In this document: positions 1-64,000 of the stretch, piece after piece
Numbering within the stretch: the stretch's first letter is position 1
Layout: each line of letters opens with the position of its first letter
Assembly: GCA_031266915.1 (NCBI GenBank)
Contig: JAISAB010000001.1
Location: 37,994-101,993 of the forward strand
DNA: 64,000 bases
Origin: Rickettsiales bacterium
GTDB taxonomy: Bacteria > Pseudomonadota > Alphaproteobacteria > Rs-D84
Direction of reading: 5' to 3'
The notes under the pieces: model-generated
The model's input: only the letters and a program-made list of their open reading frames with translations
Told to the model about the DNA's origin: nothing
Database searches by the model: none
Program-made: the position numbers and the translations under genes

Positions 1-1
1 G

Positions 2-1063
<1,062 letters not shown>

Positions 1064-1065
1064 TA

Positions 1066-1145
1066 GTCAATAGTCTTTAGTGATTAGTTTATAGTGCTAT
1101 GACTAGACAACTATTCACTAACGACTATAGACTAATGATTATTTG
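1066..1145. repeat. Dispersed TAGTC/ATAGT-unit palindromic repeat (family A) immediately 3' of mreB
   Basis: tagtcaatagtc...actatagactaatgat; same architecture at 14001,15888,16345,18650,24252,42903. Confidence 0.6.
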
Positions 1146-1367
1146 CTAATGTTTTTTAGAAATCGGCTTGTCCTGCAAATATGAATCTATGGTTGTGGTT
1201 AAATCGAATATCAGCAGTATCATGCCGATGAAGTAAATCAAATCTCGGAAGTCAAAATCCTGATTTTTCATACGTTCGCTCTTTGAATAAAGATTGCGGG
1301 CACGGGAGGAGCCTATCCAGAACGACAGCGACCCATTCCATCCTAGTAAGACATATTTCCTGCACAC
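1146..1367 (-). CDS. Hypothetical small membrane protein (possibly only the C-terminal 41 aa from Met at 1268)
   Basis: ORF only; hydrophobic segment LIYFIGMILLIFDL; no recognisable family. Confidence 0.2.
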   Translation of the reverse strand: MCRKYVLLGWNGSLSFWIGSSRARNLYSKSERMKNQDFDFRDLIYFIGMILLIFDLTTTIDSYLQDKPISKKH

Positions 1368-1383
1368 CTGTCAATAAAAAATA

Positions 1384-1439
1384 GGTACTGGGTACTAGGT
1401 ATCAGGTACTGCATACCCAATACCTAGTACCCAGTACCC
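1384..1439. promoter_or_regulatory. Perfect 19-bp inverted repeat (ggtactgggtactaggtat / atacctagtacccagtacc) with 18-nt spacer, upstream of xseB
   Basis: Read directly; the arms are exact reverse complements. Confidence 0.4.
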
Positions 1440-1498
1440 AACTATTGCTTTTTAGATTTTAATCTTGTATGCTGGGCCCATCGGCAAAAGGATTGGAA

Positions 1499-1699
1499 AT
1501 GAGCGAAACAAACAAAACAAAATTGTCTTTTGAAGAGGCTTACAAACAGTTGATGGAAATCGTCAAGAAAATGGAATCGGGCGAACTGCCCCTGGCCGAT
1601 TCGGTCGCTGCGTACGAGCAGGGCGTCAAACTAAAGGCTTATTGCGAACAATTGTTGAAAGAAGCAGAACTGAAAATCGAACAGGTCAAAATCAATTAA
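1499..1699 (+). CDS. xseB: Exodeoxyribonuclease VII small subunit
   Basis: 66 aa from Met at 1499 with AAGGA RBS; LSFEEAYKQLMEIVKKMESGELPLADSVAAYEQGVKL matches XseB consensus. Confidence 0.75.
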   Translation: MSETNKTKLSFEEAYKQLMEIVKKMESGELPLADSVAAYEQGVKLKAYCEQLLKEAELKIEQVKIN

Positions 1700-1783
1700 G
1701 AATTAAAAATTAACAATTAAAAATAAATGTGTCGCGCAGCGACATTCCATAATTCTTAATTCTTCATTCTTAATTTTTAATTA
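1693..1783. repeat. aattaagaattaa inverted-repeat element (family B) with a central GC hairpin
   Basis: aattaagaattaaaaattaa...gtgtcgcgcagcgac...taattcttaattcttcattcttaatt; copies at 5921, 28018, 46468. Confidence 0.55.
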
Positions 1784-1798
1784 TTCGGAGCGAATGCA

Positions 1799-4588
1799 AT
1801 GAGCGACAATAAACTTTCCCCCGTCATGCAGCAGTATGTTGATATGAAAGCCGAAAATCCGGATGCTTTGTTATTGTTTCGCCTGGGCGATTTTTACGAG
1901 GTTTTTTTCGAAGACGCCAAAACCGTCAGCGCGGCCATCGGAATTGTCCTGACACACCGCGGCGTCGACGCGAACGGCGACGATATTCCCATGTGCGGAA
2001 TTCCCTGGCATGCGGCGGACAACTATTTCGGCCGGCTGGTTCGTGACGGGTACAAGGTCGCGCTGGTCGAACAGATGGAGACACCCGCCCAGGCCAAGGC
2101 CGCCGGACGAAAATTTGTCACCCGCCAGGTCGTGCGCGTCCTGACGCCGGGCACGCTGACGGACGAGAATCTGCTGACGCCGAAGAATTCGAATTTTCTG
2201 GTCGCGGTCGCTCCCAGGAACAAGGAACAGGAACAAGGAACAGGGGTATTGTCACCCGTTCCTTGTTCCTTTTCCTCGTTCCTGATAGCCGGTTGCGATA
2301 TTTCGACCGGCGAATTCTTTATCGGCGAATCGGCGGCCATACTGGATGATTTGGTCCGCGTCAATCCGGCCGAAATTATTTATCCTGAAACAGACGCGGA
2401 AAACCCAGAAATCATGCGTCTGCGCGACACATTCAAAACGACGCCCGTTTATGAAAAGCTGTACAATCGCGCTGACATCGATCAAATAGTATTTAAGATA
2501 TTCGGACAGAACTTCGCCTCTTCGCGGCAGGTGGAAGAGCGCAGAGTGCAGAGCGCAGTTGAAAAATCGCAGGGCGATTTTTCATCGAATCACGAATCAC
2601 GAGTTACGAGTCACGCCGCCGCCGGTTTGTGTGGCAGCGCGACCTGCAATGGGGCGGTGGCGCTGCTGGCCGGGTATCTGTTCAATACCCAGCGCGACGC
2701 CAATATCGCGTTCCGCGCGCCGTACGCTTTCAAGGCCGGAACGCAATTGCTGGTTGACAGCGCGACTTGGAAAAGCTTGGAAATCGACAGCCCAATCAAC
2801 GACGGCGGAACATGTCTGGTCGACATTCTAGACAAGACCAAAACCGCTGCCGGGGCGCGGCGCCTGCGTTCATATCTGCGCGCGCTGTCGGGCGACATCG
2901 GCGAAATCCGCCGACGCCAGGAACACATCGGCCATCTGATTCTGAACCGCGACGTCATGGGCGGGCTGGAACGGATTCTATCCCGCGTGCCCGACGTCGG
3001 CCGCAGTCTGGCGCGATTGCTGTCGGGACGCGGCGCGCCGCGTGACCTGCGCGTGGCGGCCGATTTTATGGTCATGCTTGGCGATGCAAAATCCATGGGC
3101 GCCCGCTTGGATTCAGATTTGGCGGCCAAGTTCGCAAACATCGACACGCATGACGCGCTGGCGGGTGAATTGAAATTTGCGCTGAACGACGAACTGCCGA
3201 CTTTTTTCCGCGACGGCGGAATCATCCGCGCCGGATTCGACCCGTCGCTGGACAATATGAAAGAACTGGCGAACGGCGCCAAGGAAACAATCGCCGGCCT
3301 GCAGGCTCAGTACGCTGCTGCGACCGGTGTGGGCGCGCTGCGGATAAAATACAACAACATACTCGGGTATTTTATCGAGGTCCCCAGCCCCCGCGCCGAC
3401 GCGCTGATGAATCCTGAAAACGGATTTATTCATCGCCAGACAATGGCCGGCAACATGCGCTTTACCACGCCGCGTTTAATCGATTTGGACAATGATGTCC
3501 GCAGCGCCGCCGAAAAAGCCGGGGCAATCGAATCTGAAATCATTGCGAATCTGATTGAAAAAATCCGGGCGGCGGCCGACGATTTGCTGAACACGGCGGA
3601 ATTAATCGCGGACGCAGACGTGTGGCGCGCGCTGGCCGATGTGGCCGACGAATATTCATGGGTGCGCCCCGCCGTGACCGAATCCCGAGCGTTCGACGTG
3701 CGCGGCGGCCGCCATCCGGTTATCGAGGCCGTTCTGCGTTCCCGCGGCGACGCGTTCGTTAAAAACGACTGCGTCCTGGACGGGCGGCAAATCGCGCTGT
3801 TGACCGGTCCGAACATGGCCGGAAAATCCACCTATCTGCGCCAGAACGCGCTGATTGTCGTGCTGGCGCATCTGGGCGCGTTCGTGCCGGCAGAACGCGC
3901 CACAATCGGCGTCTGCGATCAGCTGTTCAGCCGCGTCGGCGCCAGCGACAACCTGGCCGCGGGCCAGTCAACGTTTATGGTCGAGATGACGGAAACGGCG
4001 AATATTCTGAACCGCGCGACGCGCCAGTCCTTTATCATTTTCGATGAAATCGGCCGCGGAACCGCGACATACGACGGCATGGCGATTGCCCAGGCCGTAC
4101 TGGAATTTTTGGATGACGTCAAACCGCGCACCTTGTTCGCGACACATTATCATGAACTGACCGCGCTGGTACCATCGTCAGAGTTCAAAGTTCAAGGTTC
4201 AAAGTTCAAATATTCCGGTGATGAACCCGGGATCACGATTTCGCAAGACGGTTCGGCTTGCGCCCATCTGAACTCTGTTAACTGTCTGACCATAGAAATT
4301 CGCGAGCATAACGGCGAGATTGTCTTTATGCATAAAATAATTCCCGGCGTGGCCAGCCGCTCCTATGGAATACACGTTGCAAAAATGGCCGGCATACCAA
4401 TATCGGTGATAAATCGCGCCGAAGACGTCCTGAACGCGCTAGAAACCCGGACCGACGCGCCTGCGCGAAAAACGCCGCCTGCGGTCAAAAAGGTCGAAGA
4501 TGTCGACATGATTGTCGACGAGCCGGGCGTAAAACCGCAAAAAGTCGCGGCGCCTGCAAACAAAACACAGCTTTCCCTGTTTGGATAA
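1799..4588 (+). CDS. mutS: DNA mismatch repair protein MutS (carries three in-frame repeat insertions)
   Basis: 929 aa; MQQYxxxK...LFRLGDFYE N-terminus, Walker A GPNMAGKST, TFMVEMTETA; insertions at 2213-2283, 2521-2615, 4181-4210. Confidence 0.9.
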   Translation: MSDNKLSPVMQQYVDMKAENPDALLLFRLGDFYEVFFEDAKTVSAAIGIVLTHRGVDANGDDIPMCGIPWHAADNYFGRLVRDGYKVALVEQMETPAQAKAAGRKFVTRQVVRVLTPGTLTDENLLTPKNSNFLVAVAPRNKEQEQGTGVLSPVPCSFSSFLIAGCDISTGEFFIGESAAILDDLVRVNPAEIIYPETDAENPEIMRLRDTFKTTPVYEKLYNRADIDQIVFKIFGQNFASSRQVEERRVQSAVEKSQGDFSSNHESRVTSHAAAGLCGSATCNGAVALLAGYLFNTQRDANIAFRAPYAFKAGTQLLVDSATWKSLEIDSPINDGGTCLVDILDKTKTAAGARRLRSYLRALSGDIGEIRRRQEHIGHLILNRDVMGGLERILSRVPDVGRSLARLLSGRGAPRDLRVAADFMVMLGDAKSMGARLDSDLAAKFANIDTHDALAGELKFALNDELPTFFRDGGIIRAGFDPSLDNMKELANGAKETIAGLQAQYAAATGVGALRIKYNNILGYFIEVPSPRADALMNPENGFIHRQTMAGNMRFTTPRLIDLDNDVRSAAEKAGAIESEIIANLIEKIRAAADDLLNTAELIADADVWRALADVADEYSWVRPAVTESRAFDVRGGRHPVIEAVLRSRGDAFVKNDCVLDGRQIALLTGPNMAGKSTYLRQNALIVVLAHLGAFVPAERATIGVCDQLFSRVGASDNLAAGQSTFMVEMTETANILNRATRQSFIIFDEIGRGTATYDGMAIAQAVLEFLDDVKPRTLFATHYHELTALVPSSEFKVQGSKFKYSGDEPGITISQDGSACAHLNSVNCLTIEIREHNGEIVFMHKIIPGVASRSYGIHVAKMAGIPISVINRAEDVLNALETRTDAPARKTPPAVKKVEDVDMIVDEPGVKPQKVAAPANKTQLSLFG

Positions 4589-4610
4589 ACATTGCGCAAA
4601 GGCATTTGAA

Positions 4611-5600
4611 ATGAACGGATGGATAATCTTGGACAAGCCGTCAGGCATGACCAGCCGCGCCGCGGGCGGGCGCGTCATGCGTATGTTTGGCGCCGAAACG
4701 TTCGGCCATATCGGAACCTTGGACCCGATGGCGTCGGGATTGCTGCCGATTGCGCTGGGCAATGCCACCAAGATGATTCCTTTTTTCGAGAGCGAAGAGC
4801 GTAGAGCGCAGAGCGAAGGTTCCGCCGCTTCGCGGCAGAGCGCAGGTCGCAAGTCGCAGGTAGAAGATGTTGATAATAACGAACCATCTACGCTCTGCGC
4901 TCTTCGCTCTTCGACCTCTAAAGAATATCTATTCAGCGTTCAGTTCGGATTCGAAACTGATACGCTGGATATTACCGGAACGGTTGTCAAGGAAACCAAT
5001 GTTGTCCCATTGCCGGCTCAGGTTATGGCAGCGTGCGCCGCACTGACCGGAACGATTTATCAAACGCCGCCGGCCTATTCCGCGGTGCATGTCGGCGGGC
5101 GGCGCGGCTATGAACTGGCGCGCGCGGGCAAAGAATTCGAAATTCCGCCACGCCCGGTTACCATCGACGCGCTGGAATTGCTGGACGCGGGCAGAAAATC
5201 CTGGCAATTCCGCGTGGTGTGCGCGCCCGGAACATACGTTCGCGCCATTGCCCGCGACATCGCCGCGATGTGCGATACGGTCGCAACCGTGGACATGATA
5301 CGGCGCCTGCGTACCAGCGGCCTGGATATAAAAGATGCGGTCGGGCTTGATTTTTTAGAAAATCTGTTTCATAATGGCGGGAACTTCGAAGATTATTTGA
5401 AGCCTGTGGATTTCGGACTGGGGGACATTCCGGTTCTGAATCTGAACGACGCGGACGCCGGTTTATATAAACAGGGCGGCTTTGTCGAAATTGCGGCGGC
5501 GGGCGAACCGGGATTGGTTCGGGTCTTTTCAAACGGGCGGTTCATCGGAATCGGAACGTTTGACGGCAACCTGTTGAAGCCGAAACGAACACTTAACTAA
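4611..5600 (+). CDS. truB: tRNA pseudouridine(55) synthase TruB with an in-frame 127-bp palindromic insertion
   Basis: [13 protein letters not shown] and [18 protein letters not shown] motifs; start moved to Met11 (4611) to avoid overlap with mutS. Confidence 0.85.
4789..4915. repeat. Family D palindromic element (gagcgaagagcgtagagcgcagagcg ... cgctctgcgctcttcgctcttcgac) inside truB
   Basis: Arms are reverse complements; copies at 27350-27485 (in queH) and 30911-30995 (fabG-mnmG spacer); fragments at 2521-2560 and 35581-35618. Confidence 0.75.
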
Positions 5601-5614
5601 ACAAAGGAAACACA

Positions 5615-5887
5615 ATGTCCATTGCAAAAGCAAAAAAGACTGAACTGATTAACGAATTCAAGACGACCGACGCCGACAACGGCGGCAGCGCGGCGTCCCA
5701 AGTCGCAGTATTGACCGAGCGCATTCGTAATTTGACCGAGCATATGAAGGCAAATCACAAGGACAACCATTCCAAGCGCGGCCTGCTGCTGATGGTCAAC
5801 CGCCGCAAGAAATTATTGGCCTATATCAAAAAGCGCAACGTGGCTGAATACGAAGACTTGATTAAGAAATTGGGTCTGAGAAAATAA
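5615..5887 (+). CDS. rpsO: 30S ribosomal protein S15
   Basis: 90 aa; [34 protein letters not shown] typical S15. Confidence 0.9.
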
Positions 5888-5913
5888 AAAACCGTCCAAT
5901 GGGCGGTTTTTTA
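5888..5913 (+). terminator. Rho-independent terminator after rpsO
   Basis: accgtccaatgggcggt hairpin followed by tttttt. Confidence 0.6.
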
Positions 5914-5920
5914 AAATAGC

Positions 5921-5962
5921 AATTGTTAATTAAGAATTAAAAAATAAGAATTAAGAATATTA
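5921..5962. repeat. Family B aattaagaattaa repeat
   Basis: aattgttaattaagaattaaaaaataagaattaagaat. Confidence 0.5.
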
Positions 5963-5973
5963 TTCCAGATTTT

Positions 5974-6250
5974 GTCATTGCGGGCGCAGCAAAGCAATCC
6001 AGTATAAATGGGTCTTTGGGGGCCGAATGACAGACTTCGTCTTGGAGAGACAACCCCCAAAGATAAAAACCGCGCTTAAATACAAAGGCGGTTGGAGGTT
6101 AAGAACTATCAAGTGAATAGTGCGGTGTATTCGGCAAGCCTTATTCCACCGGCCCTCCAACCGTAGTTGGAGCGTTTAACGTCAGCGCTGACGCACTTGT
6201 GGAGTTCTTAAACTCCGTGATGACAATTCGTCACCACGAAAAGTATTATA
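5974..6250. repeat. Family F ~250-bp structured dispersed element (ggcggttggaggtt ... ccctccaaccgNNggttggagcgtttaacgtcagcgctgacg)
   Basis: Three related copies (5974-6250, 37385-37560, 52411-52745) sharing gtcattgcg start, aaaaaccgcgc, ggcggttggaggtt, ccctccaacc and a gtcagcgctgac palindrome. Confidence 0.6.
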
Positions 6251-6275
6251 CCAAAAACGTATTGAAAATCCACAA

Positions 6276-6304
6276 TAAAAAAACCGCCAGATGGCGGTTT
6301 TTTC
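6276..6304. terminator. Bidirectional hairpin terminator (A-run, accgccagatggcggt, T-run)
   Basis: Symmetric A/T runs flank a GC hairpin. Confidence 0.4.
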
Positions 6305-6317
6305 ATGAATCATAATA

Positions 6318-6408
6318 GGTGGGGTGACCTTGTCCCAAGGTCACCTTGTTTTATAGGAACTTAATAGACATCAATATTAGGCAACCTTAGGGACAAGGTT
6401 GCCCCACC
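6318..6408. repeat. Family G palindromic element (ggtggggtgaccttgtcccaaggtcacc ... ggcaaccttagggacaaggttgccccacc)
   Basis: Second copy in inverted orientation at 52881-52945. Confidence 0.55.
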
Positions 6409-6427
6409 AAACACTAACGACTGCTGA

Positions 6428-6898
6428 CTATTTGTTGTCCGCCAGTTTTTTCCGAAAGTCGTCCAGCGACACGACGCGTTTGTCGTCCGGTATGGTGCCC
6501 GGCGCGTCGCTTAGCGGCAATTCCATATCGTTGCCGGCCGATGGCGCGATTTTTGGTTGGAACGACAGCATAAAGTCTGCAGACGGATCCTTGAATTCAA
6601 TCAGCGCCGAAAACGGAACGCGGATAAAGAACGGACGGCCGTCGAACGTCAGCTGGACGCCGAATTCCTTGTCCGAAATATTCAGGTTGTTGTACGAATA
6701 CTGCAGGACTATCGTCATAATGTCCGGATACCGTATGCGCAGAAAATCCGGCAGAACGACGCCCGGGTCGCGCGTCTTGAACGTGATGAAAAAATGCGTC
6801 CCGTCGCCCAGGCCGTTGAACTGGGCGTGGATCAGCGCGTCTTTCACGACCGACTTCAGCGCGTTATCCAATAATTTCGGATAATCTATTTTCTTCAT
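6428..6898 (-). CDS. Probable ClpXP adaptor SspB-like protein
   Basis: IVLQYSYNNLNISDKEFGVQLTFDGRPFFIRVPFSALIEFKD resembles the SspB core (IVLNI...NL.L..D.V.F.ARF.G....V.VP..AV). Confidence 0.45.
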   Translation of the reverse strand: MKKIDYPKLLDNALKSVVKDALIHAQFNGLGDGTHFFITFKTRDPGVVLPDFLRIRYPDIMTIVLQYSYNNLNISDKEFGVQLTFDGRPFFIRVPFSALIEFKDPSADFMLSFQPKIAPSAGNDMELPLSDAPGTIPDDKRVVSLDDFRKKLADNK

Positions 6899-7161
6899 TT
6901 TTCTTTCACCCGCTGTTTTTGATAAAGCATCATTATGCGAAACGCGTCATCTATTGCCAAAAACGTATCGTACGGAATCTGGTCGTCGAGCATTTCTTTG
7001 CCGAATTGCTTGAACCATACGGCCTTTTTCGCGTCAATATATGCGCACAGTTCACGGAATATTTCGCAGGCCCGTTCGTATTGCTGCTCTGTAATCTTCA
7101 TGCCGTGATTATTAAATAATCTTGCCGTTATCGCAAGCGACAAATATCGCGTCAGGAACAT
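6895..7161 (-). CDS. Hypothetical protein (possibly starting at Met 7101, MKITEQQYE)
   Basis: ORF only; overlaps the recF end. Confidence 0.3.
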   Translation of the reverse strand: MFLTRYLSLAITARLFNNHGMKITEQQYERACEIFRELCAYIDAKKAVWFKQFGKEMLDDQIPYDTFLAIDDAFRIMMLYQKQRVKEK

Positions 7162-8197
7162 AAGCGAACGTGTCCCTGTCCAAACCGGTGGCCCAGACCT
7201 GGGCGCCGGACTTTCCCAATTCGTCGAACATGCGGGCGCGGGCGGCGGCGTCCAGATGCGCCGCGGCCTCGTCCAGCAGGACCAGCGGCGTCTTGCCCGC
7301 GCGCGCGCGCACCAGTTTGGCGTGCGCCAGAATCAAATCGATTAAAACGGCCTTTTGCTGACCGGTGCTGGTCAGGCTGGCCGGCAATTTCAGCGCGTTG
7401 TTATAAACGCCGAAGTCCGATTTATGCGCGCCGTCGACGAGCATTTTGTCGCCCTGCAGCTCGCGGTTCGCAGCCAGATAATTCAGATACGTGCCCTCGG
7501 CGTCGGCCGCCGTCCCGTTCAAGACCAGCGATTCGACCGGGCCAGAAACGGACACGGCGCAATTTTTGAAAAAATAGTTTATTTCGCCGGCATATCGGAT
7601 GCGCGCCGCGGCGACGGCGACGGCTGTCCGGGCAATTTGGACATCCAGCGCGGCCAGCCAGTCTGTGTCCGCCCCGCTTTTTAACGCGAATCCGCGTTCC
7701 GACAGCAGTTTCGATAATTTCGCGACGCGGCCCGAATGAACATGGTCAAAACTGGAAACCAGACGGTCGAAAAACGCGCGCCGCTCGGACGCGGAATCGA
7801 CGAACAGCCGGTCTTCCCTGGGCGTCAGCCAAACAATCCGCAGGCGCGACGACAAGTCCGACAGGGCGGCATTGTCGCCGTCGACGCGCGCGCGGCGGTT
7901 CGAATCGCCGGGATTGAAACAAACTGAGATTTCCGTATCGTCGGCCAGTTCGGCAAACACCGAAAAGCCGCCGGCCGGCGCCATGCGTCCAGCGACGAAA
8001 TCCGGCGCGAAACGCGCGATTTCGGTCATCGGCGCACCACGCAACCCGCGGTCGCCGCCCAGCATGGAAATGGCTTCCAATACGGCGGTCTTGCCCGCCC
8101 CGTTCGGCCCTGTGATGACTATGTTTTTTCCCGCCCCGGCGACGATGCGCGACGCCGTATGGTTTCTGAAATCGGTAAGAGTCAGGGTCGTTATCAT
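7112..8197 (-). CDS. recF: DNA replication and repair protein RecF
   Basis: 361 aa; N-terminus L.LTDFRN...ITGPNGAGKTAVLEAI Walker A as in RecF. Confidence 0.85.
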   Translation of the reverse strand: MITTLTLTDFRNHTASRIVAGAGKNIVITGPNGAGKTAVLEAISMLGGDRGLRGAPMTEIARFAPDFVAGRMAPAGGFSVFAELADDTEISVCFNPGDSNRRARVDGDNAALSDLSSRLRIVWLTPREDRLFVDSASERRAFFDRLVSSFDHVHSGRVAKLSKLLSERGFALKSGADTDWLAALDVQIARTAVAVAAARIRYAGEINYFFKNCAVSVSGPVESLVLNGTAADAEGTYLNYLAANRELQGDKMLVDGAHKSDFGVYNNALKLPASLTSTGQQKAVLIDLILAHAKLVRARAGKTPLVLLDEAAAHLDAAARARMFDELGKSGAQVWATGLDRDTFAYVPDAIFVACDNGKII

Positions 8198-8245
8198 GAT
8201 TTCTGATTTAGGATTTATGATTTCTGATTTAAAAAATCAGAAATA
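8194..8245. repeat. gatttctgattta / gatttatgattt short tandem repeats (family I)
   Basis: tcatgatttctgatttaggatttatgatttctgatttaaaaaatcagaaata; related copies at 14612-14647 and 16419-16470. Confidence 0.45.
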
Positions 8246-8247
8246 AG

Positions 8248-8322
8248 GTGGAGGCCTGGGTCGGAATCGAACCGGCATACAAGGATTTGCAGTCCTCTGC
8301 ATAACCACTCTGCCACCAGGCC
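8248..8322 (-). tRNA. tRNA-Cys (GCA)
   Basis: Reverse complement GGCCTGGTGGCAGAGTGGTTATGCAGAGGACTGCAAATCCTTGTATGCCGGTTCGATTCCGACCCAGGCCTCCA; close to E. coli tRNA-Cys; anticodon loop CUGCAAA. Confidence 0.8.
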
Positions 8323-8489
8323 ATCTTCGGGGGTCAGAGTAAAACATCGGCCGCGACTATTCAAGATAAAAATTCGCGCAACTGACATGAATATAAAAAT
8401 TAAAAACAAATGATGAAAAAGGAATAATTGTGATATAATGCACACCGGTCGGGGCAAATGTGCCGCCCTGACAAAAGGGATAAAGAGAG

Positions 8490-9815
8490 ATGAAAAAAAT
8501 ATTAATGGCAATTCTTTGCCTGTATCCGGCGGTTTCGTTCGCCGCAGACGATTGCCTGTCCAGAAAAGACGTGCCGGCGGATCAGATGTCCCTGAGCCAA
8601 GTAATCGATTTGGGACTGTGCAGAAACCCGCAGACAGCCAGCGCCTATCTGACGGCTGAGGCTGCGCGCCTGAACAAAAACGCCGGATACGCCGACTATC
8701 TGCCCAGTGTCAGCGCGTCTGCATCCGTCAACAAGAATTACCGCAATAAAAAACTGGACGACGACTGGTCGACGGGGGCTTCGCTGTCCGCGTCTTATCT
8801 GATTTTCGATTTCGGCAAGCGACTGGCCGATTTGAACGCGCTGGCGGCCACTTGGCGCGCAACAGGGTTTGATTACGACGAATCCGTCCAGAATTACGTT
8901 TACAGCGTTATCGGGTCGTACTACGCGCTGCTGAACACGGACGCCGACGTAGCGACGGCGGAAAGCCTGCGCAAGGTGGCGCAGACCGCCAAGGACACCG
9001 CCGACAAGAAATTCAAGGCCGGATCGGTCGCCAAGGCCGACGTGCTGAAGGCCGAAACCACGCTGGCCAGCCGCGACTTGGAACTGGAGCGCGCCAAGAA
9101 CAACCGTGAAATCGCCAAGGGAACATTGTTGTCCAAGCTGTCCTTTCCCGCGAACCAAGACATTCAAATCACCGACATGCCGTCCGATTTCGGACGCGCC
9201 ACGGAAAACAAGAGCATCGACGAATTAATCGAAATGGCCCGTAAAACCCGGCCGGATTTACTGCGCGCGACCGCGAACAAGGACGCCGCATGGCACCGCC
9301 GCAACAGTTCGCTGTTGAAAAATCTGCCCAGCATTTCAGCCAGCGGTTCGCTGTCTTGGAACGACAATCCGTCAGATATATACAACGCAGGTTCGGACAA
9401 GGTGTCCGGCAGTATCGGGGTGCGCGCATCTATGCCGATATTCGCGGGCTTTGCCAATCTGTACGGCTTGCGCGCGGCCGAGGCCAACTATGACCGCGCC
9501 AAAGAGCAGGAACGCCAATCGAATGATTCTGCCGAGTTGGACATCTTCGCTGCGTATCAGAACTATAAAACCGCCCAAACGGTGCTGGTGCAGACGGAAA
9601 GCCTGTTGAAATCCGCGACGGAAAGCGAAAAGGCGACGGCCGGCATGTACAAGGTGGGACGCGCCACCATGCTGGACTGGCAGCAGGGCCAGGCCGACCT
9701 GGCGTCCGCGCAAAAGCAAAACAACGCCGCGAAGTACGACCTGTTCACCAAGCGCGCGGCCGTCGCGCTGGCCATCGGTGACATCAAGGCGGAACTTGAG
9801 ACAAGGAATCAGTAA
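8490..9815 (+). CDS. TolC-family outer membrane efflux protein
   Basis: 441 aa, signal peptide MKKILMAILCLYPAVSFA; helical-repeat outer membrane factor pattern; first gene of the efflux operon. Confidence 0.75.
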   Translation: MKKILMAILCLYPAVSFAADDCLSRKDVPADQMSLSQVIDLGLCRNPQTASAYLTAEAARLNKNAGYADYLPSVSASASVNKNYRNKKLDDDWSTGASLSASYLIFDFGKRLADLNALAATWRATGFDYDESVQNYVYSVIGSYYALLNTDADVATAESLRKVAQTAKDTADKKFKAGSVAKADVLKAETTLASRDLELERAKNNREIAKGTLLSKLSFPANQDIQITDMPSDFGRATENKSIDELIEMARKTRPDLLRATANKDAAWHRRNSSLLKNLPSISASGSLSWNDNPSDIYNAGSDKVSGSIGVRASMPIFAGFANLYGLRAAEANYDRAKEQERQSNDSAELDIFAAYQNYKTAQTVLVQTESLLKSATESEKATAGMYKVGRATMLDWQQGQADLASAQKQNNAAKYDLFTKRAAVALAIGDIKAELETRNQ

Positions 9816-9828
9816 AAAGGAATCAGAG

Positions 9829-11034
9829 ATGAAGAAAGATAACAAAGCACAGAGAAACAGATTTGGCTTTTTAAAGAAAACATGGTCTTGGATTAAACAC
9901 CGCAGGCGGTTGGCGATTATTGTCGCCGTATGCGCTGTGGGCGGCGCGCTGTGGCTTTTTGCCGGCGCTCAAAAATCCGTCCCGTCCCAATTTGCGTCGA
10001 CCGCGGTAACCAAGGGCGATTTGCGCCAGGTTGTCACCGCGACCGGCGAAATCAGGCCGATTAACACCATCAAGGTCGGTTCTCAGGTCAGCGGCACCAT
10101 CGAAAAAATCTATGTCGATTATAATTCCAAGGTCAAAAAAGGCGACGTTTTGCTGGAAATCGATCCTTCGGTCTTGCAGGCCTCGGTGGACGAAGCCAAA
10201 GCGTCCTTGGTCAGCGCCGAATCCCAGCGCAATTACGCGAAAAACGAATATACGCGTAACAAAACCCTGTACGGCGACGGATTTATCGCGCGCGCGGAAA
10301 TGGAGCAATCGCAGACAAACTACGAACAAGCCGACCAATCCGTCAAACGTATGAAATCCCAATACGACCGCGCGGTCACGAATCTGGGCTATGCGACGAT
10401 TACATCTCCGGTCGACGGCACCGTCATATCGCGCAAAGTGGACAAGGGCCAGACGGTCGCGGCCAGCTTTCAGACGCCTGACCTGTTCGAAATCGCCGAG
10501 GATTTGTCCCAAATGCAAATCGAAACATCCGTATCCGAGGCCGACATCGGCATGATTAAAGACGGCCAGGCCGTGACATTCACCGTGGACGCGTACCCGA
10601 CCCAGGTCTTCAACGGCCAGGTCCGTCAAATCCGCCTGTCGCCGACGACCACGTCGAACGTCGTTGTTTATACTGTCGTCATCAACCTGGACAATTCCGA
10701 TTTGCGCCTGATGCCGGGAATGACCGCCTTTGTGACGATTGTAATCGCCGAAAAGCATGATGTGTGGAAGGCCCAGAACTCGGCGTTCCTTATGCGCAGT
10801 TTCAGCGGCATTACCGACGCGCCGGACGATGTTACGCCGAAAACGCACCTGGCCGTCGAACGCGGCGGCAAGATAACGCTGGTTCCGTATAAAAAAGGCC
10901 TGATAACCGCGACCGAAACGGAAATTATCGCGGACGACCTGCGCGATGGCGACAGAATCGTCACCGGCAAACTGGGCCAGGCCGGCGCCGCCAACGTCCA
11001 GATGAGAATGGGCGGCGGCGGCGGACGCAGATAG
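9829..11034 (+). CDS. HlyD/MacA-family periplasmic adaptor (membrane fusion protein)
   Basis: Start set at Met 9829 with AAAAGGA RBS just after the tolC stop; N-terminal TM, biotinyl-lipoyl-like GTIEKIYV...GDVLLEID, beta-barrel region. Confidence 0.8.
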   Translation: MKKDNKAQRNRFGFLKKTWSWIKHRRRLAIIVAVCAVGGALWLFAGAQKSVPSQFASTAVTKGDLRQVVTATGEIRPINTIKVGSQVSGTIEKIYVDYNSKVKKGDVLLEIDPSVLQASVDEAKASLVSAESQRNYAKNEYTRNKTLYGDGFIARAEMEQSQTNYEQADQSVKRMKSQYDRAVTNLGYATITSPVDGTVISRKVDKGQTVAASFQTPDLFEIAEDLSQMQIETSVSEADIGMIKDGQAVTFTVDAYPTQVFNGQVRQIRLSPTTTSNVVVYTVVINLDNSDLRLMPGMTAFVTIVIAEKHDVWKAQNSAFLMRSFSGITDAPDDVTPKTHLAVERGGKITLVPYKKGLITATETEIIADDLRDGDRIVTGKLGQAGAANVQMRMGGGGGRR

Positions 11035-11037
11035 AAA

Positions 11038-11610
11038 ATGAAAAACATAAAATCGCTGATATACGAAATCCGCGGCGCTCAGGTCATGCTTGACGGCGAC
11101 TTGGCCCAATTGTACGGAATGGAAGCAAAACGACTAAATGAATCAGTCAAACGCAACATCGGTAAATTCCCACCGGAATTTATGTTTCAAATTACATTGG
11201 GAGAATGGGATGACTTGAAGTCGCAAATTGCGACCTCAAGTTTGAATAACATTTCAATCTTGAAGTCACAAATTGTGACTTCAAGATGGGGAGGCCGTAG
11301 AAAGCCGCCTTTCGTCTTTACCGAACACGGTGTCGTCATGCTGGCGTCCGTTCTGAACAGTCCGGCCGCCATCCAGATGAATATAGCAATAGTCAAATCC
11401 TTTATAAGCATGCGCGACTACGTTTCCCAGCCGATTCACAAAAAATTGGAAGACTTGGAAAAAATTCTTATGCTGCATATCGACGACACAAGTTTGAATT
11501 TTGCCGGCCATTCCGATGCAATCAATGAGATTATTGACAAATTGAACAACATGATGGAACATCCGCGCCCAAAACGGCAAATAGGATTTAAACTGGAAAA
11601 TTCGAAATGA
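11038..11610 (+). CDS. ORF6N-domain protein (phage/plasmid-type DNA-binding domain) inserted in the efflux operon
   Basis: IRGAQVMLDGDLAQLYGMEAKRLNESVKRNIGKFPPEFMFQ...LKSQIVTSRWGGRRKPPFVFTEHGVVMLASVL matches the ORF6N consensus; AT-rich; stop and start overlap the neighbours. Confidence 0.6.
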   Translation: MKNIKSLIYEIRGAQVMLDGDLAQLYGMEAKRLNESVKRNIGKFPPEFMFQITLGEWDDLKSQIATSSLNNISILKSQIVTSRWGGRRKPPFVFTEHGVVMLASVLNSPAAIQMNIAIVKSFISMRDYVSQPIHKKLEDLEKILMLHIDDTSLNFAGHSDAINEIIDKLNNMMEHPRPKRQIGFKLENSK

Positions 11611-12326
11611 AAGAGCCGAAAAATATTATCTCAATGGATAAAATCTGCAAAAGCTTTCCCATCGAAATGGGCGGCCAGCAGCAGGTCTTGTTCGACATAA
11701 CCTTCGATGTCCAGGCCGGCGAGTTCGTCGCCATCATGGGCCCGTCGGGCAGCGGAAAATCCACCTGTATGAATATCATCGGGGCGCTGGACACGCCGAC
11801 TTCCGGCGTATACAGGCTGTACGGCGACGACGTCACCCACATGTCGTCCGACGGGCTGGCGTTGATGCGAAACGAGCATATCGGGTTCGTCTTTCAGAAT
11901 TTCAACCTGCTGTCGAAACGCAACGTGCTGGACAACGTCATGCTGCCGCTGATGTATCGCGGCCTGTCGACGGACGAGCGCGTCGAACGCGCGCGCGCCA
12001 TGCTGCGGCGCGTGGGCTTGGAAAACTTCGAGACCTATCTGCCGCCGCAGCTGTCGGGCGGCATGCGCCAGCGCGTGGCCATCGCGCGCGCCTTGGCCGG
12101 CGACCCAAAGCTGATTTTGGCGGACGAGCCGACCGGCGCCCTGGACAGCAAGATGGGCAACGAAATCCTGCAATTCTTCAAGAAATTGAATAAAGAGATG
12201 GGCATTACCATCGTCATGATTACCCATGAATTCGACATCGCGAAATACGCCGGGCGCCTGATTCACATCCGCGACGGCCGCATAAACTATGACGGCGCCA
12301 TACCAAAGGACGATAGGAACCTGTAG
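11607..12326 (+). CDS. MacB/LolD-type ABC transporter ATP-binding protein
   Basis: Walker A GPSGSGKST, signature LSGGMRQRVAIARAL, Walker B LILADEPTGALD. Confidence 0.85.
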   Translation: MKEPKNIISMDKICKSFPIEMGGQQQVLFDITFDVQAGEFVAIMGPSGSGKSTCMNIIGALDTPTSGVYRLYGDDVTHMSSDGLALMRNEHIGFVFQNFNLLSKRNVLDNVMLPLMYRGLSTDERVERARAMLRRVGLENFETYLPPQLSGGMRQRVAIARALAGDPKLILADEPTGALDSKMGNEILQFFKKLNKEMGITIVMITHEFDIAKYAGRLIHIRDGRINYDGAIPKDDRNL

Positions 12327-12758
12327 GAGATAGTAGATACTAGATACGAGATAGGAGATATGCAACAATGTCCAAAGACAGCATTGCGCTTGAAAAAAGC
12401 AAAAAGTTTTCAGTCCGGATAATAAGATTCAGCAAATATTTGGGCGACAAACGGCGTGAATATGTTATGTCTAAACAGATATTGAGGTCCGGCACAGGAA
12501 TAAGCGCAAATCTATCTGAAGCAATTTATGCCGTTAGCAGAAGCGATTTTTTATCTAAACTGTATATCGCGCTAAAGGAATGTTCGGAAACGTTGCATTG
12601 GTTGGAATTGCTAAACGAATCAGGATACATAACCGATTTGCAATATACGAGTATGCATTCTGATTGTGAAGAAATACGCAAAATGTTGTCATCCGCAACA
12701 AAAACCGTACGGGAAGTGTGATTGGTATCTTGTATCTCCTATCTACTATCTCGTATCT
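12325..12758 (+). mobile_element. Candidate miniature insertion: four-helix-bundle gene flanked by imperfect inverted repeats (ggagatagtagatactagatacgagataggagata / tatcttgtatctcctatctactatctcgtatct)
   Basis: Inverted gagata/gtagata-unit repeats at 12325-12360 and 12725-12758 bracket an AT-rich gene that splits the ABC ATPase from its permease. Confidence 0.35.
12368..12721 (+). CDS. Four-helix-bundle protein (23S rRNA intervening-sequence protein family)
   Basis: KQILRSGTGISANLSEAIYAVSRSDFLSKLYIALKECSETLHWLELL matches the family core (RSGTSIGANI.EA..A.S..DFI.K..IALKEA.ET.YWL). Confidence 0.65.
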   Translation: MSKDSIALEKSKKFSVRIIRFSKYLGDKRREYVMSKQILRSGTGISANLSEAIYAVSRSDFLSKLYIALKECSETLHWLELLNESGYITDLQYTSMHSDCEEIRKMLSSATKTVREV

Positions 12759-12775
12759 AAAAAACGGAGTTTTTT

Positions 12776-13993
12776 ATGACTTTCAACGACATTTTAAAGG
12801 AATCCTGGCTGTCCATCAGCGGGAACAAGATTCGCAGCTTCCTGACCGTCCTGGGCATCATTATAGGCGTCATGGCGGTGGTGATTATGGTCGCCGTCGG
12901 CGAAACGGTGGAAAAGCAAATCAGCGACCAATTCTCGTCGCTGGGGACCAACACCATCGTGATTCGCGCCGGCGCGGCCCAGACCGGCGGCGTGCGAACC
13001 GGAAACCGCCAGACGCTGACCATTCAAGACGCCGAGGTCATCGCCCGACTGCCCGACGTCGCGGCGACCAGCCCGGTTCAATCCAGCGCGGGACAGATTA
13101 TTTACGGAAACAAGAACTGGTCCTCGTCGATTAACGGTGTTTATCCGGATTACGCCAACGTCCAGAATATTGAAATCGAATTTGGAACCATATTCGACCA
13201 GGCGGCGGTCCGGAACGCATCCACCTATGCCGTCATCGGCCCCAAGACCGCGCGCGAATTGGAAATGCCCGATAATCCCGTGGGCGAGGTTATACGCGTC
13301 CAAAACACGCCCTTTGTCATCATAGGCGTTACCAAAGAGCGCGGCGACAGCGCCATGGGTTCCCAGGACGACATGCTGATTATCCCGATTACAACGCTGA
13401 AAAAGCGCCTGCAGGGCAGCCGTTTCCCCAACGCTGTCAATATGATTGCACTGAAGCTGTATGCCGAATCCGACAATATTCTGACAACGGAACTTATCAC
13501 ATCGCTGCTGCGCGAACGGCACAAGCTGAAAGATTCCGACGAAGACGACTTTCAGATTATGGACATGAAACAGGTTCTGGAAACCATGAACACCATCACG
13601 GGATATATGAAGCTGCTGCTGATTGCGATTGCAGGCGTGTCGCTGCTGGTGGGTTCCATTGGAATTATGAATATGATGTTGGTCTCGGTGGCCGAGCGCA
13701 CGCGCGAAATCGGCATACGCAAGGCCATCGGCGCGCGCGAAAAGCATATCATTATCCAATTTCTGTCCGAATCCATTATGATTTCTTTTCTGGGCTCGAT
13801 GGTGGGCATGCTGCTGGGCATAGGATTGTCCCAGGGCGTGGGGCGTCTGGTTCTGCATTACAGCGTTCCGTTCAGCGCCTGGCCGGTTGTACTGTCGTTC
13901 AGCGTGGCGGTCGTGGTCGGCCTGGCGTCGGGCGTGACGCCCGCGATGAAGGCCGCGAAATTGAACCCCATCGACAGCCTGCGACATGAGTAA
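12776..13993 (+). CDS. MacB-type ABC transporter permease (FtsX-like)
   Basis: 405 aa; N-terminal TM, large periplasmic domain, C-terminal FtsX-like 3-TM with IGIRKAIGA motif. Confidence 0.85.
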   Translation: MTFNDILKESWLSISGNKIRSFLTVLGIIIGVMAVVIMVAVGETVEKQISDQFSSLGTNTIVIRAGAAQTGGVRTGNRQTLTIQDAEVIARLPDVAATSPVQSSAGQIIYGNKNWSSSINGVYPDYANVQNIEIEFGTIFDQAAVRNASTYAVIGPKTARELEMPDNPVGEVIRVQNTPFVIIGVTKERGDSAMGSQDDMLIIPITTLKKRLQGSRFPNAVNMIALKLYAESDNILTTELITSLLRERHKLKDSDEDDFQIMDMKQVLETMNTITGYMKLLLIAIAGVSLLVGSIGIMNMMLVSVAERTREIGIRKAIGAREKHIIIQFLSESIMISFLGSMVGMLLGIGLSQGVGRLVLHYSVPFSAWPVVLSFSVAVVVGLASGVTPAMKAAKLNPIDSLRHE

Positions 13994-14000
13994 AACACTA

Positions 14001-14102
14001 GCGGATAGTCAATAGTCATTGGTCTATAGTCAATAGTTAATAAAGCCGTCGGCTTCGCCGACACATTCACTACCAACTAACGACTATAGACTACTGACTA
14101 TG
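14001..14102. repeat. Family A element with central terminator-like hairpin (gccgtcggcttcgccgac)
   Basis: atagtcaatagtcattggtctatagtcaatagtt ... aactaacgactatagactactgactat. Confidence 0.6.
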
Positions 14103-14353
14103 TAAATAACCTCTGGATTTATCTGGCAATTGCGGTATAATGTTCGTCGACAGGCGCGTTGCCTGTTATGGAATTAACAATCCATCACCAAAAGGGTCTT
14201 GAACAGACCATAAACCTTCACCCAAAAGGGGTGGAGGGCGGCGTTATAAGGCTTGCCGAAGGCGTTGCACTATACTTTTGGATAGTTTGTTAATCTCCAT
14301 CCCACCTTGATTTTTAAAGGTGGTTTTCTTTTTGAAAAAAAAAGGGGGATTCG

Positions 14354-14584
14354 ATGGGACGGCAAATCACAGATGACGAAATTCAATTCAACAAAGCGCT
14401 GGGACTGGTGATACGTGTTGCCAGAATAAAGCTTGGCGTGTCGCAAAAGATACTGGGAGAAGTCGTTGGCGTATCCCTGCAGCAGATTCAAAAGTACGAA
14501 GCCGGGGAAGACGGCGTCTCTGTCGCCCGGTTTAACAAAATGGCGACTTATCTGGAAATCCCGTTTAGAATATTTGAAAAATAG
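14354..14584 (+). CDS. XRE-family helix-turn-helix transcriptional regulator
   Basis: 76 aa; LGVSQKILGEVVGVSLQQIQKYEAG is an HTH_3 signature. Confidence 0.6.
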   Translation: MGRQITDDEIQFNKALGLVIRVARIKLGVSQKILGEVVGVSLQQIQKYEAGEDGVSVARFNKMATYLEIPFRIFEK

Positions 14585-14692
14585 CGATCAGCAAACATCA
14601 AATATGCGTTTATTTAAGATTTATGATTTACGGATTTAAGATTTAGTTCAAGTGACAGGAATATATCTTTTTGGTCCCAAAACCTCAAGACT

Positions 14693-14765
14693 CGTCATTC
14701 CCGCTTGGACCACCCACGAAAAACAGTCGTTTTTCGCGGGGCCTGGTGGCGGGAATCCAATGTAT
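14693..14765. repeat. Family H 68-bp hairpin element
   Basis: cccgcttggaccacccacgaaaaacagtcgtttttcgcggggcctggtggcgggaa; near-identical copy, reverse-complemented, at 28086-28152. Confidence 0.7.
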
Positions 14766-15238
14766 TCAAGCTGTGAACAATGCCCGTATGATGAATACAT
14801 TGGATACCGGCCTTCGCCGGGGCTAAAGGCACCCGAGGTGACAATTTTTATTGTCATCGCTTCGCGATGCTTTACGTACCTGCGCTAGGCGTGACAAAAG
14901 TTTGTTTTAATTTAAGGCACATCCCTGTCGGTTGAGCGATAAACTATACGCTATCTGCCATATGCTATTTTTTCCTATTTTTCCATTGTGCTGAAAATTC
15001 GCACGCGCTATAGTTGTCTTGTCGACGGGTGTTCCGTCGATGGGGTCTGATAACCCTTTATTGTGCGTCGTGAATAATCACCGCGCTTTTGCGCCGTTTT
15101 TATTTCGACGAAAAACAACTCCTGACTCGGTCAGGAGGGCGCGATATATCTGAATAAGCGCGCAATTCACAATATTGTTATCAGCCTCCTGACCGCCTAT
15201 TTTCGGCGGTTTTTACTTAACTGCAACAGGAGGATATT

Positions 15239-15460
15239 ATGGGGAAAATTTTGCTGCTTTTGATAATCGCCGCTTTCGCGTCCATTGGCTCGTCGCCATC
15301 GCATGCGGTACAATCATACCAAAGTATAGCGGCATGCACCAATGCGGGCGGGGTGGTTTATGACGGCTGCATGTGCAAGGTCGCAAAAACCACCACGAAC
15401 TACGGCGTCATAACCACCAGCACGGAATGCGGTACCATAGCCGGTCTGGCCTGCATCTAA
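15239..15460 (+). CDS. Small cysteine-rich secreted protein
   Basis: Signal peptide MGKILLLLIIAAFASIGSSPSHA; six Cys in 50 residues; RBS AGGAGG. Confidence 0.4.
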   Translation: MGKILLLLIIAAFASIGSSPSHAVQSYQSIAACTNAGGVVYDGCMCKVAKTTTNYGVITTSTECGTIAGLACI

Positions 15461-15473
15461 AAAAGGATTAAAA

Positions 15474-15857
15474 ATGTCTAGATTTGTCTCTGTTTTTTCC
15501 GGGCTGTCGTTGCTGTCTGGGGCGGCGGCCAGCGCGCCGCCGCCGACTTCGCTTGGCGACGAATGCGACACGAAATCATATACCTGCGCGAACGGATATT
15601 ACGGCACGCCGACCGATAGTTCTACCGGATGTACGCTATGCCCCGAGCACGCTACATGCGCCGGCACGGGCAACACAACATTCATATGTATTTCAGGATA
15701 TTATAAAATTGGCGCCACGTGTGCGCCCTGCCCCGATGGCGGCACATCAATTGCGGGCGCGCGGGCGATAACCGATTGTTATCTGCCCACTGGAACATCA
15801 TTTGAAGATGCGTACGGAACTTTTGAATTGACCGACAAGTGTTATTATAGCAATTAA
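15474..15857 (+). CDS. Cysteine-rich secreted protein (eukaryote-like CxxCP / GYY repeats)
   Basis: Signal peptide; CTLCPEHATCAGTGNTTFICISGYYKIGATCAPCPDGG; followed by a terminator. Confidence 0.5.
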   Translation: MSRFVSVFSGLSLLSGAAASAPPPTSLGDECDTKSYTCANGYYGTPTDSSTGCTLCPEHATCAGTGNTTFICISGYYKIGATCAPCPDGGTSIAGARAITDCYLPTGTSFEDAYGTFELTDKCYYSN

Positions 15858-15884
15858 AAAACCGGCAAAAAAGCCGGTTTTTTA
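15858..15884 (+). terminator. Rho-independent terminator
   Basis: accggcaaaaaagccggt hairpin followed by tttttt. Confidence 0.6.
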
Positions 15885-15887
15885 ATA

Positions 15888-15982
15888 AATAGTCGTTAGT
15901 CTATAGTCATTAGTGAATAGTGCTTAGTTTATAGTGCATAGTTAATAGTTCACTAATCACTATGCACTATTCACTAGTGATT
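15888..15982. repeat. Family A element
   Basis: atagtcgttagtctatagtcattagtgaatagtgcttagtttatagtgcatag...cactattcactagtgat. Confidence 0.55.
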
Positions 15983-16029
15983 AAAAAAACCATCATCCCC
16001 CAAGTTTTTGTAACGCTGACGCTAACAAA

Positions 16030-16330
16030 AACTTTCCCCCTTTATCAAGGGGGACAAGTGCTAAACCAAGGGGTAAAAGAGCTGAGCCAAATGGGATAAG
16101 TGCCAAACCGAGGGGGGAAAAGAGCTGAACAAATTGGATAAGAGCCGAATCAAGGAAGACAAGTGCCAAGTTTTGTGCCAGTGCGCTGTTCTGGGCTGTT
16201 GCCCCTTTCATTTCACGCTTGTTCCCAGCAACCTGGCGCCAGCCACTCTTGTTTCATACTTGTTCCTAGAACTTGGCGCTGGCCCCTCTTGTTAAAGAGG
16301 GGTGAAAATCTTGGCAACTTGTTGCCATAG
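16030..16330. repeat. Degenerate ~38-nt tandem units (acaagtgctaaaccaagggg...) followed by an inverted counterpart
   Basis: Three tandem units around 16045-16170, then cttgttcc...cttggcgctggcccctcttgtt on the other arm; non-coding. Confidence 0.4.
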
Positions 16331-16344
16331 ATTTTCGGGGAGAT

Positions 16345-16470
16345 TAATAGTTAGTCAACAGTCATTGGTCTATAGTCAGTAGTGTATAGCAAATAGCACA
16401 TACAATTAGGTGGTTATTTCAGATTTATGATTTAAGATATAAGATTTAGGCGACATTAAATCTTAAATTT
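16345..16470. repeat. Family A unit followed by family I gatttatgatttaagat repeats
   Basis: tagtcaacagtcattggtctatagtcagtagtg; agatttatgatttaagatataagatttag...taaatcttaaattt. Confidence 0.5.
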
Positions 16471-16537
16471 TCCATTTGCTATTTGATATTTGCTAATTGA
16501 TATTTAAAAAAAGCCGGCCTTTTTGACGATTTTTGCA

Positions 16538-17413
16538 TTATTTTATCAGTTTGTCCACCAGTTCCTGCATCTGGGTGCGGGTGTCGAATTTCAAGACGAT
16601 TTCCCCTGCTCCGCCGCGCTTTTCGCGCAATTTCGCCGATACCCCCAGCGTCTTTTTGATACTGGATTCGATTTCCTTGACGGTGTCCGCGGCAATCGAT
16701 TTTGACGAAAAAGACCGGCTTTTTGATGATCGAACCGAATCTTTGACCTTTTTTTCCGTGTCCGACACGGACAGTTTTTTCTCGATGATTTCGCGCGCCA
16801 GCCCCTCGGCGTTTTCGGCTACGGCAATTGTGCGGGCATGGGACGCGCTGATTTCGCCCCGCTGGACCATTATTTTGACGGATTTAGGCAAGACATCCAG
16901 GCGCATGATGTTCCGAATATAGCTTTCCGATTTTCCAATCAAACGGGAAACATCGGCCAATTCATAGCCGCACTTTTCCATCAGGTTTTTATAAGCCGAC
17001 GCTTCTTCTATCGGGTTCAGGTTTTCGCGCTGGACGTTTTCAATCAATGCGATTTCCATCGCGTTTTCATCCGTAATGGTCTTGACCAAGGCCGGGATTT
17101 CAGCCAGTCCGGCCAGTTTGCTGGCGCGGAATCGGCGCTCGCCGGCGACGATTTCATACTGATGCGCCCTGCCCTTGACCGCGCGCAGCAAAATCGGCTG
17201 CAGAACGCCTTTTTCCCTGATTGACGCCGCCAGGTCCGCCAATTCGCTTTCCGTAAAAGTCTTGCGCGGCTGGTCCGGATTCGCGCCGATTTGAATCAGC
17301 GGAACCTGGCGGACGGCGACGCGCTCGCCGCCGGTCAGAACGGAAATATCCGGCATATTGCCCATTTCCGCCTTTAAATCCGCCAATCCTTTGCCTAGTC
17401 CGAATTTTGACAT
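16538..17413 (-). CDS. parB: Chromosome partitioning protein ParB
   Basis: IQIGANPDQPRKTFTESELADLAASIREKGVLQPILLR and HTH region typical of ParB. Confidence 0.9.
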   Translation of the reverse strand: MSKFGLGKGLADLKAEMGNMPDISVLTGGERVAVRQVPLIQIGANPDQPRKTFTESELADLAASIREKGVLQPILLRAVKGRAHQYEIVAGERRFRASKLAGLAEIPALVKTITDENAMEIALIENVQRENLNPIEEASAYKNLMEKCGYELADVSRLIGKSESYIRNIMRLDVLPKSVKIMVQRGEISASHARTIAVAENAEGLAREIIEKKLSVSDTEKKVKDSVRSSKSRSFSSKSIAADTVKEIESSIKKTLGVSAKLREKRGGAGEIVLKFDTRTQMQELVDKLIK

Positions 17414-17456
17414 TGTCGCTCCTTTTTTTTTCGTGACACGCGATACGTAATACGAA

Positions 17457-17828
17457 CTATTTTGTTATACTTTTCAATAATCCCGTCAGCATTTGATTTA
17501 TTCTTTCTATATCGCTTGTCAGTGTTTCAAACATGTTTTTATTTATAAAATTCAAATCCGACGCCAGCATAATCTGGCATTTTAATTCTGCGGCTGAACC
17601 TCTTGCAATACCAATAAACTGCTTTAACTCTCCGGTTGTAATCCTCGCGCCGCCCTCTGATAAATTAGAACAAACTGAAACCGCCGCACGGCGCATCTGA
17701 CTTGTTAATCCGAATTTTTCATCCTGCGGGAATTCTTTTGTAATTTCATAAATAACCTTTACAAAATTCCTAGATATTTTAAACACATCAAGTTCTTCTA
17801 TCGATTTCATTTTAGCCCCACGTATCAC
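17457..17828 (-). CDS. Four-helix-bundle protein (23S rRNA IVS protein family), second copy, between parA and parB
   Basis: LDVFKISRNFVKVIYEITKEFPQDEKFGLTSQMRRAAVSVCSNLSEGGAR...FIGIARGSAAELKCQIMLA closely matches the family consensus; AT-rich; start may be Met 17810. Confidence 0.65.
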   Translation of the reverse strand: MIRGAKMKSIEELDVFKISRNFVKVIYEITKEFPQDEKFGLTSQMRRAAVSVCSNLSEGGARITTGELKQFIGIARGSAAELKCQIMLASDLNFINKNMFETLTSDIERINQMLTGLLKSITK

Positions 17829-18586
17829 GCTTTCTCAACTATCTCCGTCGCGACGCGCAGGTACGCCTGGGCGCCGGCGGAGCCGAAATCATAGAATAAC
17901 GCCGGCTTGCCGTGGCTGGGGGCCTCGGAAACGCGGACGTTGCGCGGCACGACCGTTTTAAAGACCTTGTCGCCAAAGGTGTTGCGAACGTCTTCCTCGA
18001 CCGCCTTGGTCAATCCATAGCGTCGATCATACATCGTCAGCAAAACGCCCAGGATTTCCAAATTCGGATTCCAATTTTTGCGGATTTCCGAAATCGTATT
18101 GACCAGATGCTGGACGCCTTCCAGCGCAAAGAACTCGCATTGCAGCGGCACGACAATCGAATCGGCCGTCGTCAGCGCGTTCAGCGTCAGATAGCCCAGC
18201 GCCGGCGGACAGTCCAACAATATGTAATCGTAATGGCCGCGCACCGGTTCCAACGCGTCGCGTAGACGGTATTCGCGGTTGTCCATATCCAGCAGCTCGG
18301 CCTCGGCACCCGACAAGGCCGGACTGGCCGGCAGGATGTGCATGCCCGGAACGGCGGTGGACAGAATATTGTCGGCCGCGCTGGCGGTTCCCATGATAAC
18401 GCCGTACACGCTTTGACGATGGGCGGCGCGGACAAACCCCAGACCTGTTCCGGCGTTGCCCTGCGGGTCCAGGTCTATCAGCAGGACGCGCTTTTTGATG
18501 GCGGCCAGGGACGCCCCGATATTGATGGCCGTCGTAGTCTTGCCGACGCCGCCCTTTTGGTTGGCAAACGCGATAATCTTTGTCAT
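17825..18586 (-). CDS. parA: Chromosome partitioning ATPase ParA
   Basis: KIIAFANQKGGVGKTTTAINIGASLA deviant Walker A; 253 aa. Confidence 0.9.
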   Translation of the reverse strand: MTKIIAFANQKGGVGKTTTAINIGASLAAIKKRVLLIDLDPQGNAGTGLGFVRAAHRQSVYGVIMGTASAADNILSTAVPGMHILPASPALSGAEAELLDMDNREYRLRDALEPVRGHYDYILLDCPPALGYLTLNALTTADSIVVPLQCEFFALEGVQHLVNTISEIRKNWNPNLEILGVLLTMYDRRYGLTKAVEEDVRNTFGDKVFKTVVPRNVRVSEAPSHGKPALFYDFGSAGAQAYLRVATEIVEKA

Positions 18587-18649
18587 TTAATATTCCTGGG
18601 TGCTTTACGGGCATAGAATAGAAAATCAGACCGATTCGGTCAAGCAGAT

Positions 18650-18750
18650 TAGTCAATAGTGGATAGCAAATAGCATATAGAAAATAACAAAATTCTAAAC
18701 AAAATACTACCGACTATAGACTACTGACTAATGACTAATGACTAATACTA
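18650..18750. repeat. Family A element
   Basis: tagtcaatagtggatagcaaatagcatatag...ctaccgactatagactactgactaatgactaatgactaat. Confidence 0.55.
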
Positions 18751-18857
18751 CCGTTTCCGGCTCACAAAAAACAAACATTTATTAATAAACTCTTAGCTAT
18801 TTCATACGAAATTATATTTAGACTTGACAAAAACACCATTCGTAGTACTTTGACCGC

Positions 18858-19784
18858 ATGACTTTTCGCAAATTATATTCTTTGGGAATTAAAATCGCTT
18901 TGGGGACGGGGCTTGTCCTGATTCCAGCATGGTTTGTGCGACCTTTGGACACACCGACAGTTTCGACCAACCATGTATTCAAGCCGGCCTATGACGATAT
19001 TGTGTTCAAAACTGATACAAATTACATCACAGATGAAATTTATAACGATTTGGCTGGCAAAATCCGAAATTATGTTGAAAAACCACGAACAAAACGAACA
19101 TTAGCTTGGGGCATTTCATATCCGTACGCGAACAAGATTGTCATCTATTACAATATAACTAACAGCAAATCCCCAGCGGTCCAGCGCTATGTCGACTATT
19201 CGAACAGCCAAATTCGCCTGACAAAACGCCACGAGTTGGAACACGCCAGAAAATCGGCCTTTGTTCACGGCGTAGAGAACAATTTGCCATTCATACGCGG
19301 AAAAATCGCCATGATGAACGAGGTGATGGCGCCTGCCGGCGAGATAATCGAAGCCTTGGATCATCACGCCGAAACAGGCGAAGTTTATCCGAACGCACCG
19401 AACCAGATAAAATCCGCAGACGCCGCAATCATGCGCATTCTGGGACAAGACAAATTAACTGGTCCCGTTGATTTCAACAACCAACAGATTGCGGACATCG
19501 TCATGGAACACGCGCTGGCGAAATTCTTATTCCATTACAACCACGGCATATACCACTGGACAATCAGCAACGCTAAAAAAACCTTTAAATTCAAAAGCCC
19601 GCCAAAAAATTCCGAATATATGAAATACAGCGGCTATTCCTTTTTTCCGTTATTTAACGACTGGCAGGCACTGTGGGTCTTCGAAACCAAACGCGGAATG
19701 GCCGATTTGTGGAAAAATGCGTCAGACGAACAGAAAAAACGTCTTATCGCCACCACAGATTCCATTGTTAAACTAACACGATAA
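18858..19784 (+). CDS. AT-rich hypothetical membrane-anchored protein with HExxH motif (putative Zn metallopeptidase/effector)
   Basis: 308 aa; N-terminal TM LGIKIALGTGLVLIPAWFV; TKRHELEHARK; ~40% GC versus ~60% in flanking genes. Confidence 0.5.
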   Translation: MTFRKLYSLGIKIALGTGLVLIPAWFVRPLDTPTVSTNHVFKPAYDDIVFKTDTNYITDEIYNDLAGKIRNYVEKPRTKRTLAWGISYPYANKIVIYYNITNSKSPAVQRYVDYSNSQIRLTKRHELEHARKSAFVHGVENNLPFIRGKIAMMNEVMAPAGEIIEALDHHAETGEVYPNAPNQIKSADAAIMRILGQDKLTGPVDFNNQQIADIVMEHALAKFLFHYNHGIYHWTISNAKKTFKFKSPPKNSEYMKYSGYSFFPLFNDWQALWVFETKRGMADLWKNASDEQKKRLIATTDSIVKLTR

Positions 19785-19817
19785 TTCAAACAAATAACTT
19801 CTATTTCATATGAAATA

Positions 19818-20435
19818 TCAAGTGTCGTGACGGCAAAGTGGCCGGACGTTTTCAACCTGGATAACAAAGCCGTCGCCTGTCTGGGATGGCGTCAGCACAT
19901 AGTCAAAATCATAGCGTGTTTTCGCGGCCGCAATTTCAGTCTCTATTTCCCGGCCTTTTAATAGAAAAAGCCGGCATTTTGTAATCGCAACGTAATCCAA
20001 AATTTTCAGCAGGGGTGCGAACGCTCTGGCGGTAAAAATCAATTCTTTACCGGCTTTTTCGACGGTTTTTATAAAATCCTCGACCCGGCCGTGATATATT
20101 GTCAAATTCGGCAAATCCAATTTTTCTTTCAACATTTTTAAAAAGTTCGCCTTTTTGCCGACTGATTCGATACAAACCACGTCCCAGCCGCATACGGCCA
20201 GCACAACACCCGGGAATCCCGCCCCGCTGCCTAAATCCGCAATTCGGACGTTTTCCGGCAAAATGCCGGCCAATTGCATAGAATCGGCGAAATGACGCGA
20301 CTGTATGTCGTTCAAGGTGCTTGGGGCGACCAAATTCATCCTTTGCGACCAATCGCGTAGCAGACGTTCGTATTCGATAAATTTTTCTGGCGTATCCATA
20401 GATATTATTGTAGCATACATAGCGCAGATAAGCAA
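19818..20435 (-). CDS. rsmG: 16S rRNA (guanine527-N7)-methyltransferase RsmG (GidB)
   Basis: IADLGSGAGFPGVVLAV SAM motif and RsmG-length product; start may be Met 20399. Confidence 0.85.
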   Translation of the reverse strand: MLICAMYATIISMDTPEKFIEYERLLRDWSQRMNLVAPSTLNDIQSRHFADSMQLAGILPENVRIADLGSGAGFPGVVLAVCGWDVVCIESVGKKANFLKMLKEKLDLPNLTIYHGRVEDFIKTVEKAGKELIFTARAFAPLLKILDYVAITKCRLFLLKGREIETEIAAAKTRYDFDYVLTPSQTGDGFVIQVENVRPLCRHDT

Positions 20436-20450
20436 AAATTTTAAAACCCA

Positions 20451-22082
20451 TTGCGGAAAACCATGAGAAAATTAGAAGCTCTTTTCGTCTATACCATCCT
20501 GTTTGCCGTCATTATCGTGACCGGTGGCGCCGTTTGGCGCTTTGCCCTGCCCCAACCCAGCACAGAACAGGTTTACGAATATCCGGCGGGCAAATTCGGC
20601 GCATTTTTGGCCGGACAGCACGCTATATACGCGAACGATTTCGACCGGGCCGCACAATTCGCCCGGGACTTGGAAGACACGGACCTGCCGATTGTCCTGA
20701 ATACCGCCATTCTGGCCGATTTTCTAAGCGGAAAAATGCCTGCCAAGGCGGATATGCTGAAAGATGAAAAAGGGGCGGCGGCCCGGCTGATTTACGACGC
20801 GTACCTGGTGCGCCGGAATGATTGGAAGGCCGTTTACGACAGGCATAAAAACGACGATTCCGCACTGACCGCGCCGCTGCGCGTCTGGTCGTCGGTCGCC
20901 GTGGACAAATCCGGCGAAGCACTGAAATTCATCGACAGACTGAAAACGAACGATTCATGGAAGGCCTTTGTCCGCGGCCAGATTTATGCCGAAACCGGCC
21001 GGACAGACGCGGCCGCGCGGGAATTCGGCAGGGTATCTGTCGACTTTATGAACATCAACGATTACCTGTATATCCTTTCGTTTTATAAACACCACGGAAT
21101 GGATGGGGCCGCAGACGCGCTGCGGGCGGATTTCACTGGGCGACCGGGGGGCATGTATATGCTGAACGTCCGTGTTCCCGCCGATTGGAAAAATTATGCC
21201 GGGAACGGCAACGCCCTGGCCTTCAGCCTGATTCAAAACGTTTCCCACACCCAGATAATGATGTATTCCGATTTGTCGCTGCTGTTGCTGCGCTTTGCCG
21301 AATTGGCCGGGGATGACGGGGCAGGGGGGGTGGACGCGTTGCATTACTATCTTGGCCAGTATTTTTACAACAACGGCGGCGATTACGAGAAATATTTCCG
21401 CGCCATTGATTCAAACAGTCCTTTTCATTCCTTCGCGATGATGAAAGTGGCCGAGAAAACTGACGACATCGACGCGCTTCGCGCGGCGGCCGCGGCCAAC
21501 CCGCTGTTCGTGCCCGCGGTGAACAAGCTGGTGTCGAAATACGTTCAAACCGGGGACAAGAAAAAGGCCCTGGCGGTTGTCGACCGCGCCCTGAAAAACG
21601 CCAATCTGACCGAAGGCGGCCGGGCGTTCTTTTTCAAGACGCGCGCCAATATCCATCTGACGTTCGATGACTTGGAATCGGCCCAAGCGGACGTTCGCGC
21701 GGCCGCTGACGCCTTGCCGGCCGATGCCGGAATTCTGGCGATTCAGTCAAAAATATGGTCCACTCAGCGGCGCGAGTTGGATACGGCCTATGAATACGCC
21801 ATCGCGCTGGTGCGCCAAAACCCAACGGACATCGAATCCTGGGACGTGCTGGGCATGGCGGTCTGGGCGCGCGAAGGGGCCGCGGCCAGCCTGGAAGTCA
21901 TCGAAAGAGTAGGGCAAATATCTGAAACCTGTTCGGTTTTATTCGAACACCTGGGGGATTTGCACGTGGAAATGGGAAATAAAAAGCTGGCGCGGGACGC
22001 CTATCTGCGGGCCGTAGATTTATCGGCGGACGGCCTGACGGTCTTGCCCGTGCTGGAAAAGAAAATAAAAAACCTGAAGTAA
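20451..22082 (+). CDS. Conserved hypothetical membrane-anchored repeat (TPR-like) protein
   Basis: 543 aa; N-terminal TM; Ala/Leu-rich helical repeats; no specific family recognised. Confidence 0.45.
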   Translation: MRKTMRKLEALFVYTILFAVIIVTGGAVWRFALPQPSTEQVYEYPAGKFGAFLAGQHAIYANDFDRAAQFARDLEDTDLPIVLNTAILADFLSGKMPAKADMLKDEKGAAARLIYDAYLVRRNDWKAVYDRHKNDDSALTAPLRVWSSVAVDKSGEALKFIDRLKTNDSWKAFVRGQIYAETGRTDAAAREFGRVSVDFMNINDYLYILSFYKHHGMDGAADALRADFTGRPGGMYMLNVRVPADWKNYAGNGNALAFSLIQNVSHTQIMMYSDLSLLLLRFAELAGDDGAGGVDALHYYLGQYFYNNGGDYEKYFRAIDSNSPFHSFAMMKVAEKTDDIDALRAAAAANPLFVPAVNKLVSKYVQTGDKKKALAVVDRALKNANLTEGGRAFFFKTRANIHLTFDDLESAQADVRAAADALPADAGILAIQSKIWSTQRRELDTAYEYAIALVRQNPTDIESWDVLGMAVWAREGAAASLEVIERVGQISETCSVLFEHLGDLHVEMGNKKLARDAYLRAVDLSADGLTVLPVLEKKIKNLK

Positions 22083-22117
22083 ACCGATACTTTTTCACAA
22101 GATAAGGAAAACATATC

Positions 22118-22981
22118 ATGCAAATCGGTGTCCTGGGCGCGGGCGCGTGGGGAACAGCTTTATCAATCGTATCCGCCAGAAGCGGAAACGACGTGATTTT
22201 ATGGTCTTACGATGGGCAATACGCACGGTTTGATGGCCCGCGGATGCCGGAAAATATCACGATTACGAACGCTATGGCCGATTTGGCGTCGACCGACGCA
22301 TGGCTGGTGGTAACACCGGCGGCCTTTTTTCGTGAAACGCTGACGGCCGCAAGGCCAATTTACAAGGGCCAGCCCATTATAATCTGCACCAAGGGGATAG
22401 AGATATCCACGCACAAATTCATGTCCGAGATAATGGCCCACGAATTGCCGGAATGCGCGGATTGCGGCGTTTTGTCCGGCCCGCAGTTCGCGGCCGAGGT
22501 CGTGCGCGGCATCCCGACCGGCAGCACGCTGGCCGGCACGGCCGTGGCGATTGCCGCCGGAACGCAGGCGTTGGGGGACCTGCGCCTGGACGCGTCGGAC
22601 GACGTTATCGGCGCCGAGATATGCGGCGTCGGCAAAAATGCCGTGGCGCTGCTTGCCGGATTTTCCAGCGTCGAAATCCAGGGCGAAAACCAAAAGGCGC
22701 TGCTATTCACGCGGGCCTGGGGTGAAGTCGTAACATTCGGTCTGGCCCGCGGCGCGAAAATAGAGACATTTTTGGGACTGTGCGGCCTGGGCGATTTATA
22801 TCTGTCCGCAACCTCGGCGACCAGCCGAAATTATTCCGCGGGCGCCGCCATTGCGAAAGGCGAACCGGTCGTCGGAACGGTCGAGGGAATCGCCGCTTTG
22901 AACGGCTTGGTCCGCCGCGCGGCTGCGCAGAATATCGATTTGCCTATCCTGCGAGGCATGCGCGACAAGACAAATCTGTAA
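22118..22981 (+). CDS. gpsA: NAD(P)H-dependent glycerol-3-phosphate dehydrogenase
   Basis: MQIGVLGAGAWGTALSIVSARSGNDVILWSYD; GLCGLGDLYLSATSATSRNYSAG. Confidence 0.85.
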   Translation: MQIGVLGAGAWGTALSIVSARSGNDVILWSYDGQYARFDGPRMPENITITNAMADLASTDAWLVVTPAAFFRETLTAARPIYKGQPIIICTKGIEISTHKFMSEIMAHELPECADCGVLSGPQFAAEVVRGIPTGSTLAGTAVAIAAGTQALGDLRLDASDDVIGAEICGVGKNAVALLAGFSSVEIQGENQKALLFTRAWGEVVTFGLARGAKIETFLGLCGLGDLYLSATSATSRNYSAGAAIAKGEPVVGTVEGIAALNGLVRRAAAQNIDLPILRGMRDKTNL

Positions 22982-23004
22982 ATAAAATCAAACAAAAAAA
23001 CACC

Positions 23005-23031
23005 TATGCGCTGCCAGCGCATTTTTTTATC
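23005..23031 (+). terminator. Rho-independent terminator after gpsA
   Basis: atgcgctgccagcgcat hairpin followed by ttttttt. Confidence 0.55.
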
Positions 23032-24251
23032 ACAAAAAAAGTTGCAAAAAAGCCGGGAAGTTAAGCAGCAAAAATTTAACAAAAACAGTAAAATACCGGC
23101 CGTTTCGTATGAAATTGAATAAAAAACACATTGTTAAACATGCTTTTGGGCACATATCGTCGATATTTATGCAAAAAAGCCGGTAAAAACCGTTAAAATC
23201 ACCGGGAAAAGGCCGCAAACTCAGGCGGGCAGGGCGCAAACAATGGAAAAACATTATCCAAATAGGAAAAATACCGGCCTTTTTGATAGTTTTTTAAATT
23301 TCAAACGCCAAATTAAAATGCCGCGGGCCACACGGCGCACGGTGCAAAATGACGGTCAGCGTCGCTGGAAAAATGGAATTTTTGACATCAATGGGTCGCG
23401 TTTTGAAAAAAGCCCGTCCGATAGATTTATCCGGCGCAATTTTGACGAATCGATTTTTTACGTCGAATTATTTGTCGGATTTCACCTCGATTCCTTTTTC
23501 AGCCAATCGAATTCTTGAAAAACGAATCTATTTTCGGACATCCGCGGCATCGGATTTTGCAACTAAAAACGCCGAATTATTTTCATGGCCAAGACATATT
23601 TTTTACACAAAATGTCCGACGAAAATCAGGCATCCGCGACACCGAATTCGGCGAACAAAAAAGTCAAATTATTTTATGACCAAGGCACCGTTTTTCACGT
23701 TGAACATCATGTGCGAAATCGCCCCGATATTTTATATCGCCATGACGTCGAATCATGACGCGACGACGCGCCTTGACGCGGTCAAAACAGGCCATGCGGC
23801 AACCATAAAACCGCATGCCGCTTCGCACCTTGTTTTTCAAGGTCAAAAAATAGCGATTTTCAAACTGGACATGAATTCAAAAAAATGCTTTTTTGTCAAT
23901 TTTAAGCCTCAAACTGGTATTATCGGTTGCAAAAACAACCGGATTTTCGGTCTTGTCAGATTATATTCGTGAAAATACGCGTTTTTTATACAGGAACATA
24001 TTGCCGTATATTTTTGTCGTTTATTTTTAATAAAACCTATTGTTTTTCACATAAATCGATTCAAAAAACACGCCTGTTTATTCAACGCGTGCAACAGAAA
24101 AACACGTGGTCGAAACAGTCGGACCAGATTTGAAAAACCATATCGGAATTTTGACGTCGTATGAGTAAACCGGCGGCAAATTTCTTATCGATGATTTCGT
24201 GCGCCGCTTTGTCTTGTTTTAGAAAAATTTCTGAGGTAACATCATACCTGA

Positions 24252-24370
24252 TATAGTCTATAGTCAGTAGTCATTAGTGAATGTGTCGCGCAACCTGTCC
24301 ACCGAAGCCTTGGCGAAGGTGGAAGCGCGACGACTTTATTGACTATTGACTATATGATTATTGACTTTTC
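24252..24370. repeat. Family A element with central GC hairpin (gtgtcgcgcaacc...ccaccgaagccttggcgaaggtgg...gcgcgac)
   Basis: atagtctatagtcagtagtcattagtgaat ... attgactattgactatatgat. Confidence 0.6.
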
Positions 24371-24410
24371 ATTTGCAATTAAAATTCGGTTTGTTATAAT
24401 CCGCCGGTCC

Positions 24411-24487
24411 GGGTGTGTAGCTCAGTTGGCTAGAGCGTTACGTTGACATCGTAGAGGTCGTTGGTTCGAGCCCAATCACACCCACCA
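24411..24487 (+). tRNA. tRNA-Val (GAC)
   Basis: GGGTGTGTAGCTCAGTTGGCTAGAGCGTTACGTTGACATCGTAGAGGTCGTTGGTTCGAGCCCAATCACACCCACCA; anticodon loop TTGACAT. Confidence 0.8.
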
Positions 24488-24510
24488 ATTTGCAATCCGG
24501 CTTTGGCTTC

Positions 24511-24586
24511 GGATGGTTAGCTCAGCTGGTAGAGCACATCGTTCACATCGATGGGGTCGTTGGTTCGAGTCCAATACCATCCACCA
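24511..24586 (+). tRNA. tRNA-Val (CAC)
   Basis: GGATGGTTAGCTCAGCTGGTAGAGCACATCGTTCACATCGATGGGGTCGTTGGTTCGAGTCCAATACCATCCACCA; anticodon loop TTCACAT. Confidence 0.75.
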
Positions 24587-24894
24587 CCCTTCGCGTCTGC
24601 GACGCTTCGGGTGGCTGCGCTACGGGCGAGATTTAAGAATTTTGAGTACCACGACGTAGTCCGCCAAAGGCGCGACAAAGACGGGTTGATTCAAAATATG
24701 AGTGCCCGCCATATCCCGCAGGGCAAAGTGCGGCTGCTCGGGCGGGACAAAGACAGACGCGGAATATTAAATCATGACTTGTGATTATGGATTCTTTGCG
24801 GTTTTTATGATGCGCGCCGGCGCATAAGTTCTTCTATTTTTCCTTTACACTTTGATTTCTCCGTTTTAAACTCTTGAACATAAAGAGGCTTTTC

Positions 24895-26934
24895 ATGACC
24901 AAGAAAAAATACCTGATAACCAGCGCATTGCCCTATGTGAACAATATTCCGCATATCGGAAACTTTGTCGGCAGCGTTCTGCCGTCCGACGTGTACGCCA
25001 GATTCTGCCGCGCACGCTTTGGTTCGGAAAATGTTTTGTTTGTCTGTGGCGCGGACGCGCACGGCAGCCCGATTGTCATCCAGGCGAAGAAAGAGGGCGT
25101 CAGCCCCGCCGAACTGGTTGCGAAATACCACGCTTTGCACGCGAAAATTTTTCAGGATTTCGATATTTCCTTTGACGGCGGATACGGAACAACCCATACG
25201 GAACTGCAGGTAAATCTGGTTCACGATTTGTTCAGCGCTTTGGATAAAAACGGATTTATAGAGGAAAAGACGACAATCCAACCGTTTTCGGTCGACGACA
25301 ACATATTTTTGGCGGACAGGCAGATAGAGGGAACATGCCCGAAATGCGGTTACAACAAGGCGCGCGGCGACCAATGCGACAAGTGCGGCGAATTGCTGGA
25401 CCCGGCGGACCTGATAAACCCCTATGCTGCGGACAGCGGCAGCAGAAATATTGAAATGCGGGAAACAAAAAATCTTTTCTATCGCGCCGACAAGGTCAAG
25501 GATTCGGTTTCCGCCTGGGTTTTCAAGACCGCCGAGAAAAACAAGTGGTCGCGCTCGGCATTCGCGGCGACGAAAAAATATCTGTCCGAAGACGTTCCGA
25601 ATCCGTCGGTCTCGCGCGATTTGCCATGGGGCATTCCAGTAAACAAGCCGGGCTATGAAGACAAGGTTTTTTATGTCTGGTTCGACGCGCCGTGGGGCTA
25701 TGTTTCGATTTCCCAGGCGGCAAAACCCGGTCGCGCCGCAGCAAACGGCGAAGGCGGATGGGCCGATTGGTGGCACGGCGGCGAAAACTGCCACTATGCG
25801 CAATTCATGGGCAAGGATAACATAAAATTCCATTCGCTGTTCTTTCCGGGCCAGGAAATCGCCTGGGCGGACGGGAATTGGAAAAAGGTCGATTTGCTCA
25901 AAGGCATGAACTTTTTGAATTTCGAGGGCAATAAAATATCCAAAAGCATGGGGAACGGCATCGATTTGTCTCAGGCACTGACGGCTGCGCCGGCCGATTG
26001 CTGGCGCTATGCGCTGATTGCCAGCGCGCCGGAAACCGACGATACCGACTTTACCGTCCGCCGGTTCGCAGACATCGTGAACAAGGATTTGAACGGCATG
26101 CTGGGCAACTTCGTGTCTCGCGTGGCCAAGCTGACCGAAAAGAATTTCGGGCTGACAGTACCCACATTCCAAAAAGGATTCGAAACTCCAATTGAAACAA
26201 TGAACGCACATTTGGCCGATTTGAGCGCCGCGCTGGAGGCCTGCGAATTTCGAAAATCAATCGAGGCGCTGCGTTCCATGTGGGCTGTCGCGAACGAGTA
26301 TATGACATCAAAGGCGCCGTGGACGCTGGTTAAAAACGGCGAAATGATTGCAGCCGGCGCAGTCTTGAACGAATGCTTTCAGATGATAGATTTCTTCGCG
26401 CGCGTGTCCGCGCCGTTTATTCCGGGTGCCGCGGAAAAAATTCAGAATATTTTCCCCGCCAGACACGACCTTTCTTGGCCAACCGAATATGAATGGCGTA
26501 TTCAGGACGGTGAAGAATTTACTGTGCCGGAAAATCTGTTCGAGCGAATCGACGACGCGCGCGTGGCGCAGCTGACCGAAAAATATTCGTCCAAGCCGAC
26601 CGACGCGCTGAAAATCGTCATCGCCAAAATCCTGACCGCAACACCGCACCCGACGCGCGAAGGCCTGTCCGTACTTTCGGTTGACGCAGGCGATGCGGCG
26701 CCTTTGCAAATCGTATGCGGCGCGCCGAACGTCCGCGCCGGTTTTATCGGCGTTCTGGCGCACGTCGGCGCCACACTGCCGGGACAAAAGAAACCGCTGG
26801 CCAAGCGCGCGGTGGCCGGCGTCGAATCGCATGGCATGATGTGCAGCGCGGCGGAACTGGGCGTCGGCGCGGACGACGACAATATTTTGGAACTGGGCGC
26901 AGATTCCAAAATCGGCGAAGAATTCAAGAAATAA
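24895..26934 (+). CDS. metG: Methionyl-tRNA synthetase with C-terminal tRNA-binding (EMAP/Trbp111-like) domain
   Basis: Start Met 24895 (AAAGAGG RBS); LITSALPYVNNIPHIGN HIGH motif; KISKSMGN KMSKS motif; zinc knuckle CPKCG...CDKCG. Confidence 0.9.
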   Translation: MTKKKYLITSALPYVNNIPHIGNFVGSVLPSDVYARFCRARFGSENVLFVCGADAHGSPIVIQAKKEGVSPAELVAKYHALHAKIFQDFDISFDGGYGTTHTELQVNLVHDLFSALDKNGFIEEKTTIQPFSVDDNIFLADRQIEGTCPKCGYNKARGDQCDKCGELLDPADLINPYAADSGSRNIEMRETKNLFYRADKVKDSVSAWVFKTAEKNKWSRSAFAATKKYLSEDVPNPSVSRDLPWGIPVNKPGYEDKVFYVWFDAPWGYVSISQAAKPGRAAANGEGGWADWWHGGENCHYAQFMGKDNIKFHSLFFPGQEIAWADGNWKKVDLLKGMNFLNFEGNKISKSMGNGIDLSQALTAAPADCWRYALIASAPETDDTDFTVRRFADIVNKDLNGMLGNFVSRVAKLTEKNFGLTVPTFQKGFETPIETMNAHLADLSAALEACEFRKSIEALRSMWAVANEYMTSKAPWTLVKNGEMIAAGAVLNECFQMIDFFARVSAPFIPGAAEKIQNIFPARHDLSWPTEYEWRIQDGEEFTVPENLFERIDDARVAQLTEKYSSKPTDALKIVIAKILTATPHPTREGLSVLSVDAGDAAPLQIVCGAPNVRAGFIGVLAHVGATLPGQKKPLAKRAVAGVESHGMMCSAAELGVGADDDNILELGADSKIGEEFKK

Positions 26935-26970
26935 CCGGGAAGAGGAGAGATAAAAACAAAGGATTATAAT

Positions 26971-27291
26971 ATGTATATGACATCAAAAGAACTTCCAGCA
27001 ATGCATAAACTTGCCATACGTGGTTCAGGCAGTTTAGGCGGCAATATGGTGCAGTTTTTCTGCGGGGACCATTGCAAAAACTATCATAACGGAATATGCG
27101 AAAAATATTGCGAGTTTAGTGAAGTCTTTCTTAAGAGGGTGTACATTTCCGATACCCCGTTTGTCATTACCGGCTATTCACCGAATGTTTTTCTGACCAC
27201 CAGCAATGAATCTGATAGAACGAAAATTTTAAATATGTTTAACCAGACAATGGCACAATTCGCAAAGCAAAACGATGGACGCAATGCATGA
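26971..27291 (+). CDS. Hypothetical AT-rich Cys/His-rich small protein
   Basis: ORF only; FFCGDHCKNYHNGICEKYCEF; ~38% GC; overlaps the queH start. Confidence 0.3.
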   Translation: MYMTSKELPAMHKLAIRGSGSLGGNMVQFFCGDHCKNYHNGICEKYCEFSEVFLKRVYISDTPFVITGYSPNVFLTTSNESDRTKILNMFNQTMAQFAKQNDGRNA

Positions 27292-28000
27292 AAAAATCCG
27301 CCTTGTTTTGTTGTCGTGCTGCGCGCCGTGTTCCTGCGGCGCTATAAAAGAGTTAGTAGAGTGTAGAGCGCAGAGCGAAGGTTTCGCCGCTTCGCGGCAG
27401 AGTGAATGTCGCAGGTCGCAGGTAGAAGGTGTTGATAATGACGAACCACCTACGCTCTGCGACCTGCGATCTACGCTCTTCGACTTTATCGTCTTGTTCT
27501 ATAACCCTAATATTTATCCCGATACCGAATACCAGAAACGGTTGGCGGAACAAATCAGATACTGCGAATCATTGGATGTGAAATATGCCGTCGGCGATTA
27601 TGACCACGCCGCGTGGCTGAATTCCGTGCGCGGCCTAGAATCAGAGCCTGAGCGTGGCAAGCGCTGCACGCAGTGTTTCCGCCACAGATTTCGTTTCGCA
27701 AAACAGTGGGCGATGGAAAACGGATACAACGCTATCGCGTCCGTTCTGGGCGTGTCACGTCACAAAGACCAGGCACAGGTCGACAGCGCGGCGCGGGAAG
27801 AAATAGGGAACGGGGAACCCGCCTTCGCCATCCACCTTCGCCGAGGCTACGGGGGACAAGAGGCTACGGCGGGCAGGCAGGAACAAGGAATAATTTATCT
27901 GCCTATCAAATTGGATGAAAGTCTGCGCCAGGAAATTAGCAAAAAGGCCGGCTTTTACCGCCAGAATTACTGCGGCTGCGAGTTTTCAATGCGAAAATAA
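27275..28000 (+). CDS. queH: Epoxyqueuosine reductase QueH (DUF208) with two in-frame repeat insertions
   Basis: LLSCCAPCS, LFYNPNIYPDTEY, RCTQCFRHRF, YRQNYCGCEFS hallmarks of QueH; insertions at 27350-27485 (family D) and 27805-27895 (family E). Confidence 0.7.
   Translation: MDAMHEKIRLVLLSCCAPCSCGAIKELVECRAQSEGFAASRQSECRRSQVEGVDNDEPPTLCDLRSTLFDFIVLFYNPNIYPDTEYQKRLAEQIRYCESLDVKYAVGDYDHAAWLNSVRGLESEPERGKRCTQCFRHRFRFAKQWAMENGYNAIASVLGVSRHKDQAQVDSAAREEIGNGEPAFAIHLRRGYGGQEATAGRQEQGIIYLPIKLDESLRQEISKKAGFYRQNYCGCEFSMRK
27350..27485. repeat. Family D palindromic element inside queH
   Basis: agagcgcagagcgaaggtttcgccgcttcgcggcagag...ggtagaaggtgttgataatgacgaaccacctacgctctgcg; co-linear with the truB copy. 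Confidence 0.75.
27805..27895. repeat. Family E element (ccttcgccgaggctacggcgggcaggcaggaacaaggaa) inside queH
   Basis: Reverse complement of 40094-40186; shares the ggaacaaggaacagg core with mutS 2213-2283. Confidence 0.65.
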
Positions 28001-28017
28001 GCCTTTTGATTATATAT

Positions 28018-28085
28018 CAATTAAGAATTAAAAGTAAATGGGCCGCGCAGCGGCAAGCCGCAATTCATAATTCTTAATTTTTAAT
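28018..28085. repeat. Family B aattaagaattaa element
   Basis: caattaagaattaaaagtaaatgggccgcgcagcggcaagccgcaattcataattcttaattttta. Confidence 0.55.
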
Positions 28086-28152
28086 ACATTGGATTCCCGC
28101 CACCAGGCCCCGCGAAAAACGACTGTTTTTCGTGGGTGGTCCAAGCGGGAAT
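28086..28152. repeat. Family H 68-bp hairpin element (reverse orientation)
   Basis: Reverse complement is ~identical to 14693-14765. Confidence 0.7.
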
Positions 28153-28214
28153 TATATTTGCGAATTGAAAAACATCAGGCTATAATAACCCCGACATCAT
28201 CAGGAGTACAAATT

Positions 28215-29114
28215 ATGTCGTCTATTTTTATCTTCCCCGGCCAAGGCAGCCAATCCGTCGGCATGGGCAAGGATTTGTATGACAGCAACGCGGCCGCGCG
28301 CGCCGTGTTCGACGAAGTCGACGACGCGCTGGACCAGAAACTATCCGATATTATTTTTGGCGGCCCGTCCGACGAACTGACGCTGACCGCGAACGTCCAG
28401 CCCGCGATTATGGCCGTATCGATGGCGATGCTGCGCGCGGCCGGCCCGGAAATGACGACGTACGTCGCGGGCCACAGCCTGGGCGAATACACAGCGCTGT
28501 GTGCGGCGGGCGCATTGACGCTGGCGGATACGGCCCGACTGCTGCGGCTGCGCGGCGACGCGATGCAGCGCGCCGTGCCCGTCGGCCAGGGCGCTATGGC
28601 GGTCGTATTGGGACTGGATATTGAAACATTGACCGATGTATGCCACCGGGCCGAGGCCAAGGTCGGCGGGGACATGGTCTGCGACATCGCGAACGACAAT
28701 GCGCCGGGTCAGGTCGTCATATCCGGCTCTCGACCCGCGATTGAGGCCGCAATGGAACTGGCCAAAGAGATTGGCGCCAAGCGCGCGATGTTGTTGCCAT
28801 TGTCGGTGCCGCCGCATTCGCGCCTGATGGCGCCCGTCGCCGAAGAGATGCTGGGCGCCCTGGACGAGATTCATATCGAAACCCCAACCGTTCCACTGAT
28901 TTCGAACAAGACCTGCGCGCCGATGTCCGACGTCGCCGACACCAAAGAGGCGCTGGTTTATCAAATCACGCACGGCGTGCGCTGGCGCGAGACGATTCTG
29001 GCCCTGCCGGCGCTGGGCGTTACCGAGACAATCGAGGTCGGACCGGGCAGCGTTCTGACCGGCTTGACAACGCGCATCAACCCAAATTTAACCGCAAAAA
29101 AACTGGAAGTATAA
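28215..29114 (+). CDS. fabD: Malonyl-CoA:ACP transacylase
   Basis: Start Met 28215 (AGGAG RBS); FIFPGQGSQSVGMGKDLY and GHSLGEYTALCAAG active-site motif; the upstream ORF-track extension covers repeats. Confidence 0.85.
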   Translation: MSSIFIFPGQGSQSVGMGKDLYDSNAAARAVFDEVDDALDQKLSDIIFGGPSDELTLTANVQPAIMAVSMAMLRAAGPEMTTYVAGHSLGEYTALCAAGALTLADTARLLRLRGDAMQRAVPVGQGAMAVVLGLDIETLTDVCHRAEAKVGGDMVCDIANDNAPGQVVISGSRPAIEAAMELAKEIGAKRAMLLPLSVPPHSRLMAPVAEEMLGALDEIHIETPTVPLISNKTCAPMSDVADTKEALVYQITHGVRWRETILALPALGVTETIEVGPGSVLTGLTTRINPNLTAKKLEV

Positions 29115-29115
29115 A

Positions 29116-29895
29116 ATGAGCATTTTTTCTTTGGATGGAAAAGTAGCACTTGTCACCGGCGCGTCGGGGGTAATCGGTGGCGCTGTTGCGCGCGCGATGT
29201 ATGAAAACGGCGCGACCGTTGTCTTGAATGGGCGCAACACCGAGAAGCTGAACGCTTTGAAAGAAAACTTGACAAACGGGGGGGGGGTACAAACTTCCCT
29301 TTCTTCCCAAGAAGCACATACTGTCGCATTAAGTCTGATGGATGTCGACGCGACGAAAAAATTGGTCAAGTCCGCGACCGAGTTGACCGGAAAAAACATC
29401 GATATTTTAGTGAATGTGGCGGGGCTGCATCAGTTGAAAGTTTTTGGAAAAATATCCAAAGACCTGCTGTACAACATTATGAATATAAATTTTACGATTC
29501 CGTTCATTCTGTGCCAAGAGGTTATGCCCGCGATGGTCCAAAACAAGTTCGGTCGGATTATCAATTTTTCATCCGTTGCGGCGCACGGCGCGGCCGGGCA
29601 GGCGCATTATAATTCGTCGAAATCCGCGGTCGAGGGACTGACATGCTCGTTGGCGTCGAACGAAAACTTCGTCAAAAACGGCGTCACAATAAACGCTATC
29701 GCGCCCGGAATCATCGATTCGGATATGTCGAAAATGATTCGCGGCAAGGCCAAGGAACGCAACCTTATGATGATTCCTATGGAACGTTTCGGCCGGCCCG
29801 AAGAAGTCGCCGGCGCCGCCGTCTTTTTGGCCAGCAATGCCGCAAGTTATATAAACGGCCAGATTATTCGCGTCGACGGTGGAATGGTCCGGTAA
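29116..29895 (+). CDS. FabG-like short-chain dehydrogenase/reductase (paralog), contains a G10 homopolymer
   Basis: GKVALVTGASGVIGGAVA Rossmann motif, YNSSK catalytic motif; poly-G at 29278-29287. Confidence 0.7.
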   Translation: MSIFSLDGKVALVTGASGVIGGAVARAMYENGATVVLNGRNTEKLNALKENLTNGGGVQTSLSSQEAHTVALSLMDVDATKKLVKSATELTGKNIDILVNVAGLHQLKVFGKISKDLLYNIMNINFTIPFILCQEVMPAMVQNKFGRIINFSSVAAHGAAGQAHYNSSKSAVEGLTCSLASNENFVKNGVTINAIAPGIIDSDMSKMIRGKAKERNLMMIPMERFGRPEEVAGAAVFLASNAASYINGQIIRVDGGMVR

Positions 29896-29907
29896 AAGGA
29901 AAACGCC

Positions 29908-30192
29908 ATGCCTGATTTTTTGATTACGATTTCTGAAATCATGATATTTATTTGCGGCGCGGGTTCGATTCTGTTGCTGAACCTGAACAACAAGTATTCA
30001 AAATACGGCGTGTTTATCGGACTGCTGAGCCAGCCTTTTTGGTTCATATCGGCCGCAAACAGCCAATCGTGGGGAATTTTTGCGGTTTCATTTATTTATA
30101 CCGCGTCTTATCTGACAGGCATTTACAATTTTTGGATAAGAATCAATCGGACAAACAAAATAAAAAAAGGAAAGGAAAAATGTTCTCGTTAA
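29908..30192 (+). CDS. Hypothetical small membrane protein between the two fabG paralogs
   Basis: ORF only; three hydrophobic segments; AT-rich. Confidence 0.3.
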   Translation: MPDFLITISEIMIFICGAGSILLLNLNNKYSKYGVFIGLLSQPFWFISAANSQSWGIFAVSFIYTASYLTGIYNFWIRINRTNKIKKGKEKCSR

Positions 30193-30908
30193 AAGACAAA
30201 GTGGCGCTGGTGACCGGCGCGACGGGCGGAATCGGCGTTTGCGTCGCCAAGAAACTGCATGACGCGGGCGCGACGGTTGTCGTGACCGGCCGCAATATTG
30301 ACAAGCTGAACGCCGAGTTCGACGACGCCTATATCAAGATTCCATCCGACCTATCGCTGGATGGCGCGGCGGATGAATTGGTTGCAAAAACTATCGAAAA
30401 GGCCGGTAAAATCGATATTTTAATCAACAACGCCGGCATTACAAAAGACACCCTGATAATGCGCATGACGGACCAGCAGTTCGACGACGTCATCAACACC
30501 AATTTGCGCTCGACCTTCAAAATGTGCCGCGCGGCGGTGCTGCCGATGGCGAAGAACAAATTTGGCCGCATTATCAACATGGCGTCCATCATCGGCGTCA
30601 TCGGCAACGCGGGCCAGGCGAACTATGCCGCGTCCAAGGGCGGAATGATTGCGATGACTAAATCCATCGCAGCAGAGATGGGCAAAAAAGGCATCACGGC
30701 GAACTGCGTCGCGCCTGGATTTATCCGCACGCCGATGACGGATGTTTTGACCGACGAGCAAAAGGAAGCATATCTGAAGCAAATCCCCGCGGGGCGTTTC
30801 GGCGAGCCTGAAGACATCGCCTGCGCATGCGTTTTCCTGGCCAGCGACGGCGCATCGTACATCAACGGCCAGACGCTGCACGTCAACGGCGGGCTGGGAC
30901 GGTTTTAA
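30180..30908 (+). CDS. fabG: 3-oxoacyl-[ACP] reductase
   Basis: Start Met 30180; KVALVTGATGGIGVCVA, NAG, YAASKGG; 243 aa like FabG. Confidence 0.85.
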   Translation: MFSLKDKVALVTGATGGIGVCVAKKLHDAGATVVVTGRNIDKLNAEFDDAYIKIPSDLSLDGAADELVAKTIEKAGKIDILINNAGITKDTLIMRMTDQQFDDVINTNLRSTFKMCRAAVLPMAKNKFGRIINMASIIGVIGNAGQANYAASKGGMIAMTKSIAAEMGKKGITANCVAPGFIRTPMTDVLTDEQKEAYLKQIPAGRFGEPEDIACACVFLASDGASYINGQTLHVNGGLGRF

Positions 30909-30910
30909 CA

Positions 30911-30995
30911 AGTTCGAAGAGCGCAGAGCGTAGAGCGCAGGTGGAGTATATTGATAATAAGGAACCACCTTCGCTCTACGCTCTGCGAATTTCGA
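30911..30995. repeat. Family D palindromic element (intergenic copy)
   Basis: caagttcgaagagcgcagagcgtagagcgcaggtggagtatattgataataaggaaccaccttcgctctacgctctgcgaa. Confidence 0.7.
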
Positions 30996-31007
30996 TCTGA
31001 GGAAAAA

Positions 31008-32660
31008 ATGATAAACTACGACGTCATCATTATCGGCGGCGGGCATGCCGGCGTTGAAGCTGCGGCCGCCGCGGCGCGGCGCGGCGCGAAAACATTGTTG
31101 CTGACTCAGTCGGAAACCGACCTGGGCGCGATGTCGTGTAATCCGTCCATCGGCGGACCGGGCAAATCGCAGATGGTCGCAGAAATCGACGCGCTGGGCG
31201 GAATCATGCCGGTCGCGGCCGATATGTCGGGAATCCACTGGCGCATGCTGAACGCCACGCACGGTGCGGCGACGCGGGCCCTGCGCGCGCAAATCGACAG
31301 GGCTTTGTATTGCAAAGCAATACAAAGAGAGTTAGAGAGTAAAAGAGTTGGAGAGTTAAAGATAGTATTTGAATTCGTGACCGATTTGGATTTAGAAAAC
31401 AAAACCGTCAATAAAAAATACGCCGCGAAATCCATTGTTCTGACCACGGGAACTTTTATGCGCGGGCTGGTTCATCGCGGCGACGAAAAAATTGAATCGG
31501 GCCGTTTGCGGGATGACGGCACCTACCAGGACGCCGACAAAAACATATCGAAAATACTCGAAAAGGCCGGCTTTTCGCTGCTGCGGCTGAAGACAGGAAC
31601 GCCTGCGCGCCTGCGCCGCGATTCGATTGATTTCAGCGGTTTGGAAATCCAGCCCGGCGATGCCGAACATGAATGGTTTTCCGGCGGGGGCGACGAAGAC
31701 GCTGGCCAGGTTTCATGCTTTATCACGCACACAACCCCGGCCACGCACGACATCATCCGCGAAAACATCAATGCGTCGCCGATGTACAATGGCGACATCC
31801 GCGGCACCGGCCCGCGATACTGCCCATCGCTGGAAGACAAGGTCATGCGCTTTCCCGAACACCAAACGCACCATGTTTTTCTGGAACCCGAAGGCCTGGA
31901 CAGCGACCAGATATATCCCAACGGGGTTTCGACCAGCTTTGGCGCCGACATTCAGGAAAAATGGCTGCGCACCATTCCAGGCCTGGAAAACGTGCATATA
32001 GCGCGATTCGGCTACGCCATCGAATACGACGCGATTGATGCGCGGGCGCTGAATGCGAATCTGGAATCCAGAGACATTCCAGGGCTGTTCTTCGCCGGGC
32101 AAATCAACGGAACATCCGGATATGAAGAGGCCGCCGCCCAAGGCGTTGTTGCGGGCGCGAACGCCGCCGCGCGCGCGCTGGGGTTGCAAACGCTGGACCT
32201 GGACCGCACGAATTCTATGATAGGCGTGCTGATTGACGACATCACGACGCTGGGCGTGGACGAGCCGTATCGCATGTTCACATCGCGCGCGGAATACCGG
32301 TTGAGTCTGCGCAGCGACAACGCGATTGCGCGGCTGGGGCCGATGGCCGCGCGGCTGGGATTGATTCCGCAAGCGCGTTATGAAAAAATCTTAAATCTGA
32401 AATTCGAAATCATAAATCGCAACGATGAATTCTATGCCGGGTATATCGCGCGCAACGCGCGCGAAATCGCCGCGTATCGGCGCGACGCCGCCATGGCCGT
32501 TCCATCGGATTTCGATTATAAATCCATGCCCGGACTGACCAATGAATTGATTGAAAAGCTGACACGTGCCCGTCCGCGCAGCATCGCGGCGCTGGGGCGC
32601 ATTCCGGGCATGACGCCGGCCGGCGTCATGGTCGTCCTGCGCAGGATAAAAAACGGCTGA
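31008..32660 (+). CDS. mnmG: tRNA uridine 5-carboxymethylaminomethyl modification enzyme MnmG (GidA)
   Basis: Start Met 31008; YDVIIIGGGHAGVEAAAAAARRGAKTLLLT FAD motif; 551 aa; contains the perfect palindrome ctttgtattgcaaagcaatacaaag at 31305-31329. Confidence 0.9.
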   Translation: MINYDVIIIGGGHAGVEAAAAAARRGAKTLLLTQSETDLGAMSCNPSIGGPGKSQMVAEIDALGGIMPVAADMSGIHWRMLNATHGAATRALRAQIDRALYCKAIQRELESKRVGELKIVFEFVTDLDLENKTVNKKYAAKSIVLTTGTFMRGLVHRGDEKIESGRLRDDGTYQDADKNISKILEKAGFSLLRLKTGTPARLRRDSIDFSGLEIQPGDAEHEWFSGGGDEDAGQVSCFITHTTPATHDIIRENINASPMYNGDIRGTGPRYCPSLEDKVMRFPEHQTHHVFLEPEGLDSDQIYPNGVSTSFGADIQEKWLRTIPGLENVHIARFGYAIEYDAIDARALNANLESRDIPGLFFAGQINGTSGYEEAAAQGVVAGANAAARALGLQTLDLDRTNSMIGVLIDDITTLGVDEPYRMFTSRAEYRLSLRSDNAIARLGPMAARLGLIPQARYEKILNLKFEIINRNDEFYAGYIARNAREIAAYRRDAAMAVPSDFDYKSMPGLTNELIEKLTRARPRSIAALGRIPGMTPAGVMVVLRRIKNG

Positions 32661-32716
32661 ATTCCGTTTTATTTTGCTTGAAATTGGCCGCGAGCGGGGA
32701 TATACTCTTGTCCAGC

Positions 32717-32792
32717 GCCGATGTAGCTCAGCTGGTAGAGCATCTCATTCGTAATGAGGGGGTCGCAGGTTCGAATCCTGTCATCGGCACCA
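32717..32792 (+). tRNA. tRNA-Thr (CGT)
   Basis: GCCGATGTAGCTCAGCTGGTAGAGCATCTCATTCGTAATGAGGGGGTCGCAGGTTCGAATCCTGTCATCGGCACCA; anticodon loop TTCGTAA. Confidence 0.8.
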
Positions 32793-33130
32793 CCATTTTT
32801 GTCCGAACGAAGCGAGGAATACAAAAATGAGTGCCCGCCGGAGCCTGAATTTCGGCGTAGCGCGAAGTGCGAAGTGCGGAGACAAATGGCGAAGGCTTGG
32901 CTGGCCAAGTTTGGAAAGCATCCGCCAAGAAGTGCAATCCGTCAGTAAATTTTTGTGGAAATCGTCAGAAACTTGTACTAGGATTATCGCCGATGGCAAC
33001 ACAAACGGTTATTATTATAGAATAAACAGGCACGCGCTTTGGCGGATGCCCGGGTGCAATGCGCCCGTTTTTTTATCCCGCCCGCGGGGCCGCGAAACGG
33101 GCGGAAAAAGAGTTAAAAAGGAAATACACG

Positions 33131-36181
<3,051 letters not shown>

Positions 36182-36191
36182 AGAAACAAAA

Positions 36192-36935
36192 ATGAAAATA
36201 ACATTGACGCCTGAAATTTATTTTACAAAAGTGCCGCCTACGCTGGATATGAACGTGCGCAGCGAATTGTACAGCACCAACGAATTCACTTTCGCAGTGG
36301 CGGTCATCCTGTCGGCCCAGGCCACGGATAAAAAGGTGAACGAAGTCACGCCCGCGCTATTCGCCGAAGCCCCGACGCCCGAAGCGATGCTGATATTGGG
36401 CGAGGACGGCCTGAAAAAACATATCAAGGTTATATCTTTTTTTAACAACAAGGCGAAAAATATTATCGGACTGGCGCAAATGCTTGTCTCCCCCCTCTTG
36501 GGGGGGAATACCCGCGGAGCGGGGGAGGGGGAGCTCCCCCCAGTCTCGCTCCGCGAGACAGCCCCCCTCAAAGAGGGGGGCACATGGCGCTTTCCGGACG
36601 AATATCATAACCAGCGGGCGCTGATGGCGCTGCCCGGAATCGGGCAAAAGACCGCCAACGTCGTCATGAACGTCTTATGGGGCGCGCCGATGATTGGCGT
36701 GGACACGCATGTTTTCCGCAATGCGCATCGCTACGGATGGGTCGGCGCATCCGACGACACGCCCGAAAAGGTCGAGGCGAAACTGCTGAAACTGATTCCG
36801 AAAAAATACCACGCGATGGTCAACCACGTGATGGTCCTGCACGGGCGTTATACCTGCAAGGCATTGCGACCGCGATGCGCGGACTGCCCAGTTGCGCAAT
36901 GGTGCAACGCGCCTGACAAGAATCTGCCGATATAA
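36192..36935 (+). CDS. nth: Endonuclease III (Nth) with ~100-bp in-frame G/C-rich palindromic insertion
   Basis: HhH motif LPGIGQKTANVVMNVLWG and FeS cluster C-x6-C-x2-C-x5-C at the C-terminus; insertion at 36486-36585. Confidence 0.8.
   Translation: MKITLTPEIYFTKVPPTLDMNVRSELYSTNEFTFAVAVILSAQATDKKVNEVTPALFAEAPTPEAMLILGEDGLKKHIKVISFFNNKAKNIIGLAQMLVSPLLGGNTRGAGEGELPPVSLRETAPLKEGGTWRFPDEYHNQRALMALPGIGQKTANVVMNVLWGAPMIGVDTHVFRNAHRYGWVGASDDTPEKVEAKLLKLIPKKYHAMVNHVMVLHGRYTCKALRPRCADCPVAQWCNAPDKNLPI
36486..36585. repeat. Family J G/C-rich palindromic element (gtctcccccctcttggggggg ... cccccctcaaagaggggggcac) inside nth
   Basis: Related cccccctcttgggggg segment at 52490-52512. Confidence 0.6.
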
Positions 36936-36941
36936 TTCAAT

Positions 36942-36974
36942 ATCGAATTACGAGTCACGAATTACGAATCTCGA
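36942..36974. repeat. Family C cgaattacgagtcacgaattacgaatc repeat
   Basis: Copies at 2586, 37604, 41862, 45208, 50491, 52951; usually next to terminator hairpins. Confidence 0.55.
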
Positions 36975-36975
36975 A

Positions 36976-37003
36976 AAAACCGGCCGCGGCCGGTTTTTTT
37001 TAC
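36976..37003. terminator. Bidirectional terminator (aaccggccgcggccggtt with flanking A/T runs)
   Basis: Serves nth on + and the small genes on -. Confidence 0.55.
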
Positions 37004-37071
37004 CCGACCATATATCCGCATATAAATATCGCAACCGCGGCGATAGCGAATACAAACATTTTTGCTTTCAT
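37000..37071 (-). CDS. 23-aa hydrophobic micropeptide MKAKMFVFAIAAVAIFICGYMVG
   Basis: Perfect SD TAAGGAGG 9 nt upstream of the ATG, overlapping the stop of the upstream gene; followed by a terminator. Confidence 0.4.
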   Translation of the reverse strand: MKAKMFVFAIAAVAIFICGYMVG

Positions 37072-37089
37072 GATTTTTTTTCCTCCTTA

Positions 37090-37368
37090 TTACCAGCCGC
37101 CTTTTAGCTTTTCGGCGCACCCAACCGATTCGCTGCCCATCAAGAAACTGATGCCGATACCGATTGCAAACAGCAGCGCGAATCCGACCAGCATTGGGAT
37201 GCCTTTGGATTTCAGGGTTTCCATAACGGTCGTTTTCCCGTCCGTCGTAATCAGCCCCCACGCCATGTTGGCCAGGACGAATCCCGCGCCGACAAACGCC
37301 AGAACGCGCAGCGTCTGGAATACACCCTGCATCGAGTCTATAAGATTGCATAATCCTGATTCGTTCAT
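37090..37368 (-). CDS. Two-TM small membrane protein, possibly VirB2/TrbC-like pilin
   Basis: 92 aa from Met 37368 (GGAGG SD); LIDSMQGVFQTLRVLAFVGAGFVLANMAWG resembles the VirB2 core (NNICTFILGPFGQSLAVLGIVAIGISWMFG); a second hydrophobic helix follows. Confidence 0.4.
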   Translation of the reverse strand: MNESGLCNLIDSMQGVFQTLRVLAFVGAGFVLANMAWGLITTDGKTTVMETLKSKGIPMLVGFALLFAIGIGISFLMGSESVGCAEKLKGGW

Positions 37369-37384
37369 TTCAAACCTCCGTGTT

Positions 37385-37560
37385 TTACGAACAAAAAAAC
37401 CGCGCAATTGTGTGGCGGTTGGAGGTTCATGACAATTTTTGGGAATTGTGCCGCTTATTCAATATATTCGCAGGCCCTCCAACCGACGGTTGGAGTTTTT
37501 CGTCGAAACACCGACGCCCAAAACAGAGGTCATGACACCCCATCGCAGGAACACCCCGCG
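37385..37560. repeat. Family F structured element (short copy)
   Basis: aaaaaccgcgc...ggcggttggaggtt...ccctccaaccgacggttggag. Confidence 0.55.
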
Positions 37561-37633
37561 ACAAACTGATTATATCAGAATATAAGACAATTACAAATAA
37601 AATATCGAATCACGAGTCACGAATTACGAATCA

Positions 37634-37662
37634 CGAAAAAAACCGCCGAACGGCGGTTTTTT
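37634..37662. terminator. Bidirectional terminator downstream of pheT
   Basis: aaaaaaaccgccgaacggcggttttttt. Confidence 0.6.
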
Positions 37663-37666
37663 TATT

Positions 37667-40072
37667 TCACGTCCGCAGTTTTGCGTCGCAACTTTTTTCA
37701 ACCAGCGCGATAACCGAATTCTGAATTTCCATCAATTCCGCATCCGCGATATTGCCCAGCGGCTGCAGCACGATTTCAAACGCTATTGATTTTTTTCCGT
37801 CCGGCAAATCGAATATGTCGAACACATTCGTCTCGATAATGCGGTCGTCCGCGCCACGCGCGATTTCCGCCAATTCGGCCGGCTCGACATTATTCGCCGC
37901 GATAAACGCAAAATCGCGCGTAATCAGCGGGAATTCCGCCAACTCAATTTTGTCCAGCGCCGGGGCGTCCGCCGTCCATGGCGAATAAGACGCCAAAGAC
38001 GACACATCGTCGACCAATCCCAGCGCGACATTCGTCTTGATGCCGAACTTTTTCGCAACTGACGGGTGCAATTCAGCGAACACGGCGACCGTTTTGTTAT
38101 CCAAAATCAATTTTCCGGCACGATACGGATGCGCCCACAATGGCGGATTGTCGTCGTTTTCCGCGACTGCGCCCGGAAACAGGGACATCAAATCGTCGCG
38201 AATATCATAGACAGACGCATCGCGGCCGTGCTTTACGCCGATTTTTCCGCCCAGGATGCCCGTGCGCACGACTATCAATTGGTCGTGCTGCCACCCGGGG
38301 ACCGGACCGTCGAACACAGCCGCCAGTTCGAACAGAGACAAATTCGAACGGCGGAATCTGTCGTTGCCGGCAACAACGTCCAGCATCGATTGAACCAAAG
38401 AGTTCCGCGCCGTATCGAACGTATCGATAATCGGATTCAAGACGCGGACGCTTTCCTTGTACGACAGGATTTTTTCCTTTTTCGAATCTCCGAAGCCGTA
38501 ATTCATGCATTCGTAATATCCCATCGCCGCCAGCTGTTTTTTCACGGACGGGGCGCGCGCGGTGAAATCTATTTTGGCAGCGTTTTCATCCCTGACGATA
38601 TTGTCGTATCCGTATAATCTTATCAGCTCCGAGACAATGTTCTCGGGAATCGCCACGTCCACGCGCGCGGGCCTGGGGGTAATGGTCCATATGTCGTTAT
38701 TTTCTTCGACGACAAACCCCAGGGCTTCCAGAATCCGTTTCTGCATCGCCGCGTCCAATTCGATTCCGGTCTTTTTCTTGAACAGCGCCGGAGTATATTC
38801 TATGCGGCGCGGTTCCATAATTTTCAGCCATTCGGCGCCGCTTATATTTTTCATCGAATCCGGCGTTTCAGACATAAACGTCAGCTTCGGATTTTTTTCG
38901 TCCCAAACATAACGCGGCGTCATGGCGATTCCGCCGCACGCGTCCGTGATTATTTTCACGGCCTGCAGAATGCCTTGGGGCGCGATTGTCGGGTCTATGC
39001 CGCGCTCGTACCTGTAAGACGCGTCCGTGCTTATTCCGATTCGTTTGGCGGTCCTGCGCACGGTCACCGGGTCGAAATATGCGCTTTCCAGTAAAATATT
39101 TTTCGTCGCATCGGTCGTCATGCCACGCGCGCCGCCGATAACGCCTGCCAGCGCCAGAATCCCGGCCGCGTCCGCAATCACCAAATCGGTTTCTACTAAT
39201 TCGTGCTCGGCGCCGAACAGGTCGGTGAATTTCTCGCCCCGCTTCGCGTTGCGAACGATAATATCGCCGTGAATTTCGTCGGCGTCAAAGCAATGCATAG
39301 GCTGCCCCAGATCATAGCAGATATAATTAGTCGCGTCGATTGGAGCGTTCTTTGGGTTGATTCCGATGGCCGCCAGGCGCGCGGCAATCTTCGGATTCGA
39401 CGGCGCCATCTTGATGTTCTTAATCTCGCACAGATAATAAACCGGACACGCGTCATAGTTTTCAACAACCGCCCGGCGCGCGCCGTCTTTGAATTCGCCG
39501 GCATAATTGTCGTACCTGTCGATAAATTCGCCGATTCCGGCCGCGGCCAAATCACGCGCGATGCCGCGCACCGCCAGATAGTCCGGACGGTTCGGCGTAA
39601 TGCCGGCGTCAAAAATGGATAATGGACAATGGATGATGGATGATGGAATCTGCCCCAATTTCTCAACCTTTTCATCCAGTTCGATAATGCCGTCGTGGTC
39701 GTCGTTTATGCCCAGTTCCCGGCCCGAACACATCATGCCGTCGGATATAACGCCGCGGATTTTGCCCGATTTGATTTCCATATTGCCAATCTTACATCCG
39801 GGGACCGCCAGCGCGGACACCAATCCGACGCGGACGTTTGGCGCGCCGCACACGACCGTGCGCAATGCGCCGGTGCCGTCGTCGACCCGCAGCACATGCA
39901 GGTGGTCGCTGTCGGGATGCTTTTCGCATTCGACAATCCTGGCCGCAACCGGATGCGCGGTTTCGATTAATTCTTCGACCTCCAGACCGATTCGGGTCAG
40001 GGTGTCGGCAATCTCGGCCGGCGTCGCATTGGTGTCCAAATAATCTTTCAACCAATCATAAGTCCATTTCAT
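37667..40072 (-). CDS. pheT: Phenylalanyl-tRNA synthetase beta subunit
   Basis: 801 aa; N-terminal tRNA-binding domain, B3/B4, B5, C-terminal FDX-ACB-like domain order. Confidence 0.9.
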   Translation of the reverse strand: MKWTYDWLKDYLDTNATPAEIADTLTRIGLEVEELIETAHPVAARIVECEKHPDSDHLHVLRVDDGTGALRTVVCGAPNVRVGLVSALAVPGCKIGNMEIKSGKIRGVISDGMMCSGRELGINDDHDGIIELDEKVEKLGQIPSSIIHCPLSIFDAGITPNRPDYLAVRGIARDLAAAGIGEFIDRYDNYAGEFKDGARRAVVENYDACPVYYLCEIKNIKMAPSNPKIAARLAAIGINPKNAPIDATNYICYDLGQPMHCFDADEIHGDIIVRNAKRGEKFTDLFGAEHELVETDLVIADAAGILALAGVIGGARGMTTDATKNILLESAYFDPVTVRRTAKRIGISTDASYRYERGIDPTIAPQGILQAVKIITDACGGIAMTPRYVWDEKNPKLTFMSETPDSMKNISGAEWLKIMEPRRIEYTPALFKKKTGIELDAAMQKRILEALGFVVEENNDIWTITPRPARVDVAIPENIVSELIRLYGYDNIVRDENAAKIDFTARAPSVKKQLAAMGYYECMNYGFGDSKKEKILSYKESVRVLNPIIDTFDTARNSLVQSMLDVVAGNDRFRRSNLSLFELAAVFDGPVPGWQHDQLIVVRTGILGGKIGVKHGRDASVYDIRDDLMSLFPGAVAENDDNPPLWAHPYRAGKLILDNKTVAVFAELHPSVAKKFGIKTNVALGLVDDVSSLASYSPWTADAPALDKIELAEFPLITRDFAFIAANNVEPAELAEIARGADDRIIETNVFDIFDLPDGKKSIAFEIVLQPLGNIADAELMEIQNSVIALVEKSCDAKLRT

Positions 40073-40093
40073 TGTAAAAAACTCCGTTTTTTT

Positions 40094-40186
40094 AGGAACA
40101 GGAACAAGGTGCGGGAACGGGTTGTCTGTTCCTTGTTCCCGCCTGCCCGCCGTAGCCTCGGCGAAGGAGGGTTCCTCGTTCCTTTT
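40094..40186. repeat. Family E element in the pheT-pheS spacer
   Basis: ggaacaggaacaaggtgcgggaacgggttgtctgttccttgttcccgcctgcccgccgtagcctcggcgaagg. Confidence 0.65.
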
Positions 40187-41170
40187 TCAATTATTCTTCA
40201 GCCACCGAATATCGCCTTCAAAGAATTTGCGGCCGTCCGGCAGTCCGTATTTCAACATTGCAATACGATCCCAGCCGAATCCGAACGCGAAACCCTGGTA
40301 TTTGTCAGGGTCTACGCCGCAGTTTCGCAAAACATTCGGATGAACCATTCCCGCGCCGCCCATTTCCAACCAATCCTTTCCGACGCCGATCCGGCCGGTT
40401 TTTTTATCCCATTGCAAATCGAATTCCACCGACGGTTCGGTAAACGGAAAGTACGACGGGCGTATGCGCAGCGCCATGTCGCGCGCGTCGAAATACGACC
40501 TGAAAAACAGTTTCACATCGTTCACCAAATCCGACAGTGTCGTGTCGGCGTCCACAACCAGGCCCTCGATTTGGCGAAACATCGGGAAATGCGTGGCATC
40601 CATTTCTTTGCGGTACGTCGCGCCGGGACAGAATATCTTAATCGGGACGCCTTCGGATTCCATCGCCCGCACTTGGACCGCCGACGTCTGGGTGCGCAGA
40701 ACGTTGCCGCCGTTGACAAAGAACGTGTCCTGCATGTCGCGGGCGGGATGGTGCGCCGGGGTGTTCAATGCGGTGAAGTTGTGCCAATCGTCCTCGATTT
40801 CAGGCCCGGTGCGAATTTCGTATCCCATCGATTCGAATATGCCGCTGATTTCCGACAAAGCCCGGGTCAGCGGGTGCAGTTTTCCCATTGTTTTTTCCGC
40901 CGGCGCGCCGGTCTTCTCGACCTTGGCGGTTACATCTAGCTTTTGCAGCGCCAGCGACGCAGTCATGACGGCATTTTCGATTTCCAGCTGGCGGACTTTG
41001 AACGCCTCGCGCAGTTCCGCGTTTTCCTGATTCAGCGCCGCGCGCGCATCGTTGTCCAGGTTCTTCATTTCCTTCAGCCGCACGGTCATCGCGCCGTTCT
41101 TGCCAAAGACGGACGCGTGCAGCGCCTGCAGCTTTTCCGGCGAATCAATCTTTTTTATCTGTTCCAACAT
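40187..41170 (-). CDS. pheS: Phenylalanyl-tRNA synthetase alpha subunit
   Basis: 327 aa; class II motifs, FRPSYFPFTEPS and GFAFGFGWDRIAML. Confidence 0.9.
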   Translation of the reverse strand: MLEQIKKIDSPEKLQALHASVFGKNGAMTVRLKEMKNLDNDARAALNQENAELREAFKVRQLEIENAVMTASLALQKLDVTAKVEKTGAPAEKTMGKLHPLTRALSEISGIFESMGYEIRTGPEIEDDWHNFTALNTPAHHPARDMQDTFFVNGGNVLRTQTSAVQVRAMESEGVPIKIFCPGATYRKEMDATHFPMFRQIEGLVVDADTTLSDLVNDVKLFFRSYFDARDMALRIRPSYFPFTEPSVEFDLQWDKKTGRIGVGKDWLEMGGAGMVHPNVLRNCGVDPDKYQGFAFGFGWDRIAMLKYGLPDGRKFFEGDIRWLKNN

Positions 41171-41175
41171 ATTTT

Positions 41176-41212
41176 TTCTCTTTTAAAACAAAAACCGTCC
41201 ATTGGACGGTTC
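41176..41212 (-). terminator. Hairpin plus T-run between rplT and pheS (pheST attenuator-like)
   Basis: Minus strand reads ccgtccaatggacgg followed by tttttgtttt. Confidence 0.45.
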
Positions 41213-41247
41213 TTATTATTACAAACAATCAACCTTACCGCCAAGGC

Positions 41248-41616
41248 TTATTTAGCATCAGCGTTATTAAATCGTTTCGCGGTGTCGACCAGCTTGTCGA
41301 ATCCGGCGTCGCCGGCGTACGCCATTTCGGCCAAAACTTTGCGGTCCAGTTCCACGCCGGCCTTTTTCAAGCCGTTCATGAACTGGCTGTACGTCAGCCC
41401 GGCCGCGCGCGTCGCCGCGTTGATGCGCACAATCCACAGCCCGCGGAATTCACGCTTTTTCACGCGGCGGTCGCGATAGGCGTATTGTCCCGCCTTTTCG
41501 GTCTTTTCGCGCGCGGCGCGGTAAGTCGTGCTGTGGCGGCCCAGGTAACCCTTGGCGCGCGTTAGTATTTTCTTGTGTTTCTGATTTACGGTTGTACCGC
41601 GTTTAACTCTTGCCAT
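41248..41616 (-). CDS. rplT: 50S ribosomal protein L20
   Basis: [38 protein letters not shown] typical L20. Confidence 0.9.
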
Positions 41617-41632
41617 TTTAAGTCCCCTTTTT

Positions 41633-41839
41633 TTATTTCAAGCCGTACGGGGCGAGTAATTTCGCCTGTCCGACCATATTGTCGTTCAAATATTGGGCCT
41701 TGGAGCCCTGGTTGTTTGCACGATTGGACTTTTTTCGCAAAAGTTTCTTATGCGCGTTGCGGGCAACGCGGATTTTTCCCGTCGCCGTTACGCTCGCACG
41801 TTTTTTCATGTACGATTTCGTTTTCATTTTATTAGGCAT
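41633..41839 (-). CDS. rpmI: 50S ribosomal protein L35
   Basis: [25 protein letters not shown]; gene order rpmI-rplT-pheST. Confidence 0.8.
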
Positions 41840-41861
41840 TTTAAAGCTCCTTGCCGTAGCC

Positions 41862-41935
41862 GTGATTCGTAATCGGTAATCGGTAATCCGAATTTTGCGG
41901 TCGGATTACGGATTACGGATTACCAGTCACGAAAT
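41862..41935. repeat. Family C long palindromic form (cgtgattcgtaatcggtaatcgg ... cggattacggattacggattac)
   Basis: Arms reverse-complementary around ttttgcggtc. Confidence 0.55.
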
Positions 41936-42077
41936 TCACCTGATGGCAATGCCTTGCCACTTCGGACCGCGTCAGAATTGCTTGTGACGCCGCAGTATTC
42001 TGACATATTGAAACAAAAAATCAAGTTTTTATTGCCAATCGCTTATTTAAGGGTTAGACTGGTGCACAGAGAATAGG

Positions 42078-42905
42078 TTGGCGATGAACCAGAAAAAAAT
42101 ATCTTCCAAAGTGCTGTCTTATGCGAAATCGGCGCTGGCCGCGGCTGTTTTGCCGGTCTTTTTGATATATGTCATGATTGACAAGCCCGATTACAAGATT
42201 ATCGGCGCCATGTCGCACATTGTCCTGCCGGCGGCGAACTGGGTCGGCGATGTCGTGTCGTGGCCGATACGGGCCGTGGCCAGCGGCGTGGCGGGAATAC
42301 GCGAGCTGTCCAATCTGCGCGGCGAGAACGAAGAACTGCGCGCCAAATTGGACCAGGCCCTGCGCATGCGCAACGAATGCGGCGTGGCAATTTCGGAAAA
42401 CCAAAGGCTGGCCCGAGAGCTGGACATGGTCCGCGCGTCGCCGCAAAAGGCGGTCGCTGCGCTGGTTTCCTATAACAACGACGCGTTTCACCACAGCACG
42501 TTTTTCATAGACAAGGGCGCGCGCGCCGGCATCGAGCCCGGCATGGCCGTCGTTTCGTTTGACGGGCGGCTGGCGGGCATCGTCATCGACGCGGGGCCGA
42601 CCTTTGCCAAGGTCCGCAGCCTGACGGATTCGAAATCGAACATACCCGTCCGCGTCGCCGGGTCCGAGGTCTACGGTTTTCTGCAGGGCAGCGGTTCCGG
42701 CGACCCGACGATGGGATTTTTCAGCGACCCTGAATTCCAGCCAACCCGGGGCTTGAAACTGGTCACCAGCAACATCCGCGGCGTGCTGCCCGACGGAATA
42801 ATCGTGGGCGAGATGTCCAATTCGACGGACGCGTCCGTTCTGCGCCCGACGCGCATGTCCAGCGTTATGGTTCTGCAGTTCGACGGCAAGGACAAATACA
42901 AATAG
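42078..42905 (+). CDS. mreC: Rod shape-determining protein MreC
   Basis: N-terminal TM, coiled coil LRGENEELRAKLDQAL, beta-rich C-terminal domain; followed by mreD-mrdA-rodA. Confidence 0.8.
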   Translation: MAMNQKKISSKVLSYAKSALAAAVLPVFLIYVMIDKPDYKIIGAMSHIVLPAANWVGDVVSWPIRAVASGVAGIRELSNLRGENEELRAKLDQALRMRNECGVAISENQRLARELDMVRASPQKAVAALVSYNNDAFHHSTFFIDKGARAGIEPGMAVVSFDGRLAGIVIDAGPTFAKVRSLTDSKSNIPVRVAGSEVYGFLQGSGSGDPTMGFFSDPEFQPTRGLKLVTSNIRGVLPDGIIVGEMSNSTDASVLRPTRMSSVMVLQFDGKDKYK

Positions 42906-43005
42906 TGAATAGTGATTAGTGCATAGTTTATAGTGACTAGCGGGCTAGCTACAACACTGCAAACTAAACACTAAGCACTATAAACTAAACACTATAAACT
43001 AATGG
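42903..43005. repeat. Family A element
   Basis: atagtgaatagtgattagtgcatagtttatagtgactag...cactataaactaaacactataaactaatgg. Confidence 0.55.
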
Positions 43006-43442
43006 TTTACTTGAAACGCCTTTTTCCGTTCTTCGCTGTGCTGTTGCTGTGGCGGCTGTCGTTTCCGTTTTGGAATCCGGGCGGCATTCTGGCCCTGATT
43101 CCGATTTTTTATTATTCCTTTATCAAACCTGTCGACTGGTTTGTCCTTTTCGCGGCCGCCTTTTGTTTTCTGATTGACTACAAGTCCGACACGCTGCTGT
43201 TCTGGACGGCCGTCTATTGCTTTTTCTACTCCGTCAACGGCTTTCAGAACTTCGTCGATTTGACGCGGCAGAAAAACGATGGACTGCCGGTGTTTATGGC
43301 GTATTTCGGCGTCCCGGCGCTGATTCTGGCCGCCGTGGGATGGACCTGGGTCGGCTTTATCCGCGCCGCGTGGCTGCTGTGCTGGCTAAGCGTCCTATAC
43401 ATTCCTTTCGCGGCGCTGGCAAAAAGGGTGAACGATGATTGA
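43002..43442 (+). CDS. mreD: Rod shape-determining protein MreD (polytopic membrane protein)
   Basis: 146 aa, five hydrophobic segments; position between mreC and mrdA. Confidence 0.6.
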   Translation: MVYLKRLFPFFAVLLLWRLSFPFWNPGGILALIPIFYYSFIKPVDWFVLFAAAFCFLIDYKSDTLLFWTAVYCFFYSVNGFQNFVDLTRQKNDGLPVFMAYFGVPALILAAVGWTWVGFIRAAWLLCWLSVLYIPFAALAKRVNDD

Positions 43443-45210
43443 CACCGAAGTCGCGCGCCTTTTCGACAGACGCTCGGCCCTGTTTCTGACAACGGGCGCG
43501 GTTCTGACGTCCGCGTTGGTGCTGCGCATGCTGCAGATGCAGTTCTTCGGCTATAACGAGTACAAGCGCAAATCCGAAAACAATTCCTTTCGCATTCAAA
43601 TCAACATGCCCGAGCGCGGAAAAATACTCAGCGCGTCCGGCGCGCCCATTTCGCGCGACACGCCCATTTATCGGATTTATATTATTCCCGAAGAGGCCGA
43701 AGACCTGGACGCGCTGATTGGCCTGGTCGCGCGCGAGTTGAAACTGAATAAAAAGAAATCGGACAGAATCCACGCCAGGATTCGCCGCCAGGCCCGGTTC
43801 CAGCCTGTCTTGGTCAGCGAGAATTCCGACTGGAACAAACTGGCCGAACTGCAGGCGCAGAATCTTCCCGGCCTGCATATCCGCAGCGGATTCGCGCGCG
43901 TCTACGAATTGGGGCCGGCCGGCGCTCAGGTCTTCGGCTATGTCGGCATGCCGGACAAGCCCGTGGCCAACGCGCCGTTCTATACCGCCGGCATAACTGG
44001 GCTGGAAAAAACGTTCAACACAGAATTGCTGGGCGCGCCCGGCCAGACCGTCATGATTGCCAACGCCGTCGGGCGCATCACCGGCGAGGACAAGTCCCAA
44101 TTCATCGAGGCCCAAAGCGGCGAAAGCATTAAAACGACGATTGTCGACGGCGTTCAAAAGAAACTGTACGACGCGCTGTCGATGCAGCGCTCTGGGTGCG
44201 GCGCGGCGATTGAAATCGCGACGGGCAATGTTGTCGCGATGGTGTCGACCCCCAGCTTCGACCCGAACAATTTCCGCAACGACGACGGCGAGGAATACAT
44301 CGCCGAACTGCGTAAGGACGCCGCCAAGCCATTTATGAACAAGGCGCTGGAGGGATTGTATCCGCCGGGCTCGACATTTAAAATCGTCGTGGCGCTGGCG
44401 GCGCTGGAATCGGGCGCCGTGACGCCGGGCGAAAAAATCTTCTGCCCGGGCCACTGGGATTACGGCGACCGGCGGTACCACTGCTGGGAATCGAAAGGTC
44501 ATGGGCACGTCGACCTGGTTGGCGCGCTGAAGCATTCGTGCGACACGTACTTTTACCAAATCGCGCTGCGCATCGGAATCGACGCAATAAAATCCATGGC
44601 GCTGCGGCTGGGGCTGGCGGAAACGTTCATGCACGACATATTGCCGCGGGAAATGGCCGGCGTCGTTCCGGACAGATTGTGGAAAGAAAAACACGTCGGC
44701 GCACGCTGGGTGCACGGCGATACCATTATTTCGGGAATCGGCCAGGGATTCATCCTGTCCAATTGCCTGCAGCTGGCGGTCATGATGGCGCGCGCGGCCA
44801 GCAACAGCGCCATAGTGCCGCGCCTGGTGGCCGGCGGCGACGGGCGGGCCGCGGGATTCGGCCCCTTGGGGCTGCAGAAGAAAAACATCGACATCGTGCT
44901 GAAAGGCCTGGAACAGGTCACGCAGCCTGGCGGCACCGCCGCGGGCGGCGCCATCAATGTCGGCGGAAAAAAGATGGGTGGCAAGACCGGCACGTCCCAG
45001 GTGCGCAGCATTTCGCGCAGCGAACGCGACAGCGGCGTTTTGTCCAACGAGCAGTTGAAATGGAACCTGCGGAATCACGGACTGTTCGTCGGATACGCGC
45101 CGACCGTCAATCCCAGGTACGCCGTCTGCGCGATTACGGAACACTCGGGCGGCTCGGGTCCGGCGGCGCGCGCCGCGGCGGCCGCAATGAGGGAACTATT
45201 AAAGTCGTGA
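43435..45210 (+). CDS. mrdA: Penicillin-binding protein 2 (peptidoglycan D,D-transpeptidase MrdA)
   Basis: STFK active-site serine motif (YPPGSTFKIVVALAALE), SCD, KTG; 591 aa. Confidence 0.9.
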   Translation: MIDTEVARLFDRRSALFLTTGAVLTSALVLRMLQMQFFGYNEYKRKSENNSFRIQINMPERGKILSASGAPISRDTPIYRIYIIPEEAEDLDALIGLVARELKLNKKKSDRIHARIRRQARFQPVLVSENSDWNKLAELQAQNLPGLHIRSGFARVYELGPAGAQVFGYVGMPDKPVANAPFYTAGITGLEKTFNTELLGAPGQTVMIANAVGRITGEDKSQFIEAQSGESIKTTIVDGVQKKLYDALSMQRSGCGAAIEIATGNVVAMVSTPSFDPNNFRNDDGEEYIAELRKDAAKPFMNKALEGLYPPGSTFKIVVALAALESGAVTPGEKIFCPGHWDYGDRRYHCWESKGHGHVDLVGALKHSCDTYFYQIALRIGIDAIKSMALRLGLAETFMHDILPREMAGVVPDRLWKEKHVGARWVHGDTIISGIGQGFILSNCLQLAVMMARAASNSAIVPRLVAGGDGRAAGFGPLGLQKKNIDIVLKGLEQVTQPGGTAAGGAINVGGKKMGGKTGTSQVRSISRSERDSGVLSNEQLKWNLRNHGLFVGYAPTVNPRYAVCAITEHSGGSGPAARAAAAAMRELLKS

Positions 45211-45285
45211 TTGGTAATTGGTAATCCGTAATCGGTAATTCGAACATTGCGGTCGGATTACCGATTACGAATCACGAGTCACGGC
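45208..45285. repeat. Family C long palindromic form
   Basis: gtgattggtaattggtaatccgtaatcggtaattcgaacattgcggtcggattaccgattacgaatcacgagtcacg. Confidence 0.55.
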
Positions 45286-45307
45286 GAAAATACGGAGTAT
45301 TTTTGCA

Positions 45308-46453
45308 ATGTCCAGACAAACCAGAGTCTCTAATGCGAACATGATGACGATGGCGGAAAAGCTGAAGCGTTTTTCGCCGGCGCTGTTTGTGTCCATGATC
45401 TTGGCGATGGCGGTTTCGCTGATTGTTCTGTATTCGGCGGGCGGCGGCTCGTGGCGGCCGTTCGCGTTGTCGCAGATGGGCAAGATGGCCGTGGGATTCG
45501 CCGTTTTCTTTTTCGCAGCGTTTTCGAACATCAAGCTGTGGATAAAATCGGCCTATCTCATTTACGCGGCCGCGCTGATACTGATTGTGCTGGTCACGTT
45601 CGTGGGCCATACGGGAATGGGCGCGCAGCGGTGGCTGGATTTCGGCGTGTTTCATTTCCAGCCGTCCGAATTTATAAAAATCGCGCTGGTGCTAGTGCTG
45701 GCGCGCTATTTCGCCTGGATGAACTCTGTCGAATCGACCAAGCTGGAAAACTATCTGATTCCGGCGGGCCTGGTGCTGGTGCCGTTCGCGCTGATTGCGG
45801 CCCAGCCTGATTTGGGCACGGCGCTGTCGCTGGGGATGATTGCGGCCGGCATGCTTTATATTGCGGGCGCGCAAAAGAAATGGTTCGCCATCATGGCGAT
45901 ACTGGCGGTTCTGGCCGCGCCGGCGGTGTGGTTCGGCGGCCTGCACGATTACCAGCGCGAGCGCATCGTCACGTTCGTCGACCCGGGCCACGACGCACGC
46001 GGGTCGGGGTACCAGATAAACCAGGCCAAAATCGCGTTCGGTTCCGGCGGTATGGTCGGCAAGGGATACCTGTCCGGCACCCAGTCCCAGCAGCAGTTCC
46101 TGCCGGAAAAACAGACCGACTTTATCTTCACCATGCTGGGCGAGGAATTCGGATTCGCGGGCGCGGCGTCGCTGCTGCTGTTGTACGGCGCCATCGTGGC
46201 GTTCCTGTTCTGGACGGCCAAAACGTGCCGGAACAGATTCGGCCAACTGTTGTGTTTTGGATTTATGTTGAATTTTTTCATTTATTACTTTATAAATATT
46301 TCCATGGTTTTGGGTCTGATGCCGACGGTGGGGGTGCCGCTGCCGCTGATGTCGTTCGGGGGCAGTTCGCTGCTGTCGCTGATGTTCGGGTTCGGCCTGT
46401 GCCAGAACGCGCATATAAACAAAGACCAGCAGCTTTCAGCAAAAGGCTTTTAG
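45308..46453 (+). CDS. rodA: Peptidoglycan glycosyltransferase RodA (SEDS family)
   Basis: 381 aa, about 10 TM; GHTGMGAQRWLDFGVFHFQPSEF typical of FtsW/RodA. Confidence 0.9.
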   Translation: MSRQTRVSNANMMTMAEKLKRFSPALFVSMILAMAVSLIVLYSAGGGSWRPFALSQMGKMAVGFAVFFFAAFSNIKLWIKSAYLIYAAALILIVLVTFVGHTGMGAQRWLDFGVFHFQPSEFIKIALVLVLARYFAWMNSVESTKLENYLIPAGLVLVPFALIAAQPDLGTALSLGMIAAGMLYIAGAQKKWFAIMAILAVLAAPAVWFGGLHDYQRERIVTFVDPGHDARGSGYQINQAKIAFGSGGMVGKGYLSGTQSQQQFLPEKQTDFIFTMLGEEFGFAGAASLLLLYGAIVAFLFWTAKTCRNRFGQLLCFGFMLNFFIYYFINISMVLGLMPTVGVPLPLMSFGGSSLLSLMFGFGLCQNAHINKDQQLSAKGF

Positions 46454-46467
46454 CCTTTTGCTGAAAG
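46433..46467. other. Perfect 15-bp-arm stem-loop spanning the rodA stop (ctttcagcaaaaggc / gccttttgctgaaag)
   Basis: Read directly; no T-run follows. Confidence 0.4.
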
Positions 46468-46542
46468 CAATTAAGAATTAATAATTAAGAATTACATTTG
46501 CAAATTTAATTATTAATTCTTAACTCTTAATTCTTAATTAAA
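46468..46542. repeat. Family B aattaagaattaa palindromic element
   Basis: aattaagaattaataattaagaattacatttgcaaatttaattattaattcttaactcttaattcttaatt. Confidence 0.6.
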
Positions 46543-46556
46543 TAAACGAGTTTGAA

Positions 46557-48818
46557 ATGAAATTATTAATCGTAGAATCTCCGTCCAAGGCGAAAACCAT
46601 CGGAAAATATCTGGGGGCGGGATGGCGCGTCGTCGCGTCGGTCGGCCATGTGCGCGACCTGGTGCCTGAAAACGGCAGCGTGGATGTCGACAACGACTTC
46701 GCCATGAAATGGCAGATTATGCCCGGCAAGGAAAAACAAATCAAACAGATTACCGACGAATTGAAAAAGGCCGACGCGGTATATCTGGCGTCCGACCCCG
46801 ACCGCGAGGGCGAAGCAATCGCCTGGCACATCCTGGATATTCTGAAAGACAAAAAGGCGCTGAACGGAAAAACTGTCTACCGCGTCGCGTTCCATGAAAT
46901 CACGAAAAAGGCCGTTCTGGCCGCGCTGGAAAATCCGCGCGAAATCGACGGGAATTTGGTCGACGCGTATCTGGTCCGGCGCGCGCTGGATTATCTGATT
47001 GGATTCGGAGTCTCGCCGCTGCTGTGGCGCAAGCATCTGGGCCGCAGCGCGGGCCGCGTGCAATCGGTCGCGGTCAAGCTGGTCGTTGACCGCGAGCGCG
47101 AAATCGAGGCCTTCCGCGCCAAAGAATACTGGTCGCTGGAGGCTGACTGTCTGAAAGAAAAATCCGCATTCGTGGCAAAACTGTCGCAGTTCGATGGCAA
47201 GAAAATCGAAAAGATGTCTATCGAGAACAAAGAACAGATGGACAAAATCCTGTCTGTGCTGCGTGTACCGATTGCCGCGTCCGTCACGAACATAGAAAAG
47301 AAAAAAATCAGCCGACGGCCGGCCGCGCCGTTCACGACGTCGACCCTGCAGCAAGAGGCCGCGCGCAAACTGTACTTCTCGTCCAAGCGCACCATGTCCG
47401 CCGCCCAGAAATTGTACGAGCAGGGCCTTATCACCTACATGCGCACCGACGCGACGAATTTGTCCGCGGACAGCGTGGCCGACATCCGCGGATTTATTTC
47501 CGGAAACTACGGCGCCGCGTTCCTGCCGAAAACGCCGAACGTCTACGTCACAAAATCCAAGAACGCGCAAGAGGCGCACGAGGCCATACGCCCCACGCAT
47601 TTTGAATCGGCGGCGCGCGACCTAGCCGGCGACGAAGCGAAACTCTACGACCTGATTTGGAAACGCACAATCGCGTGCCAGATGACGAACGCCGAATTCG
47701 ATTCCGTGGCCGTCGACATAACCGAATCCAACAGCGGCGCCGTTTTCCACGCGGTCGGCACGACTCGCACCTTTGACGGATTTATGAAAGTCTATATCGA
47801 AGACAGTGACGACGCGGTCGACGAAGACGGCGAAACCCGGTTGCCGGCGCTGGCGGTCGGCGACAGCGTCTCGATTGAAAAGCTGAATCCGAACCAGCAC
47901 TTCACCCAGCCGCCCGCCAGATATACCGAGGCGTCTTTGGTCAAAAAACTGGAAGAACTTGGCATCGGCCGCCCATCCACGTACGCGGCGATTATGTCGA
48001 CCATCGTCGACCGCGATTATGTCGAACAAGACAAACAGCGCCGTTTTCACCCGACAGACGGCGGGTGGATTATTGCCGCCTATCTGAACAAATACTTCGC
48101 CGATTTAATCGACGTGAACTTCACAGCCAGGACCGAAGATATTCTGGACGACGTGTCGAACGGCGCAGCGAAAAAGATTCCGGCGCTGCAAGGCTTTTGG
48201 AATCCGACGCACACGATGATTGAATCGGCCCGGAATATCACCACGACCGAGATTATCGACGTGCTGAATCAAAACCTGCGCGCCCATCTGTTCGGCGACG
48301 GCGACGACAAATGCCCCGAATGCGGCGGAAATCTGGGCTTAAAATTGTCCAAGTACGGCGCGTTTATCGGATGTTCGAATTATCCGGCGTGCAAGTACAC
48401 CCGGCGCCTGGACACGGCGGCCGACGGCGTGATTCATGACACGTCCGAAGAAAAGAATTCGCCGGCGTCCGTCGCGCTGTCCGACGCGATTCAATACAAG
48501 GTCGGACGTTACGGCCCGTATGTGACAGACGGCAAAAAGAACGCGTCCGCCAAGGGCTATACGGCGGAAACCATAACGTTGGACATCGCGAACGAATTGC
48601 TGTCTGCCGAAAAGAAAAAGGCCGAAAGCATCGAATTGGGCGAAAATCCCAAGACCGGAAAAACGATTCTATACTATCCGTCGGGACGCTTCGGCGCATA
48701 TATTTCCAGCAACAAAGTCAATGTTTCGGTCAAGGAACAGCCAACGCTGGACCAGGCCGCCGAATTAATCAACAACAAGAAACCCGGCGTCAAGCGCGGT
48801 TTCACCAAGAAGAAATAA
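46557..48818 (+). CDS. topA: DNA topoisomerase I
   Basis: Toprim N-terminus LLIVESPSKAKTIGKYLG; C-terminal zinc ribbon CPECGG...CSNYPACKYT; 753 aa. Confidence 0.9.
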   Translation: MKLLIVESPSKAKTIGKYLGAGWRVVASVGHVRDLVPENGSVDVDNDFAMKWQIMPGKEKQIKQITDELKKADAVYLASDPDREGEAIAWHILDILKDKKALNGKTVYRVAFHEITKKAVLAALENPREIDGNLVDAYLVRRALDYLIGFGVSPLLWRKHLGRSAGRVQSVAVKLVVDREREIEAFRAKEYWSLEADCLKEKSAFVAKLSQFDGKKIEKMSIENKEQMDKILSVLRVPIAASVTNIEKKKISRRPAAPFTTSTLQQEAARKLYFSSKRTMSAAQKLYEQGLITYMRTDATNLSADSVADIRGFISGNYGAAFLPKTPNVYVTKSKNAQEAHEAIRPTHFESAARDLAGDEAKLYDLIWKRTIACQMTNAEFDSVAVDITESNSGAVFHAVGTTRTFDGFMKVYIEDSDDAVDEDGETRLPALAVGDSVSIEKLNPNQHFTQPPARYTEASLVKKLEELGIGRPSTYAAIMSTIVDRDYVEQDKQRRFHPTDGGWIIAAYLNKYFADLIDVNFTARTEDILDDVSNGAAKKIPALQGFWNPTHTMIESARNITTTEIIDVLNQNLRAHLFGDGDDKCPECGGNLGLKLSKYGAFIGCSNYPACKYTRRLDTAADGVIHDTSEEKNSPASVALSDAIQYKVGRYGPYVTDGKKNASAKGYTAETITLDIANELLSAEKKKAESIELGENPKTGKTILYYPSGRFGAYISSNKVNVSVKEQPTLDQAAELINNKKPGVKRGFTKKK

Positions 48819-50449
48819 TGGCTTCATTCGGCAGCAATTTCACAGACGAACTACGCGCGCGTTTATCGATTGTGGACGTTGTGGGCCGGCGCGTGCCGCT
48901 GGTCAAAAAGGGTCAGAAATTCTGGGGATGCTGTCCGTTCCACAACGAAAAAACACCCAGCTTTACCGTGGACGAGGAACGCGGCCGCTATCACTGCTTC
49001 GGCTGCGGCGAACATGGCGACATAATCTCGTTCGTGATGAAGACCAACAATATGGATTTCAAGGCCGCCATCGCCGAGCTTGCGCAACAGGCCGGATTAA
49101 AACTGCCTGATTACAAACCAAAATCCGCCACGCAAATCGCGGCCGAGGAAAATTATTTTTCCATATCCGAATCAGCGGCGAAAATATACCAGCAGAAACT
49201 GTTCGACGCGGACGGCGCGCACGCATTGGAATATATAAAAAAGCGCGGATTCAGTGCGGATACAATCAAAAAATATCGCCTGGGGTACGCGCCGAAAAAC
49301 AATATAATATCCGCCAAATTCAGTAATACGAAAATTGAAAATTTAATGGCGACGGGCCTTGTGCGCCAGGGAAATTACGGTCCGTACGATTTCTTTCGCG
49401 AAAAGTTAATGTTCCCGATTTTCAATCCAGCGGGCCAGGTCATCGCCTTTTCCGGCCGCAGCCTGGACGGCAGCGAACCGAAATACATCAACACGTCCGA
49501 CACCGAAATGTTTCATAAAAGGGGCACCGTGTTCGGGCTGAACTTCGCGCGGGACGCCATCCACAGAAAAAACCGCAGCATCGTGGTCGAGGGCCAAATC
49601 GACGCAATCCAAATGCAGGTCCACGGATTCGGCGAGACAGTCGCACCGCTGGGCACCGCACTGACCGAGGAACACATAGCAATACTGTGCAAATTAAACC
49701 GCAATATAATATTCTGTTTTGACGGCGACACTGCCGGGCAAAAGGCCGCGGCGCGCGCCTGCGGCATCGTGCTGTCATTCGTGCGCGACACGTCGGACAT
49801 CCGCTTCGCCTTTATGCCGCGCGGCGCGGACCCGGACGAAGTTTTAAAATCGCCCGGCGGCGCGAACGCAATGGCGAAAATCATCGACAGCGCCCAGCAC
49901 CTGACCGACTATTTCTGGGACATGGCGAACAAATCCTTTGTCACGGCCACGCCGGGCGGCCGGACCCAAGCTGAGAAATTTATTAAAAAAGAATTGGAAA
50001 AAATCACGGATTCCGCCTTGCGCGGCGAATTCGAAAAGGAATACAATACCCGAAAATTCAACCAATGGCACAAATGGACCAGGACCAAAGGCGATGGGCA
50101 AAAAGCCCCGATTCCCAGCGTCGACGCGCTGACGCAAAAAACGCTGGGCGGCATTTGCGCCGCATACCCCGAACTGATTGAAAAGCACGCCGAATTTTTT
50201 ATCAGCGCCGGTATTAACCTTGACACCGACGAATTACCCGATACCCAATACCCATTACCCATCGAGGACGCCGAAAAGTTTATCGTGTCGCTGAAGTTGA
50301 AAAAGTATTTGGAAAAATTGAAAATTGAAAAACGCGAATTGACGAACAAATTGCTGACAGGCGATGAAACGGCGCGCGGCCGGATTTCCGCCATCGACGC
50401 CGAGATTGATAAATCGTCGCAGCGCTTGAATTTGATAACTGGGGACTGA
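48818..50449 (+). CDS. dnaG: DNA primase
   Basis: Zinc-binding CPFHNEKTPSFTV...YHCFGCGEHGD; Toprim EGQIDAIQ and DGDTAGQKAA. Confidence 0.9.
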   Translation: MASFGSNFTDELRARLSIVDVVGRRVPLVKKGQKFWGCCPFHNEKTPSFTVDEERGRYHCFGCGEHGDIISFVMKTNNMDFKAAIAELAQQAGLKLPDYKPKSATQIAAEENYFSISESAAKIYQQKLFDADGAHALEYIKKRGFSADTIKKYRLGYAPKNNIISAKFSNTKIENLMATGLVRQGNYGPYDFFREKLMFPIFNPAGQVIAFSGRSLDGSEPKYINTSDTEMFHKRGTVFGLNFARDAIHRKNRSIVVEGQIDAIQMQVHGFGETVAPLGTALTEEHIAILCKLNRNIIFCFDGDTAGQKAAARACGIVLSFVRDTSDIRFAFMPRGADPDEVLKSPGGANAMAKIIDSAQHLTDYFWDMANKSFVTATPGGRTQAEKFIKKELEKITDSALRGEFEKEYNTRKFNQWHKWTRTKGDGQKAPIPSVDALTQKTLGGICAAYPELIEKHAEFFISAGINLDTDELPDTQYPLPIEDAEKFIVSLKLKKYLEKLKIEKRELTNKLLTGDETARGRISAIDAEIDKSSQRLNLITGD

Positions 50450-50490
50450 CACGGCCCGCGCGTACGACCTTGAATTGATGTTTTGTCATC

Positions 50491-50549
50491 TTACGAGTCA
50501 CGAGTTACGAATCACGAAAAAAACCGGTCTTTTTGCCGGCTTTTTAATT
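50491..50549. repeat. Family C repeat plus weak hairpin/T-run
   Basis: cttacgagtcacgagttacgaatcacgaaaaaaaccggtctttttgccggcttttt. Confidence 0.4.
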
Positions 50550-51623
50550 ATTGAACAAGAAATGACAAATGTCGCCGTCGTTCATGATGTAATCGCGACC
50601 GACCAGTTTCATTTTGCCGGCCTCTTTGACGGCCGTTTCGCTGCCGAGCGCGATATAGTCCGCCGGCGTTATAACCTCGGCCCGGATAAAGCCCTTTTCG
50701 AAATCAGTATGGATTTTTCCGGCCGCCTGGGGCGCGGTCATGCCGCGGCTGATTGTCCAGGCATGCGCCTCTTTCGGGCCGATTGTATAAAACGTCTGCA
50801 ACCCCAAAGTCTCGTATCCGGTGCGAATCACCTTGTCCAGTCCAGATTCGGACAATCCCAATTCGTCCAGGAACATCCGGCGTTCGGCCACGTCAACAAT
50901 CTGGGAAATTTCCATTTCGATTTTGCCCGATATTACCAGCACCGGCGCGGCGCCGGCGAATTTGTCCGCGACCTGTTTCGAATAGCTGTTGCCGGCCGCA
51001 GCCGCGCTTTCTTCAACGTTGCAGACGTAAATCACCGGCTTTTTTGTTAATAAATTAAAAGGCGTCGCATCGACGGATTGCGCGCGTGCCGGAATTCCGG
51101 CATCCAGGCCCTTTTTCAATTCATTTGCATCGGCCAGCAGTTTCGCGGCATCTTTATCCAAACCGCGGGCCTTTTTTTCCAAGTTCTTAATCTGTTTGTC
51201 CAGGGATTCCAAATCGGCCAGCATCAGTTCGGTTTCGATTGTCTCGATATCCGACAGCGGGTCGATTTTTCCATCCACATGAACGATGTCGTCGTTCTGA
51301 AAACACCGGACTACATGAATTATCGCGTCCGTCGCCAGAATGTTGCCCAAGAATTTGTTGCCTAATCCCTCGCCGGCCGAGGCGCCCCGCACCAAGCCGG
51401 CGATGTCCACGATTTCCAATTGCGTCGGCAGAATTTTGGCCGAGCCCGCGACCCGCGCCAAATCATGTAGCGTCGCATCCGGCACGACGACGCGGCCGGT
51501 GTTCGGCTCGATAGTGCAGAATGGATAATTCTGCGCATCGGCCGCCGCGCTGGCCGTCAGCGCATTAAACAAAGTCGATTTCCCGACATTCGGCAATCCG
51601 ACAATTCCGCAGTTGAATCCCAT
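50544..51623 (-). CDS. ychF: Ribosome-binding ATPase YchF
   Basis: CGIVGLPNVGKSTLFNALT G1 motif; 359 aa; TGS-like C-terminus. Confidence 0.9.
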   Translation of the reverse strand: MGFNCGIVGLPNVGKSTLFNALTASAAADAQNYPFCTIEPNTGRVVVPDATLHDLARVAGSAKILPTQLEIVDIAGLVRGASAGEGLGNKFLGNILATDAIIHVVRCFQNDDIVHVDGKIDPLSDIETIETELMLADLESLDKQIKNLEKKARGLDKDAAKLLADANELKKGLDAGIPARAQSVDATPFNLLTKKPVIYVCNVEESAAAAGNSYSKQVADKFAGAAPVLVISGKIEMEISQIVDVAERRMFLDELGLSESGLDKVIRTGYETLGLQTFYTIGPKEAHAWTISRGMTAPQAAGKIHTDFEKGFIRAEVITPADYIALGSETAVKEAGKMKLVGRDYIMNDGDICHFLFNN

Positions 51624-52332
51624 TCTTTACACCTTGCGATTTATGATTTATAATGCGCCTACTATGAACTACCTTTGGCAAGAATTCAATATAAAAACCT
51701 TTCCGGCAGAAACCATCGTTTTCAAAGACGGTGTTTTTATGCCGGAATTATCGACCCTGGAATCGTGCATTATCGATAAAAAGTACGATTTGCCCGTCCA
51801 TATTATTTATGCGGGCGAAATTGCCGGCGAAAACAACATAAATATAGAAATCAATATCCCCGGCCAAAAGGTGTTTTTAACGGCAAAAATTCAAAATAAT
51901 TTACCGGCCTTTTTGAACATTTTTGTTAAAAACACCGGGAAAAAATCTTTTTTTCGCGGCCAGGTTTTGGCCCAGAATTATTCCGAATTGAACATAAGCG
52001 CCCATGGGCACCATTTGGCGCCGGAAACCGGTATAATCCTGTCGACCAAAGTCGTCGCCCATTCGGGCAGCGTTTCAAAACTGACGGGCGCGGCGGAAAT
52101 TGAAAAAAATTGCACAGATTGCGATTCCGATATTGGATTCAGTGCGCTGGCGGCGCCGAACGCCCGAATTGAATTTACCCCGAAACAGCTGATAAGGTCG
52201 ACCCCGGCCGCGGCCGGGCATTCCGCGTCCTTGTACCGCGGCAGCCGGCACCAGATTGAATATCTGCGCGAATCGGGCTTGTCCGGGGCTGAGGTAAAAG
52301 CTGTGCTGGAAGAGGCGTTTTTATTCTGTTAA
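51613..52332 (+). CDS. Hypothetical protein, weak resemblance to the SufD C-terminal beta-helix (truncated?)
   Basis: HHLAPETGIILSTKVVAHSGSVSKLTGAAEI...ARIEFTPKQLIRS...LYRGSRHQIEYLRESGLSGAEVKAVLEEAFL loosely follows the SufB/SufD C-terminal pattern; only ~220 aa. Confidence 0.3.
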   Translation: MNPILYTLRFMIYNAPTMNYLWQEFNIKTFPAETIVFKDGVFMPELSTLESCIIDKKYDLPVHIIYAGEIAGENNINIEINIPGQKVFLTAKIQNNLPAFLNIFVKNTGKKSFFRGQVLAQNYSELNISAHGHHLAPETGIILSTKVVAHSGSVSKLTGAAEIEKNCTDCDSDIGFSALAAPNARIEFTPKQLIRSTPAAAGHSASLYRGSRHQIEYLRESGLSGAEVKAVLEEAFLFC

Positions 52333-52410
52333 CAATTAACAGAGCAGAGATAACAGTTAACAAATAATAAAGAATAGAGAATAAAGAATAAATAACATTA
52401 TCACCAGTGT

Positions 52411-52745
52411 GTCATTGCGAGGGGCGTCAGCCCCGCGGCAATCCAGTAAAACAAATTCGTGCGCCCAATGGGCGCACTCTCTTTTTTTCTCCCCCCTCTT
52501 GGGGGGCAAATGCAAAATAATCACAAATTAGGTCTTTTGGGGTCGAATGACACACTTATATCTTGGAGAGAAATAACAACCCCCAAAGGTAAAAACCGCG
52601 CTTTGCAAATTAAAGGCGGTTGGAGGTTAGTTACTACTATATAGAATAGTGCGGTGTTTTTGGACAAGTCCTTATGGCACCGACCCTCCAACCGATGGTT
52701 GGAGCGGTTTAACGTCAGCGCTGACGCTATATAGAAGGGTAACTA
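52411..52745. repeat. Family F structured element (long copy, with nested cccccctcttgggggg segment)
   Basis: gtcattgcg...ggtcttttggggtcgaatgacac...aaaaaccgcgctttgcaaattaaaggcggttggaggtt...ccctccaaccgatggttggagcggtttaacgtcagcgctgacgc. Confidence 0.6.
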
Positions 52746-52880
52746 CACCCCCGTCGCCGGACGAGTATATCATCCGCCGACCTAGGTATTATACACGAAT
52801 ATATTTGAAAAATCTACAAATTAAAAAATTAATGTTTCTTTTATGCCGGTATGACGCCAAATGAGAAGAATGTCGAAAAA

Positions 52881-52945
52881 GGTGGGGCAACCTTGGGACA
52901 AGGTTGCCTGAAAAAGGTGACCTTGTCCCCAAGGTCACCCCACCC
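52881..52945. repeat. Family G element (inverted relative to 6318-6408)
   Basis: ggtggggcaaccttgggacaaggttgcc...ggtgaccttgtccccaaggtcaccccacc. Confidence 0.55.
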
Positions 52946-53532
52946 AATATTTCGGATTACGATTCACGAAAAAAATCGCGCCCGTTGGGCGCGATACTTT
53001 AAATACAAGGGATTCCCATCTTCATGGGAATTTCCTTACTTTTTCTTAAAACCCTGTTTCGCCTTGAATTTGGGATTGTCTGGGTCAATAAGAATAACTT
53101 GTTTGCCGCGGCGAATCTGTTTTACATTGCCGCGCTTTTTCCAAGCCTTCAAAGAACTTAAGAACTTCATGTCATATTCCTTTTTGCCATGCGATTATAA
53201 CCGCTTTTTATAAGAAATCAACCAAAACTTCTAATAATAGTTTAATATTCGCTATACATTCAACCGTTATATGAAATTTCAATTTCTTATTAATATATTG
53301 TTGTTGTTTTTATACAGGTTAAAATTGTTAAAAACGCTTTTAATTTTTTTATCAACTGATTTTCAACAAAAAAAGCCGGTGTTTTCGCGCCTGTTTATAA
53401 AAATGTTAAAAAATATCGCCGGTAATCAACAGTTGAAAAACATATAAGTTTCCGGCTTTTTCAACAAATTTTTCAGATTTGTTTTTATGCTTGTTGAAAA
53501 ATGTTGAAATTGTTATAATTAACCCGTACCGA

Positions 53533-53844
53533 ATGGAGACGAGAGAATTGCGGCAACAAGTCCTGAAAGCTTTGGCGAACCCATCGCGCATATTTTATGT
53601 GCCCTATACGCTGGCGGTTTTAAATTTCGTGCTGCAGTTTCTGGTATTCATCGTCATTTTCATAGGCGGTCTGATAATTTCCGGCGGCGGCGTGGGAATA
53701 AACCCTCTGGCGTTTTTAATATCCGTGATGGCGGTTCATTCGATTTTGGCCGGCTTTTCCAAACGAGAGCCTCAGCTGGCGCAGATTATCGCGGCCAAAT
53801 TGCGCCTATTTAAATCGCGCGCCCCGAACAAGTTGACGGCATGA
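53533..53844 (+). CDS. virB3: Type IV secretion system protein VirB3-like
   Basis: ~104 aa; IFYVPYTLAVLNFVLQFLVFIVIF ... VMAVHSILAGFSKREPQLAQI fits the VirB3 pattern; immediately upstream of virB4. Confidence 0.6.
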   Translation: METRELRQQVLKALANPSRIFYVPYTLAVLNFVLQFLVFIVIFIGGLIISGGGVGINPLAFLISVMAVHSILAGFSKREPQLAQIIAAKLRLFKSRAPNKLTA

Positions 53845-53845
53845 T

Positions 53846-56254
53846 ATGAATCAATTCTTGGAATATTTTATCACTGGGGGATTTTCGATGACATCGGTCA
53901 TTCTGGCCATGGCCGTCGTTTTCGTGTTCATTATCCTGATGTTGTACGTTCCTACAATCGCGCTGTGGATTTTCCCAAAGTTCGGATACAAGAAATATTC
54001 TCAATACCTGCCGTTCGCGACGGTGTTCACGGACAATTCGATTCAGCTGACCGACGGGTCCTTGATAAGGGCTTATAAAATCGACGGTGTTCAAACCAGC
54101 ATGCAGGACGAGAAAACCCGCAACCAATTCCTGGATTTGCGCGCACAGCTGTTCAACCAAATCAACGACCCCGGCGTTACCCTGCGCTTTTACACAATTC
54201 GCGATTTCGCGGCCGATAAGACTGATTACGAATTCGACGGGCCGACGCTGCAGAAAATTTACGACAAGTGGAACAGCCAGGGGTTGAAGATTTTCACGAA
54301 CAGCTATTATGTGGTTCTGTCGGTTGGCGGGTCGAACGCCAGAGAAAAGCTGAACCAGTACGGCAACTATATCGAATCCATACTGGCCGCGTACGGACCC
54401 AGCGTTCTGGACAACGCGCGCCCGGAAAATATGGCGAAATTGTTCGCCCGAATCCTATCGCCGATCACCAAGCCGCGGCCTGCACGGTGCGACCAAAGAA
54501 TCGCGGAAACAATAACCGTCGACGATGTGGAATTTCTGGGCAACGGACTGATCCGGTATTCCAGCGGCGCCAAAAAATCGTACGCCGCGACCGTATCGTT
54601 CAAGGTGTCCCCGGATTATCTGGACGAGGAATTCTTCAACACCGTGTCCACCATCCAATGCGAGATGATAACCATGAACGGATTCCGCATTATGGGCGCG
54701 GCCGATATAGGCAACGTCATCCGCCAACGGCGCGCCACGTCCGATAATAACGACGACGCGGCCGAGGAACAAATCCGCGACGCGCAATCCGCGATGGACG
54801 AGAACGCGGCCGGCACGCAGACGCTGCTGAACTATTACCCGCTGTTCGTTCTGTTCGGCGACACGGTCGAATCTCTGCAGGACGGCGTCGACGAATTCAA
54901 AAAGATTTCGGCGGCTTTCGGCATATCGCCGGTTGTGGAAAACTTTGCGTCCAAGGTTTCGTGGTTCTCGCAGATTCCTGGATTCGACGTGTTTCCGCGC
55001 AGTTTCAAAATGCTGTCGAAAACAGCCGCGGTCAGCATACCAATGTCATCGACGCCCAAAGGCGTCGCGAATTCAGACTGGGGTCCGGGCCCGCTGGTCG
55101 TATTTCCGACAGCCCAGGGAACGCCGTATATGTTCCAATTCCACGTATCCGCCGCGCCCGCGGCCGTGGGCCATACGCTGACGGTCGGCCCGACGGGCGG
55201 CGGAAAAACGACGCTGTTCTCGTTCCTGATAGCGCAATCGCTGCGACATCCGAAATTAAAGGCTTTCTTTTTCGACCGGAACAAGGGCGCCGAAATCTTC
55301 ACGCTGTCGGTCGGCGGAAAATACGTGACCATGCAGAACAAGGAAAAATCCGCCGGCATGGGATTCGAGGCGCATTTGAATCCACTGAAGATGGAGGACA
55401 GTGTCGCCAACCGCGCGTTCCTGCGCCGATGGCTCGCGATGATTTCGGGGCAGTCCGACACGCGTTCCGCGGACGAAATCGCACGCGCGGTATCCGTCAA
55501 TTTCGATTACTTGGGCGACAAGGACCGGATGTTGAAAAGCCTATGGGAAAGCTGCTTTTCGTCCGAGGGCAATATGCGCGGCGCGCTGAAAAAATGGGTC
55601 GACCCGCTGCAATACGGCGAAATATTCAATGAAACCGCCGATACGCTGGATTTGCAGTCGCGTCTGACCACGTTCGATTTTACCGAAATTCTGCAGGACC
55701 AGACATTGTCGCCGGCCGTGATTTCATACATCCTGCACCGGATAAACAACACGACCGTGTCGGGCGGAAATCCGTCGCTGATTATGATTGACGAAACGGC
55801 GCCGATGCTGGAAAACAAGATGTTCCGCGACAACTTTATCGTCGGCCTGCAAGAGGGCCGCAAAAACCGCCAGGCCTATATGGTGGCCTTTCAGCGCGCG
55901 AACGTGCTGGACAAGCTGGGTATCGGCGACGTGGTGCGCGGCCAGGCGCAGACGGTTTTATTCTTCCGCAATCCGGCGGCCGACGCGAACGATTACCAGT
56001 ACTGGAATCTCAATCCCTTGGAAATGGCGTTCATCCAGGGCAAGGCTTATCCGAACCTGAAGCGCGCGGTGCTGCTCTCGCGCCCGGTAAATGGCGAATC
56101 AGTGATTCTGAATACGGAGCTCGGCGGATTGGGCAGTTTGCTGCGCCTGTTCGAATCCGGCCGCTCCAGCGTGCTTTTGGCCGAAGAGCTGTACAGGCAG
56201 TACGGGAATAATTTCGTCGGCGAATACTTGCGCAAACAGGGCGCGGTGGAATAA
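53846..56254 (+). CDS. virB4: Type IV secretion system ATPase VirB4
   Basis: 802 aa; Walker A TVGPTGGGKTTLFSFL; Walker B LIMIDETAPML; N-terminal TM region. Confidence 0.9.
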   Translation: MNQFLEYFITGGFSMTSVILAMAVVFVFIILMLYVPTIALWIFPKFGYKKYSQYLPFATVFTDNSIQLTDGSLIRAYKIDGVQTSMQDEKTRNQFLDLRAQLFNQINDPGVTLRFYTIRDFAADKTDYEFDGPTLQKIYDKWNSQGLKIFTNSYYVVLSVGGSNAREKLNQYGNYIESILAAYGPSVLDNARPENMAKLFARILSPITKPRPARCDQRIAETITVDDVEFLGNGLIRYSSGAKKSYAATVSFKVSPDYLDEEFFNTVSTIQCEMITMNGFRIMGAADIGNVIRQRRATSDNNDDAAEEQIRDAQSAMDENAAGTQTLLNYYPLFVLFGDTVESLQDGVDEFKKISAAFGISPVVENFASKVSWFSQIPGFDVFPRSFKMLSKTAAVSIPMSSTPKGVANSDWGPGPLVVFPTAQGTPYMFQFHVSAAPAAVGHTLTVGPTGGGKTTLFSFLIAQSLRHPKLKAFFFDRNKGAEIFTLSVGGKYVTMQNKEKSAGMGFEAHLNPLKMEDSVANRAFLRRWLAMISGQSDTRSADEIARAVSVNFDYLGDKDRMLKSLWESCFSSEGNMRGALKKWVDPLQYGEIFNETADTLDLQSRLTTFDFTEILQDQTLSPAVISYILHRINNTTVSGGNPSLIMIDETAPMLENKMFRDNFIVGLQEGRKNRQAYMVAFQRANVLDKLGIGDVVRGQAQTVLFFRNPAADANDYQYWNLNPLEMAFIQGKAYPNLKRAVLLSRPVNGESVILNTELGGLGSLLRLFESGRSSVLLAEELYRQYGNNFVGEYLRKQGAVE

Positions 56255-56940
56255 TGTTCAAGGTTCAAAGTTCAAAGTTCAAAGAATTGTCGCGCCGGCG
56301 ATTGCCTGTATTGAAGTTCAATCTTTTATATATATATCTTATCTCGTATCTCGTATCTGGTATCTCATACGCGGACGATTGTCTGCCTTATAAATTAAAT
56401 CCTGAAATCGAGGTATTGACGCCGTCCTGGCACAAGGAGGTTGTCCAGCCGCTGAAACCTATGGAATTGTTGGACGGGCTGCATGGAAACGTAGTGGCCA
56501 CATTGGATAACGATTATGAGGTAACGGGCGACACGACGTCCGTCGAGGACGGTTTCTGCGTTTCGCTGAAATCGGTATCGGCGACCATCGGGTACAGCGG
56601 ATTCCAGGTCGGGATAGATTCGCGCCATGCGCCGGAATCATGCGTATACAACGCGATTTTAACGCACGAGGACGAACATATACGGGCCTATCTGTCGGTG
56701 ATAGACGATTACAGTGACGATATTCGGACGGCGGTCCGCGCGGCGGCGAACTCGGTCATGCCGATTTTCGTCCGAACCGGGACAGAGGCAGAATCGGCCC
56801 TTGATTCGCTGCACGACAGCCTGCAAAGCCATCCGGAATTGATTCTGATGAACCAGCGCATCCAGGCCGAACAGGAAATTAGAAACAAGCGCGTGGACCA
56901 GGTCGAAACCGGCAGTCATCTTAAGATGTGTATGGAATAA
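56254..56940 (+). CDS. Hypothetical secreted protein with HExxH motif (LTHEDEHIRAY) downstream of virB4
   Basis: 228 aa; the N-terminal 40 codons are built from family K (gttcaaggttcaaagttcaaa) and tatctcgtatct repeats; the true start may lie downstream. Confidence 0.4.
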   Translation: MFKVQSSKFKELSRRRLPVLKFNLLYIYLISYLVSGISYADDCLPYKLNPEIEVLTPSWHKEVVQPLKPMELLDGLHGNVVATLDNDYEVTGDTTSVEDGFCVSLKSVSATIGYSGFQVGIDSRHAPESCVYNAILTHEDEHIRAYLSVIDDYSDDIRTAVRAAANSVMPIFVRTGTEAESALDSLHDSLQSHPELILMNQRIQAEQEIRNKRVDQVETGSHLKMCME

Positions 56941-57061
56941 ATATTATATTATGTATAAATGGTCAGATTCTTTAGAGAATAACAACAATGTATTCAACAG
57001 TTGGTTGAATGTTTTTTAGAAATAGGTTCTTGTAACAATATGAATAAAAATGAGCCGTTTT

Positions 57062-60061
57062 TTATCCAATTTCTTTCATTATGTTATCGGTTTCCAACAA
57101 GATAGCGATTATCTTTTGGTAGTGAATAACGTCTTCAAATGACAATGTGCGGCCACGGCGGTCTTTCAACCACTTTTGCGCCGGCTGATAGCCGCCGATA
57201 AAAAATTCCCATGCAGTATCCGGCACATTATCAAAATATTGGGTTTTGTTTATATAAACTCGGTTGCCATCTCGTACAACCTTTTCAACAGTGTCATCTC
57301 CGGATATAGGATAGGTACAGGTTGTCGCGGGGACAAATTCCATCAGGTGCAGCTTTCGCAGGCGTTCGCCCAGTTTTGCCAGTCGTTCAAATTCTTTGAC
57401 ATCTTTCGGATATGGAATCTTTGGAAAATCTATTTTTAGAAATTCACGATATTTTTCCCGATATGACGGACTGTGCAGCACCGCATAAATATAATCAAAT
57501 ATTTCAACAGCATCTGCATCACGCCCGATGGATTTAGATATTTGATTTACTATACGCTGGTCCAAGTTTGATTCCGGCCGTTCGCCAAAGTATGTATATA
57601 ACGGAAATATAACATATGAAGCAAAAGGCTGAGATGATATTTCAGATAATTTGTCAGTTATAAAAGATATAAAATGTTTTTTAGCGCCAAATTGACGAGT
57701 CGCTATTAAAGCAATGTTTGGCTTTAACATATGTTGCATGACGCTATATCTGTGTCTGACAACTTTATCCAAATCATAATTTATCCATCTGGTATCAAAT
57801 GGTCTGTAAGAAATTTTTTGGTTAAACTTGGTATCAAATGCATTAAAAGAAATCAATTCAGAATCATTATGTGTTTTTATACCGGTCGTGTTTATTTGAA
57901 ACAAATCTGTCAAAGAAAACCCATTATCATACACGTTTCTTTCTGATAAGTCTTTGTCCACAAAAAAGCAATACGGTTCAATCGGTTTTAGCTCTTTATA
58001 TTTTGTTGAGTCTAAATCATTCTTGCTTAAAAAGTCGTATTTCTCATTGCGTTTTCCATAAATATCATTATAAAAAACCTTGCCTAGAGTTTTCTTTTTA
58101 TCCAATGTTTTTATAAATATATTGATGGACACACCCTGCATAATATCAAACACGTTTTCATCCTTGCCGCCGTCCGGTATGGTTTCGCCAATATTTGAAT
58201 TCCCGTGTAAATTTAATATATAAATTTTATCGAATGTTTCCATCAGCGATTTGCGCATCTGACGATGTATCACGCCGTCAAGAAAACTATTGTTTGTGAT
58301 AAACGCCAGTATTCCGGAACCGTTCTTTTCTATAAAGTTCTGACCCAGCGCAATAAACTTTATATAATCATCCGAAAGCGGCTGAATATTTCTCTCGTTT
58401 AAGTCTTCTTTGTATTTTTTAATCAAATGCTTGGCATAATCGTTATTGTTCGAGCTGCTGACGCTATACGGCGGATTTCCTATCACGCACATCACCGGAG
58501 TATCTTGTTTGATAGTATTCGCCTCGCGCGCTTCGTTGGACAGCCACTGGGCAAAGAAAAGCGTCTGTGTGTTCGGGTCGGCTTCTTCAAGGCTGTTGGT
58601 CAGATATACCCCCAAGCGTTGAGTTGAGTTTTTTATCACGGCATTCTTGCCGATATCGGCCAATTTATTATCAAACAAATCATCTTGCCGGAACATCTTT
58701 TCATTAATTGGCGCATCGTCCTGAATATATCCGGTTTCGCGTAATACCAAGTCTAACTTCAAATGTGCCATGGCATAACTGGCCATCAATAATTCAAACC
58801 CATGAATGCGCGGCAACAAATGCTCATCAACGTACTTTGTCCAAAGCCCGGTATTGTTTTCAAAACTCTTGTGTATAAAGCGAATTGTTTCGGCCAAAAA
58901 AGTTCCGGTTCCGGTCGCGGGGTCAAGAACCTGAACGCGATGAAATTCTTTGTCTATCGGCTTATTCGTGCCTTGGGTGTTTGTCTTCTTGATAATTTTT
59001 GAATTATCGGCCAATCCCAAAGGCAATTCAAAGTCTGTCTTTAATATATTGTCAACCGCGCGGACTATATAATCAACCACAGGTTGCGGGGTATAGAAAA
59101 CGCCACGGCTTTTCCGCAAAGCCGGATTGTATTCAGCAAGGAACGTCTCATAGAAATGTATAATAGGGTCGCTTGTTTTTGTCTTGCGTCCAAAGTCGCG
59201 CATAATATCCGCAACATCTGTGTACGAGAAAATCTCGGCAAGGTTATCAACCACCAAAACAATTCGTTCATCTATTTCCGTGCCGGCGATATATCCGAAT
59301 AAATTACGCAAAAATGGATTTGTTTTCGGTATAAGGCTTGCGGCTTCAACGCGTGTAAAAGTGCTTAGCGACTTATCATGTAAACGAGCCGCAAACATTC
59401 CATAGGCTATAGTTTGCGCATACACGTCGGCAAATTCGCTGGTGGTTATATCATGTATCAGCATTTCTTGGAAGACTGTCATTTGCTCGCGCAGTGATGA
59501 ATTACTCTTACCGTCTTTTTCCAAAGCCTCATTGATAACGTTGGCAACCAGTTTTGCTTTGCCGGCCATCAATTCGGCCAGTCTTGACGCAGATTTAATG
59601 GTTGTGGTTTTCTTGATATAAAAATCACGTAGCAAATTTTCCAAGAAATCATAGTGTTCTGGTATCGGCGTAATTGTTTTGCTGTCAAAATCGGCAATTC
59701 TTACGCGTTTAAAAACAATGCCGCTTTTATAAAAGATAAAATCAAAGTAATCCGTATAAATTAAATTATCAAATCCGTTGCGATAGCGTTCCAACTGGTC
59801 TTTTTCATACCCGTGCAGGTTATCAAGGCGAGACACGCCGATACCTTTAGTTTCAATATATCCAACAGCAACGTCTTTAAGTTTTATTACGAAATCCGGT
59901 GCACCGAAAGTCCCGCGAGTCGGCTCGTTTATAGCAATTATGTCCGGGTTTAAAGATTCCAGCAATTTCTTCAGATGCGGACGATATGTATGTTCATTCG
60001 CTTCGCCTGTTTTCCATTCCCGTTCAATCGCAGAGATATAGTTTGTAAATAACTGTGACAT
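57062..60061 (-). CDS. Type IIG restriction-modification enzyme (MmeI-like: N-terminal PD-ExK nuclease fused to N6-adenine methyltransferase and TRD)
   Basis: 999 aa; PDFVIKL...GYIETKGIG aligns with MmeI D..WPGILLIEMKSRG; FYTPQPVVDYIV resembles AHYTSE; GNPPY catalytic motif; AT-rich. Confidence 0.75.
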   Translation of the reverse strand: MSQLFTNYISAIEREWKTGEANEHTYRPHLKKLLESLNPDIIAINEPTRGTFGAPDFVIKLKDVAVGYIETKGIGVSRLDNLHGYEKDQLERYRNGFDNLIYTDYFDFIFYKSGIVFKRVRIADFDSKTITPIPEHYDFLENLLRDFYIKKTTTIKSASRLAELMAGKAKLVANVINEALEKDGKSNSSLREQMTVFQEMLIHDITTSEFADVYAQTIAYGMFAARLHDKSLSTFTRVEAASLIPKTNPFLRNLFGYIAGTEIDERIVLVVDNLAEIFSYTDVADIMRDFGRKTKTSDPIIHFYETFLAEYNPALRKSRGVFYTPQPVVDYIVRAVDNILKTDFELPLGLADNSKIIKKTNTQGTNKPIDKEFHRVQVLDPATGTGTFLAETIRFIHKSFENNTGLWTKYVDEHLLPRIHGFELLMASYAMAHLKLDLVLRETGYIQDDAPINEKMFRQDDLFDNKLADIGKNAVIKNSTQRLGVYLTNSLEEADPNTQTLFFAQWLSNEAREANTIKQDTPVMCVIGNPPYSVSSSNNNDYAKHLIKKYKEDLNERNIQPLSDDYIKFIALGQNFIEKNGSGILAFITNNSFLDGVIHRQMRKSLMETFDKIYILNLHGNSNIGETIPDGGKDENVFDIMQGVSINIFIKTLDKKKTLGKVFYNDIYGKRNEKYDFLSKNDLDSTKYKELKPIEPYCFFVDKDLSERNVYDNGFSLTDLFQINTTGIKTHNDSELISFNAFDTKFNQKISYRPFDTRWINYDLDKVVRHRYSVMQHMLKPNIALIATRQFGAKKHFISFITDKLSEISSQPFASYVIFPLYTYFGERPESNLDQRIVNQISKSIGRDADAVEIFDYIYAVLHSPSYREKYREFLKIDFPKIPYPKDVKEFERLAKLGERLRKLHLMEFVPATTCTYPISGDDTVEKVVRDGNRVYINKTQYFDNVPDTAWEFFIGGYQPAQKWLKDRRGRTLSFEDVIHYQKIIAILLETDNIMKEIG

Positions 60062-60848
60062 TCTTGCGTCCTATTTTATATTATTCCTAGTATAGCACTA
60101 ATAAATGGCATAAAACAAGTTTTTATAGGGTTTAAAGAATATCAGATTTTTCGCTTATCATCTTTTTTTGCGGAATTAAAGGCGTGTCAGACTATTGTTG
60201 CCGCGATATAATCCGGCGATGTAAACATTTCTAGATGCCATCTGGAACGAAAGTGCAAAAATGAGTTTTCCATAAAGCATAATTTTGAAGTGGATGCAGA
60301 GCCATCAATCAACGAACTAAACGAATCCAAAGGCCTTTTTAAAGCATTGGAAGATTATAAAATAAAAGTATCTAAAGATAACCCAGTTTTTTTAGTATCC
60401 TGCGCTTGAATTTGCAAAATTAAAAAACTCTCTATAATTACATAGAACTAAATTTGGTTGTTCGCAATAGACAAAGTTCTAACCAACCATGTGTACGAGT
60501 TGGTAGATTTTATAAACCAGTAAAATCCCTTTCGGGAACTGTTATCTATCGAGCACAATGAACTAATATCTATAGCCACCAGAAACCGTAATTAATAGCA
60601 ATAATCTACCTCAAACATCCAATTTTTACCCAAACCTTGATAATAACACCAATTTTCACTCCCAAGGCTTTCAGACCTTTTGTTTCGTTTATAACCTATT
60701 AATATTTCTTAGTAATCTTAAATAACAATTGATTTTATGCAGATTGTAGGATATTGTAAAATTAATAAAGCGCGGTGGCAAATAACCAAAATTGGTAGCA
60801 AAAAGCACCCGTGGTAGCAAATAGGTAGAAAAAAAATGAAAAGGTAAT

Positions 60849-61646
60849 GTGTCAGAAAAGGCAATGAAAATGGAATATAAATTAAAAAATAGATATAAGG
60901 CCGATTTAGAAAAACAACTAAATAGATTATGTTGTCATACCATGGAGGCGGTGGTTGATTTAGAGATGTTTTTTTATCCTTTGCGAGATCCCAGCGTACA
61001 TAATGATAGCTTTGCATTTAAACATTCTTTAGATATATTTTTTGAGAGAGCTCTCTTGTCTATAAGAAAGCTCGTAGAGCCGTCACAGAAAAATGACAAA
61101 GCAACTTTGAATTCAATAGGCAAGATAATCTTGCAGCCTGATTTTTACTTGATCCCAGATGAGGATTCAGATTGGACAGATGTTTTAAGAACAGTGGGAA
61201 GAGCAGAAGAAGTTATAGACCTTGCACAAAGGCATGCAGAGAAGTTTTTTCAAAAAAACTATGGGGATGCATTGCAAAAATTATCCAAAAATATTATGGC
61301 CTTTTTAAACTCAGAACAAGCGTTGCGAATAAAAGACTATAGAGATTATTCTTGTCACATATTATTGAACAAGCCAAAAAGCGTTTCATTTGAAATTTAT
61401 GATAATATGTCCAATACTCTAAACAAAACAGTCGATTTTTTATCAAGATTACATGATTTTGTCTTTGATGAAAAAGCAGACTTCTTTAAACAAATAGCCA
61501 TTTTAGCCCCCGTGCTTGCTGAAAATTACTGGAAAACCATCAACGAAGGGGCAAAATTGGTTGAAAATAAAAAACAAGAAAGAGAAACCTTAGCAGAGAT
61601 TTTAAAGAGAGCATCTAATAATTCTGGGGTAAGAAATAACCAATAA
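60849..61646 (+). CDS. Hypothetical island protein with candidate HEPN-type Rx4H motif (RDYSCH)
   Basis: 265 aa, predicted all-helical; preceded by TGGYAGCAAA direct repeats at 60770-60830; no family confidently recognised. Confidence 0.4.
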   Translation: MSEKAMKMEYKLKNRYKADLEKQLNRLCCHTMEAVVDLEMFFYPLRDPSVHNDSFAFKHSLDIFFERALLSIRKLVEPSQKNDKATLNSIGKIILQPDFYLIPDEDSDWTDVLRTVGRAEEVIDLAQRHAEKFFQKNYGDALQKLSKNIMAFLNSEQALRIKDYRDYSCHILLNKPKSVSFEIYDNMSNTLNKTVDFLSRLHDFVFDEKADFFKQIAILAPVLAENYWKTINEGAKLVENKKQERETLAEILKRASNNSGVRNNQ

Positions 61647-61668
61647 AATCAACTTTACCGAACGTGTA

Positions 61669-62803
61669 TTGGAAAATATGCCAGTTCCGACTGATAAACA
61701 GACTGTATATTACGACAGTGGCAGTAAAGATGGCCTGTGTGTCATCGTGACATATGGTGGGGCAAAGACTTATTATGCTTACATGAAGTTCCAAGGTGTC
61801 CCAAAACGTATCAAAATTGGTCGTATGGGACAAATTAAACTGATCAAAGCACGCGAAATTGCACATAGCCTTAAAGAACATCAACCCTTGGCTAAGATCC
61901 CAGCGCAAAGCGTAAAGAAGATTTAAAAGACATAACATTAAAGCAGTTTTACGAAACGGCTTATAAACCGGAGTATTCTTTGTTGTACAAAAAGTCGGGG
62001 TCAGTGGCAAATGATGACAGTTTGTTTAATCACAGGCTGAAAGATTTTTAAAACAGGCGGTTATTAAGCATAAAATCGGAGGAGATTGAAAAACTACATA
62101 ATAAAACAAAGAAAGAGTTATCTCCATACACAGCAAATCGCGTTTTGTCATTGATAAAACATGTTTATGTAATTGCTATAAAGCACGGCCACATCCGCAG
62201 AGATGCAAATCCGGCAGAATTAATCCGTAAATTTCCAGAGGCTAGCCGCGATCGATTCTTAAAATCAGATGAAATGAAACGATTTTTTGATGCGCTTACG
62301 GTCGAAGATAACCCAGTGTTTAAAAACTATATATTATTGTCGTTGTTTACAGGTCAACGCCGCAATAATGTGTTGACGATGCGCTGGGATAACATAGACC
62401 TTAAGAATGTTTTATTTACTTTCCTGACTCCAAGAATGGCGAACCGCCGCAAGTTCCCATGACAACACAGGTAAAAGAACTGCTGGGATCAATGGAACAC
62501 GATTCTGACAGCGAATGGGTATTGCCAAGCAAAAAGTCCGCTAGCGGACACCTTGAAGACCCAAAACGTCCATGGCAAGATCTGTTGGCGCGCGCCGGTA
62601 TAGAAAACCTGCGCCTACATGATTTACGGCGCACACAGGGCAGCTATCAGGCTATTACTGGTTCCAGCTTACATATCATCGGAAAGTCCCTAGGACATAA
62701 ATCGCCCAGCGCAACAGAGTTGTATTCTAGACTAACCACCGATCCAATCCGCGAATCTATGCAACGCGCTACTGATAAAATGTTAGAGTTTACGGAAGGC
62801 TAA
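61669..62803 (+). pseudogene. Frameshifted/interrupted P4-type tyrosine integrase
   Basis: Three collinear fragments: N-terminal arm-binding (DUF4102-like, 61669-61926), core-binding (62145-62462), catalytic (62459-62803; HDLRRT ... ELYSRL). The 61927-62144 gap translates as integrase in another frame. Confidence 0.7.
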
Positions 62804-63010
62804 CAATTATTAAGGCAGGCTATATTATGTATTAAATTACTCGAAGTAGTTGATATCTGATAAGAAGATGATAAACTTCATGCAAAAATGAAGGAATGGC
62901 AAATGGCAGTTCGTATTGATATAAATAATAACAGCGAGGCTTTGGACTATGATTTAAGGAAGTATTTTCAATCTGGTAAGCTCAACTTTCTAATTGGATA
63001 AGGCGCATCT

Positions 63011-63967
63011 ATGCCGGCCATATCAGCAGGTGGCAATATAGAAAATGAATTAAAAGAGTTGGCAAGCGACCCTGAGCAGAGCAATGAATACGAGAAAAAA
63101 CTCTATGGATTTTTGGCTGGGGTTCAGAAAGCCCAAAACGATATTATAGCGGGAAGTTTTATTGATGGCGCAGGAGCAAACAATACGGGTAATACGCTAT
63201 CAAATTATGAGAAATTTATAACTACCATCGTATCACTTTTACTGGCCAGGAATAACCCTATCATTCTAAAGCGAATGAACATATTTTCGACAAATTATGA
63301 TATGTTTATTGAGAAGGCTGTTGAAGAAGTTTCGCCACTACATGTAAATGACGGTTTTGTTGGGAGTTGTAGAATTGATGCGAAATTTCCATTCTCGACG
63401 CACACATTTTCTAATTGTATGCATAATGCCGGAGATTATTACAAAACATATATACCGACAATCAACATAATAAAATTACACGGTTCATTGTCATGGCAAT
63501 CGAATGAGGTGGGTAAAATTTTCTTTGGTAATAATTCGTTACCAGAACTTTCGAATGATGACATTAATGATTTAGACACATTGAAAGAACGTAATAAAAA
63601 GTACAGCAATATAATTATTCCAACTTTGAAAAAATTTGAAGATACTGTCCTTATGCAAACATATTACGATTTACTACGGATATATTCAAACGAGCTAGAT
63701 AAAGAGAATAGCGTTATGTTTGTATTTGGTTTTTCATTCAATGATGAACGCATTTTAGAGATCACAAAACGGGCATTAAAAAACACTACTCTTGAAGTCA
63801 TCATCTTTGCTTATGGCGCTGCTGAAGTTGCAGATTTTGAAAGAAAGTTTACTGGGTTTCAAAATGTGAAAATTGTTTATGATTCAGCAAATGATGCAAA
63901 TATTAGTTTTGAGCGGTTGAACTCAATCTTTTCAGATATAAAACCAGCAGAAGGCCAAGATGTCTAA
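63011..63967 (+). CDS. SIR2-like (SIR2_2 family) protein, probable NAD+-depleting defense effector
   Basis: 318 aa; DGAGAN, IFSTNYDMFIE, IIKLHGSLSW, FVFGFSFNDERI match ThsA/DSR-type SIR2 motifs (GAGxS, TTNYD..LE, KLHGS, hFIGYSxxD). Confidence 0.65.
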   Translation: MPAISAGGNIENELKELASDPEQSNEYEKKLYGFLAGVQKAQNDIIAGSFIDGAGANNTGNTLSNYEKFITTIVSLLLARNNPIILKRMNIFSTNYDMFIEKAVEEVSPLHVNDGFVGSCRIDAKFPFSTHTFSNCMHNAGDYYKTYIPTINIIKLHGSLSWQSNEVGKIFFGNNSLPELSNDDINDLDTLKERNKKYSNIIIPTLKKFEDTVLMQTYYDLLRIYSNELDKENSVMFVFGFSFNDERILEITKRALKNTTLEVIIFAYGAAEVADFERKFTGFQNVKIVYDSANDANISFERLNSIFSDIKPAEGQDV

Positions 63968-64000
63968 TTTGGAAAAAATTGTTCAGCAAAACACAATCCT
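63960..64000 (+). CDS. Partial gene (MSNLEKIVQQNTI...) overlapping the SIR2 stop by 8 nt; truncated by the window edge
   Basis: ATG at 63960 in the +1 frame relative to the SIR2 stop; translational coupling implied. Confidence 0.3.
   Translation, partial: MSNLEKIVQQNTI

Follow-up and report, generated by a model that had tools for sequence, protein, structure and literature searches.

The mutS gene of this Rickettsiales genome contains three insertions that are probably tolerated passengers, that is, copies or fragments of genome-wide, ORF-less elements with heptamer-built arms resembling both Rickettsia palindromic elements (RPEs) and intervening sequences (IVSs). The arms of these elements would be short tandem heptanucleotide arrays of 3-5 units, often arranged as an inverted pair able to form a long hairpin. 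The window, meaning the whole stretch of DNA analyzed here, is 64,000 nucleotides long. The initial annotation had described three repeat blocks in mutS, and all of them were found where it had placed them. Its reading of separate insertion sites inside the ORF, occupied by repeat families that recur in the window, also holds: there are three sites in a continuous reading frame, none conserved in 25 relatives. The gene and the components of the inserts are:

1799 to 4588, + strand: mutS ORF, 929 aa, intact, continuous reading frame
2210 to 2289, + strand: insert 1, heptamer-armed hairpin of the GGAACAA family (inverted repeat I2, TRF, fold)
2513 to 2558, + strand: insert 2a, fragment of an AGAGCGC-family element, core CTTCGCGGCAG plus an AGAGCGC/AGAGTGC array at 2536-2558
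2560 to 2584, + strand: insert 2b, mini-hairpin TGAAAAATCGC-AGG-GCGATTTTTCA with an 11-bp stem (fold, self inverted match)
2584 to 2615, + strand: insert 2c, lone CGAATCA array of 4.3 units (TRF), encoding SNHESRVTSH
4178 to 4261, + strand: insert 3, GTTCAAA array (4178-4210) followed by about 50 nt of unique sequence that contains small hairpins (TRF, codon alignment)

In a codon alignment with the closest relative (P0002/L081), which has neither arrays nor inserts, the three insertions are without counterpart and add a net 16, 35 and 26 codons. The initial annotation had left their placement to an alignment with MutS orthologs; mapped via a HMMER alignment with the E. coli protein, two are in connector domain II loops and one is in a loop of ATPase domain V. 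Conserved sequence flanks every insert on either side. Insert 1 encodes residues ~139-162 in the first beta-hairpin of the connector domain. Its inverted repeat has 35-nt arms that are 86% complementary around a 10-nt loop and consist of GGAACAA/GGAACAG units. TRF reports a period of 7 and also a period of 13 at 100% match, the latter being a perfect 13-nt repeat at 2215-2244 (2.3 copies). The predicted folding energy is -28 kcal/mol as DNA (z = -8.9) and -49.8 kcal/mol as RNA (z = -9.7), with a predicted mRNA stem of about 31 bp. The arms are mirror images down to one irregular 6-nt unit, which indicates that one arm was copied from the other.

The second insert (2513-2615), in the second half of the connector domain, is tripartite and consists of the AGAGCGC-family fragment, the mini-hairpin and the CGAATCA array. 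The proposal of three independent insertions is thus correct as to the number of sites but undercounts the events, since site 2 combines a mini-hairpin with at least two families. By blastn, insert 2a matches elements in truB and queH as well as 30916-30940 and 35582-35600, while further copies of the CGAATCA array are located at 36944-36975, 37604-37637 and 50491-50517. Insert 3 lies between THYHELT and the next beta-strand. It had been described as a repeat at 4181-4210; the array is present, but the insertion is larger, about 78 nt net, with an approximate end at about 4261. A second copy of the GTTCAAA family is found at 56256-56284. The sequence ctgaactctgttaac downstream of insert 3 was considered as a degraded right arm and ruled out, being conserved sequence that codes for LNSVNC. 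Neither insert 2 nor insert 3 is a hairpin (fold z = -1.0 and -1.8, respectively), and 2c and 3 are solo arrays. Peptides encoded by the inserts include EQEQGTGVLSPVPCSF and SNHESRVTSH.

The same three loops are occupied by other heptamer or GC-rich hairpins in two further relatives, L082 and L084. Exactly in the interval of insert 1, P0003/L084 has a different heptamer hairpin (AAATGTA/AAATGGT), and the insert 3 loop holds unrelated GC-rich hairpins in P0003 and P0005. Insert sequences at sites 1 and 3 are wholly different between lineages. At site 2, P0005/L082 carries a CGAATCA array at the identical position and in the same frame, with 27 of 30 nt identical despite a dS of about 1.9. This shared array is hard to square with simple independent insertion. 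Ancestral loop codons seem to have been overwritten by the hairpins rather than parted, which leaves element boundaries ambiguous. No second strain of the species was found (cluster of 1); the best metagenome match has 65% identity, and no relative closer than 76% identity was found. An adaptive role, either as new MutS interaction loops or as a regulatory RNA structure controlling mutS expression, could be read into the shared use of three loops in three lineages, the 90% identity of the CGAATCA array and the stem predicted for insert 1. Such a role is very improbable given that the closest relative and more than 20 further relatives have no inserts, that sites 1 and 3 share no sequence between lineages and that unrelated genes and spacers contain the very same repeat families. 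The inserts are not segments conserved across MutS homologs, an outcome the initial annotation had considered, as the comparison with 25 relatives shows no such conservation.

The mutS product, 100% identical to MDR1337434.1 ('MAG: Rickettsiales bacterium'), contains all five Pfam MutS domains (MutS_I, II, III, IV and V) above cut-offs and matches E. coli MutS structures at an E-value of about 1e-136. Invariant in alignment A1 are the GDFYE motif (Phe-X-Glu; D31, F32, E34), Walker A GPNMAGKST (G670-T678), Walker B DEIGRGT (D749-T755), the ABC signature STFMVEM (S724-M730) and THYHE. The dN/dS ratio is 0.097 against L082 and 0.151 against L084, indicating purifying selection; against L081, dS is saturated and dN is 0.12. 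An AlphaFold2 model from a 26-sequence alignment reached a mean pLDDT of 51 and was set aside as unusable. Because the MutS motifs are kept and the gene is under purifying selection, the inserts are predicted to be translated as extra loop peptides. By these sequence measures mutS looks functional, with the inserts as apparent hitch-hikers in tolerant loops and no sign of mismatch-repair decay. The alternative of a pseudogene, raised in the initial annotation for the case of disrupted catalytic motifs, is contradicted by undisturbed motifs and a dN/dS of 0.10-0.15.

Arrays of this kind are a general property of the window. Period-7 runs number 56 compared to 5.25 in second-order Markov shuffles, and 23 compared to 0.05 at a stricter score; periods 5, 6 and 8-10 exceed shuffles at most about 3-fold at the loosest score and are at background at the stricter one. 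After merging, 51 arrays in 36 loci remain. Non-coding DNA has 3.2 of them per kb and coding DNA 0.39 per kb, and almost all intergenic spacers are occupied. The arrays are short (2-5 units, median 22 nt) and imperfect (85-90% matches), with more than 30 canonical units in 64 kb and frequent hairpin pairing. Families found in mutS recur at 40094, 36944, 37604, 50491, 56256 and 30915. Restriction of variation to 1-2 of the 7 phases (a constant 5-nt core plus variable spacer), which would have pointed to a periodicity of protein binding, was not significant after simulation of detector bias (P = 0.34). The motif TGTCGCGCAGCGACA was rejected as a common loop motif of all hairpins, having only about 3 real copies in one family. 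Terminator function of the hairpins in the mutS region was rejected; the terminator scan gave 11 sites compared to 8.3 expected. Rfam identified only 4 tRNAs and no rRNA gene in the window, and GC skew follows gene orientation with no replication signal. Larger elements outside mutS are:

1694 to 1785, + strand: AATTAAG-family heptamer hairpin that fills the spacer between xseB and mutS and, with its first unit, provides the stop codon of xseB
4781 to 4925, + strand: palindromic element of about 140 nt in frame in truB (inverted repeat I1; fold z = -5.3)
27356 to 27490, + strand: second copy of the truB palindromic element, in frame in queH
40094 to 40186, + strand: intergenic copy of the GGAACAA-family hairpin in the pheS-pheT spacer, with a nested small palindrome

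The xseB-mutS spacer is 1 nt long in L081 and contains different heptamer hairpins in L082 and L084. The truB element consists of AGAGCGN arms, a unique core and a GTCGCAG sub-array, adds about 40 codons net and is absent from truB of L081 and L082. Its queH counterpart is 91% identical over 104 nt (27358-27461), non-repetitive core included. Of 14 unit families in L082, 5 are identical to families of the window, compared to 0.53 expected by chance. The families are dispersed and recurrent, and relatives differ in whether an orthologous site holds an element. Candidatus Enterousia MAGs are the nearest genomes. Arrays are not clade-wide among the Enterousia relatives: they are missing from L001-L004, and period 7 is not in excess in 80 metagenome relatives. 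Array-bearing assemblies are independent of one another and include L082 (NCBI), with L083 (Logan) identical to it, L084 (ENA) and finished plasmids. Assemblers can be misled by repeats, and the sequence does come from a metagenome-assembled genome; even so, repeats collapsed or mis-joined into mutS, or decay of the gene, form the least probable explanation of all, given the continuous ORF, the conserved flanks of each insert, the intact motifs, the low dN/dS and the like arrays in these independent assemblies.

Heptamer arrays are located in frame within seven ORFs: mutS, truB, queH, mnmG, ileS, pheT and dnaG. The idea that repeat colonization is special to a mismatch-repair gene consequently finds no support. 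Enrichment in mutS is mild, with 3 sites compared to about 0.6 expected (P about 0.02 in a post hoc test). MutS-dependent repair acts on loops of about 1-4 nt, and 7-nt slippage loops mostly escape it anyway. Repeat-length changes in mutL and mutS yield mutators in other bacteria, and neither 7 nor 13 nt is a multiple of 3, so that the mutS repeats, including the perfect 13-nt one, might be viewed as a contingency locus whose reversible frameshifts generate mutator subpopulations. There is little to recommend this view, as the heptamer arrays are imperfect and short and similar arrays lie in the essential genes ileS, pheT, dnaG and truB, where switching off would be lethal.

A heptamer array gives the same seven codons in all three frames, and its total length and a stop-free unit decide whether an ORF stays open. 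The term in-frame, used for the inserts in the initial annotation, is accurate in that the ORF is uninterrupted but has no meaning for the array itself. With all frames alike, only stop-free units and orientations persist in ORFs. Free of stops on either strand, GGAACAA and AGAGCGC build complete hairpins within ORFs; CGAATCA and GTTCAAA lack stops in the forward orientation only and are present in mutS as lone arrays. The reverse complement of CGAATCA contains TGA, so the forward orientation alone can sit in an ORF. In truB of L082, the sole unit that would give an in-frame TAA is mutated to GAA. Within genes, survival of the elements is limited to variable loops and to orientations with stop-free units.

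One locus of the window links these arrays to a protein family:

12324 to 12759, + strand: IVS-type cassette of 436 nt, inverted heptamer arrays around a PF05635/TIGR02436 gene

The cassette is inserted in a macB-type transporter locus, where it separates the ATPase gene from the permease gene. Its arrays, AGATAGN at 12324-12360 and TATCTNN at 12725-12759, enclose a gene (12368-12721) for a four-helix bundle of 117 aa (Pfam E = 5.6e-27, NCBIfam E = 1.1e-29). The terminal stem is present in both MFE and centroid folds (z = -4.7), and L082 has a clean empty site whose junction reads TAATG. We examined 30 PF05635 loci from Firmicutes, Endomicrobium, IMG/VR contigs and plasmids of cyanobacteria, spirochaetes, Bacteroidota and Chloroflexota. 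Flanking heptamer arrays are found at 26 of the 30 and inverted pairs of the same unit at 17, against a background expectation of 0.035 arrays per flank pair. A 50-kb stretch of Nostoc pNPUN02 has only two heptamer arrays, both flanking the only PF05635 gene there. In the searchable literature we did not find this association beyond the Coxiella IVS. A long heptamer-built terminal stem is shared by insert 1, the truB element and the cassette and is absent from inserts 2c and 3. Between arms, a PF05635 ORF occurs only in the cassette, whereas the mutS inserts have a 10-nt loop or are solo arrays and are thus at most ORF-less derivatives of IVS-type elements. The arm families of the mutS inserts differ from those of the cassette, so that a direct derivation is at most putative.

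No target-site duplication was seen at the mutS inserts, truB or the cassette in comparison with empty sites, and no transposase, reverse transcriptase, RAYT or IS was found among ORFs scanned in the 64-kb window. Both observations would suit an origin in place, in which local 7-mer slippage (the 'long SSR' model, Mrazek et al. 2007) is followed by a template-switched inverted arm with no mobile element involved. An excess of heptamer SSRs is already known in many bacteria and has been ascribed to polymerase slippage (PMC4679880 and PMC4692102, citing Mrazek 2007). The different hairpins held by the same MutS loops in three lineages and the mirrored irregular unit of insert 1 point in the same direction. 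We nevertheless consider an origin in place unlikely, because 5 of 14 families are common to genomes with saturated synonymous sites, the truB/queH identity spans a non-repeat core and the arrays are tightly tied to PF05635 genes, including the only two arrays in 50 kb of pNPUN02.

We favor passenger elements, with the heptamer hairpins as putative ORF-less relatives of IVS-type PF05635 (S23p, Avd-like) cassettes. They would spread by some form of copying, with selection then filtering the insertions, and would serve no purpose particular to mutS. The most that might be expected is that the 31-bp RNA stem of insert 1 makes the mRNA a substrate for RNase III. More tentatively, the unexplained excess of heptanucleotides of about 4 units in many bacteria might be the footprint of one widespread, uncharacterised class of selfish elements, covering cyanobacterial STRR, Xanthomonas GGGAATC and TAACTGA repeats along with the window arrays. 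The full form would be a PF05635 four-helix-bundle gene between inverted heptamer arrays, of which 23S rRNA IVSs are only the best-known insertions; ORF-less hairpin derivatives could bloom in some lineages and enter even essential ORFs in frame, mutS among them, and the Avd-like protein may take part in propagation. The strong cross-phylum link between heptamer arrays and PF05635 offers a testable origin for the bacterial heptamer-repeat excess. It also gives a starting point for working out what the PF05635 proteins do, a very common 'hypothetical' family akin to the DGR accessory protein Avd. Simple stop-codon rules account for which heptamer copies persist in genes. For mutS the outcome is reassuring, as the inserts are no sign of mismatch-repair decay or of a repeat-specific adaptation.

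Heptanucleotide long SSRs include the cyanobacterial STRR, Xanthomonas GGGAATC and Beggiatoaceae TAACTGA repeats (PMC4692102, PMC4679880). Arrays of the window share their period of 7, modal length near 4 units, inverted pairs on occasion, largely intergenic location and patchy phylogeny (PMC4692102, PMC4679880), and the period-7 excess and short, mainly intergenic arrays are traits of the long SSR/STRR class. For those systems, a single unit or a few units have been described in a given genome, with hardly any copies in genes, in contrast to the more than 30 canonical units, frequent hairpin pairing and in-frame copies in essential genes seen here. Similar to MITEs, REP/REPIN and foldback elements, the elements are non-autonomous, hairpin-forming and found as nested insertions. 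Eukaryotic foldback elements possess inverted arms built of tandem sub-repeats, and REPs are extragenic with a fixed species-specific sequence. As a point of difference, no target-site duplication was found at the element boundaries compared with empty sites, and no parent IS or RAYT among the ORFs scanned in the 64-kb window.

The Coxiella burnetii IVS contains an S23p ORF and a 28-bp terminal stem with 3-4 GACAGAT heptamers, and 23S rRNA IVSs with an S23p ORF are regarded as selfish DNA (PMC4990558). The elements described here similarly have a stem of about 28-35 bp made of 3-5 tandem heptamers in variable number and an optional four-helix-bundle ORF in the loop, with an element length of about 430 nt, a plan that the cassette fits. 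They differ in being located in mRNA-coding DNA and spacers instead of rRNA helix 45, and the mutS copies are ORF-less. Excision by RNase III cannot rescue an mRNA, so the mutS copies must be translated through.

RPEs leave host genes undestroyed, add surface peptides and have no known transposase (PMC10969869). They are, like the elements here, short dispersed palindromes of several families lying in frame in alphaproteobacterial housekeeping genes (PMC10969869). The present host is an Enterousia-related gut-type MAG and not Rickettsia. Its elements have arms of tandem heptamers whose many sequences are unrelated, and their sizes run from solo arrays of 30 nt to about 140 nt; the likeness to RPE-1 to RPE-10 is one of architecture and placement. 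With RPE-like in-frame palindromic insertion into the housekeeping ORFs mutS, truB, queH, ileS, pheT, dnaG and mnmG, these elements would represent a second, independent case of RPE-like selfish DNA in essential protein-coding genes, outside Rickettsia.

The mutS gene, part of the consecutive row mreB, xseB, mutS, truB and rpsO, contains all three repeat blocks that the initial annotation had described as independent in-frame insertions, notable in a mismatch-repair gene.

1799-4588, mutS, 929 aa
2210-2289, insert 1, inverted repeat with 35-nt arms of GGAACAA/GGAACAG units
2513-2615, insert 2, composite of an AGAGCGC-family element fragment, a mini-hairpin and a CGAATCA array
2560-2584, 11-bp mini-hairpin of insert 2
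2584-2615, CGAATCA array of insert 2
4178-4261, insert 3
4178-4210, GTTCAAA array of insert 3

The encoded protein is 100% identical to MDR1337434.1 ('MAG: Rickettsiales bacterium'). The nearest genomes are MAGs of Candidatus Enterousia (62-67% identity), a genus of unplaced Alphaproteobacteria. We aligned the protein with 25 MutS relatives of 837-907 aa and built codon alignments with the three relatives for which DNA had been fetched. The blocks are insertions: P0002/L081, which is the closest relative with 83% identity across the aligned columns, has none of the three. Net gains are 16, 35 and 26 codons at sites 1, 2 and 3, respectively, so that site 3 exceeds its originally noted extent; it also holds about 50 nt of unique sequence 3' of the GTTCAAA array. 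The segment 'ctgaactctgttaac' downstream of insert 3, considered as a degraded arm, is conserved coding sequence in the codon alignment. Both a pseudogene, for which disrupted catalytic motifs would have spoken, and an assembly artefact can be rejected as explanations of the repeats. Across the 25 relatives nothing varies in the Phe-X-Glu motif, in Walker A and B, in the ABC signature or in THY, and dN/dS is 0.10 and 0.15 against two relatives, so mutS is not a pseudogene.

The inserts were positioned by HMMER alignment to E. coli MutS structures and by Pfam coordinates, using the domain limits of the published E. coli structure. Two lie in connector domain II, at the first beta-hairpin turn (site 1, E. 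coli about 133-137) and in a late loop (site 2, about 204-238), and one in ATPase domain V, in the loop 3' of THY(F/H)ELT (site 3, 738-744). In the alignment with the 25 relatives, internal length varies nowhere but in these loops, and two other relatives (P0003 and P0005) carry different inserts there. Selection would have filtered arrays into these tolerant loops of an intact mutS.

Which arrays can persist in a reading frame follows from their unit. Since 7 and 3 are coprime, an array of at least three heptamer units presents the same seven codons in all frames, and a unit is therefore either stop-free or blocked in every frame. Neither strand of GGAACAA or AGAGCGC contains a stop codon, and complete in-ORF hairpins come from these two families. 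CGAATCA and GTTCAAA contain TGA on the reverse strand and occur in mutS solely as lone forward arrays, which is why inserts 2 and 3 form no hairpins (fold z = -1.0 and -1.8). Insert 1 folds strongly as DNA (-28 kcal/mol, z = -8.9) and RNA (-49.8 kcal/mol, z = -9.7). Since RNase III cleaves double-stranded RNA from about 20 bp upwards, mutS mRNA could be affected by the predicted 31-bp stem that insert 1 forms. In the relative L082 (GCA_031555055.1), an in-ORF ATAAATC array of 4.7 units in truB (13206-13239) survives because the sole unit that would read TAA in frame reads GAA.

Heptamer arrays are dispersed throughout the window. Period-7 runs number 56 compared to 5.25 in Markov shuffles (23 versus 0.05 under a stricter score), while periods 5, 6 and 8-10 are at most weakly in excess. 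Merging yields 51 arrays of 2-5 units in 36 loci, with eight clear inverted same-unit pairs; their density is 3.2 per kb in non-coding sequence, as against 0.39 per kb within ORFs. The reading of mutS as an intact gene with insertions stands, but the repeats are not confined to it: further in-ORF copies lie inside truB, queH, mnmG, ileS, pheT and dnaG. The three array sites of mutS exceed the roughly 0.6 expected only mildly and in a post-hoc test (P about 0.02), an enrichment in keeping with the length of the protein and its three tolerant loops; colonisation of mutS is not special. The arrays in essential genes also make a phase-variable mutator switch unlikely, even though unit lengths of 7 and 13 are both non-multiples of 3 and the 13-mer in mutS is perfect (2.3 copies). 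Since MutS-dependent repair handles loops of about 1-4 nt, it should make little difference to how stable 7-nt units are what state mutS is in.

The arrays form families. AATTAAG occurs six times across the loci of the window, AGAGCGN five or six times, CGAATCA four times, GGAACAA three times and GTTCAAA twice, and the truB element (4781-4925) is 91% identical to the queH element over 104 nt, including a non-repetitive core. In L082 (MutS identity 75%, dS about 1.9), 22 kb hold 13 arrays; of the 14 canonical units there, 5 also occur unchanged in the window (0.53 expected). L081 and four Enterousia genomes contain none, and 80 metagenomic relatives, taken as a group, have no period-7 excess; the arrays are a lineage-specific bloom. 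Hairpins in orthologous spacers differ between lineages. In L081 a spacer of 1 nt separates xseB from mutS, but the window, L082 and L084 each have a different heptamer hairpin there, whose first array unit supplies the xseB stop codon (AATTAAG at window 1694-1702, TAGTCAA at ~9913 and CAGTAGT at ~700, respectively). A 43-aa in-frame heptamer hairpin (GAGAGAC / CTCTCCT) also occurs in an unrelated mutS, of an uncultured Planctomycetaceae (L011, 11976-12098), directly upstream of Walker A.

Several further repeats were observed. Intergenic CGAATCA/CGAATTA arrays at 36944-37005, 37604-37665 and 50491-50545 are each directly followed by an A-run, GC stem and T-run resembling, by sequence, an intrinsic terminator; taken together, they have the look of an 'array plus terminator' module in dispersed copies. 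The palindromic motif CCGNAGCCTNGGCGAAGG has three copies (24302-24319, 27835-27852 on the minus strand and 40150-40167; 0.09 expected), and their nesting within heptamer hairpins suggests a second, smaller repeat family inserting into the first. In a large gene-poor region adjoining parB (13994-16537) there are many TAGTNNN arrays as well as tandem repeats of 42 nt and 40 nt (16046-16293), together with a small ORF at 15474-15857 that is rich in cysteine and has a weak VSP-like match. At 53479-64000 GC content falls to 36-42%; a VirB3-like gene lies at 53479-53844 and a Type ISP restriction-modification enzyme is encoded at 57065-60061. This region was probably acquired horizontally, as an island. 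Elsewhere, the GTTCAAA family occurs in reverse complement, as intergenic TTTGAAC arrays, in four otherwise array-poor metagenome relatives (L102, L110, L111 and L120), and inverted TTCCGCC / GAAGGCG arrays (9884-9921 / 12443-12476) bracket the entire mutS of a Bythopirellula (L021).

One element of the window combines heptamer arms with a gene of PF05635, the S23p, Avd-like four-helix-bundle family.

12324-12759, PF05635/TIGR02436 cassette, 436 nt
12368-12721, cassette gene, 117-aa 'four helix bundle protein' (PF05635 E = 5.6e-27, TIGR02436 E = 1.1e-29)

Inverted AGATAGN and TATCTNN arrays flank the gene and pair as a terminal stem. The cassette is a clean insertion that separates two genes of a macB-type transporter, those of the ATPase and the permease; the two genes overlap as TAATG at the empty site in L082. 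Horizontal transfer is suggested by its closest protein homologues, which are from Firmicutes and Endomicrobium MAGs (60-69% identity). Between the membrane-fusion and ATPase genes of this macAB-like operon lies an ORF6N-domain (KilA-N-like) gene (11038-11610); in L082 a heptamer hairpin alone occupies the junction.

We surveyed 30 PF05635 loci (L165-L178, L179-L196, L197-L205) from Firmicutes and Endomicrobium contexts, IMG/VR (18 loci were fetched and 17 are non-redundant, L188 and L189 being near-duplicates) and 8 finished plasmids (Nostoc, Dolichospermum, Planktothrix, Euhalothece, Treponema, Bernardetia and Chlorohelix). A heptamer array lies within 150 nt in 26/30, on both sides in 20/30 and as an inverted same-unit pair in 17/30, with arms often of about 4.7 units; unrelated loci totalling 2.1 Mb give a background of 0.106 arrays per kb, or 0.035 per flank pair. 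In 50 kb of the N. punctiforme plasmid pNPUN02 there are just two heptamer arrays, and they flank the one PF05635 gene. Nostoc and other filamentous cyanobacteria predominate among plasmid matches, and STRR heptamers were reportedly first described in filamentous cyanobacteria including Nostoc. Among arm units, TAATTCG/AATTACG resembles CGAATTA of the window and AATGGAT matches the pheT insert. PF05635 genes were often found within restriction-modification or helicase defence operons. The general association of PF05635 genes with heptamer arrays may explain a long-standing oddity in bacterial repeat content.

Origin of the arrays in place through slippage agrees with the literature on heptamer SSRs (PMC4679880, PMC4692102) but fails to account for the shared families, the shared 104-nt element and the PF05635 linkage. 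The mutS inserts are instead lineage-specific, dispersed, family-structured heptamer arrays or hairpins. No target-site duplication was found at four boundaries compared with empty sites, and no transposase or reverse transcriptase among the ORFs scanned in the window.

In the literature searched, a link between PF05635 and heptamer repeats was found solely in a Coxiella paper (PMC4990558). The Coxiella burnetii 23S rRNA intervening sequence (IVS) is 428 nt long with an S23p ORF, a 28-bp terminal stem and a variable number (3-4) of GACAGAT heptamers, and is excised by RNase III (PMC4990558); the window cassette shares this plan. Avd, a diversity-generating retroelement accessory protein, is homologous to PF05635 (PMC10053308). 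Whether the mutS inserts are ORF-less relatives of IVS-type cassettes is, in our judgement, evenly balanced. They are in-frame selfish DNA similar to Rickettsia palindromic elements, with heptamer-armed hairpins like those of the IVS.

Follow-up and report, generated by a model that had tools for sequence, protein, structure and literature searches.

A heptamer-armed hairpin inserted in frame in truB of an uncultured Rickettsiales bacterium, with the architecture of PF05635-enclosing elements

The truB gene of an uncultured Rickettsiales bacterium carries, in frame, a 131-nt hairpin whose arms are built from tandem heptamers (4788..4918, forward strand; positions refer to the window, the whole 64,000-nt stretch of DNA that was analysed). 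Judged by its architecture, which is that of elements enclosing a PF05635 gene (S23p, "23S rRNA intervening-sequence protein", Avd-like four-helix bundle), the segment is probably a small, ORF-less, hairpin-forming selfish element, non-autonomous and spread by copy and paste. Arms of the same kind surround PF05635 genes both in the window and across phyla, which points to the class of intervening-sequence (IVS)/S23p hairpin cassettes. Since the interior of the truB element holds no ORF, we call it an ORF-less relative of that class and not a cassette. The label attached to the source protein is "MAG: Rickettsiales bacterium"; its relatives bear that of "Alphaproteobacteria bacterium". At 50.8% GC, the window does not fit the "high-GC genome" of an earlier note on this DNA, and an Rfam scan at gathering thresholds returned four tRNAs only, with no rRNA match and no matching family.

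The host gene is an ORF of 329 aa (4611..5600, forward strand) that remains open through the element, matches TruB_N (Pfam, 5e-44) and TruB-C_2, and keeps all of the GTLDP, KEY, and GTYVR motifs of TruB. E. coli TruB structures in the PDB matched it at 2e-39 in an alignment split at the element: residues 1-65 and 102-326 pair with contiguous E. coli TruB residues, and the gap is the element. Alignment to orthologues gave a net gain of 117 nt, or 39 codons. The earlier note had thus rightly described an ORF that reads through the palindrome and gains residues, and its figure of ~42 aa has to be lowered to 39. The 119 other listed orthologues measure 279-296 aa and all lack the insert, and the truB site of the syntenic relative L002 is empty. 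Relatives of QueH and MutS also lack the corresponding segments. The orthologue comparison proposed earlier spoke against native sequence, and on the evidence of the TruB alignments the truB segment is an insertion absent from all orthologues. When the insert peptide was searched against 5.8 billion proteins, three shared a 5-residue word with it and none scored, a weak negative since TruB itself was also missed, which counts against a native conserved peptide. An intein, an intron, and a native linker were considered and dropped, given the lack of an Rfam intron match, the continuous ORF, and the absence of the segment from all orthologues.

The AF2 model of the protein had a mean pLDDT of 84.8, with the core blocks mostly at 80-98, residues 60-79 at ~60, and residues 80-99 below 50. 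The insert is probably translated, and is predicted to form a low-confidence helix extension followed by a disordered loop. A Logan contig from an independent assembly, SRR14710922_219572 (3379 bp), was identical across the aligned stretch from the 3′ end of mutS to truB, insert included, and encodes the same 329-aa TruB residue for residue.

Both the inverted-repeat scan and the predicted fold confirmed the palindrome with reverse-complementary arms that had been reported in truB. The left arm (4788..4818), also found by a scan for period-7 tracts, consists of the imperfect tandem heptamers GAGAGCG, AAGAGCG, TAGAGCG, and CAGAGCG followed by AAGG, that is, four NAGAGCG units with six fixed positions and one variable position. 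The right arm (4888..4918), found by the inverted-repeat scan, reads CTA, CGCTCTG, CGCTCTT, CGCTCTT, and CGACCTC. Over their full extent, the arms pair 4781-4818 with 4888-4925 (38 nt, 84% complementary), with a core of 4789-4812 against 4887-4910 (24 nt, 92% complementary). Between them lie a small internal hairpin, GCCGC-TTC-GCGGC (4824..4836), which also appears in the folds; a second, inner heptamer tract of GTCGCAA/GTCGCAG units (4834..4868); and the loop motif ATAATAACGAACCA (4873..4886), all on the forward strand. The RNA fold of 4780-4925 reached -69 kcal/mol (z = -5.24), and none of 200 dinucleotide shuffles was as stable.

This hairpin has two relatives in the window, which together with it form what is here called family D; the interiors of the three copies span 20-69 nt and contain no ORF. 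The queH copy (27354..27484, forward strand) is in frame, with the orientation and reading frame of the truB copy, and folds at -62 kcal/mol (z -5.0). Positions 4796-4913 and 27358-27475 are direct copies, 88% identical over 118 nt. Only these two copies share the small internal hairpin, and in queH the inner tract has a complementary right arm of its own, giving a GTCGCAG/CTGCGAC stem. QueH orthologues lack ~37-39 aa at the insert, and the site is empty in the closest one (L207), so the in-frame queH copy of the earlier note was upheld. The truB/queH identity covers the non-repetitive loop, which shows, from the nucleotide comparison, that the element has been copied. The encoded insert peptides are 64% identical at the amino acid level, against 88% for the nucleotides.

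The third copy (30913..30995, forward strand) occupies most of the 99-nt spacer between a fabG-like gene (stop codon 30906-30908) and mnmG (start 31008). It is a short hairpin with 34-nt arms, 85% complementary, and a fold of -51.1 kcal/mol (z -9.7). It has arms and the loop motif in common with the truB element; its identity to that element is 74% over 42 nt only, so that it is a related hairpin and not the near-identical copy claimed before. In the relative L206, a hairpin occupies the same queH site with different arms and an unchanged loop; together with the GTCGCAG/CTGCGAC stem of the queH copy, this shows that both arms can change sequence together while the loop persists. In 1.16 Mb of fetched DNA, the loop pattern ATAAT[AG]A[CG]GAA[AC]C occurred only in the three D copies and this L206 hairpin, against a rough chance expectation of ~0.07. 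The exact D-family pattern TTGATAATNANGAACCANCTNCGCTCT had no matches in genome_contigs and metagenome_contigs, two collections that do not include the source genome. At the empty sites of L002 and L207, which are highly diverged, no clear direct repeat indicating a target-site duplication was seen. Within the clade, both the inserts and the genes that hold them differ from genome to genome.

The heptamer architecture is not confined to family D. The window holds 37-45 period-7 tracts with about a dozen motifs: the scan by period returned 45 tracts at period 7 versus 0-3 at any other period from 4 to 14, with 0.1 in Markov controls, and 50 kb of E. coli DNA contained no period-7 tracts. Although genes cover ~81% of the window, 28 of 39 tracts are not wholly inside genes. 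Many intergenic hairpins begin at stop codons or abut terminators. Single-linkage clustering of the heptamer motifs proved uninformative: a single chained cluster took in most of the AT-rich ones. Nearly all element families in the window have the period of 7 as their signature. The earlier count of at least four families besides D therefore stands as far as several do share the window, with the amendment that nearly all of them carry this common signature; the insert in nth belongs to another kind of element, without heptamers.

MutS has 929 aa here versus 839-869 aa in relatives, the extra residues lying at tract sites (all on the forward strand). A complete GGAACAA-type hairpin lies in frame at 2210..2289 and adds 12 aa relative to the L002 MutS; its arms of 35 nt are 86% complementary around a 10-nt loop, and the fold reaches -49.8 kcal/mol (z -7.8). 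A chimeric insert at 2533..2618, with a GAGCG-type left tract (2533-2557), a small hairpin, and a CGAATCA-type right tract, accounts for ~30 additional aa versus a relative, and a GTTCAAA-type tract (4175..4215) falls inside a region of +26 aa. The fragments reported earlier in mutS and ileS are thus GAGCG-type tracts, and MutS is indeed lengthened; the ileS tract, by contrast, adds no net length. This single GCGCAGA/GAGCG-type tract (35577..35617, forward strand) corresponds to only +1 aa against a solved bacterial IleS structure (8c8u), and a tract in pheT likewise added no net length versus homologues. For these two genes, in-situ generation or conversion fits better than insertion. A further period-7 tract lies in dnaG (50232-50265). 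The idea that only essential genes are hit was rejected, since it is truB, queH, and mutS that contain the complete hairpins, while the essential genes ileS and pheT contain single tracts and are unchanged in length. As truB, queH, and mutS are normally non-essential, the earlier wording "essential genes" does not apply to them.

Arms of this kind also enclose genes. A complete cassette (12322..12761, forward strand), placed in an operon with the ABC ATPase gene on one side and the permease gene on the other, has inverted heptamer arms of five NNAGATA units (12322-12362 and 12722-12759) around a 117-aa PF05635 gene (12368-12721; S23p, four-helix bundle; Pfam 5.6e-27). Its arms pair over 30 nt at 87% complementarity, and in the fold (-122 kcal/mol) the terminal stem closes the ORF. 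A second PF05635 gene (17457-17828, within 17432..17834, reverse strand; Pfam 9.3e-36, bAvd-like 3e-8) lies between parB and a parA-like gene, flanked on one side by a CGTGACA/CGCGATA/CGTAATA tract and on the other by no more than the short complementary CGTATCACG; since its inverted-repeat score is only 7.5, it is a weak case. No GAGCG-armed S23p cassette was seen within the window.

The same arrangement was found across bacteria. Among 77 PF05635 loci of many phyla in genome_contigs, 64% had an inverted-repeat score of at least 14, compared with 0 of 265 shifted controls, the remaining 36% lacking a strong inverted repeat. All 49 arms examined had 7 as their best period, with a median length of 34 nt, and a period-7 tract lay within 250 nt of the PF05635 gene at 69 of 80 loci. 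Heptamer arms accompanied the gene in viral contigs (4/4) and in finished plasmids (7 of 8 loci, mostly cyanobacterial, including Nostoc punctiforme PCC 73102, and one from Treponema). GAGCG-type arms flank PF05635 ORFs at two loci, L192 and L201, both confirmed by arm-guided ORF extraction and Pfam, while a narrow PF05635 HMM run on 120 GAGCG loci gave three weak matches only. Twenty cassettes were surveyed for their location, and all lie outside rRNA genes. Within a locus, tract motifs matched the cassette motif in 50% of cases, whereas permutation gave 13% and not once in 1000 rounds reached the observed value; this sharing between tracts and the local cassette could partly reflect genome composition. 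A full-text search of the literature outside subscription journals yielded no general account of heptamer arms around PF05635 genes, Coxiella being the only mention. The association between the element and PF05635 is architectural and statistical, not mechanistic.

With these observations, the truB element would be a non-autonomous derivative that spreads by the same copy-and-paste route as the cassettes. As a guess, we favour an intermediate in hairpin or single-stranded form and microhomology of the heptamer units to the target; the arrays would be resized by slippage, and the complementarity of the arms kept by intrastrand pairing. No transposase, RT, or nuclease linked to the elements was found among the window ORFs scanned, and the S23p pentamer would be the sole element-encoded candidate helper, although the 117-aa four-helix bundle is unlikely to be a mobility enzyme. 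Inside genes, survival would be limited to copies of 3n length that are stop-free and sit in a tolerant surface loop, and the truB copy may well survive because it is in frame, stop-free, and located in such a loop. By analogy with the Coxiella IVS, an RNA stem of ~30 bp would be a plausible RNase III substrate, and the element may therefore lower expression. Since efficient RNase III cutting would make preservation of the frame irrelevant, however, this RNA-level step may not occur.

A wider, rather doubtful reading is a pan-bacterial superfamily of mobile, heptamer-armed hairpins whose autonomous form encodes an S23p/Avd-like pentamer; this protein would recognise the stem, with its 7-bp period and about five units, and promote copying, possibly helped by RNase III of the host or by a polymerase/RT. 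If true, a single system would explain the 23S rRNA IVS, much of the heptanucleotide excess (cyanobacterial STRR, Xanthomonas, Geobacter), and in-frame peptide inserts in the housekeeping genes of some lineages, and arms would turn over in concert while loops persist. The link between 7-nt periodic arms and PF05635 itself predicts that S23p binds heptamer-array duplexes, that ORF-less hairpins have arm-matched cassettes, for example a GAGCG-armed or ATAATAACGAACC-loop cassette in the same genome, and that RNase III processes operon and coding transcripts at heptamer stems.

Four other explanations were weighed against the selfish-element reading. An IS-derived MITE of the classical kind, or a true RPE-type element, with its transposase elsewhere in the genome and the heptamers serving as multiple transposase-binding sites in terminal repeats, is unlikely. 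It would suit multi-copy palindromes of ~130 bp, most of them between genes and a few in frame inside genes, and subterminal repeated binding sites occur in several transposon families. However, no transposase was among the window ORFs scanned, where the sole recombinase is a split tyrosine integrase in a low-GC island, and a target-site duplication is not definable at the diverged empty sites. About a dozen heptamer motifs would moreover require equally many cognate transposases, and arms of this type enclose PF05635, a non-transposase gene, in hundreds of unrelated genomes.

A non-mobile origin is quite improbable. Each tract would then be home-grown, with heptamers arising locally by polymerase slippage and subsequently folding back or being duplicated in inverted orientation. 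Many genomes contain more heptamer simple repeats than expected, an excess that has been ascribed to slippage (PMC4692102). The differing repeat numbers among Coxiella strains, the ileS and pheT tracts without net length, and the metagenomic GAGCG arrays, 98 of 120 of which have no inverted partner, are also in line with it. Slippage would not readily account, however, for the 88% identity of the truB and queH copies over 118 nt, which span non-repetitive interior and loop, for PF05635 genes and arms that recur as 60-68%-identical units in unrelated phyla, or for cassette boundaries that coincide exactly with the period-7 inverted arms.

There is also little to recommend a host-beneficial hairpin, whether as a regulatory RNA (RNase III/decay site, translational pause, or terminator-like insulator) or as a selected peptide linker. 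The very stable stems, the position of many intergenic hairpins at stop codons or next to terminators, and the Coxiella IVS stem, a bona fide RNase III site, would favour such a role. It is opposed by the lack of the insert in all orthologues, the different inserts in different genes of the clade's genomes, and the peptide itself, for which disorder is predicted, which lacks conservation from the truB copy to the queH copy, and which found no scoring match among the billions of proteins searched. An assembly artefact, the concern raised in the earlier note, has a negligible chance of being correct: repeats often break or mis-join metagenome assemblies, and many related contigs end in such tracts, but the independent Logan assembly reproduces the insert exactly, the ORF is open and in frame throughout, and cultured strains with finished genomes show this architecture too.

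If the selfish-element reading of the truB segment holds, in-frame palindromic insertion, until now tied mainly to Rickettsia, is a rare and direct route by which selfish DNA adds peptide to conserved enzymes. Arms with a 7-nt period link three puzzles, namely the origin and mobility of rRNA IVS, the function of the PF05635/S23p (Avd-like) proteins, which are very widespread, and the unexplained excess of heptanucleotide repeats including STRRs. Annotators should bear in mind that heptamer-hairpin inserts lengthen orthologues and break metagenome assemblies.

Among known systems, the Rickettsia palindromic elements (RPE) are dispersed palindromes of ~100-150 bp, mostly intergenic, some of which lie in frame in conserved genes and add a surface peptide absent from orthologues; they were reportedly described by Ogata et al. 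in 2000 and by Claverie & Ogata in 2003. The truB element resembles them in its 131 bp, its arms of 84-92% complementarity, its stable hairpin (z -5.2), and its in-frame insertion in conserved ORFs without counterpart in orthologues (TruB +39 aa; also QueH and MutS). As a multi-copy, in-frame palindrome accompanied by several families, it makes the "RPE-like" label of the earlier note a fair analogy; nothing ties it to the RPE families, however, and that label missed the heptamer arms. The host, a MAG of 51% GC labelled "Rickettsiales bacterium" and uncultured, is not the AT-rich Rickettsia (~30% GC), and its hairpin arms consist of heptamers in tandem, in many different motifs, and also enclose PF05635 genes. 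REP/REPIN with RAYT, and MITEs such as Correia, ERIC, and Nezha, are short, dispersed, non-autonomous, hairpin-forming repeats, features that the truB element shares. REPs measure 20-40 nt, begin with a conserved GTAG head, and are accompanied by a RAYT (IS200-like) gene. The truB arms, by contrast, have no GTAG head, no Y1 transposase/RAYT or IS partner was among the window ORFs scanned, and 7-nt periodic arms are not a feature of those families.

The S23p IVS of Coxiella burnetii and Leptospira (PMC4990558) come close in architecture. The C. burnetii 23S IVS contains an S23p ORF and two to three tandem GACAGAT heptamers in strain-dependent number, and RNase III cleaves its terminal stem of 28 bp (PMC4990558). 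Terminal inverted repeats, a stem of ~28-35 bp, and tandem heptamers of variable number are shared with the elements described here, and both the IVS and the window cassettes enclose a PF05635-family gene and are regarded as selfish. The truB element differs in having no ORF and in lying inside a protein-coding gene and not in helix 25 or 45 of the 23S rRNA; the window cassettes lie between protein genes. The heptanucleotide repeats of other bacteria (Calothrix/Nostoc STRR, Xanthomonas GGGAATC, Geobacter GGACCGG, and Beggiatoaceae TAACTGA; PMC4692102, PMC2700814, PMC4679880) comprise 3-6 tandem 7-nt units, are over-represented and mostly intergenic, and include some inverted pairs and, in Geobacter, copies inside genes. 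They were described there as simple repeats, G-quadruplex formers, or regulator sites, with no link to PF05635 cassettes. The tracts of the window likewise have at least three tandem 7-nt units and are over-represented and mainly intergenic, but are organised as hairpins, some copies of which share non-repetitive loops. On cyanobacterial plasmids, the arms of the PF05635 cassettes consist of STRR-like heptamers.

Compared with its orthologues, the TruB protein encoded here carries one additional block of residues. The ORF containing the element (4611-5600) was identified as TruB by Pfam (TruB_N, 5e-44) and by E. coli TruB structures (2e-39), and its alignment to E. coli TruB breaks precisely at the element: on its two sides, residues 1-65 and 102-326 of the query pair with positions that are contiguous in E. 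coli TruB, while the query stretch between residues 65 and 102 has no E. coli counterpart. The protein has 329 aa versus 279-296 aa in the 119 other orthologues listed from a search of 5.8 billion proteins, and two alignments, to sets of 10 and 54 orthologues, contained a single clean 39-residue gap, located after the conserved LGxATKMIPF helix and before the invariant KEY motif. At the syntenic alphaproteobacterial locus L002 (mreB-xseB-mutS-truB-rpsO), the truB site is uninterrupted in the DNA. In the protein database, a 5-residue word of the inserted peptide was common to only three proteins, none of which scored. The truB segment is thus a real in-frame insertion, as the earlier note had claimed; the same peptide in orthologues, which that note named as contrary evidence, was not seen in the gapped alignments.

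Sequence reading and an inverted-repeat search revealed that the region (4780-4925) is a long imperfect palindrome, with 38-nt arms at 4781-4818 and 4888-4925 (84% complementary) and a 24-nt core at 4789-4812 and 4887-4910 (92% complementary). Its predicted RNA fold reached -69 kcal/mol, compared with a shuffle mean of -47.5 kcal/mol (z = -5.24), and none of 200 shuffles folded as well. The left arm consists of the tandem imperfect heptamers GAGAGCG AAGAGCG TAGAGCG CAGAGCG, and the right arm of complementary units. The earlier reading of the segment as resembling a Rickettsia palindromic element (RPE) overlooked this period-7 arm anatomy, which is widespread in the window: 45 tracts were counted at period 7 (37-39 at other thresholds), whereas each of the remaining periods between 4 and 14 gave 0-3 and Markov controls gave 0.1. 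None was found in 50 kb of E. coli K-12. The tracts comprise about a dozen motif cores, including GAGCG, GTCGC, ATAGT, AATTAAG, CGAATCA, GGTAATC, GATTTAN, NNAGATA, GTTCAAA, GGAACAA, GGTACTN, and GGATNAT, and many of them pair in inverted orientation to form hairpins. While approximately 81% of the window is coding, 28 of 39 tracts do not lie wholly within genes, which is the pattern expected of insertions filtered by selection. Recurring composites were also observed, with CGAATCA/CGAGTCA tracts directly 5′ of terminator-like hairpins with a G+C stem and T-run (36934-37002, 37596-37664, and 50477-50545).

The element has been copied. A sequence in queH (27358-27475) is 88% identical to the truB element over 118 nt, with the same orientation and reading frame, and three of the element's six frames are free of stops. 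The proposed in-frame queH copy stands: between GAIKEL and DFIVLFYNPNI, QueH orthologues are shorter by approximately 37-39 residues, and in the closest orthologue, at the syntenic locus L207, the site is empty. The supposedly near-identical copy between fabG and mnmG is only related: this short hairpin (30913-30995), located in the 99 nt that separate the fabG-like stop codon from the mnmG start, has the arms and loop motif of the truB element and its queH copy (the D family), but only 74% identity across 42 nt. In mutS, where fragments had been proposed, three tracts coincide with extra residues in the protein (929 aa, versus 839-869 aa in three relatives), with 12 at a complete GGAACAA hairpin (2210-2289), 30 at a GAGCG/CGAATCA chimera (2533-2618), and 26 at a GTTCAAA tract (4175-4215), but the GAGCG-type tract in ileS (35577-35617) adds no net length relative to solved homologues. 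The same is true of the GGATNAT tract in pheT (39611-39652). Such lone tracts in these essential genes resemble replacements or in-situ arrays more than insertions. Nth (36192-36935) does contain 31 extra aa in frame, whose source (36492-36590) is a non-heptamer cluster of five small hairpins rich in G and C (CCCCCCTCTTGGGGGGG, CCCGCGGAGCGGG, GGGGGAGCTCCCCC, GTCTCGCTCCGCGAGAC, and CCCCCCTCAAAGAGGGGGG), distinct from the D family. Two other repeats were noted. A 73-nt hairpin-forming repeat with the outer stem ATTCCCGC...GCGGGAAT occurs as inverted copies (14697-14769 and 28080-28152, 99% complementary), one of which lies in the queH-fabD spacer adjoining an AATTAAG heptamer hairpin. A 31-nt repeat terminating in GGAACAAGGAA (27860-27890 and 40129-40159, 97% complementary) has one copy within queH (...EATAGRQEQG...) and the other in the pheT-pheS spacer.

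Arm sequences differ between copies and relatives. The right arm of the truB copy, CGCTCTN, pairs with its outer GAGCG tract, while that of the queH copy, CTGCGAC, matches its inner left tract GTCGCAG. At the QueH position of the D-family copy, the more distantly related L206 (JGI 3300010167 Ga0123353_10210297; 2003-2096 of that locus) has another hairpin, with GCAAAGT/TCAAAGT arms and a loop, ATAATAACGAAACA, that agrees with the D-family loop. The site is empty in the closer relative L207. No further occurrence of the degenerate loop motif was found in 1.16 Mb of fetched DNA, with a back-of-envelope chance expectation of about 0.07. These same-site hairpins with unlike arms and a like loop leave two readings: concerted turnover of the arms around persisting loops, or reuse of one site by related elements. 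L207, the closest relative found, has its own in-gene tracts in fabD and mnmG (4760-4802, 6568-6608, 7269-7355, and 7665-7707; CTCAACT and GTAGCAG motifs) at 0.57 tracts per kb, with few or none in the other relatives, so that in-gene heptamer elements are a trait of the clade and the insertions genome-specific. Another QueH orthologue, P0241, has an in-frame segment between direct peptide repeats HPLSAMPTSPAKGGGN; judged by eye, we take it to be DUF559/Vsr-type endonuclease-like.

Two PF05635 genes (S23p, 23S rRNA intervening-sequence protein; an Avd-like four-helix bundle) are present in the window, both inserted within operons, and their products gave no mutual BLASTP alignment. In an ABC efflux operon, the first (12368-12721) separates the ATPase gene from the permease gene and is framed exactly by inverted NNAGATA arms (12322-12362 and 12722-12759), which enclose the ORF in a terminal stem. 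The second (17457-17828, element 17432-17834), between parB and a parA-like gene, is a weak case with CGTGACA/CGCGATA/CGTAATA units on one side and a short partner opposite. The same efflux operon carries an ORF6N (KilA-N-like) gene (11038-11610) between HlyD-like and ABC ATPase genes, with an internal 33-nt inverted repeat (11214-11285). Elsewhere, a low-GC (34-43%) island (52000-64000) contains virB3/virB4, a Type ISP restriction-modification gene (57062-60061), a SIR2-like gene (63011-63967), and a split tyrosine integrase (62145-62803).

We surveyed 80 loci encoding relatives of the 12368-12721 protein from Bacillota, Bacteroidota, Lentisphaerota, Verrucomicrobiota, Acidobacteriota, Myxococcota, spirochaetes, and Proteobacteria. 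Overall, the PF05635 loci examined represent one subfamily and a few additional members (IVP2, L192, L201, L066, and Coxiella). When the 160 nt on either side of the gene were compared, the best inverted repeat scored at least 14 at 64% of 77 loci, compared with 0 of 265 shifted controls; the other 36% lacked a strong repeat. All 49 significant arms (median 34 nt) had a best self-period of 7. The motif varied by locus. At 69 of the 80 loci, a period-7 tract lay no more than 250 nt from the gene. Heptamer tracts flanked the gene on both sides in three of four viral contigs and on one side in the fourth. None of 20 loci checked lay within an rRNA gene. Period-7 arms were present at 7 of 8 loci on finished plasmids, including those of Nostoc punctiforme PCC 73102 ((AATTCGC)4 ... 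(GCGAATT)4), Nostoc ATCC 53789, Planktothrix, Dolichospermum, Euhalothece, and Treponema saccharophilum, with Nostoc providing half of all plasmid matches. A Planktothrix cassette lies between DrmD and PglX, one in Nostoc ATCC 53789 apparently interrupts a dcm methyltransferase gene, and an Anabaena cylindrica four-helix-bundle gene between cas2 and cas1 was the sole fetched plasmid locus without clear period-7 arms. In a metagenome scan, GAGCG arrays had an inverted partner at 22 of 120 loci, with loops mostly of 10-40 nt; at two loci (L192 and L201) such arrays enclose PF05635 ORFs (Pfam 93.5 and 100.2 bits). Heptamer tracts located elsewhere at a locus matched the local cassette motif (at most one mismatch) in 50% of cases versus 13% with cassettes permuted, and none of 1000 permutations reached the observed mean distance, a test possibly inflated by genome composition.

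The truB element is probably an ORF-less, copy-and-paste hairpin with the heptamer-armed architecture of the S23p/intervening-sequence class, retained because its length is a multiple of three, it is stop-free, and it occupies a tolerant loop. Its insertion and copying, the period-7 arms, and the link of such arms to cassettes are demonstrated. It may derive from a cassette, be mobilized by the same route, and be processed by RNase III. An IS-derived MITE or a true RPE would also be palindromic, but we consider this origin unlikely. Exact D-family patterns had no matches in genome_contigs or metagenome_contigs, collections without the source genome. Local slippage without mobility could yield tandem heptamers, yet appears quite improbable beside the shared truB and queH copies. 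A host-beneficial regulatory or linker role seems slightly less probable again. The AlphaFold2 model has a mean pLDDT of 84.8, mostly 80-98 in the core blocks; within the insert, residues 60-79 form an extension of the native helix (pLDDT about 60) and residues 80-99 fall below 50. In the orthologue alignment, the catalytic and structural motifs are intact. The truB and queH copies are 88% identical in DNA but only 64% in peptide, a comparison giving no sign of selection on the inserted peptide. An assembly artefact is highly improbable, and a single-assembler artefact is ruled out, since a Logan contig assembled separately from run SRR14710922 is identical across the aligned mutS 3′ end and truB, insert included, and encodes the same 329-aa TruB.

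Full-text literature outside subscription journals yielded no general statement of PF05635 genes between heptamer-array arms, and no Rfam family covers these hairpins. In Coxiella burnetii, the intervening sequence (IVS) of the 23S rRNA is a 428-nt "selfish" element encoding an S23p ORF, with a 28-bp terminal inverted repeat that is an RNase III substrate and two or three tandem GACAGAT heptamers, depending on the strain; its origin and mobility were described as unclear (PMC4990558). Heptanucleotide repeats are a recognised but unexplained excess in bacteria, including cyanobacterial STRR sequences and those of Xanthomonas, Geobacter, and Beggiatoaceae (PMC4692102, PMC2700814, PMC4679880), and the (TGGTCAC)n arm of the Euhalothece cassette resembles a classical STRR unit.

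Follow-up and report, generated by a model that had tools for sequence, protein, structure and literature searches.

A candidate family of default-off attenuator leaders upstream of small regulators and secreted proteins in gut Alphaproteobacteria

The 64,000-nt window (the whole stretch of DNA analysed here) carries a dispersed structured element that an initial annotation listed in three copies, as either a candidate noncoding RNA or a MITE, which raises the question of what the element is and on which strand it acts. The analysis suggests that every copy forms a transcription unit of its own, with a ~180-nt cis-acting leader that probably works as a default-off intrinsic-terminator attenuator. 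All three of the copies listed at first are real: copies A and C align over 198 nt, flanks included, at 82% identity (blastn E=2e-45), and copy B matches the core. However, the leader family has five copies in the window, with copies D and E, inverted relative to A, B, and C, having been missed. The window copies score 80-133 bits with the covariance model (CM), with E-values of 1e-21 to 1e-37, which excludes chance similarity, and are dispersed among the housekeeping genes rpsO, sspB, pheT, and sufD. The boundaries first drawn for A and C lump together the leader, a second hairpin module (6013-6063; 52534-52588), and a GCAATCC hairpin repeat that forms a family separate from the leader. The gtcattgcg start, described as common to the three copies, is found only in A and C, where it is part of this repeat, and B lacks it. 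The repeat, at 52411-52444 near copy C, is absent from B, D, and E and occurs upstream of leader promoters in other genomes. The units and the repeat near copy A are as follows.

6245..6253, minus strand: copy A, extended -10 box TGgTATAAT
6062..6240, minus strand: copy A, leader RNA (CM R1 119 bits; folds)
37569..37596, minus strand: copy B, promoter (-35 TTGTAA 37591-37596, 16-nt spacer, extended -10 TGaTATAAT 37569-37577)
37392..37565, minus strand: copy B, leader RNA (CM R1 133 bits, E=8e-37; MFE fold)
52588..52793, minus strand: copy C, -10 TATAAT 52788-52793 and leader 52588-52783 (CM R1 94 bits)
15009..15217, plus strand: copy D, -10 TATAGT 15009-15014 and leader 15018-15217 (CM R1 95 bits)
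14132..14333, plus strand: copy E, -10 TATAAT 14136-14141 and leader 14145-14331 (CM R1 80 bits)
5974..6000, no strand assigned: GTCATTGCG...GCAATCC hairpin repeat

Every unit has the same order, with an extended -10 promoter, a ~180-nt structured RNA, an intrinsic terminator, and then a ribosome binding site (RBS) and ATG, except that A and C have no ORF. What had been taken for a free-standing dispersed element is instead a promoter-to-terminator 5' leader unit. In an alignment of 78 sequences TATAAT is invariant or nearly so, many copies have TTGCAA at -35, and the TG of TGnTATAAT could be read by eye. A promoter scan called the copy B promoter with 10 of 12 matches and the TG, and left that of copy A uncalled because its -35 element is weak, at 19-nt spacing. 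The terminators of D and E were called by a terminator scan that covered the regions of A, B, D, and E; the stems of A and B, which carry a 1-nt bulge, were not called, and the terminator hairpins of A, B, and C are seen in folds. These stems are short, at 6-7 bp with loops of 7-12 nt, but the helix is 96.4% paired across 75 sequences, and CCGCC/GGCGG changes to CCACC/GGUGG with compensation. In 76 of 82 homologues, a Shine-Dalgarno (SD) sequence and start codon follow on the same strand less than 200 nt from segment 3 (seg3, below), most often at a distance of 40-55 nt, which leaves no space for a second promoter.

The RNA lies on the minus strand in copies A, B, and C, opposite to the strand that was described at first, and on the plus strand in D and E. 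Promoter and downstream ORFs, the latter present in about nine-tenths of ~80 homologues, share this strand, and across the helices there are 268 G-U cells, each an A-C mismatch if the opposite strand is read, against 60 in the converse sense. It is very improbable that the RNA is instead on the plus strand for A-C, or that the element is a single-stranded DNA site, attC-like or oriT-like, near genes of a type IV secretion system (T4SS). Watson-Crick helices are possible on both strands, P5 (below) with a T-run scores as a terminator on the opposite one, sRNA-Xcc1 (see below) occurs in integron cassettes, and virB3 and virB4 are in the window. However, promoter, terminator, RBS, and ORFs are all on the strand given here, and the copies sit among the housekeeping genes named above with no cassette array or adjoining relaxase. 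The copy placed before virB3-virB4 by the initial annotation is copy C; it does lie upstream of virB3, at ~690 bp, but its transcription runs in the direction away from that gene.

Within the leader we distinguish helices P1-P7 and three segments (seg1, seg2, and seg3), located as follows.

Copy A, minus strand: P1 6217-6237; P2 5' strand 6201-6216; P3 5' strand 6194-6199; P4 6180-6193
Copy A, minus strand: seg1 6166-6172; seg2 6153-6163; P6 6123-6152
Copy A, minus strand: P7 / P3 3' strand 6105-6121; P2 3' strand and seg3 6087-6104
Copy A, minus strand: terminator 3' strand and U-run 6065-6075
Copy B, minus strand: P1 37542-37562; P2 5' strand / local hairpin 37526-37541; P4 37501-37516
Copy B, minus strand: seg1 37488-37495; seg2 37475-37485; P6 37451-37474
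Copy B, minus strand: P7, with P3 3' strand in its loop, 37432-37449
Copy B, minus strand: P2 3' strand, seg3, and terminator 5' strand 37414-37431
Copy B, minus strand: terminator 3' strand and U-run 37393-37405
Copy C, minus strand: P1 52753-52781; P4 52713-52726; seg1 52697-52704; seg2 52684-52694
Copy C, minus strand: P6 52652-52683; seg3 region 52615-52632; terminator 3' strand and U-run 52591-52601
Copy D, plus strand: P1 15021-15041; enlarged P4 15066-15110; P6 15140-15162
Copy D, plus strand: seg1 CUCCUGAC 15119-15126; seg2 GGUCAGGAGGG 15129-15139 (type-2 compensatory version)
Copy D, plus strand: seg3 and terminator 15178-15214 (terminator called at 15191-15211)
Copy E, plus strand: P1 14149-14167; P6 14239-14267
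Copy E, plus strand: seg1 CUUCACCC 14216-14223; seg2 GGGGUGGAGGG 14228-14238 (type-3 compensatory version)
Copy E, plus strand: seg3 CUCCAUCCC and terminator 14287-14333 (terminator called at 14302-14323)

The motifs picked out initially are all present, among them the aaaaaccgcgc box, the long-range pair ggcggttggaggtt...ccctccaacc, which encloses ~55 nt, and the local hairpins ccaaccgNNggttgg and gtcagcgctgac. This form of P4, the last of these, is confined to A and C; the hairpin that B has at that place is different, and most homologues outside the window have none. The suggestion of a conserved RNA structure is borne out by covariation. The minimum free energy (MFE) architecture is identical in all five window copies, and variation is not confined to loops as had been described, with several stems wholly different between copies yet still complementary. 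Form T, one of the two folds considered below, has 92.2% of its cells paired against 76.8% in shuffles, with 26 pairs changed on both sides, values reached by none of 500 shuffles and by no slid control; these counts come from related sequences, and the CM-fitted alignment leans towards the model. P1, P2, P3, and P6 covary strongly. Columns 41-45:224-229 of P2 show four to five pair types each, and the mean number of contiguous P3 pairs is 6.3 when both strands come from one sequence and 3.8 when they come from different ones. Conserved nucleotides that are unpaired include the P6 loop GAAUAUAUUGAAUAAG and the junction CACUAU. One covarying pair, 38:203 (columns 42:233 in a second analysis), fits neither form T nor form A.

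A MITE or another mobile dispersed DNA repeat, in which the hairpins would be relics of terminal inverted repeats or REP-like palindromes and have no role as RNA, seems most unlikely, although the element is multi-copy and dispersed, in intergenic regions that are already rich in repeats, and the similarity of A and C extends into their flanks. There are no terminal inverted repeats (the best 12-mer end match is 7-10 of 12, with the initial boundaries and with ours) and no target-site duplications, the 12-nt flanks of all five copies being unrelated. Orientation and spacing to the downstream start codons are constant, the element has its own promoter and terminator, and compensatory changes with a bias of G-U over A-C are explicable only by an RNA from one strand. 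A search of 2.9 million viral contigs with the main pattern gave no match and no phage context.

CUCCAAC, GGUUGGAGG, and CCUCCAACC are three segments that form mutually exclusive pairs, 1:2 or 2:3, and their mutual complementarity is kept in four sequence versions.

Version 1: CUCCAAC/GGUUGGAG/CUCCAACC
Version 2: CUCCUGAC/GUCAGGAG/CUCCUGAC, in D, L020, and L092
Version 3: CUUCACCC/GGGGUGGAG/CUCCAUCCC, in E
Version 4: CCCCCGGC/GUCGGGGAG/CUCCCCGAC, in L060

In L080 and L009 a GGAGU/ACUCC double change keeps 2:3 and weakens P2. Changes in seg3 fall outside the terminator stem and outside P2, and are therefore explicable by pairing with seg2 alone. Because the search pattern fixed seg2 and seg3 in 70 of the 75 aligned sequences, the evidence for 2:3 rests on about ten variant copies, possibly few independent events. 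Pairs specific to form A covary as well: 35:48 (AU 25, GC 27, GU 20) and 205:222 (UA 62, AU 12). An attenuator should have a GC-rich hairpin with a U-run between promoter and RBS, which these leaders have, and an alternative pairing that excludes it; here seg2:seg3 overlaps terminator-stem columns 239-242 of the alignment, with few independent events.

From these features we propose that transcription would start ~7 nt after the TGnTATAAT box and that the RNA could adopt two alternative folds, a terminating form T and a read-through form A. In form T, the 5' hairpin P1 would be followed by a long irregular helix P2-P3, with a distal part that differs in every copy, closing a multiloop with the optional P4, hairpin P5 (seg1 CUCCAAC paired to seg2 GGUUGGAG), and P6. 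The terminator hairpin AACCGCC...GGCGGU and U-run would come after the multiloop and stop transcription ~20-30 nt before the RBS. In form A, seg2 would leave seg1 and pair with seg3 CCUCCAACCG, consuming 4 of the 6-7 nt of the terminator 5' strand and closing a three-way junction with P6 and P7, while the freed GRGG of P2 would refold onto a local CCYC. RNAalifold independently predicts seg2:seg3 together with P6 and P7. P7 and P3 cross, and by our own reading the loops between them seem not long enough for a pseudoknot; therefore, P3 was placed in form T and P7 in form A. In silico, form T is more stable than form A by 14-16 kcal/mol, and while the terminator 3' strand is still absent it already leads by 6-11 kcal/mol. 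With form T preferred and P5 made first, read-through would need a trigger able to sequester seg1 or to stabilise the junction. Such a trigger could be a trans-acting protein, RNA, or ligand that acts at the conserved P6 internal loop (GAAUA / AAUAAG) or at seg1. Sequence comparison shows the order of the unit, its strand, its helices, the exclusive pairings, and the link to genes, whereas modulation of termination, and the agent behind it, are inferred.

The leaders share the exclusive 1:2, 2:3, and 3:4 pairing of intrinsic-terminator attenuators of the trp, T-box, and PyrR/TRAP/ANTAR types, with 3:4 as the terminator followed by a U-run and directly by the RBS, an arrangement that would be default-off and need an antitermination signal. 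This four-segment logic is that of amino-acid operon leaders, and in B and D ORFs of 44-45 codons run from the 5' end, which would suit a reading in which a ribosome on a short ORF over seg1 decided between 1:2 and 2:3. There is little chance that such trp-type leader-peptide attenuation operates here: a start codon is missing near the 5' end in 20 of 75 leaders, the ORFs span 8 to 51 codons with start, frame, and length unconserved, only 28 of the 75 have an ORF preceded by an SD sequence, again of variable frame and length, the putative start lies within the P1 stem, and substitutions track base pairing rather than codons. No ANTAR-type paired hexaloops were seen by eye in the leader, and no Rfam riboswitch, T-box, or leader family and no known aptamer matches it.

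Cargo genes of the family encode XRE-type small regulators or secreted Cys-rich or surface proteins; the cargo of B is a small membrane protein, and that of A and C a hairpin.

37090..37379, minus strand: copy B cargo, 92-aa small hydrophobic protein (RBS GGAGG 37375-37379, ATG at 37368)
15228..15460, plus strand: copy D cargo, 73-aa Cys-rich protein with signal-peptide-like N-terminus (RBS AGGAGG 15228-15233, ATG at 15239)
15474-15857, plus strand: ORF after copy D cargo, 127-aa Cys-rich (weak VSP-like match)
14354..14584, plus strand: copy E cargo, 76-aa XRE-family HTH protein (Pfam HTH_3 E=8.5e-10, HTH_31 E=6.3e-7)
6013..6063, minus strand: copy A cargo, 13-bp hairpin, loop with UCUCUCCAAGA, a seg1 mimic, no ORF
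52534..52588, minus strand: copy C cargo, hairpin with UCUCUCCAAGA loop, no ORF

Copy B is the minus-strand 5' leader of the gene that it had been said to adjoin, but the VirB2-like label of the 92-aa product finds no match in Pfam or NCBIfam. Among 43 small cargo proteins, 31 match HTH_31, HTH_3, or HTH_19; others are signal-peptide proteins. Since the cargo genes encode regulatory and secreted proteins and do not make up a metabolic pathway, their identity gives no hint of a ligand. The cargo hairpin of A (fold -24.2 kcal/mol, z=-4.3) folds more strongly than that of C (z=-1.0), and the same module occurs in L018 (twice), L019, L081, and L086. Its UCUCCA loop is invariant, but the stems are unrelated, too much so for MAFFT alignment, and the seven hairpins were folded singly. 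ORFs are absent from A, C, and several tandem copies of L018 and L080, and these ORF-less copies fit an sRNA gene as well as a leader.

With Rfam 15, the whole window at the gathering threshold gave four tRNAs only, and four sub-regions of the window at permissive E-values, together with related loci, gave no family at threshold, so that the Rfam check proposed initially supplied no name for the family. The leader family, absent from Rfam, resembles sRNA-Xcc1 (RF02221) only distantly. Scores with this model are 40.3 bits in L060 (301-391), 35.2 in L010, 31.3 in L098, and 29.6 in D, against a gathering score of 53; A and B have no match at E<=10 and E none at E<=5, and C was scanned at the gathering threshold only. 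In these four copies all 87 model positions (1-87) are aligned to the seg2...seg3 core. In form A this core would be a 9-11-bp G-rich closing helix enclosing two hairpins, a three-way junction as in sRNA-Xcc1, the first hairpin with an AUA(CAAUAC)...GAA(UAA) internal loop and a distal stem. Both RNAs are multi-copy, can form tandem copies, and immediately precede small genes (PMC12189769; bioRxiv 10.1101/2025.06.18.660453). In contrast to sRNA-Xcc1, the leader has ~90 extra nt 5' of the core (P1, the P2/P3 5' strands, P4, and seg1) that compete with the closing helix, and a separate terminator hairpin overlapping seg3. The hosts also differ, being gut Alphaproteobacteria for the leader and Xanthomonadaceae and others for sRNA-Xcc1, which was published as a trans-acting sRNA and not as an attenuator. 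It is a stable 88-nt sRNA detected by Northern blot (PMC2996969), later called trans-acting in the title of Chen et al. 2011, as listed in bioRxiv 10.1101/2025.06.18.660453.

These likenesses bear on a rival that we consider rather unlikely, in which the functional product is a small RNA of the sRNA-Xcc1/c4 type, trans-acting or processed, with the seg2-to-seg3 junction (~85 nt) excised or terminated as a stable sRNA. The P2/P3 5' strands and seg1 would then only keep the precursor inactive, and the position upstream of genes would be incidental or serve co-expression. Besides the end-to-end alignment, which takes in the AUACAAUAC...GAA internal loop of P6, and the Northern detection of sRNA-Xcc1, this reading draws on the tandem arrays of sRNA-Xcc1 in Xylella (PMC12189769) and on the ORF-less A, C, and tandem copies of L018 and L080. 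Form A would moreover expose the hypervariable P3 and P2 3' strands (in the P7 loop and adjoining junction) like antisense determinants. However, all the Xcc1 scores are below gathering and most copies have no match, and the hypervariable segments have no cis target downstream (own 7.60, cross 7.62). An RBS and an ORF with no promoter of its own follow at a fixed short distance after about nine-tenths of the copies, so that cargo expression must cross the terminator. In addition, sRNA-Xcc1 may itself be a leader, since it lies upstream of symE (bioRxiv 10.1101/2025.06.18.660453) and a Nitratidesulfovibrio plasmid has an Xcc1-like copy ~50 nt ahead of an ORF.

The c4 system of phages P1 and P7 (RF01695, RF03163) is likewise a structured RNA in the 5' part of a regulatory-gene operon, with short upstream and downstream segments complementary to the RNA (a1/b1, a2/b2) and hypervariable specificity segments. 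The c4 RNA of P1 blocks icd translation and acts via Rho-dependent polarity. In the leader family, by contrast, the segment that competes makes up one half of an intrinsic terminator, and no phage context was found. Helix P1 of the leader and the local hairpin give weak c4-a1b1 matches of 17.5 bits in D and 28.7 bits in L009 (threshold 46.7), and C4 (RF01695) has no match. The comparison of own with cross pairing given above was the search for a c4-like a2/b2 target of the P2/P3 strands downstream. In Xylella, C4, isrK, and Xcc1 occur side by side (PMC12189769).

If the leaders are attenuators, both the regulon and the orphan switch that they represent would be new. A more speculative extension, for which we see only a slim chance, is an RNA-only circuit in these reduced-genome gut symbionts, in which the A/C-type hairpin acts in trans to give feedback on the regulon. 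All leaders of a genome would share seg2 GGUUGGAGG, and the ORF-less copies (A, C, L018, L019, L081, and L086) would control a hairpin displaying the seg1/seg3 mimic UCUCCAA, which could target seg2 of every leader or be a decoy for a seg1-binding factor. The regulon would comprise XRE regulators and secreted or T4SS-associated surface proteins, and in Xanthomonas a device of this kind would have sRNA-Xcc1 as its visible core. As Xcc1 is an sRNA tied to virulence regulators, the link suggests that it could be the read-through fold of a cis-acting leader, an idea directly testable in the culturable Xanthomonas. Annotation of the ~180-nt units as repeats or MITEs is inappropriate, especially for those that lack an ORF.

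A covariance-model check, also proposed initially, recovered more than 100 homologues, and the covariation of the family is unusually clear. A metagenome scan with the P6-loop pattern, meant as an unbiased sample of seg2 and seg3, yielded five true members, all of type 1, and thus added no new segment types; its output was dominated by a eukaryote-like repeat found in termite-gut samples. The genome scan also picked up false positives, namely GC-rich palindromes of Streptomyces, Roseomonas, and Anaerolineales that the CM does not match. The family is common in metagenome-assembled genomes (MAGs) of uncultured gut Alphaproteobacteria. In Rs-D84 / Ca. Enterousia and relatives, an uncultured gut lineage with few known regulatory devices and genomes mostly below 1 Mb (PMC12306168, for Ca. 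Enterousia and its order Rs-D84), the leaders precede a large share of small transcription factors and secreted proteins, and several MAGs of this group hold at least 4-6 copies per assembly.

The three stretches that the initial annotation grouped into one family, copies A (5974-6250), B (37385-37560) and C (52411-52745), are homologous: blastn aligns A with C at 82% identity across 198 nt (E=2e-45), and B matches the ~110-nt core. Two additional, inverted copies came out of the same blastn search, at about 14229-14327 (copy E) and 15019-15197 (copy D), giving the window five copies rather than three. A covariance model finds exactly these five, with scores of 133 (B), 119 (A), 95 (D), 94 (C) and 80 (E) bits and E-values of 1e-21 to 8e-37, which are partly produced by construction because the copies belong to the model seed. 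All motifs quoted in the annotation are present in the sequence, with gtcattgcg, given as the common start, occurring in A and C only and belonging to a different repeat, and the gtcagcgctgac hairpin likewise confined to these two copies. The aaaaaccgcgc box exists, and is the 3′ half of a terminator read backwards. The observation is thus real, though its description was incomplete, and the proposed noncoding RNA is right in kind. The alternative of a MITE is ruled out, as both TIRs and TSDs are missing, and the search for phage association gave zero phage matches.

Scanned once with the pattern GGCGGTTGGAGGN{35,65}CCTCCAACCG, 185,579 species genomes yielded 94 stretches, of which about 80 are true homologues. 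The remainder are GC-rich palindromes (from Streptomyces, Roseomonas and others) that the covariance model does not recognise. The homologues come from MAGs of uncultured Alphaproteobacteria (Ca. Enterousia, 'Rickettsiales bacterium' and 'uncultured Alphaproteobacteria'), often with 4-6 pattern hits per assembly, and several of these MAGs derive from gut, caecum or rumen samples, judged from isolate names. Housekeeping genes in the window share 66-81% DNA identity with the homologue-bearing loci, which places the window in the same broad group. The order Rs-D84 includes Ca. Enterousia, and its genomes are mostly <1 Mb (PMC12306168).

In A, B and C the RNA runs on the minus strand, and in D and E on the plus strand. 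Each copy opens with a TATAAT-type box, in most cases of the form TGnTATAAT, and closes with a short GC hairpin and U-run; a scanner called the terminators of D and E. No ORF was found downstream of A and C, and the promoter of B and the genes following B, D and E are as follows.

Copy B promoter, minus strand: TTGTAA, 16-nt spacer, TGaTATAAT; 10/12 matches in a promoter scanner
Copy B downstream, minus strand: GGAGG, ATG at 37368; ORF named 'VirB2-like' in the initial annotation (putative)
Copy D (15018-15217) downstream, plus strand: AGGAGG, ATG at 15239; Cys-rich protein of 73 aa, signal-peptide-like at its N-terminus
Copy E (14145-14331) downstream, plus strand: ATG at 14354; 76-aa XRE HTH protein

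Homologues in RNA orientation show, in order, -35 TTGCAA, -10 box, structured region, terminator and A-rich spacer, followed in 76/82 by a Shine-Dalgarno sequence and start codon, usually 40-55 nt from seg3, the last of three short segments considered below. Helices contain 268 G-U cells vs 60 A-C cells, a count that rejects an RNA on the strand read in the annotation; this excess, the promoter and the ORFs agree and fix the transcribed strand.

All five window copies share one minimum-energy architecture, with a 5′ hairpin P1, a long P2-P3 helix closing a multiloop, an optional P4, P5 formed by seg1 and seg2, P6, and the terminator. The suggestion of a conserved RNA structure is upheld by covariation in A4, a MAFFT alignment of 75 sequences: in this terminating fold (form T) 92.2% of cells are paired vs 76.8% in shuffles, 26 pairs have both sides changed, and 0/500 shuffles and no slid control come near the observed values. 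A mutual-information (MI) scan of all columns against all, made before any structure was imposed, singled out P2, P1 and P6, with 4-5 pair types and MI up to 1.5 where P2 columns 41-45 meet 224-229. The terminator shows a compensatory change from CCGCC/GGCGG to CCACC/GGUGG. MAFFT misaligns the hypervariable P3. Tested without an alignment, P3 shows 6.3 contiguous pairs within sequences vs 3.8 between sequences; in an alignment fitted to the CM, and so biased towards the model, its MI is 1.1-1.5 and its pairs are of 5-6 types. Among unpaired nucleotides, conservation is highest at three places, all candidate recognition sites: the P6 loop GAAUAUAUUGAAUAAG (in longer versions GAAUAA-stem-GAAUA), the CACUAU junction, and the A-run that precedes seg1. 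A4 columns 38 and 203 (about 37537 and 37448 in copy B) covary from U:A to C:G, with 91% standard pairs and MI of about 0.6. This pair connects the 5′ strand of P2 with the nucleotide directly 5′ of CUAU in the junction and fits neither form T nor the alternative fold described next; it may stem from a tertiary contact, from common descent or from a third state.

Seg1 (CUCCAAC), seg2 (CGGUUGGAGGG) and seg3 (CCUCCAACCG) are complementary both as 1:2 and as 2:3, and seg3 overlaps the P2 3′ strand (CCUCC) and the terminator 5′ strand (AACCGCC). The RNAalifold consensus is the proposed read-through fold (form A), consisting of 2:3, P6 and P7, with 95.6% of cells paired vs 84.3% in shuffles and above all controls. 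Most sequences were retrieved with seg2 and seg3 already specified by the pattern, so the switch is properly tested only by copies found in other ways. In D and two homologues (L020:1116 and L092:5229) the three segments read CUCCUGA(C) / GUCAGGAG / CUCCUGAC, in E CUUCACCC / GGGGUGGAG / CUCCAUCCC, and at L060:283-486 CCCCCGGC / GUCGGGGAG / CUCCCCGAC. At L080:5639 and L009:4047, GGAGU in seg2 accompanies ACUCC in seg3, keeping 2:3 while P2 gains a mismatch. The changed seg3 positions fall outside the terminator stem and P2, leaving 2:3 pairing as the sole constraint that explains them. Two pairs specific to form A also covary, 35:48 in a local hairpin taking the released GRGG (AU 25, GC 27, GU 20) and 205:222 in P7 (UA 62, AU 12). 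On our reading P3 and P7 cross and cannot coexist, which indicates two states of the leader RNA.

Form T is computed to be more stable than the best 2:3-forced fold by 14-16 kcal/mol, and is still 6-11 kcal/mol ahead before the terminator 3′ strand is transcribed. Termination would be the default state, because form T is favoured energetically and P5 is transcribed first. For read-through, some factor would have to capture seg1, open P2/P5 or stabilise the junction. Leader-peptide control is excluded, as there is no conserved leader ORF. This working logic is closest to that of protein- or ligand-dependent intrinsic-terminator attenuators. Read in antisense, P5 and the A-run complement score as an intrinsic terminator (37477-37495, plus strand; 15119-15137, minus strand), so the leader could halt convergent transcription as well.

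Among 43 distinct small proteins encoded after leaders, HTH_31 matches 31, HTH_19 23 and HTH_3 22. Most of the larger ones combine a signal-peptide-like N-terminus with Cys-rich repeats; their Pfam matches are scattered (Flg_new, Ephrin_rec_like, one glycosyltransferase). By an approximate rule, leaders before HTH genes are short and have no P4, and those before signal-peptide proteins are long and have one. The order leader-XRE then leader-secreted protein recurs at L060 and L094 and in the window, where E and D form such a pair. The best-supported reading, which we consider probable, is that gut Alphaproteobacteria use a multi-copy, default-off terminator/antiterminator leader to control XRE regulators and secreted proteins. 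The main rival, a processed sRNA of Xcc1/c4 type, appears unlikely. Little ties the leaders to type IV secretion, and the VirB2-like label of the gene after copy B is putative. The annotation placed one copy before virB3-virB4; these genes are real (Pfam E=1.5e-5 for virB3; CagE_TrbE_VirB, E=5e-14, for virB4) and lie amid housekeeping genes at 53479-56254, but copy C points away from them, and apart from repeats and short unsupported ORFs the 620 bp from its promoter to virB3 contain nothing. Such scattered arrangements of type IV secretion genes are known from Rickettsiales.

At the gathering threshold, Rfam 15 reports four tRNAs only in the whole window. In permissive searches the full sRNA-Xcc1 model (RF02221) repeatedly matches the seg2...seg3 core, including the P6 internal loop, below its gathering score of 53 (D 29.6, L010 35.2, L060 40.3 and L098 31.3 bits). 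The L060 copy, scored by both models (32 bits with ours, 40 with Xcc1), bridges the two families. c4-a1b1 matches P1 and the local hairpin weakly (17.5 and 28.7 bits), and a c4-style downstream target for the hypervariable strands was looked for and not found. Given these below-threshold matches and the missing target, we treat the leader family, which is missing from Rfam and from the literature searched, as a distant, extended relative of sRNA-Xcc1 and not a member. In X. campestris, sRNA-Xcc1 is 88 nt long (PMC2996969) and sits in an integron cassette upstream of symE (bioRxiv 10.1101/2025.06.18.660453); in Xylella it forms tandem arrays adjoining C4 and isrK (PMC12189769), which resemble the three tandem leaders within ~700-800 bp at L080 5639-6413 and L018 2370-3028. 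An sRNA-Xcc1-like element on a Nitratidesulfovibrio vulgaris plasmid (NZ_CP116247; L096 1180-1320), with closing helix GGCCGGGAG...CUCCCGGCC and an adjoining transposase, lies ~50 nt 5′ of an ORF with an AGGAGG RBS, a position that suggests Xcc1-type RNAs act as leaders in other hosts too.

In the ORF-less copies, a hairpin whose loop contains UCUCUCCAAGA follows the terminator.

6013-6063, minus strand: post-terminator hairpin of copy A
52534-52588, minus strand: post-terminator hairpin of copy C

Five further ORF-less leaders carry a trailing hairpin (L018 twice, L019, L081 and L086), with mutually unrelated stems of 9-17 bp. UCUCCA is kept in 7/7 loops, within (C/U)AUCUCCA(A/C) at the five loci outside the window, and fold z-scores of the seven run from -1.0 to -6.2. 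The loop motif matches the seg1 context of other leaders (L037, L062, L075) and is complementary to seg2, so that copies of the A/C type place a seg1 mimic under attenuator control; its action in trans is speculation. Between the tandem L018 leaders stand such hairpins alone, with no ORFs.

In termite-gut metagenomes (L099-L149 and many other loci), eukaryote-like contigs with few ORFs bear a ~200-nt repeat in high copy number. It carries CCUCCAAUAUGGAGGG then GCUGCGAAUAUAUUGAAUAAGCAG (e.g. L154 11052-11080), a look-alike of P5 and P6 with a 16-nt loop identical to that of the leader. The covariance model matches it at positions 72-119 only (17-20 bits), Rfam has no family for it, and chance, ascertainment or a shared module could each explain the likeness.

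The window holds several other repeats. One distinct dispersed repeat, the hairpin GTCATTGCG...GCAATCC, lies downstream of the leader in opposite orientation at A and C, and directly 5′ of the leader promoter in many related genomes (L002, L012, L020, L026, L030, L072 and L076). There it abuts the promoter as ...GGCAATCCAGTAAATATTTGCAAA, and its tail therefore supplies the -35 TTGCAA. A dispersed palindrome, GGTGGGG(T/C)(G/A)ACCTTG...CAAGGT(C/T)ACC, lies beside A and C at their promoter ends. Two kinds of tandem 7-nt repeat (ATAGTCA/TTAGTGA-like and CGAATCA/CGAGTCA-like) fill many intergenic regions, usually adjoining terminators, with one set directly 5′ of the copy B promoter.

5974-6000 and 52411-52444: GCAATCC hairpin repeat
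6320-6410 and 52880-52950: GGTGGGG-type palindrome
1063-1101, 13998-14050, 15875-15955, 16344-16396 and 42888-42940: tandem 7-nt repeats, first list
2576-2615, 36934-36973, 37596-37635, 45244-45283 and 50477-50516: tandem 7-nt repeats, second list
4796-4913 and 27358-27475: 118-nt repeat, 88% identity

The 118-nt repeat, rich in GCAGAGC/GCAGGTC heptamers, lies inside two unrelated ORFs (4581-5600, by eye a putative pseudouridine synthase, truB; and 27275-28000), and looks as if it had been inserted in frame into coding sequence.
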